Below, one piece after another: positions 1-22,785 of a stretch of 22,785 nucleotides of DNA (positions within the stretch are counted from its first letter, which is position 1; each line of letters begins with the position of its first letter). The stretch is taken from contig JBARVL010000638.1 in the NCBI GenBank assembly GCA_049646245.1, positions 1 through 22,785 on the forward strand, read 5' to 3'. Origin of the DNA: Crinalium sp. (GTDB lineage Bacteria; Cyanobacteriota; Cyanobacteriia; Cyanobacteriales; PCC-9333). The position numbers and the translations under genes are program-made. The notes under the pieces are model-generated. The model ran no database searches. It worked only from the letters and a program-made list of their open reading frames with translations, and was not told the DNA's origin.

Positions 1-5
1 TTGAC

Positions 6-410
6 ATGGGCGCTTCAGGACGTGGCGCTGTCATGGTTCGTGAAGATCCAGCAACGGGAAAAACAACGTATTCACAACTCGATCCGGCTGAGACTGTAGC
101 AGTTGGTTTAGTAAGATTACTAATCATTGAAGCGAGCCAACGTAATAATTTTCAAACTTTCAATCTGCCTGAAATTGCCGTTGCAATTAGAGGTCATCAA
201 GGCATTTTAAGAGACGCGCAAGCAAATTTGTTAGGCGCTCAAGGTTGGGTAGACGTAGCAAATCAACTAAGAAATTACGATTTGTACGGACAAAAAATTA
301 TCCCAAATCTTAACTCCGATTCCAGTACACCGACACCCCCAATATCAACCCCGAAAAAAGAAGAGGGGAAGAAGGGGACAAGGAGACTTGGGGACAAGGG
401 GAATAATTAA
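6..410 (+). CDS. Hypothetical protein, possibly the 3' part of a gene starting left of the window
   Basis: The frame stays open to the window edge, with no in-frame stop between nt 3 and 410. I recognise no family motif. The last ~15 codons (GKKGTRRLGDKGNN) are encoded by the G-rich repeat at 374-402. The stop lies 2 nt before the next ATG (413), suggesting co-transcription. Confidence 0.4.
   Translation: MGASGRGAVMVREDPATGKTTYSQLDPAETVAVGLVRLLIIEASQRNNFQTFNLPEIAVAIRGHQGILRDAQANLLGAQGWVDVANQLRNYDLYGQKIIPNLNSDSSTPTPPISTPKKEEGKKGTRRLGDKGNN
374..402. repeat. G-rich repeat copy (GGGGACAAGG..GACTTGGGGACAAGGGGA)
   Basis: The string gacttggggacaagggga recurs exactly, in inverted orientation, within 2341-2374. 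Related GGGGACAAGGGGACAAAGGGA occurs at 2218-2256. Confidence 0.55.
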
Positions 411-412
411 AA

Positions 413-1423
413 ATGCAACTAACAACCATAGCGAAATTGGCGATCGCACCCGTATCTTTAATTAGTGGTTTAGGACTATTAGGGGCAAGTTTTACTACTA
501 CTCAAATCACACAAACAGTCACGCCTTATAGTTCTGAGCAAGTTATTGTTAACCAACCCCTAGCAGAACCAGCTAAATCATTATTAATGTTTGGTGGTAG
601 TGCGATCGCAGTTTTGGGGACTGCCGGAGGCATATTTGCAGGTATTGAAGATTTAAAACGAAAAAATGGCATTCAGCAAACCAACTTTACTCAAACCAAT
701 TCATACCCACAGCTTCCTTTTGCCCCTACACCCGCACTCCCACTCAACCCGCAACCAGGACAGAATTTAAGACGTGAGCCTGCACAACAACCACAACAAC
801 CTGGACTTGGTTTTCAAAGGCAGCCCGCACAAGTTCCACCCCGCAATCCTGCAAATCAACAACTTCAAAGGCAAGTTCCACCCAATCAACAGCGACAAGC
901 ACCGCCACCAGCAGAACGTTTACCGATACGCTATCCAAAACCGTCTTCTTCAGACTCAACTGCTTCTAACAACTCTAGTAATCCTCCTGTACCTCAACCT
1001 ACTCAATTCCTAGATAGGTTTGATGAGATACGGAAGATCCTACTGAATATACCCACCTTGCTAATTTATGGCGGGATGGGAAGTGGCAAAACCAGCAAAG
1101 GCAAAGGAGGTTGGCTGGACGATGAGGATAAAGAAGCAACCCGCAAACTAACAATTCCTACAGGGATGGTTCCACCAAATAAGCAGGTAACTCCTAACGG
1201 TCAAACTTGGTACGACTTCCGCCCGCTATTACCAGAGGAACCAGAAAGTGCAGAAAGTGACGACGACATTATTAATAACGAACTGAGAAATGATGGTGAT
1301 GAACTATTGACCCGCGAAAATACAACTGATTTAGAAACCAAGTTTGCCGAGTTTGTCAACAAGAACAATTTGAGTCTAGAAAATTTCCCACCTCCCGACG
1401 AATGGGACGAAGAAGAACCGTAA
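413..1423 (+). CDS. Pro/Gln-rich membrane protein with an isolated Walker A (P-loop) motif
   Basis: There are two N-terminal hydrophobic helices (IAPVSLISGLGLLGASF; LLMFGGSAIAVLGTAGGIFAGI). A long PQ-rich low-complexity linker follows. Then comes LLIYGGMGSGKTS (GxxxxGKT, nt 1070-1093). Only ~110 acidic residues follow it, and I see no Walker B. Confidence 0.6.
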   Translation: MQLTTIAKLAIAPVSLISGLGLLGASFTTTQITQTVTPYSSEQVIVNQPLAEPAKSLLMFGGSAIAVLGTAGGIFAGIEDLKRKNGIQQTNFTQTNSYPQLPFAPTPALPLNPQPGQNLRREPAQQPQQPGLGFQRQPAQVPPRNPANQQLQRQVPPNQQRQAPPPAERLPIRYPKPSSSDSTASNNSSNPPVPQPTQFLDRFDEIRKILLNIPTLLIYGGMGSGKTSKGKGGWLDDEDKEATRKLTIPTGMVPPNKQVTPNGQTWYDFRPLLPEEPESAESDDDIINNELRNDGDELLTRENTTDLETKFAEFVNKNNLSLENFPPPDEWDEEEP

Positions 1424-1426
1424 TAG

Positions 1427-1495
1427 GCGCGAATGGATACAAACTGATGGCAACGCGAGCGCCAGTTTGTGTAGGTTCGATACCTACCCGCGTCA
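1427..1495 (+). ncRNA. tRNA-like element (acceptor-like and T-arm-like helices), non-canonical; possible tRNA-derived remnant
   Basis: gtagg-TTCGATA-cctac (1471-1487) matches the conserved tRNA T-arm (GTTCGAnnC). ggcgcga (1427-1433) pairs 6/7 with ccgcgtc (1488-1494). The interior instead forms an 8-bp helix, acaaactg/cagtttgt (1439-1446/1463-1470), and no canonical D or anticodon arm can be drawn. A further 7-bp hairpin tgcaact/agttgca lies at 1497-1518. Confidence 0.25.
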
Positions 1496-1604
1496 TTGCA
1501 ACTTGACCACGAGTTGCATCAACACCAACTTACTTATCTTTTTCCATTTGTCATTTGTGGTCGAATGGCAGTTTCAACCAATAGTTATTAAGGAATAAAT
1601 AAAG

Positions 1605-2213
1605 ATGGATTCAAGTTTAGTTCCTACTCAACGGGTACGCAATCCAGATCAAGATTTTGGCGGACAAGAAGACTACATTGATATCCAATTCCACCGAGTT
1701 CCAAATAACAGCCATGAGCAAGCTGTACGCCGAGCGCAGCAGGAATTACACCAAGCAAAGCAACGGCTAAGAAAGATGGAACGGAACATCGGCCCTGCAA
1801 TGCAATCTGGATCTTGTGCCGCTATAGACGTTGCAGGTCAATTTGTTCATAATTCTAAGCCCTGGCGTTTAGCGCAAGTCATCGGATTTTGGTCAATGCT
1901 GATCGGTCTATGCACGATCGGTGGTTGGGCGTGGAATGCAGCAGTTGGGGGTACTGCGGCTGCGGGTAATTCTGCTGCTTTACCAGCAAACGCGCCTACA
2001 GCTATGAGACTCGGCCACGGCGTTGTCAACGTTGGTAAACCTGTTGTTGGTGCAGTGTTTGCTGGCGCTAGTCAAAGTGTCGATCGCGGTGTACGAGTCC
2101 AACTAACAGGCAGTGCAGAACAAGTGCGAAATGTAGCCGTACCAACTAATGTGACTCCTTCCAGCAGCACCTACGTCCCTGTTGTACCAATCGCCAATTA
2201 CCCAGGACAGTAA
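1605..2213 (+). CDS. Hypothetical membrane protein
   Basis: This is a 202-aa ORF with an AG-rich stretch (aggaataaataaag) just upstream that could serve as a weak ribosome-binding site. It has a central hydrophobic segment (VIGFWSMLIGLCTIGGWAW) and a Gly/Ala/Val-rich C-terminal half. No family motif is recognised. It sits in the relatively GC-rich left end of the window. Confidence 0.5.
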   Translation: MDSSLVPTQRVRNPDQDFGGQEDYIDIQFHRVPNNSHEQAVRRAQQELHQAKQRLRKMERNIGPAMQSGSCAAIDVAGQFVHNSKPWRLAQVIGFWSMLIGLCTIGGWAWNAAVGGTAAAGNSAALPANAPTAMRLGHGVVNVGKPVVGAVFAGASQSVDRGVRVQLTGSAEQVRNVAVPTNVTPSSSTYVPVVPIANYPGQ

Positions 2214-2217
2214 TTGA

Positions 2218-2374
2218 GACAAGGGGAGGGGGGGACAAGGGGACAAAGGGAGAAGAACATCCTCAATTATTCGCATCCTCACAAATAGTACGACATTTGA
2301 AAAATCCGAGATATAGATATGTTCGTACTTTCTTAAAATCCCCCCTTCCCCTTGTCCCCAAGTCCCCCTATCCC
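2218..2374. repeat. ~157-bp imperfect palindromic element with G-rich/C-rich arms (MITE-like or large stem-loop)
   Basis: The left arm is gacaaggggaggggggggacaaggggacaaagggag (2218-2256). The right arm is cccccttccccttgtccccaagtccccctatccc (2341-2374), its approximate reverse complement. A nested inverted repeat agtacgacat / atgttcgtact lies at 2287-2296 / 2320-2330. The element fills the intergenic gap between 1605..2213 and 2383..2733. Confidence 0.6.
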
Positions 2375-2382
2375 ATCAACCT

Positions 2383-2733
2383 ATGCGAGTCATCATCTTT
2401 CCTAAAAGGTCAATCCTAATCACAACCGCCATCGGAAGTTTATTAATTTTAGACTTGACCAAACCTGGCTATCGCTCCTTTGCATTAGTCCCTGAATTGA
2501 AACCCCAAGTATTAGATGTTGTAACAGACTTTTCAAAAACTGCAACAAAGTTTAGCTCTTATGCAACTAATTCCTTAATCGCTACACCTAACTCCAATTC
2601 AGTCCCAAAAGCTAAATCTCAAATTAAATCTCAAATTAAAGAACTCAAACCTTGTGCCACTCTCCTCGAAGGCTACAAGAAGAATTCCAAAGGTGAACCA
2701 GTATGCAGGGGTATCGCTCAATCGACTTATTAG
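2383..2733 (+). CDS. Hypothetical small membrane-anchored protein
   Basis: This 116-aa ORF has an N-terminal hydrophobic helix (ILITTAIGSLLILDL). It contains a 12-bp tandem duplication encoding KSQIKSQIK (2614-2640). It overlaps the next ORF by 31 nt. Confidence 0.4.
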   Translation: MRVIIFPKRSILITTAIGSLLILDLTKPGYRSFALVPELKPQVLDVVTDFSKTATKFSSYATNSLIATPNSNSVPKAKSQIKSQIKELKPCATLLEGYKKNSKGEPVCRGIAQSTY

Positions 2734-5057
2734 CTGAATTACCGTTAGAGGTTCAGTACCAAGAACTCAAAGAACGAGAAAAGTACGAAGAACAGAAGCA
2801 GCTAGAACAAGAACTTAACCAACAAAAATATAATAATGCAATCGCACGGGGTCGTTTTCTATTATTCCTATTAAATCTAGGGATGATTGCGGTAATCGCA
2901 CTTCCGACTGCTAATCAATGGGCTACAAAAGTTACTGGTTTAGCTGACGTTATCCCAGAAGTACTGCAATCAATTCCCTCAATTCCAGAACTTTTTGAGC
3001 GTACTGAAAGGAATAGTCCAAAAAGTCAAAAATTAGCCAGTGCAGTTATTAACTACGCTCAACAGAAAAATTGGGTAATTCGGACTGGAGCCAGAAAGTA
3101 TAACATTTTCTATGTGCGCGGGATGAATCCTGACGGCACACTTAATGACAACAAGGTTAATGAATTTAACGATCTAAGAGTTGTTATTGAGATTGTTAAT
3201 AATACTCCCCGTATTGTTGGGTTGTGGGAAGGTACTGATGCCCCAGGTCTTCATTACATCAACAATCCCATGAATCCGAATGGGACAGCAACAATTGTCG
3301 CTGGACGACAATATCGCGCCTGGAAAATGGGATTTCATAAGGGCAATCCCAACCATCCAGCATTAATTCAAACAGGTGGAACCGTAACTGTTACAAGAAA
3401 TGGCGTTCCTTACGCTGGATACTTTGGCATCAATCAACACGGCGGCTATGACTACCCAAGAAATGACATTAAAGATGCTAGTGCAGCTTGTTTACTCGGT
3501 AGAACTCGCAAAGGACACAGTAAATTTATTGACTTGATGAACAAAGATACTGACTATGTGAGCGATCGCAACTATACCTTTTACTCCGGGATTATTTTAG
3601 GTGTAGCTGGGTGCGTATTTGTTAGTCGCAAACAACAATCGTTACAGTTTCAAGTAGCACAACCAATTAACGAAAAGTTTACCTCCAACAATAATGATGT
3701 CCACTGGGATTACTTGAGTGCTGGTATTTTAGTGGGTGCGATCGCATTCGCTGTTAGTGAACCTGTAAAAAATCAAGTAGTTAAACGAATAGCTATAGCT
3801 ACTACCAAAGTTCCTATAAATATTGAGCAACTTTTTGACAATAGTAAATCTGTTGGTAATGTTGCCATCTGTACTGCCGAGGGCAATTGTTTACCTGATG
3901 GTTCAGGAAATCATAGCAATTTGTACTTGCAAGGCGGTCACTTTGATCCGGCTAATAGAGTTTTCAACAGAGGTTTCTGTTCTGACCAGGGGCGCGGTAG
4001 GGACATGAATGATGCCGATATTAAGTGCGTTGAGCGAAACAAAAGTCGTTTAGACACAATCACTCAGCGCATGGCAGCAGAAGGAACACCACCACCGCAA
4101 CATATTAGCGCATTCATCAATGCTACTGACCTGTGGAACCAGGCTAGTCCAAGAGTTAGCGATAAATTTCCATCCAAATATAGTCAAGCTCTAAAGCAGG
4201 GAATGTCAGAGTTAGACGCGATCAAGTGGGCGAGAGTTGAAGCTTTCCGTAACTGGCGCGGTCAACTTGATGCTAGTGGATTGAGAAGAGTTTGTAGTAG
4301 CAAATGGTCATTTTCTCTCCAACAACAAGTTGGGTTAGTTGGTTTAGATAGCAACTCTGAAGAATATATGAAACGCTGCATTGGTTATGACCAATCAAGG
4401 CGGGCTAATGCGATCGCTATTACTCTCAAAAACTATGGCAAATCTGCTGGTATTAACCAAGTTGAGAATCCCCAACAATTAAGCAGTATTAAATCTGCCA
4501 ATACCAAAGCTAAAAATTCTCATCCTCAGTTGAGCGACATTCAATCTGTCAATAAAGATATCGTCCTTGATATGCGCTATGCCACCACCAACAACTTTAT
4601 AGGCAGGCAAGTTTACCCAAAAGCTAAATGTTTACTACAATCAACAGTTGCTAAAAAACTATCGAATGTTCAGCAAGATTTAGCACAGCTTGGACTGGGT
4701 TTAAAAGTGTATGACTGCTACAGACCATTATCAATCCAAAAAGTGATGTGGAAGCTAGTACCTGACGAGCGTTATGTTGCTAATCCTGCGACTGGCTCTA
4801 AGCATAATCGTGGTGCAGCAGTAGATTTGACACTGATTGATAGTAACGGCAAAGAATTAGAAATGCCAAGTGCTTTTGACGACTTTACAGAAAAAGCCCA
4901 CCGAAATTACACAGGGAGCAGTATTGAAGCCAAGAAGAATTCCTTACTACTTGAAACTGTAATGAAAAAACGCGGGTTTAAAAGCATAGCTACAGAATGG
5001 TGGCACTTTGAGTCACCTGATTGGAAGAAGTTTCCTGTAATGAATGTACAACTGTAA
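2703..5057 (+). CDS. Membrane-anchored multidomain cell-wall hydrolase with C-terminal M15 D-Ala-D-Ala dipeptidase (VanX/DdpX-type) domain
   Basis: The C-terminal ~165 aa (about nt 4560-5054) carry the DdpX/VanX signature MRYATTNNFIGRQVY, YDCYRP and SKHNRGAAVDLTL (His/Asp zinc ligands). They also carry MPSAFDDFTEKAH and EWWHFE (catalytic Glu plus His ligand). The N-terminus has a coiled-coil-like segment and a TM helix (FLLFLLNLGMIAVIAL), and there is a second hydrophobic segment near aa 300-350. The middle ~500 aa contain Cys-rich segments that I cannot assign. The exact start is uncertain. Confidence 0.85.
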   Translation: MQGYRSIDLLAELPLEVQYQELKEREKYEEQKQLEQELNQQKYNNAIARGRFLLFLLNLGMIAVIALPTANQWATKVTGLADVIPEVLQSIPSIPELFERTERNSPKSQKLASAVINYAQQKNWVIRTGARKYNIFYVRGMNPDGTLNDNKVNEFNDLRVVIEIVNNTPRIVGLWEGTDAPGLHYINNPMNPNGTATIVAGRQYRAWKMGFHKGNPNHPALIQTGGTVTVTRNGVPYAGYFGINQHGGYDYPRNDIKDASAACLLGRTRKGHSKFIDLMNKDTDYVSDRNYTFYSGIILGVAGCVFVSRKQQSLQFQVAQPINEKFTSNNNDVHWDYLSAGILVGAIAFAVSEPVKNQVVKRIAIATTKVPINIEQLFDNSKSVGNVAICTAEGNCLPDGSGNHSNLYLQGGHFDPANRVFNRGFCSDQGRGRDMNDADIKCVERNKSRLDTITQRMAAEGTPPPQHISAFINATDLWNQASPRVSDKFPSKYSQALKQGMSELDAIKWARVEAFRNWRGQLDASGLRRVCSSKWSFSLQQQVGLVGLDSNSEEYMKRCIGYDQSRRANAIAITLKNYGKSAGINQVENPQQLSSIKSANTKAKNSHPQLSDIQSVNKDIVLDMRYATTNNFIGRQVYPKAKCLLQSTVAKKLSNVQQDLAQLGLGLKVYDCYRPLSIQKVMWKLVPDERYVANPATGSKHNRGAAVDLTLIDSNGKELEMPSAFDDFTEKAHRNYTGSSIEAKKNSLLLETVMKKRGFKSIATEWWHFESPDWKKFPVMNVQL

Positions 5058-5091
5058 AGTTACAAGTTTAGCAATAAATATTAAGGAAAAA

Positions 5092-5289
5092 ATGAAAATT
5101 CAGACTGTCCTATTACTATCAAGCTTACTACTAACAAGCTGTACTGTCACTGCTCAACAAACGGGCGATAAAGATTGGGCTGTTTCCGTCAAACCAGATG
5201 GTACAGGCGTTAACATTCAACCCACTAAACCAGAGACAACGCCTAATACTACAACTTCAGTTACACCTAATTCTTCTAGCTATTCCTAG
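5092..5289 (+). CDS. Small lipoprotein
   Basis: MKIQTVLLLSSLLLTSC has a signal peptide with a lipobox (LTSC). An SD-like aagga lies 7 nt upstream of ATG 5092. The mature part is Thr/Pro/Ser-rich. I prefer this start over the track start at 5044, which overlaps the upstream gene. Confidence 0.55.
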   Translation: MKIQTVLLLSSLLLTSCTVTAQQTGDKDWAVSVKPDGTGVNIQPTKPETTPNTTTSVTPNSSSYS

Positions 5290-5545
5290 TTGTAAGATTC
5301 AATCATTTTTAATTACAGGAATACCAAGAGCAAATTTAATAATTGACGGTGATGGTGCTGGAGTAGCAATTATTAAAGGTGAACTGACAAGTCAGCGCTG
5401 GCGCTATCGCCTATTAACGCAAAGTTCTAAAGCGACTGAAGGAATAGCTACCTTGACACAGATGAAAAAAGGACAGTATAAAGTAGAAATTGTTTCTAGA
5501 GAAGATAAGTTTTTTACTGTTACATTTGAAATAACAAAAGAGTAA
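5198..5545 (+). CDS. Hypothetical protein, overlapping the lipoprotein ORF in the +1 frame
   Basis: This is a 115-aa ORF. Its N-terminal part (RQRLILQLQLHLILLAIPSC) loosely resembles a second signal/lipobox. The C-terminal 80 aa (GDGAGVAIIKGELTSQRWRYRL...KVEIVSREDKFFTVTFEITKE) look like a real beta-rich domain. The true start, or a frameshift relationship to 5092..5289, is unresolved. Confidence 0.35.
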   Translation: MVQALTFNPLNQRQRLILQLQLHLILLAIPSCKIQSFLITGIPRANLIIDGDGAGVAIIKGELTSQRWRYRLLTQSSKATEGIATLTQMKKGQYKVEIVSREDKFFTVTFEITKE

Positions 5546-5703
5546 AACAATGTCAAATTTTACAGAATTATATTCGCATTAACCAAAGGGAAAAACAACG
5601 TCAATTTCAGATTTTTTTAAAGTATATTTGAACCAGCCGAGTGTTAAAGAACGCCAGCATCAGAGCTTACAAAATTACATTCAAATCAACAAGGGATAAC
5701 ACA

Positions 5704-6456
5704 ATGTCAGACATACTAGGTAAAAACGGCAAACCGCTTACAGGTGCAGCTTTACAAAAAAGGTTGGCAAAAATTAAAAGGGATAATGCTACTAATCCTC
5801 CTTTGTTGGGGCATGAAATAATGGTTGAATATACTCCCTTTACCCAAAAAGAAAAGAAGGAAACAAAAACATTTAATTATCTTGAACCAGATGTAGAGTC
5901 TGAAATATTAGACCTAGACCCGCAAGTATTAGACATCAAGTTAATAACAGCTAAGATAATTACAGCACTCAAACAATCGGAGAATACTTTAAATAAAACA
6001 ACTGAATTCAGTCAGAAGCTTAAGGGACTACAGCTACAACTTAAAGAACGTCAAGGGCTAAAAGATTATCGGGAAGCAATTGGAATTGGCAATCAAGCAG
6101 AATTAAATCAAATTGCCGAAAAGTCTCACGAATCCAGTAACTTTTCAGTTCCCTTAAAAGATTTGAACGAATTAGTAACAGGTGTAGATGACCTGATTGA
6201 CTTAGTTACTGATCAAGACTTAAGAATCGGAAAAATAGAACAGCAAATAAACCAAAATAAAAGCTTTGCCAAGACTGCGAAAAACCTAGCAGACGTATTG
6301 CTAATTGGTAGCTTTGGCGGTGCAATTATAGGGCTATGCCTTGGAATTATGTACCCAGATCAATTGAAAATTGGAACTACATTTGGATTTGTGGGCGGCG
6401 CTAGTTTAGCTTTGCTCAACAAACTTAATCCTGTTAAAGAAAATCAAAATAGCTGA
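5704..6456 (+). CDS. Coiled-coil protein with C-terminal double transmembrane anchor
   Basis: ATG 5704 (MSDILGK...) is preceded by SD-like aaggga, and the track's GTG start at 5641 is less likely. The central heptad-like region runs QKLKGLQLQLKERQGLKDYRE...RIGKIEQQINQNK. The C-terminal hydrophobic helices are VLLIGSFGGAIIGLCLGIM and TTFGFVGGASLALL. Confidence 0.55.
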   Translation: MSDILGKNGKPLTGAALQKRLAKIKRDNATNPPLLGHEIMVEYTPFTQKEKKETKTFNYLEPDVESEILDLDPQVLDIKLITAKIITALKQSENTLNKTTEFSQKLKGLQLQLKERQGLKDYREAIGIGNQAELNQIAEKSHESSNFSVPLKDLNELVTGVDDLIDLVTDQDLRIGKIEQQINQNKSFAKTAKNLADVLLIGSFGGAIIGLCLGIMYPDQLKIGTTFGFVGGASLALLNKLNPVKENQNS

Positions 6457-6543
6457 AAAAAGTATGGGATTATTTTAATTGTTGAATAGTCCCATAATTT
6501 TTAGCAGATAAATTAGTACTTCATAACCATAAAAATTGCAACA

Positions 6544-7002
6544 GTGACAACCCAACTAACGTTTTGGCTACCTGGAAAGTGTTCTCCTAAAGTACGTCCC
6601 CGCGCCAGTGTTATTAACCAATCCCACAGCGTAAGTATTAAAAAAGCTAAAGCTCATGTTTACAACTGCCCGAGATACACAGCCTGGAAAAATTGGGCGA
6701 TAAGCAGCTTGTATCGACAGTTCCTCAACCAAAGTAAATCTAATCATCAACTACCTTTAGAACACATCGAAATCTTGATAGTGTTCATTGGCAAGCATCG
6801 TGGCGACGGCGAGAATATGGTAGGTGCAGTTCTAGATTCGGCAGTCCAAGCTAACATTATTACAGATGACTGTTTGAAAAATATTCCGAGGGGATGCTGG
6901 GAGCATCAAGAAGCAATTAACACAAAAATTACAGGAACTTTGGTGTTGATTCAACCAATTAAGCCAGCCTTGAAGAAGTTAAATCCAATTTGGGAGAAGT
7001 AG
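6544..7002 (+). CDS. RusA-like Holliday-junction resolvase (endodeoxyribonuclease RusA family), divergent
   Basis: The start is GTG. The N-terminal LPGKCSPKVRPR resembles the RusA 'P..K.RPR' motif. The core HRGDGENMVGAVLDSAVQANIITDDCL aligns by eye with E. coli RusA [27 protein letters not shown]. The acidic D.(D/E)N and DD motifs are retained, but the conserved Lys position is Gly. Size (152 aa) is appropriate. Confidence 0.5.
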   Translation: MTTQLTFWLPGKCSPKVRPRASVINQSHSVSIKKAKAHVYNCPRYTAWKNWAISSLYRQFLNQSKSNHQLPLEHIEILIVFIGKHRGDGENMVGAVLDSAVQANIITDDCLKNIPRGCWEHQEAINTKITGTLVLIQPIKPALKKLNPIWEK

Positions 7003-7303
7003 ATTCTTACACAGACTGAAGAACCTCCAGTGTTGCCCAAAAATAGTAGTCGTTCAAAAAATAATAGGCAAGTTAGCTAATTTTCAGTTATTGAAATATG
7101 GTAAATATTGCGATTGCTTTAGAGCATCAAAAAACAAGAAACAATTTGCACTAGATACTGCTCAAAATTTCAGAATTTATTCCACAGAGTAACTCAGTTT
7201 GTGCAATGTCTTCCCTTTGACAAGCTGATTGATGAAGAAGTAGTCAGGAGTCAGAATACTCTTTCTCCTGTCTCTTAGCTTCTGACTCACTACAAATTCA
7301 GAA

Positions 7304-7654
7304 TTACGTTGTTGTACTTACCTGGACTTTCAATTCCTCAGCTAAATGTTGCGCCAGAGCCCCAATGGTGGGGTAATCGTAGAGTACAGTAGGCTCAATC
7401 TCACATCCAAGCCACTCCTCTAGGTCACCACTCAGACCTACTGTTGCTGAGGAATCTAGACCGTAGCGATCGAAGGAAACCGTAACATCAATCTTATGTG
7501 AGTCAATTTCCAGTAGTTCTGCCAGATAGGAAACAAGCCACACTTGAATTTCTGTTGTCGTGGGCGACTCCTCTTGTATATCCTTTTTAGGATCGGCGTT
7601 GTTATTCCCAGAAATCGTAGGTATCTCGTTAACTTCAACATTCTGCTTTTCCAT
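7304..7654 (-). CDS. Acyl/peptidyl carrier protein (phosphopantetheine-binding)
   Basis: FDRYGLDSSATVGLSGDLEEWLG contains the GLDS(S) phosphopantetheine attachment motif in the usual four-helix context. I prefer ATG at 7654 because GGAGG (complement of 7663-7667) lies ~8 nt upstream. The track's GTG start at 7669 is possible. Confidence 0.85.
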   Translation of the reverse strand: MEKQNVEVNEIPTISGNNNADPKKDIQEESPTTTEIQVWLVSYLAELLEIDSHKIDVTVSFDRYGLDSSATVGLSGDLEEWLGCEIEPTVLYDYPTIGALAQHLAEELKVQVSTTT

Positions 7655-7690
7655 CGAGCGTGCCTCCACAGGTTTTACTAAGACGTTTTT

Positions 7691-7936
7691 TCACACAGCG
7701 GCTTCCAGTTGAGCTAGGCGCTTTTTTAGCTTATCTAACGCTTCTTTTAACTGTTCAATCTCCTGTTGCTGCTCTTCTATGAGCTGCTATTTTTCCTTGA
7801 TTTTTTTTGTTGCTGTTTAAGCTGCTGCTGTTGCTTGAGTAGCCATTCTCCTATCAGCCGCACTGGAGATAGCCATTTCCTCTAATGCAATGGCTATCTC
7901 CATCGCTGGGTTTATCAGTACGGCTGTTTTGGGCAT
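7691..7936 (-). pseudogene. Decayed coiled-coil ORF remnant (possibly the N-terminal leucine-zipper part of a transposase or other mobile-element gene)
   Basis: The minus-strand reading starts MPKTAVLINPAMEIAIALEEMAIS... In another frame it continues LIGEWLLKQQQQLKQQQKK up to an A8 run (T8 at 7801-7808 on plus). After an in-frame TAG (7787-7789) it reads QLIEEQQQEIEQLKEALDKLKKRLAQLEAAV*. The remnant is interrupted by at least two frame changes and one stop. The transposase attribution is only a guess from the style of the sequence. Confidence 0.3.
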
Positions 7937-8046
7937 GAGAGCTACTATACTCTAGTTTCATTTTGGATTCAAACCCTTGCCACACTTGGTTCCTAGCAAG
8001 TTATGAGCCACCATTGGCGATACCGCAACTGCGTTGCGGTGAGCAG

Positions 8047-9030
8047 TTACACTTTGGGAGATAATTTAGCTTCAATCATACGTGTTGTAGGATATTTAAC
8101 ATTCCAAGCTAAACCAACTTTTTCTAAGCCAAAAATTATCCAGCCACTAATATCTATTTGCCACCATTTTAATCCAAAAATCGCTGAACTAGGAAAAGTA
8201 TGATGATTGTTATGCCATGATTCTCCTAGTGTAGGAATCGCCAACACAAAATTATTTTTGCTACTATCTTGACTTGCAAACATACGATTACCAAAAACAT
8301 GAGCAAACGAATTAACACTGAAAGTTATATGTTGTACTACAAAAACTCGGACAACCCCACCCCATAAGAATCCATAAAAAGCTCCTTCAAAGCTTCCCTT
8401 TAAAGCTCCCCCTAAAATAGTAGGAATGGCTAAACTTAAAAATATCCATAGAAAATAAAGCTGATTTAACTTAGATATTAATTTGTCACGCATTAAATCT
8501 GAAGCATAGTAGGCGGAGTTAGGAATTTTGTGCTTAAACATCCACCCAATGTGGGCGTACCATAGTCCTCGTAACAAAGCTAATTTACCTTCACATTCTA
8601 AATGAGGAGAGTGTGGATCATCATTTTGATCGCTATTTTCATGGTGGCGACGATGTACAGATACCCAATAAATCATGGGGCCTTGAGTAGCCATAGACCC
8701 TAATATAAGCAGCAAAAATTTTATAGGAGTAGTTGTCTCAAAACTATGATGAGCACAGTAGCGATGAAACCCTATTGTAATCCCAGTTGTAGTTAGAATC
8801 GACATCCCAAATAGCAATCCTATTTCTACTATGTCTATAGAATGGCCCTCAAATAAGAAATAGATAGCCAGGAGTACTCCTAATAGCGGTAGTAAGGTAA
8901 TACTTAAAGCAAGAATGAACCGTGCTGATTCAAGTTGAGTACTATTAATTGTTTTTTTAAAGTATTTAGGTGCAGTTTCTAAATTTTCAAATGTATTATT
9001 AACATCGGTTTGTGCAGAATCAAATGACAT
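8047..9030 (-). CDS. Membrane fatty-acid desaturase, delta-9 (stearoyl-CoA/acyl-lipid DesC-like) family
   Basis: Three histidine boxes sit in the delta-9 family context. They are GFHRYCAHHSF, WVSVHRRHHENSDQNDDPHSP..YAHIGWMF and GESWHNNHHTFPSSAIFGLKWWQID. Hydrophobic helices flank them. An SD aagagg lies upstream of ATG 9030, and the gene starts 29 nt downstream of the FAAL stop. Confidence 0.9.
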   Translation of the reverse strand: MSFDSAQTDVNNTFENLETAPKYFKKTINSTQLESARFILALSITLLPLLGVLLAIYFLFEGHSIDIVEIGLLFGMSILTTTGITIGFHRYCAHHSFETTTPIKFLLLILGSMATQGPMIYWVSVHRRHHENSDQNDDPHSPHLECEGKLALLRGLWYAHIGWMFKHKIPNSAYYASDLMRDKLISKLNQLYFLWIFLSLAIPTILGGALKGSFEGAFYGFLWGGVVRVFVVQHITFSVNSFAHVFGNRMFASQDSSKNNFVLAIPTLGESWHNNHHTFPSSAIFGLKWWQIDISGWIIFGLEKVGLAWNVKYPTTRMIEAKLSPKV

Positions 9031-9059
9031 TGTATTTACCTCTTAAAAAATATCTTAAG

Positions 9060-10973
9060 CTATTTATTTGTTGCCTGAAAACCAGAATTAACTATATCAA
9101 GCGTTCCAGCTAAAAACCCAGCCCGACACGCATATCGCTGGATTTTACCGCTAGAAGTTTTGGGCATAGCCCCCACATTGAGTAACAAAACTGCATAAAC
9201 TTGCAATCCATGATGAGTAGCTACTGCTTCACGAATAGAAGCTATAACTGTATTAAAATCAAATGGTGCGGACAATTCAGTATGACTTGTGGGTGCGACT
9301 TGCATTTGGCAGTGATCTAAAGATCTGCGCTCAACTTCTTTAGCACTCGCTGGTTGTTGCTGACGGCGATTGTGATATCTGTGTTCAACTTCAGTTATCA
9401 CTACTAACTGTTCTTTATCATCTATTTCTACTGTGAAAGCAGCAGTACGACCAGGTTGGGGGATTGCAAAGTGGCTTTGTTCTACTGTCACTTCAATATC
9501 TTGGGGATAGTGATTACAACCTCGAATGATAATCACATCCTTAAGTCTGCCTGTAATAAACAGTTCTCCATCTTGCCAAAAACCTAAATCTCCAGTTCGC
9601 AGAAACGGCCCTGCACCTGTATCTGCTAAGTATGCCTGAAAACTCTGTGCAGTTTGTTCTGGTTTATTCCAATATCCTTGAGCTACACTACCACCTGATG
9701 TCCAAATTTCTCCAACCTGTCCATCAGCGAGTTGCAGTTGAGTTTCAAGATCAACAATTATGACCTTTTGATCGCCCCAAGTATAACCACAACCCACAAG
9801 TTTACGGGCATTTACTTGGCCATCAATAGCAGCAATAACTTGGTTTTGCTTTAGAGCATTTGCATCTACAGTTTGCACTACCGGAGGTTTAGCTTTTGTT
9901 CCACCTGTAACAAACAGGGTAGATTCTGCCATGCCATAACAGGGATAAAATGCTTCTATCCGAAACCCACAATCAGCAAAAGTATCTGCAAATTGTTTTA
10001 AACTCTGTAACTGAATTGGTTCTGCACCATTGTATGCCAGATTCCAGCTACTCAAGTCAAGGTTAGCTTTTTGTTCTGGTTTAATCCTTTGTACACACAA
10101 TTCATAACTAAAATTAGGCCCGCCGCTACTGGTAGCTTGATAATCAGAAATTGCTTGTAACCAACGTAAAGGTTTCTGCAAAAAAGAAACTGGCGACATT
10201 AAAATAACTGGAAAGCCACCATAAAGAGGCTGAATTATGCCACCAAGTAGCCCCATGTCGTGATATTGAGGTAGCCAGCTTACTGCTACCCTATCTGAAG
10301 GATGCCTAAAGCTTTGATAAATTAATTCTGAATTTTGCAGCAAATTCCCTTGACTCACCATTACACCTTTAGGCGTACCTGTTGAACCAGACGTATATTG
10401 TAGAAATGCTAGTTGATCGCTACTAATTCTGAGTGGTTTCCAGTCGGCAGCCAAACTAATATCTACTGTATCTGTAGCCAGCCATTCTAATTGTGTAAGT
10501 GTGTTTTGGTCAGCGAATTTTTCTTTGATATAAGTTAGTTGAGCATTAATTGTTAGGGCAAATTTTGGTTGACAATCATTAATAATAGATTGCAACCTGC
10601 TGAGCGATTGATTGCGTCGAGGTGGATAAACTGGGACAGCGATGGCTCCTGCATATAAACACCCCAAAAATGCGCTAATAAATTCTAGCCCTGGTGGATG
10701 TAGCAACAAGACTCGCTCTCCATGCGCTTGTGCTGCTTGAATCATGGTCGCAATACTCAGCGCTTGTTGCTCTAACATTTGATAGGTTAAACTAGCTTTT
10801 TCTGCTTTTCCGTCTTTAAGAAATACAAACCCAGTTTGATGTGGTTGATAGAAACTCCTATATTGTAATAGTTCAATTAAATTAGCGAATTTTAATTTTG
10901 TAGAGGATGGCAAGCTGGAAGAAATAGGCATAAAGTAACCATTGTATAAATAGAAAAGATAATCTTTCACCAC
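9060..10973 (-). CDS. Fatty acyl-AMP ligase (FAAL, FadD32-like adenylating enzyme)
   Basis: Adenylation motifs present are YTSGSTGTPKGV, YGMAE, GEIWTSGGSVAQGYW, FLRTGDLGF and KTSSGKIQR. GRLKDVIIIRGCNHYPQDIE is typical of FAALs. The N-terminal FANLIELLQYRSFYQPHQTGFVFL also follows the FAAL pattern. The track start is GTG 10973, and ATG 10931 (MPISSSL...) is an equally plausible start. Confidence 0.9.
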   Translation of the reverse strand: MVKDYLFYLYNGYFMPISSSLPSSTKLKFANLIELLQYRSFYQPHQTGFVFLKDGKAEKASLTYQMLEQQALSIATMIQAAQAHGERVLLLHPPGLEFISAFLGCLYAGAIAVPVYPPRRNQSLSRLQSIINDCQPKFALTINAQLTYIKEKFADQNTLTQLEWLATDTVDISLAADWKPLRISSDQLAFLQYTSGSTGTPKGVMVSQGNLLQNSELIYQSFRHPSDRVAVSWLPQYHDMGLLGGIIQPLYGGFPVILMSPVSFLQKPLRWLQAISDYQATSSGGPNFSYELCVQRIKPEQKANLDLSSWNLAYNGAEPIQLQSLKQFADTFADCGFRIEAFYPCYGMAESTLFVTGGTKAKPPVVQTVDANALKQNQVIAAIDGQVNARKLVGCGYTWGDQKVIIVDLETQLQLADGQVGEIWTSGGSVAQGYWNKPEQTAQSFQAYLADTGAGPFLRTGDLGFWQDGELFITGRLKDVIIIRGCNHYPQDIEVTVEQSHFAIPQPGRTAAFTVEIDDKEQLVVITEVEHRYHNRRQQQPASAKEVERRSLDHCQMQVAPTSHTELSAPFDFNTVIASIREAVATHHGLQVYAVLLLNVGAMPKTSSGKIQRYACRAGFLAGTLDIVNSGFQATNK

Positions 10974-11061
10974 TTCTCAATATTTTAAAAAATTTCTTGG
11001 AGTAGTGCATTTTTGCACTGATATAAGAAAAGATGGCCTCCAGAAAACACCCTCTAAAAAC

Positions 11062-11748
11062 TTACGAATTGAGTTTTGCTGAAATATACTCAAATGGTAG
11101 CTTGGCAAGATATATCTCTTTTGGAATGTCAATATCCGGTATACATAAGCATATTTCTAAATGATGCTCATGAGAACGATAATTTTCATGAACTTTATAC
11201 AGAGGCATAAGTTTTATCTTGCGAATTCTAACATTGAAAGTCTTAGCAAAATTAAAAATTGATGAACTTCCGGAAGCAACAATAACGTGAGGCTCTTTTT
11301 CATTAATATGCAGAAAATCTTGAGAAAGAGCAGCAGATAATAAAACTTCTGCAATTTTCTTACTTCGCCACTCTTTTTTAACAACCCATTTGGTCAGTTC
11401 TCTTACTTTCCCTGAAAATCTATCGCTTGCTTTTGCTTGTATTAAAACTTCTCTTATATCTTCTTCAGTTAAATTACCATATTTCTCTACATTGGTACCA
11501 GCAGTATATAAACCTACTGTACCTACTAATATTTCACAAGATAGCGCCATTAAATAGTATTGAGGGTAAGATTCAATCTTAGCTTCAGGATCAGAAATAA
11601 AATCTGAAAAAGTAATACCATATTGTTGATAGTAAATTTCTGAAATTAAAGTTTTGCATTGATTAATTTCAGACAATGTTTTTGCCACTTTAATTAATAT
11701 TTTACCTCGTTCATTTGATTCTAGTGGTTTTATATTATCCTGATTCAT
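11062..11748 (-). CDS. GNAT-fold acyltransferase resembling N-acyl amino acid synthases / LuxI-OlsB-type acyl-ACP-dependent N-acyltransferases
   Basis: The ORF is solid (228 aa, operon context). Function is inferred only from loose pattern similarity to that superfamily: CKTLISEIYYQQYGI (a..lR..vY...lG-type helix), YYLMALSCEILVGTVGLYT and VRELTKWVVKKEWRSKKIAEVLLSAAL (E-[ST]-[RK]-x-[AV]V-x-x-x-x-R segment). It needs an HMM check. Confidence 0.5.
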   Translation of the reverse strand: MNQDNIKPLESNERGKILIKVAKTLSEINQCKTLISEIYYQQYGITFSDFISDPEAKIESYPQYYLMALSCEILVGTVGLYTAGTNVEKYGNLTEEDIREVLIQAKASDRFSGKVRELTKWVVKKEWRSKKIAEVLLSAALSQDFLHINEKEPHVIVASGSSSIFNFAKTFNVRIRKIKLMPLYKVHENYRSHEHHLEICLCIPDIDIPKEIYLAKLPFEYISAKLNS

Positions 11749-11999
11749 ATTGTTTTTTTTGTGAAGGATATACTAAAATTCACACAACTAAAGTAGAAAT
11801 ACAGCCGGGGTACGTACAAATTGAAATACTTTGCAAAACGTCGAAAATGGGGGTATGGCGAAGTAAGTGCGAAATCAAATCCATTATAAAAAATAATTGC
11901 AAAAGCCTTTTTAAAATTTACTAAGTTACCCAAGGATGATAAAAAGCTTTTTCCATTAGCTCCCACGTTTTTAACCTTTTTGTACCGATCTTCTGTCAT
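11745..11999 (-). CDS. Possible small ORF (84 aa from ATG 11999; 87 aa from TTG 12008), translationally coupled to the acyltransferase gene
   Basis: It fills the whole MT-acyltransferase gap. It starts 8-17 nt after the MT stop (12016), and its TGA overlaps the downstream ATG as ATGA (11748-11745). The composition is Phe/Tyr/Lys/Asn-rich, as expected from random translation of AT-rich DNA, so it may be spurious. Confidence 0.2.
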   Translation of the reverse strand: MTEDRYKKVKNVGANGKSFLSSLGNLVNFKKAFAIIFYNGFDFALTSPYPHFRRFAKYFNLYVPRLYFYFSCVNFSISFTKKTI

Positions 12000-12015
12000 C
12001 TTGCTCAACCTATTT

Positions 12016-13014
12016 CTAGTGTTTTTTTTGTAATTTAATCAATAATGTAAGACCTGTAGGATCTCGTTCAATACTCAGGTTTATATTATTACTCTCCCCT
12101 ATATTGCTTACTAAGCGGTGAATATCAGCTTCACTTCGTTCAATAATATGCCAATCACCTAAGTATTCCATTAAAAGTCGGTCTGGATTTCCAGGCGCTA
12201 TGTTAGTAAAGTAAAGTGAGCCGTCATTATGTAACAATTTGACGAGTTTTGGTATAAGCCACTCAATTTGACGCTCTGTAAGATAATCAAATAAGCCACC
12301 AGCAAAAATCAAATGGAAAAATTGGTGTTCACTAAATTTACGAATTGACCGGAAAACATCACCTGGAATGAGAGTAATCCTGGAAGACAAACTTTCTAGA
12401 TTGTAGAGTGAATACCGTAAGGCTTCTAAATCTGCATCGTTGAGAAAGAAGTGAGTACCTGTTGGCTTGACGAATTTTTGAATACTTCGGATATCTCTAC
12501 AGCTACCACACGCAATAGAAAGAATACGCGCATTATCATTTGATAAGGAACTTTCGGCAATACATTGAGCTTGCCATTGCACTTTGTTTCGATGCTGTTG
12601 AGCAACTACACTTCTAAGTGCTTGATGATCTAAGTAGAAAGCTGGAGTATTAGGAGCAGCCTTAACGGAGTTATTACAAATATATTCAATAGTTTCAAAA
12701 TCTCCAGGATATCCTCTTGGCCATGTCTGGGTACGAGCAATCAATGGTGATTGGCTGAGAAGTAATCGTGCTGGTTCGATTGCTGTAAGTATTTCAGATC
12801 GCGATAGTTGCATATTTTCAGCTTCTCTAATAGCTGCACATAGTATATGCACGCAGGAAGCCATACGATAATATGCAATGAGGGAATCGGTCGGAAGGTT
12901 GGAAGCTAAATTTAAAAGATCAACAACAGTCTCTTGAAGCGTTTTGAACATAGATAATATTACTGATTGATTGGGAGTGAACACTGAAGAATCGGTTACA
13001 TAATCATCATTCAT
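12016..13014 (-). CDS. Class I SAM-dependent methyltransferase with N-terminal helical domain
   Basis: Motif I is ILSIACGSCRDI, and post-I is FFLNDAD with its acidic residue. Motif II is FHLIFAGGLFDYL and motif III is LLHNDGSLYFTNI. The ~150-aa N-terminal extension is unassigned. It is the first gene of the minus-strand operon. Confidence 0.7.
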   Translation of the reverse strand: MNDDYVTDSSVFTPNQSVILSMFKTLQETVVDLLNLASNLPTDSLIAYYRMASCVHILCAAIREAENMQLSRSEILTAIEPARLLLSQSPLIARTQTWPRGYPGDFETIEYICNNSVKAAPNTPAFYLDHQALRSVVAQQHRNKVQWQAQCIAESSLSNDNARILSIACGSCRDIRSIQKFVKPTGTHFFLNDADLEALRYSLYNLESLSSRITLIPGDVFRSIRKFSEHQFFHLIFAGGLFDYLTERQIEWLIPKLVKLLHNDGSLYFTNIAPGNPDRLLMEYLGDWHIIERSEADIHRLVSNIGESNNINLSIERDPTGLTLLIKLQKKH

Positions 13015-13260
13015 TTTTTTAATTGTGGTATTTTTGTAAAATTTTTGAAATGCTAATTAATCCAGATTTTTTTACCGTAAAACCCCTAATTTTTGTTGCC
13101 AGAAACAAGAAAGTTTCTGTATTTTTATTGAGAGTTAGCCTAGTGGTTGAGGCAGCAAAGTTCTACTGCTTATAAACATATAAAAACTTTTAAGGTAAAG
13201 CATTATGGTATTGAGCCTCTTATAAGTGTAAAAAAGTGCAATATAAATTTTGGAACCTCG

Positions 13261-13569
13261 TCACTGTCTATTTACTACTAATCCAAATAGAAAACCCATT
13301 TGGTGGGCAAAAACAAATCCTCCAATAACTATGAATGGAATCGCTATAAGTATTGGCGACCAGTTATCTGATTCTGGAACCTCTTGAGAATTATCTGGTT
13401 GGGGGATTTGTGCAATTAAGTTTGGCGATTGAGTTAGAGAAATTGGGGTGAGGTTAGTGGGAGGCAGGTTGATATAGTTAGCTGATGCGGGAGTGGTTTC
13501 TAAAGCTGCTAGTAGGGATATTGCTAGGGGTAAGGTTTTTCCTAATCGGGATAAGTGATTTTTTTTCAT
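13261..13569 (-). CDS. Small secreted protein with C-terminal membrane anchor
   Basis: It has a signal peptide (MKKNHLSRLGKTLPLAISLLAALETTPASA), a Pro-rich linker and a C-terminal hydrophobic stretch (PILIAIPFIVIGGFVFA...FLFGLVV) ending in NRQ. Confidence 0.6.
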   Translation of the reverse strand: MKKNHLSRLGKTLPLAISLLAALETTPASANYINLPPTNLTPISLTQSPNLIAQIPQPDNSQEVPESDNWSPILIAIPFIVIGGFVFAHQMGFLFGLVVNRQ

Positions 13570-13881
13570 GGCTTGTGTGTTGATATATTACGATGAGAGT
13601 GCGCTTGCGCGACCCGACCTGTCGGCGCTTCGCTATCGCACATCTGGTCAGTTCGCACGTAATGGAAAGCGATAACATACGCTTTTCATTACAAATAGGA
13701 TGAATTTTCCCAATTTTTTACAAAAGTTTACTTATCACTGTTTTGGCTATTCAAAAAGCCTCGTAACTAGCCCAAACATCACACATATTAGGAGTTAGTT
13801 ACTTGACAAGCAGAATAGCACCAGTACAAGGAAGCTGCTATAACCTAATATTTCTGAGTTAATTCAACCTATGCAGATTTT

Positions 13882-15180
13882 TTACGATTCACCAATTAAG
13901 GTAAAAGCTGCCCAGTCTTTTGGATGAGGATACAGCTTACGGGTTGCTAGCATCGCCATTCTCAAAGCATTGGCTTTATCTGGATTTTGTTGCAGATTGC
14001 GGTAAAATTCAACCATTAATAAATTTGTCGCGCGATCGCTTACACTCCACAAAGAACCGATCGCACTTGTCGCCCCGGCTGCAATAAAAGCGCGTGATAA
14101 ACCAATAACACCATCTGCTGTAATTCGCCCTGTTGCACTCTCGCTACCACTCAAGACAACTAAATCAGCACTGAGTTTCATCTTCATTATTTCACTAGCT
14201 GTGAGTAAGCCATTATCATTACCTTCAGGAGCCAAAACAATTGCGCCAGGTACATCTTGTTCTTGAAAATTATTGAGTGTATGGGTTGCTAAATGAATAA
14301 TATTAGCTTGAGCTAATCGTTTGACAACAGCAGATTTGGTGGCTGCCTTACCTGTAAGAGCTTGGGTATTATAGAAACGTGCGATCGCATTAGCTTCTTC
14401 TTCGGTACCTGGTAAAGAAGGTAACTGCTGAGGCGGTTCACCAATTTGAAATGGCACACTGGGCATAGTAGGATTACCTACTATTAAAACATCATTATTT
14501 TCCGGTTTTCTGCGTTGTTTTCTTTGGTAAGTTAAATCTAAAACTTGGATAGAAGGAGCCGTAGAAATAGTATGTCGATCTATTAAGTATTTACCGCTTT
14601 GATCTGGCAATGCTGGAAATGGAACCAAGAACAGCGATCCTTGGGGAATGAAGATGACATGAGCATCTACCTCAGTTGGTAAGAGATTTGCGATCGGCTC
14701 AATTAATAGTTGATGTAGTTGCTTTAAGCTATTGTTTTCACTATCTCTTTCATTGGGTTGTATTCTAAAAATACCTTTTAATCTTCTATTTCTGATCCCA
14801 GATTCATTCCGGCTATTATCAATCAATTCTTCTAGAGAAACCTTTTGTTTTGACAATAAAGATTTCAGATCGACACGGCGTAATGCTATTTTACCTGTGG
14901 GATTAATTACCCAGATTAGTAGTTCTGACGAGGAATTAACTTTTTTACCGTTAACTAAGGAACTATCCTCAATAATCGAGTATTGTACCAAGGTCGCTTT
15001 GTGTTGAGATGCAACTCTTTTGATTAGCTCGACTGTAGGTGAATTAACGGCTAGTTGCTCTGTTGTTATGGTTTGAGTTAATCCTTGTGTTATGCCCAAA
15101 GCGGGAAAATCAAGGGGAAAAAGCGCACTTATAGCTACCATAACACTAATAAGCGGGAAGAGTTTAATGAGACGTTGCAT
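13882..15180 (-). CDS. Secreted CHAT-domain protein (caspase-like fold) with Ser in place of the expected catalytic Cys
   Basis: An N-terminal signal-like helix is present. The C-terminal CHAT signature is IIHLATHT (His box), LVVLSGSESATG (where typical family members have LSAC.T.G) and GVIGLSRAFIAAGATSAIGSLWSVSD. The Cys-equivalent codon is AGC at 14143-14145. Confidence 0.9.
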   Translation of the reverse strand: MQRLIKLFPLISVMVAISALFPLDFPALGITQGLTQTITTEQLAVNSPTVELIKRVASQHKATLVQYSIIEDSSLVNGKKVNSSSELLIWVINPTGKIALRRVDLKSLLSKQKVSLEELIDNSRNESGIRNRRLKGIFRIQPNERDSENNSLKQLHQLLIEPIANLLPTEVDAHVIFIPQGSLFLVPFPALPDQSGKYLIDRHTISTAPSIQVLDLTYQRKQRRKPENNDVLIVGNPTMPSVPFQIGEPPQQLPSLPGTEEEANAIARFYNTQALTGKAATKSAVVKRLAQANIIHLATHTLNNFQEQDVPGAIVLAPEGNDNGLLTASEIMKMKLSADLVVLSGSESATGRITADGVIGLSRAFIAAGATSAIGSLWSVSDRATNLLMVEFYRNLQQNPDKANALRMAMLATRKLYPHPKDWAAFTLIGES

Positions 15181-15446
15181 AACCTCTTTTTTGGCATGAG
15201 TTGGGTGCTATTTAATCTATATCTCTCAGCAACGCAGAGGTATGCACACGTAACGGTAGCATTTCTAGTGTGTCAGAACCTTGATCGACAAACAAATTGC
15301 GAGATAATCAATTTTTGATGTGCGTATAAAATGGACAAGTGGCTTTGTTAGCGAAATTTTTTCTGGTTACGAGATACACTACTCCACAATTACAGTGTAT
15401 AGCTGGCAATTTATTCTTGCTCATCATCAATTTCTACCTCTGTGGT

Positions 15447-15464
15447 ACAAATTGATCTATTTGT
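15447..15464. promoter_or_regulatory. Perfect 6-6-6 palindrome ACAAAT-TGATCT-ATTTGT in the divergent intergenic region
   Basis: Seen directly in the sequence. It lies ~300 bp upstream of the sbnA-like start and ~270 bp upstream of the CHAT start. It is the size and shape of a dimeric transcription-factor site, but no known consensus is assigned. Confidence 0.2.
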
Positions 15465-15510
15465 GATCCCTATAGCGAAGCCAACCCGTAGGTATAGCAC
15501 TTTGAAAAAC

Positions 15511-15555
15511 TGCATAAGTCCCCAAGTGCTAGAAATATGTGGTTTTAGTAGGGAA
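15511..15555 (+). repeat. Copy A of ~45-bp direct repeat TGCATAAGT-N9-C(C/T)AGAAATATGTGG(A/T)TTTAGTAGGG(G)AA
   Basis: The sequence is tgcataagtccccaagtgctagaaatatgtggttttagtagggaa. It has the same spacing as copy B and an almost identical 3' half. It lies ~210 bp upstream of the sbnA-like start. Confidence 0.65.

Positions 15556-22785: not shown

Follow-up and report, generated by a model that had tools for sequence, protein, structure and literature searches.

In the minus-strand operon at positions 13014–7304 of the window (the whole stretch of 22,785 nucleotides that was analyzed), a rare GNAT-fold acyltransferase and a PhcB-like methyltransferase (MT) stand together with a conserved JamABC-type cassette of three genes, for a fatty acyl-AMP ligase (FAAL), a membrane-bound desaturase and an acyl carrier protein (ACP). 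As a starter cassette is here joined to a rare acyltransferase and an MT, the probable product of the operon is a small lipid, acylated and possibly methylated, and not a large assembly-line product. The window is taken from a metagenome-assembled genome (MAG) of Crinalium sp., a soil cyanobacterium, and covers nearly all of a contig of 22,859 bp; the absence of a PKS therefore holds for 22.8 kb only, not beyond.

Gene content of the operon and its surroundings

The five genes are all intact. The operon positions in the earlier note on this DNA are confirmed, and its five enzyme assignments hold at the superfamily level; the gene order is corrected as follows.

12016..13014, minus strand: PhcB-like class I SAM methyltransferase (MT); Pfam Methyltransf_25
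11749..12015, minus strand: MT–GNAT spacer, 267 bp; comparison with relatives, repeat family D6
11062..11748, minus strand: 228-aa GNAT-fold acyltransferase; AF2 model, Foldseek, Acetyltransf_1 in relatives
9060..10973, minus strand: stand-alone FAAL, JamA-like; Pfam AMP-binding, NCBIfam
8047..9030, minus strand: SCD-type membrane-bound desaturase in the JamB position; Pfam FA_desaturase, His boxes
7670..8046, minus strand: long desaturase–ACP gap, 377 bp; inverted repeat, coiled-coil ORF remnant
7304..7669, minus strand: stand-alone ACP, JamC-like, last operon gene; PP-binding, DRYGLDSS
15767..20921, plus strand: neighboring SbnA, SbnB, PF14518 and LctP-like block; NCBIfam equivalogs, Pfam

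The close spacing on one strand favors a joint function, whereas the two spacers, of 267 bp and 377 bp, might interrupt cotranscription and count against it. Nothing operon-like follows the ACP gene, the next gene being convergent and unrelated, and the contig stops 7.3 kb further on. The claim that the window lacks PKS and NRPS modules is borne out by Pfam. A scan of 23 of the 27 window ORFs with 70 aa or more gave neither KS nor condensation nor amino-acid adenylation domains; the other four, of 71–91 aa, overlap larger genes.

The FAAL–desaturase–ACP cassette

The FAAL matches Pfam AMP-binding with an E-value of 4e-65, and the NCBIfam models that fit it best all describe FAALs. Alignment with a CoA ligase shows the FAAL-specific insertion behind its YGMAEST motif. 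It shares 45 to 58% identity with the FAALs of cyanobacterial FAAL–desaturase–ACP cassettes and 36 to 46% with those of other phyla. The desaturase (FA_desaturase, E 5e-21) has three invariant His boxes (alignment A5) and, among PDB sequences, matches SCD1 best (E 1e-26). The ACP (PP-binding, E 8e-17), with its phosphopantetheine-attachment serine in DRYGLDSS, is 41 to 74% identical to the ACPs of colinear cassettes. From the gene calls of related contigs and the homologue lengths, the FAAL likely starts at the ATG at 10931 (623 aa) and the MT likely starts at M22 (about 311 aa), and a shorter start is suggested for the ACP (116 aa). The gap between desaturase and ACP is unusually long and holds an imperfect 37-nt inverted repeat (7841–7925) and a short coiled-coil ORF remnant.

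The same synteny is found in 12 colinear genome loci, which come from cyanobacteria, from Ca. Angelobacter and from one MAG each of Eremiobacterota and Brocadiaceae. This recurrence speaks for FAAL, desaturase and ACP as a functional unit, and their identity as a conserved JamABC-type three-gene cassette is strongly supported. Since the gene order is that of JamABC, the ‘delta-9’ regiochemistry which the earlier note had assigned to the desaturase is not implied.

The full operon is found only in this organism (in the window and in one further locus, L001). One relative, about 90% identical, has MT and GNAT without the cassette, another of about 90% identity has the MT with an IS element or transposase, and the MT stands alone in a 69% homologue; in the three contigs with an 89% GNAT homologue (L005–L007), the MT adjoins the GNAT gene each time. 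By this comparison the operon is a recent, lineage-specific mosaic and not a conserved pathway. The absence of the cassette from the contigs of about 90% identity that carry MT–GNAT also counts against a joint function.

It is possible, though rather unlikely, that the cassette is a displaced ordinary starter module, which provides in trans an unsaturated or alkynyl starter for a PKS or NRPS encoded in another part of the genome and is unrelated to the MT and the GNAT-fold protein. A type I PKS (KS-AT-DH) or an NRPS (C-A-PCP) directly follows the cassette in all five cyanobacterial relatives tested, and most FAALs covered by a large survey belong to PKS, NRPS or hybrid clusters (PMC12820801). 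A PKS or NRPS could also sit beyond this contig of merely 22.9 kb. The relatives having MT–GNAT without the cassette fit this explanation, as does the strong variation of GC3 among the genes (0.18 for GNAT, 0.26 for FAAL and 0.43 for ACP). However, the cassette has the orientation of the GNAT gene and begins only 88 bp after it (130 bp from the alternative ATG), and neither the 7.3 kb downstream nor the 9.8 kb upstream contains a PKS or NRPS. Cassettes without a megasynthase also exist: those of Ca. Angelobacter (L022/L027) have no neighboring ORF above about 930 aa, as judged by ORF length and not by a domain scan, and in Nostoc C117 (L015/L016), the companions of the cassette are a thioesterase, a PCP-aminotransferase and a KR, while NRPS-like genes lie no more than 10 kb away.

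The GNAT-fold protein and the methyltransferase

The family of the 228-aa protein is very rare: 5.8 billion sequences contain only three clusters of it, and 1.84 billion proteins only 44 representatives. GNAT similarity, set beforehand as a test, is present: 18 of 33 family members match Acetyltransf_1 (best E 2e-6). The AlphaFold (AF2) model is confident (pLDDT 92.3), and its best Foldseek matches in the PDB are FeeM, EsaI, LasI, BjaI, TofI, MesI and RpaI (E 4e-7 to 9e-5), which are N-acyl transferases dependent on carrier-protein or CoA thioesters. FeeM is the top match (2g0b, E 4e-7), and the other six are all among the top 33, with TM-scores of only about 0.5 and generic GNATs close behind. 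The NAS/LuxI-like nature proposed in the earlier note is thus retained at the level of the fold but not at that of sequence models, as the protein matches none of the curated NAS, LuxI and OlsB models of Pfam and NCBIfam; the FeeM model PF21926 is touched by only two of the 33 family members (E 0.004). Conserved in the family, and particular to it, is a C-terminal motif formed by P182, Y184, H187, Y190, P204 and D207.

Two independent contexts tie the subfamily of the window protein to an acyl-activating enzyme: the FAAL–ACP pair here and, for a 65% homologue (L002–L004), an adjoining CoA ligase together with an aromatic ammonia-lyase. The P-loop-like motif is the canonical QNKGIG in this CoA-ligase-linked homologue versus a degenerate RSKKIA in the window protein. 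By a published rule, the CoA P-loop is lost in GNATs that depend on a carrier protein (PMC11685415), and the degenerate motif may hint at such a dependence (n = 3).

Most of the distant family members occur in regulatory modules and not in biosynthetic clusters. Distant members are consistently followed by an HATPase-like regulator of the slr1658 superfamily, to which two members are fused; further neighbors are slr1659-type and SpoIIE partners and a ThiF-nitroreductase of the Rv1355c family. These associations would fit a protein that acylates a protein or peptide like the rest of its family, in an operon that modifies a protein or a ribosomal peptide, and lipidation of ribosomal peptides by GNATs is known from cyanobacteria (PMC10088813). 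This is improbable for the present operon, as the window subfamily (window, P0002 and P0003) has acyl-activating neighbors and none of the above partners, and no precursor-peptide-like or maturation gene is recognized near the operon by Pfam or NCBIfam.

A LuxI-like synthase, which would make an AHL-like signal from the acyl thioester and S-adenosylmethionine or a different small amine, would agree with the fold search, whose top matches comprise AHL synthases, the CoA-dependent RpaI, BjaI and MesI among them. The ammonia-lyase and CoA ligase at L002 resemble the aryl-CoA logic of RpaI, the 4-coumaroyl-HSL synthase, and a switch of donor from aryl-CoA (L002) to acyl-ACP (window) would mirror the split between RpaI/BjaI and LasI. 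A nonsignificant hhalign alignment with LasI (probability 0.2%) pairs the invariant E59 with D44 of LasI, E117 with E101 and K120 with R104, but LasI R23, W33 and D47, which form the SAM pocket, align to nonequivalent residues. With no Autoind_synth or NCBIfam LuxI match among the 33 family members and no LuxR-type gene recognized by Pfam near the operon, such a function is very doubtful.

The MT matches Pfam Methyltransf_25 below the curated cutoff (E 8e-4) and has a conserved N-terminal domain with the motifs WPRGYPGDFETIEY and AQQHRNK (alignment A6). Many of its 1228 homologues carry the JGI PhcB KO name, ‘extracellular factor 3-hydroxypalmitic acid methyl ester biosynthesis protein’ (40–62% identity), in agreement with the PhcB-type function proposed before. 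FAAL, ACP, desaturase and GNAT neighbors are absent at the other 79 of 80 MT-family metagenome loci, so that the linkage of the MT to these genes is not conserved. The MT–GNAT spacer is bordered by a 20-nt direct repeat (family D6) and contains an 87-aa ORF (11745–12008). About 200 bp of this spacer, present in L098, is missing in relatives of about 90% identity (L005/L006), and for this reason the ORF is probably spurious.

Predicted pathway and comparison with known systems

By analogy with JamABC, whose mechanism is published (10.1101/291195; PMC10088813), the FAAL would adenylate a free fatty acid and load it on the ACP serine in GLDSS, after which the desaturase would add an unsaturation, alkene or alkyne, to the ACP-bound chain. 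The 228-aa enzyme would move the acyl group from the ACP thioester to an amine nucleophile, like the FeeM, OlsB and LuxI enzymes, and the MT would methylate the product or its acid, a methyl ester being simplest. The acceptor could be an amino acid, and L-2,3-diaminopropionate made locally is one candidate. SbnA and SbnB, which synthesize it, exceed the NCBIfam equivalog cutoffs, and their block, which also encodes a haem-oxygenase-like PF14518 protein and an LctP-like permease, could supply an amine acceptor from beside the operon rather than as an established part of it; the block is not kept beside MT–GNAT in relative L108. The outcome would be a lipid resembling an N-acyl amino acid methyl ester or a fatty-acyl signal. 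The MT and the GNAT-fold protein may be an older core, which would use ordinary acyl-ACP, and the cassette an add-on giving a dedicated, modified acyl donor.

This transfer of an unsaturated acyl-ACP to an amine, probably followed by methylation, is predicted from the genes of a MAG and is preferred tentatively, at somewhat less than even confidence. Against it stand the absence of a match to the curated NAS, LuxI and OlsB models, the regulatory surroundings of most distant family members and the unconserved linkage of the MT. The lipoamino acid or signal logic of the earlier note is supported in part.

The predicted chemistry, an N-acyl amino acid with a methyl ester, is that of the AHL-analogous N-acyl alanine methyl esters (NAMEs) of Roseovarius, whose biosynthetic genes are not yet known (PMC11580390); the analogy is at the product level only, and organism and acyl chains differ. 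PhcB, the methyl 3-hydroxymyristate/palmitate signal synthase of Ralstonia (PMC8578825), is a class I SAM methyltransferase like the MT, and its KO name is the one given by JGI to MT homologues; the MT differs in that no phcS- or phcR-like sensor genes are found near the operon and in that the large MT family mostly lacks lipid-gene neighbors. The LuxI-type AHL synthases, including RpaI, BjaI and MesI, share the fold of the 228-aa protein, and different members apparently use acyl-ACP or aryl/acyl-CoA donors, likewise here; profile membership and a significant alignment with LasI are lacking. FeeM/NAS (PF21926, Acetyltransf_5, with OlsB as a relative) share the scheme in which a GNAT dependent on a carrier protein has a dedicated ACP beside it (PMC11685415) and differ in sequence models and in the C-terminal motif. 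In protein types and gene order, the cassette equals JamA-JamB-JamC and TtuABC, the jamaicamide-type terminal-alkyne cassette (10.1101/291195), with its stand-alone acyl-ACP-forming ligase, SCD-type membrane desaturase and stand-alone ACP. The Jam cassette makes a terminal alkyne, whereas alkyne and chain length are putative here, and the Jam and Ttu cassettes pass the chain to a PKS/NRPS, whereas here the sole candidate acceptor enzyme is the GNAT-fold protein.

The five-gene operon and its surroundings

The window comprises nearly the entire 22,859-bp contig of the Crinalium sp. MAG, and all five genes of the operon are intact on the minus strand, from 13014 to 7304. We tentatively read this operon as a stand-alone acyl-transfer pathway, with doubt slightly outweighing confidence. 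The operon genes, in this order, and the adjacent block of genes are as follows.

Features of the operon (13014 to 7304, minus strand) and of the neighbouring block
Minus strand, methyltransferase (MT), 332 aa; weak Pfam match to Methyltransf_25, under the cutoff (E 8e-4)
Minus strand, GNAT-fold protein, 228 aa; weak Pfam match to Acetyltransf_1, under the cutoff (E 0.04)
Minus strand, FAAL, 637 aa; Pfam AMP-binding (E 4e-65)
Minus strand, membrane desaturase, 327 aa; Pfam FA_desaturase, PF00487 (E 5e-21)
Minus strand, ACP, 121 aa; Pfam PP-binding, PF00550 (E 8e-17)
15767-20921, plus strand, SbnA and SbnB homologues, PF14518 haem-oxygenase-like protein and LctP-like permease (NCBIfam/Pfam)

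A Pfam scan of 23 of the 27 window ORFs of at least 70 aa detects neither KS nor condensation nor amino-acid adenylation domains, and this therefore confirms what the earlier note had observed, namely a five-gene operon standing here without PKS or NRPS genes. A spacer separates the MT gene from that of the GNAT-fold protein and contains the 87-aa ORF; about 200 bp of this spacer is missing in one relative. Shorter starts of the FAAL, ACP and MT are suggested by the gene calls on related contigs and by homologue lengths. Rfam families and tRNAs were not found in the window, and a promoter and terminator scan gave counts no higher than those of shuffles.

Directly upstream of the MT is a 102-aa ORF (13261-13569, minus strand) without a family match, which by eye has an apparent signal peptide, a proline-rich middle and a C-terminal membrane anchor. 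A CHAT-domain protease of 432 aa (13882-15180, minus strand) is also upstream of the MT, and in two relatives (L005 and L108) the surroundings of the MT-GNAT pair likewise include CHAT fragments and a caspase-like gene. Elsewhere in the window, a 784-aa protein (2703-5057, plus strand) has a C-terminal Peptidase_M15 domain (D-Ala-D-Ala dipeptidase, VanX/VanY-like); Pfam matches neither the 600 aa N-terminal to it nor most of the ORFs around this gene (6-7002). Short G-rich repeats with an 8-nt period, of the GGGGACAAGGGGA type, occur at 369-402, 2218-2259 and 2346-2375, as direct and inverted copies flanking the ORF at 1605-2213.

The SbnA and SbnB homologues score above the cutoffs of the NCBIfam equivalog models for SbnA/SbnB (TIGR03945, 359.7 versus 349.95; TIGR03944, 391.2 versus 326.9). 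These enzymes make L-2,3-diaminopropionate, the synthesis of which is reported to be rare in cyanobacteria, and they are encoded 2.7 kb upstream of the operon on the opposite strand. The haem-oxygenase-like protein of this block has 385 aa and no NCBIfam match. The 5.4-kb block lies between two 58-nt direct repeats (15503-15560 and 20951-21008) that are 74% identical. Its conservation as a partner of the MT-GNAT pair is not supported: in L108 it is not beside this pair, and the 1.8 kb upstream of the MT contain instead a CHAT fragment and a homologue of the window ORF at 21233-21790. Its link to the operon is for this reason only a possibility, by which L-2,3-diaminopropionate could be a candidate acceptor for the acyl transfer.

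The FAAL, desaturase and ACP cassette

The best NCBIfam models of the FAAL are all of the FAAL or FadD32 type (E 1e-105 to 1e-139), with none at the curated full-length cutoff. Alignment with the CoA ligase of a related locus, L002, identifies the FAAL-specific insertion of the N-terminal domain, a stretch of 27 residues that follows YGMAEST and is also present in the cassette FAALs of two related loci (L015 and L019). A further insertion of about 34 aa in the C-terminal domain (residues ~540-575, RRQQQPASAKEVERRSLDHCQMQVAPTSHTELSAP) is private to the window FAAL and absent in those two. The desaturase has three histidine boxes, in which H89, H94, H126, H129, H130, H276 and H277 are invariant and H273 nearly so, and its nearest solved relative by sequence is the stearoyl-CoA desaturase SCD1 (PDB entry: 4ymk; E 1e-26). 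The earlier designation as a delta-9 desaturase is appropriate for the enzyme family (SCD-type, first-desaturase, three His boxes) but not as a statement of regiochemistry. The attachment serine of the ACP is in DRYGLDSS, which has the GLDSS motif.

The three genes are contiguous at 10973-7304, in the order of the JamABC and TtuABC terminal-alkyne systems (ligase, membrane desaturase, stand-alone ACP). In these systems a fatty acid is loaded by the acyl-ACP ligase and, while attached to the ACP, is modified by a membrane enzyme that is both desaturase and acetylenase (10.1101/291195; PMC10088813). Most related cassettes have a far shorter gap between the desaturase and the ACP than the window has (7670-8046). 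Within this gap lie an imperfect inverted repeat of 37 nt (7841-7925) and the short remnant of a glutamine/leucine-rich coiled-coil ORF, possibly the relic of a mobile element.

A genome scan with the desaturase alignment gave at least 600 matching stretches at no fewer than 80 loci, with none from Moorena, and so no authentic JamB, among the matches listed. The co-linear cassette occurs at no fewer than 12 further loci, 11 among those listed and a duplicated cassette of Nostoc C117 found by a separate look-up; the sources are cyanobacteria, Ca. Angelobacter, one Eremiobacterota MAG and one Brocadiaceae MAG. Of the remaining matches listed, which are mostly planctomycete or actinobacterial (39-49% identity), three are near a FAAL and an ACP in a different arrangement and the others stand alone. 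The closest homologue among the matches listed (61%; L013, 7266-10725) is outside any FAAL-ACP cassette, where tandem desaturase genes, one of them split, lie among group II intron and IS elements. In some cyanobacterial cassettes (L025, 6854-10915; L020, 3769-5694; L043, 7536-9791) two to four tandem desaturase paralogues are found between the FAAL and the ACP, before a PKS, which suggests poly-unsaturated or enyne starter units.

The large ORFs downstream of the cyanobacterial cassettes encode type I PKSs in four cases (KS-AT-DH and further domains) and a C-A-PCP NRPS in one, so all five tested cyanobacterial cassettes feed a megasynthase. The Nostoc C117 cassette is paired instead with a thioesterase, a PCP-aminotransferase and a ketoreductase. 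The premise that FAAL-ACP pairs normally feed assembly lines is right, and a large survey concurs (PMC12820801). The main rival to the stand-alone pathway is a displaced starter-module cassette serving a PKS or NRPS elsewhere. KS, C and A domains to which the acyl-ACP could be handed over are absent from the window, and 7.3 kb lie between the ACP and the end of the contig, which leaves room for this explanation; we consider it unlikely, but it carries appreciable weight.

The 228-aa protein and the methyltransferase

The 228-aa protein is extremely rare, with three clusters at 90% among 5.8 billion sequences; when 1.84 billion cluster representatives are searched exhaustively with HMMER, its family comes to 44 representatives at E <= 1e-3. 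To our knowledge, none of its members has been characterised. Distant members (30-40% identity) precede, or are fused with, a HATPase-like regulator of the slr1658 superfamily, and their neighbourhood also has an slr1659-type protein, a SpoIIE phosphatase and an Rv1355c-family ThiF-nitroreductase. The fusion is seen in two family proteins, P0129 and P0147, and the module recurs at L008 (974-5911), L106 (2345-5458), L011 (2325-3622) and L105 (526-2349); we know of no described function for it. In view of these partners the family overall looks regulatory, and a regulatory, protein- or peptide-acylating role can be considered for the window protein too. This role is rather improbable here, as the window subfamily (the window protein, P0002 and P0003) looks to depart from the wider family.

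The 65% homologue P0003 provides a second, independent pairing of this subfamily with an acyl-activating enzyme: at its loci (L002-L004) it is flanked by an aromatic ammonia-lyase with a CoA ligase and, in the opposite direction, by a CADD-like haem-oxygenase-fold protein with a quinone-reductase-type enzyme. This context recalls the aryl-CoA-dependent acyl-homoserine-lactone (AHL) synthases. In L002 these genes form a compact cluster (6720-12708: ammonia-lyase, CoA ligase, GNAT-like, CADD/TENA-like and PIG3-type quinone oxidoreductase genes), which looks like an aryl-acyl amide pathway; the best match of its ammonia-lyase is PAL, under the cutoff. The haem-oxygenase-like protein was rejected as a conserved partner, since the versions of the window and of L002 are without detectable homology (E 0.1). 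The P-loop-like motif, of which the central glycine is kept in 21 of 33 family members, is canonical in P0003 (QNKGIG) and degenerate in the window protein (RSKKIA). Loss of the P-loop has been reported for carrier-protein-dependent GNATs (PMC11685415), which makes this a suggestive correlation across three sequences.

The AlphaFold model computed from 3 sequences is useless (pLDDT 36), and the model from the 33-member alignment, with pLDDT 92.3 and pTM 0.88, was used. In comparison with the PDB it matches 161 chains at E <= 1e-3, and the best 50 of these are all GNAT-fold. The top Foldseek match is FeeM (PDB entry: 2g0b; E 4e-7, TM about 0.5-0.6), interleaved with the AHL synthases EsaI, LasI, BjaI, TofI, MesI and RpaI, and generic GNATs follow closely. 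Acetyltransf_1 (PF00583) matches 18 of 33 family members (best E 2e-6). By fold and by sequence profile, the protein belongs to the GNAT superfamily.

The narrower likeness to N-acyl amino acid synthases (NAS) claimed earlier is present in the structure, which is closest to FeeM, but not in the family sequence models. In Pfam, the FeeM and Acetyltransf_5 models do not match the window protein at E <= 1, and only two of 33 relatives touch them (E 0.004 for FeeM, 0.025 for Acetyltransf_5); LuxI models, including Autoind_synth, match none of the 33 in Pfam and NCBIfam, and NAS and OlsB models are absent from the NCBIfam output for the same members. A PDB profile search with the family alignment gives nothing significant (best GNAT match E 1.2). 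LuxI-like chemistry with SAM, to which the interleaved synthases could point, receives little credence: the hhalign alignment with LasI (sequence verified against 1ro5) is not significant (probability 0.2%), and in it the invariant E59, E117 and K120 fall, as expected, on D44, E101 and R104, with the N-terminal SAM-binding residues R23, W33 and D47 of LasI unmatched. We conclude that the protein probably acts like the NAS/LuxI group but is a member of neither family.

The MT has 1228 homologues and neither an NCBIfam model match nor a PDB relative. Many homologues at 40-62% identity are named 'extracellular factor 3-hydroxypalmitic acid methyl ester biosynthesis protein' by JGI; this automated label, which is the PhcB KO, is the sole indication of PhcB for the MT. 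A tblastn search against plasmids finds only class I MT matches (23-29%), none labelled PhcB. PhcB makes the quorum signal methyl 3-hydroxymyristate (PMC8578825). Among 80 metagenome loci, a GNAT neighbour is found only in the close relative and a FAAL, ACP or desaturase in none, and a 69% homologue adjoins peptidoglycan-binding and pentapeptide-repeat genes. The MT family is not generally linked with lipid genes.

Contigs about 90% identical in DNA have three arrangements around the MT. In the window and in the identical 4.9-kb contig L001, reached via the desaturase, the MT is followed by the spacer, GNAT, FAAL, desaturase and ACP. In L005-L007 the MT, a short spacer and the GNAT are followed by unrelated sequence from ~15 bp past the GNAT stop, and in L098/L099 a DDE transposase replaces the GNAT after the spacer. 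The GC3 is also uneven (GNAT 0.18, MT 0.27, FAAL 0.26, ACP 0.43). The recurring pair is MT-GNAT and the cassette is a variable add-on, such that the operon is a young mosaic. The pathway logic of the earlier note is reasonable, and its confidence was too high on the conservation of the operon and on family membership.

The proposed pathway and its known counterparts

In the stand-alone acyl-transfer pathway, as homology and synteny indicate, the ACP would receive a fatty acid from the FAAL and would carry it while the desaturase modifies it. The GNAT-fold enzyme may then pass the acyl chain on to an amine; methylation by the MT, whether of this product or of the acid, may follow. Such a route predicts an N-acyl amino acid, which could be a methyl ester, or another fatty-acyl amide. 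The chance that the operon serves something outside this pathway and its three rivals is slim.

It is conceivable, as a speculative extension of low probability, that the 228-aa protein forms, with its two close relatives, a new class of synthase for acyl signals or lipoamino acids, tied to LuxI and FeeM by the fold alone. Its donor would be switched, as in the LuxI family, between aryl-CoA (in the context of ammonia-lyase and CoA ligase) and an acyl-ACP that is dedicated and desaturated. Working with the PhcB-like MT, it would provide soil-crust cyanobacteria with molecules of the N-acyl amino acid methyl ester type, a product class for which no biosynthetic genes are yet known. In a bolder form the acceptor would be locally made L-2,3-diaminopropionate (Dap), and the lipid an N-acyl, methylated derivative of Dap.

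Since FAAL-ACP cassettes count as markers of PKS/NRPS lipopeptide clusters, one that serves a stand-alone GNAT would be a different route, which, if true, reaches modified fatty-acyl amides without an assembly line. Of greatest value in the operon is the GNAT-fold family, which is extremely rare and uncharacterised. Defining the reaction of the 228-aa protein would annotate this whole family, including the members in slr1658/slr1659 modules, and the five genes are small and could be co-expressed in a heterologous host. The operon might also provide the first genetic access to signals of the N-acyl amino acid methyl ester type and to acyl-signal synthesis in cyanobacteria. [quoted passage not shown]
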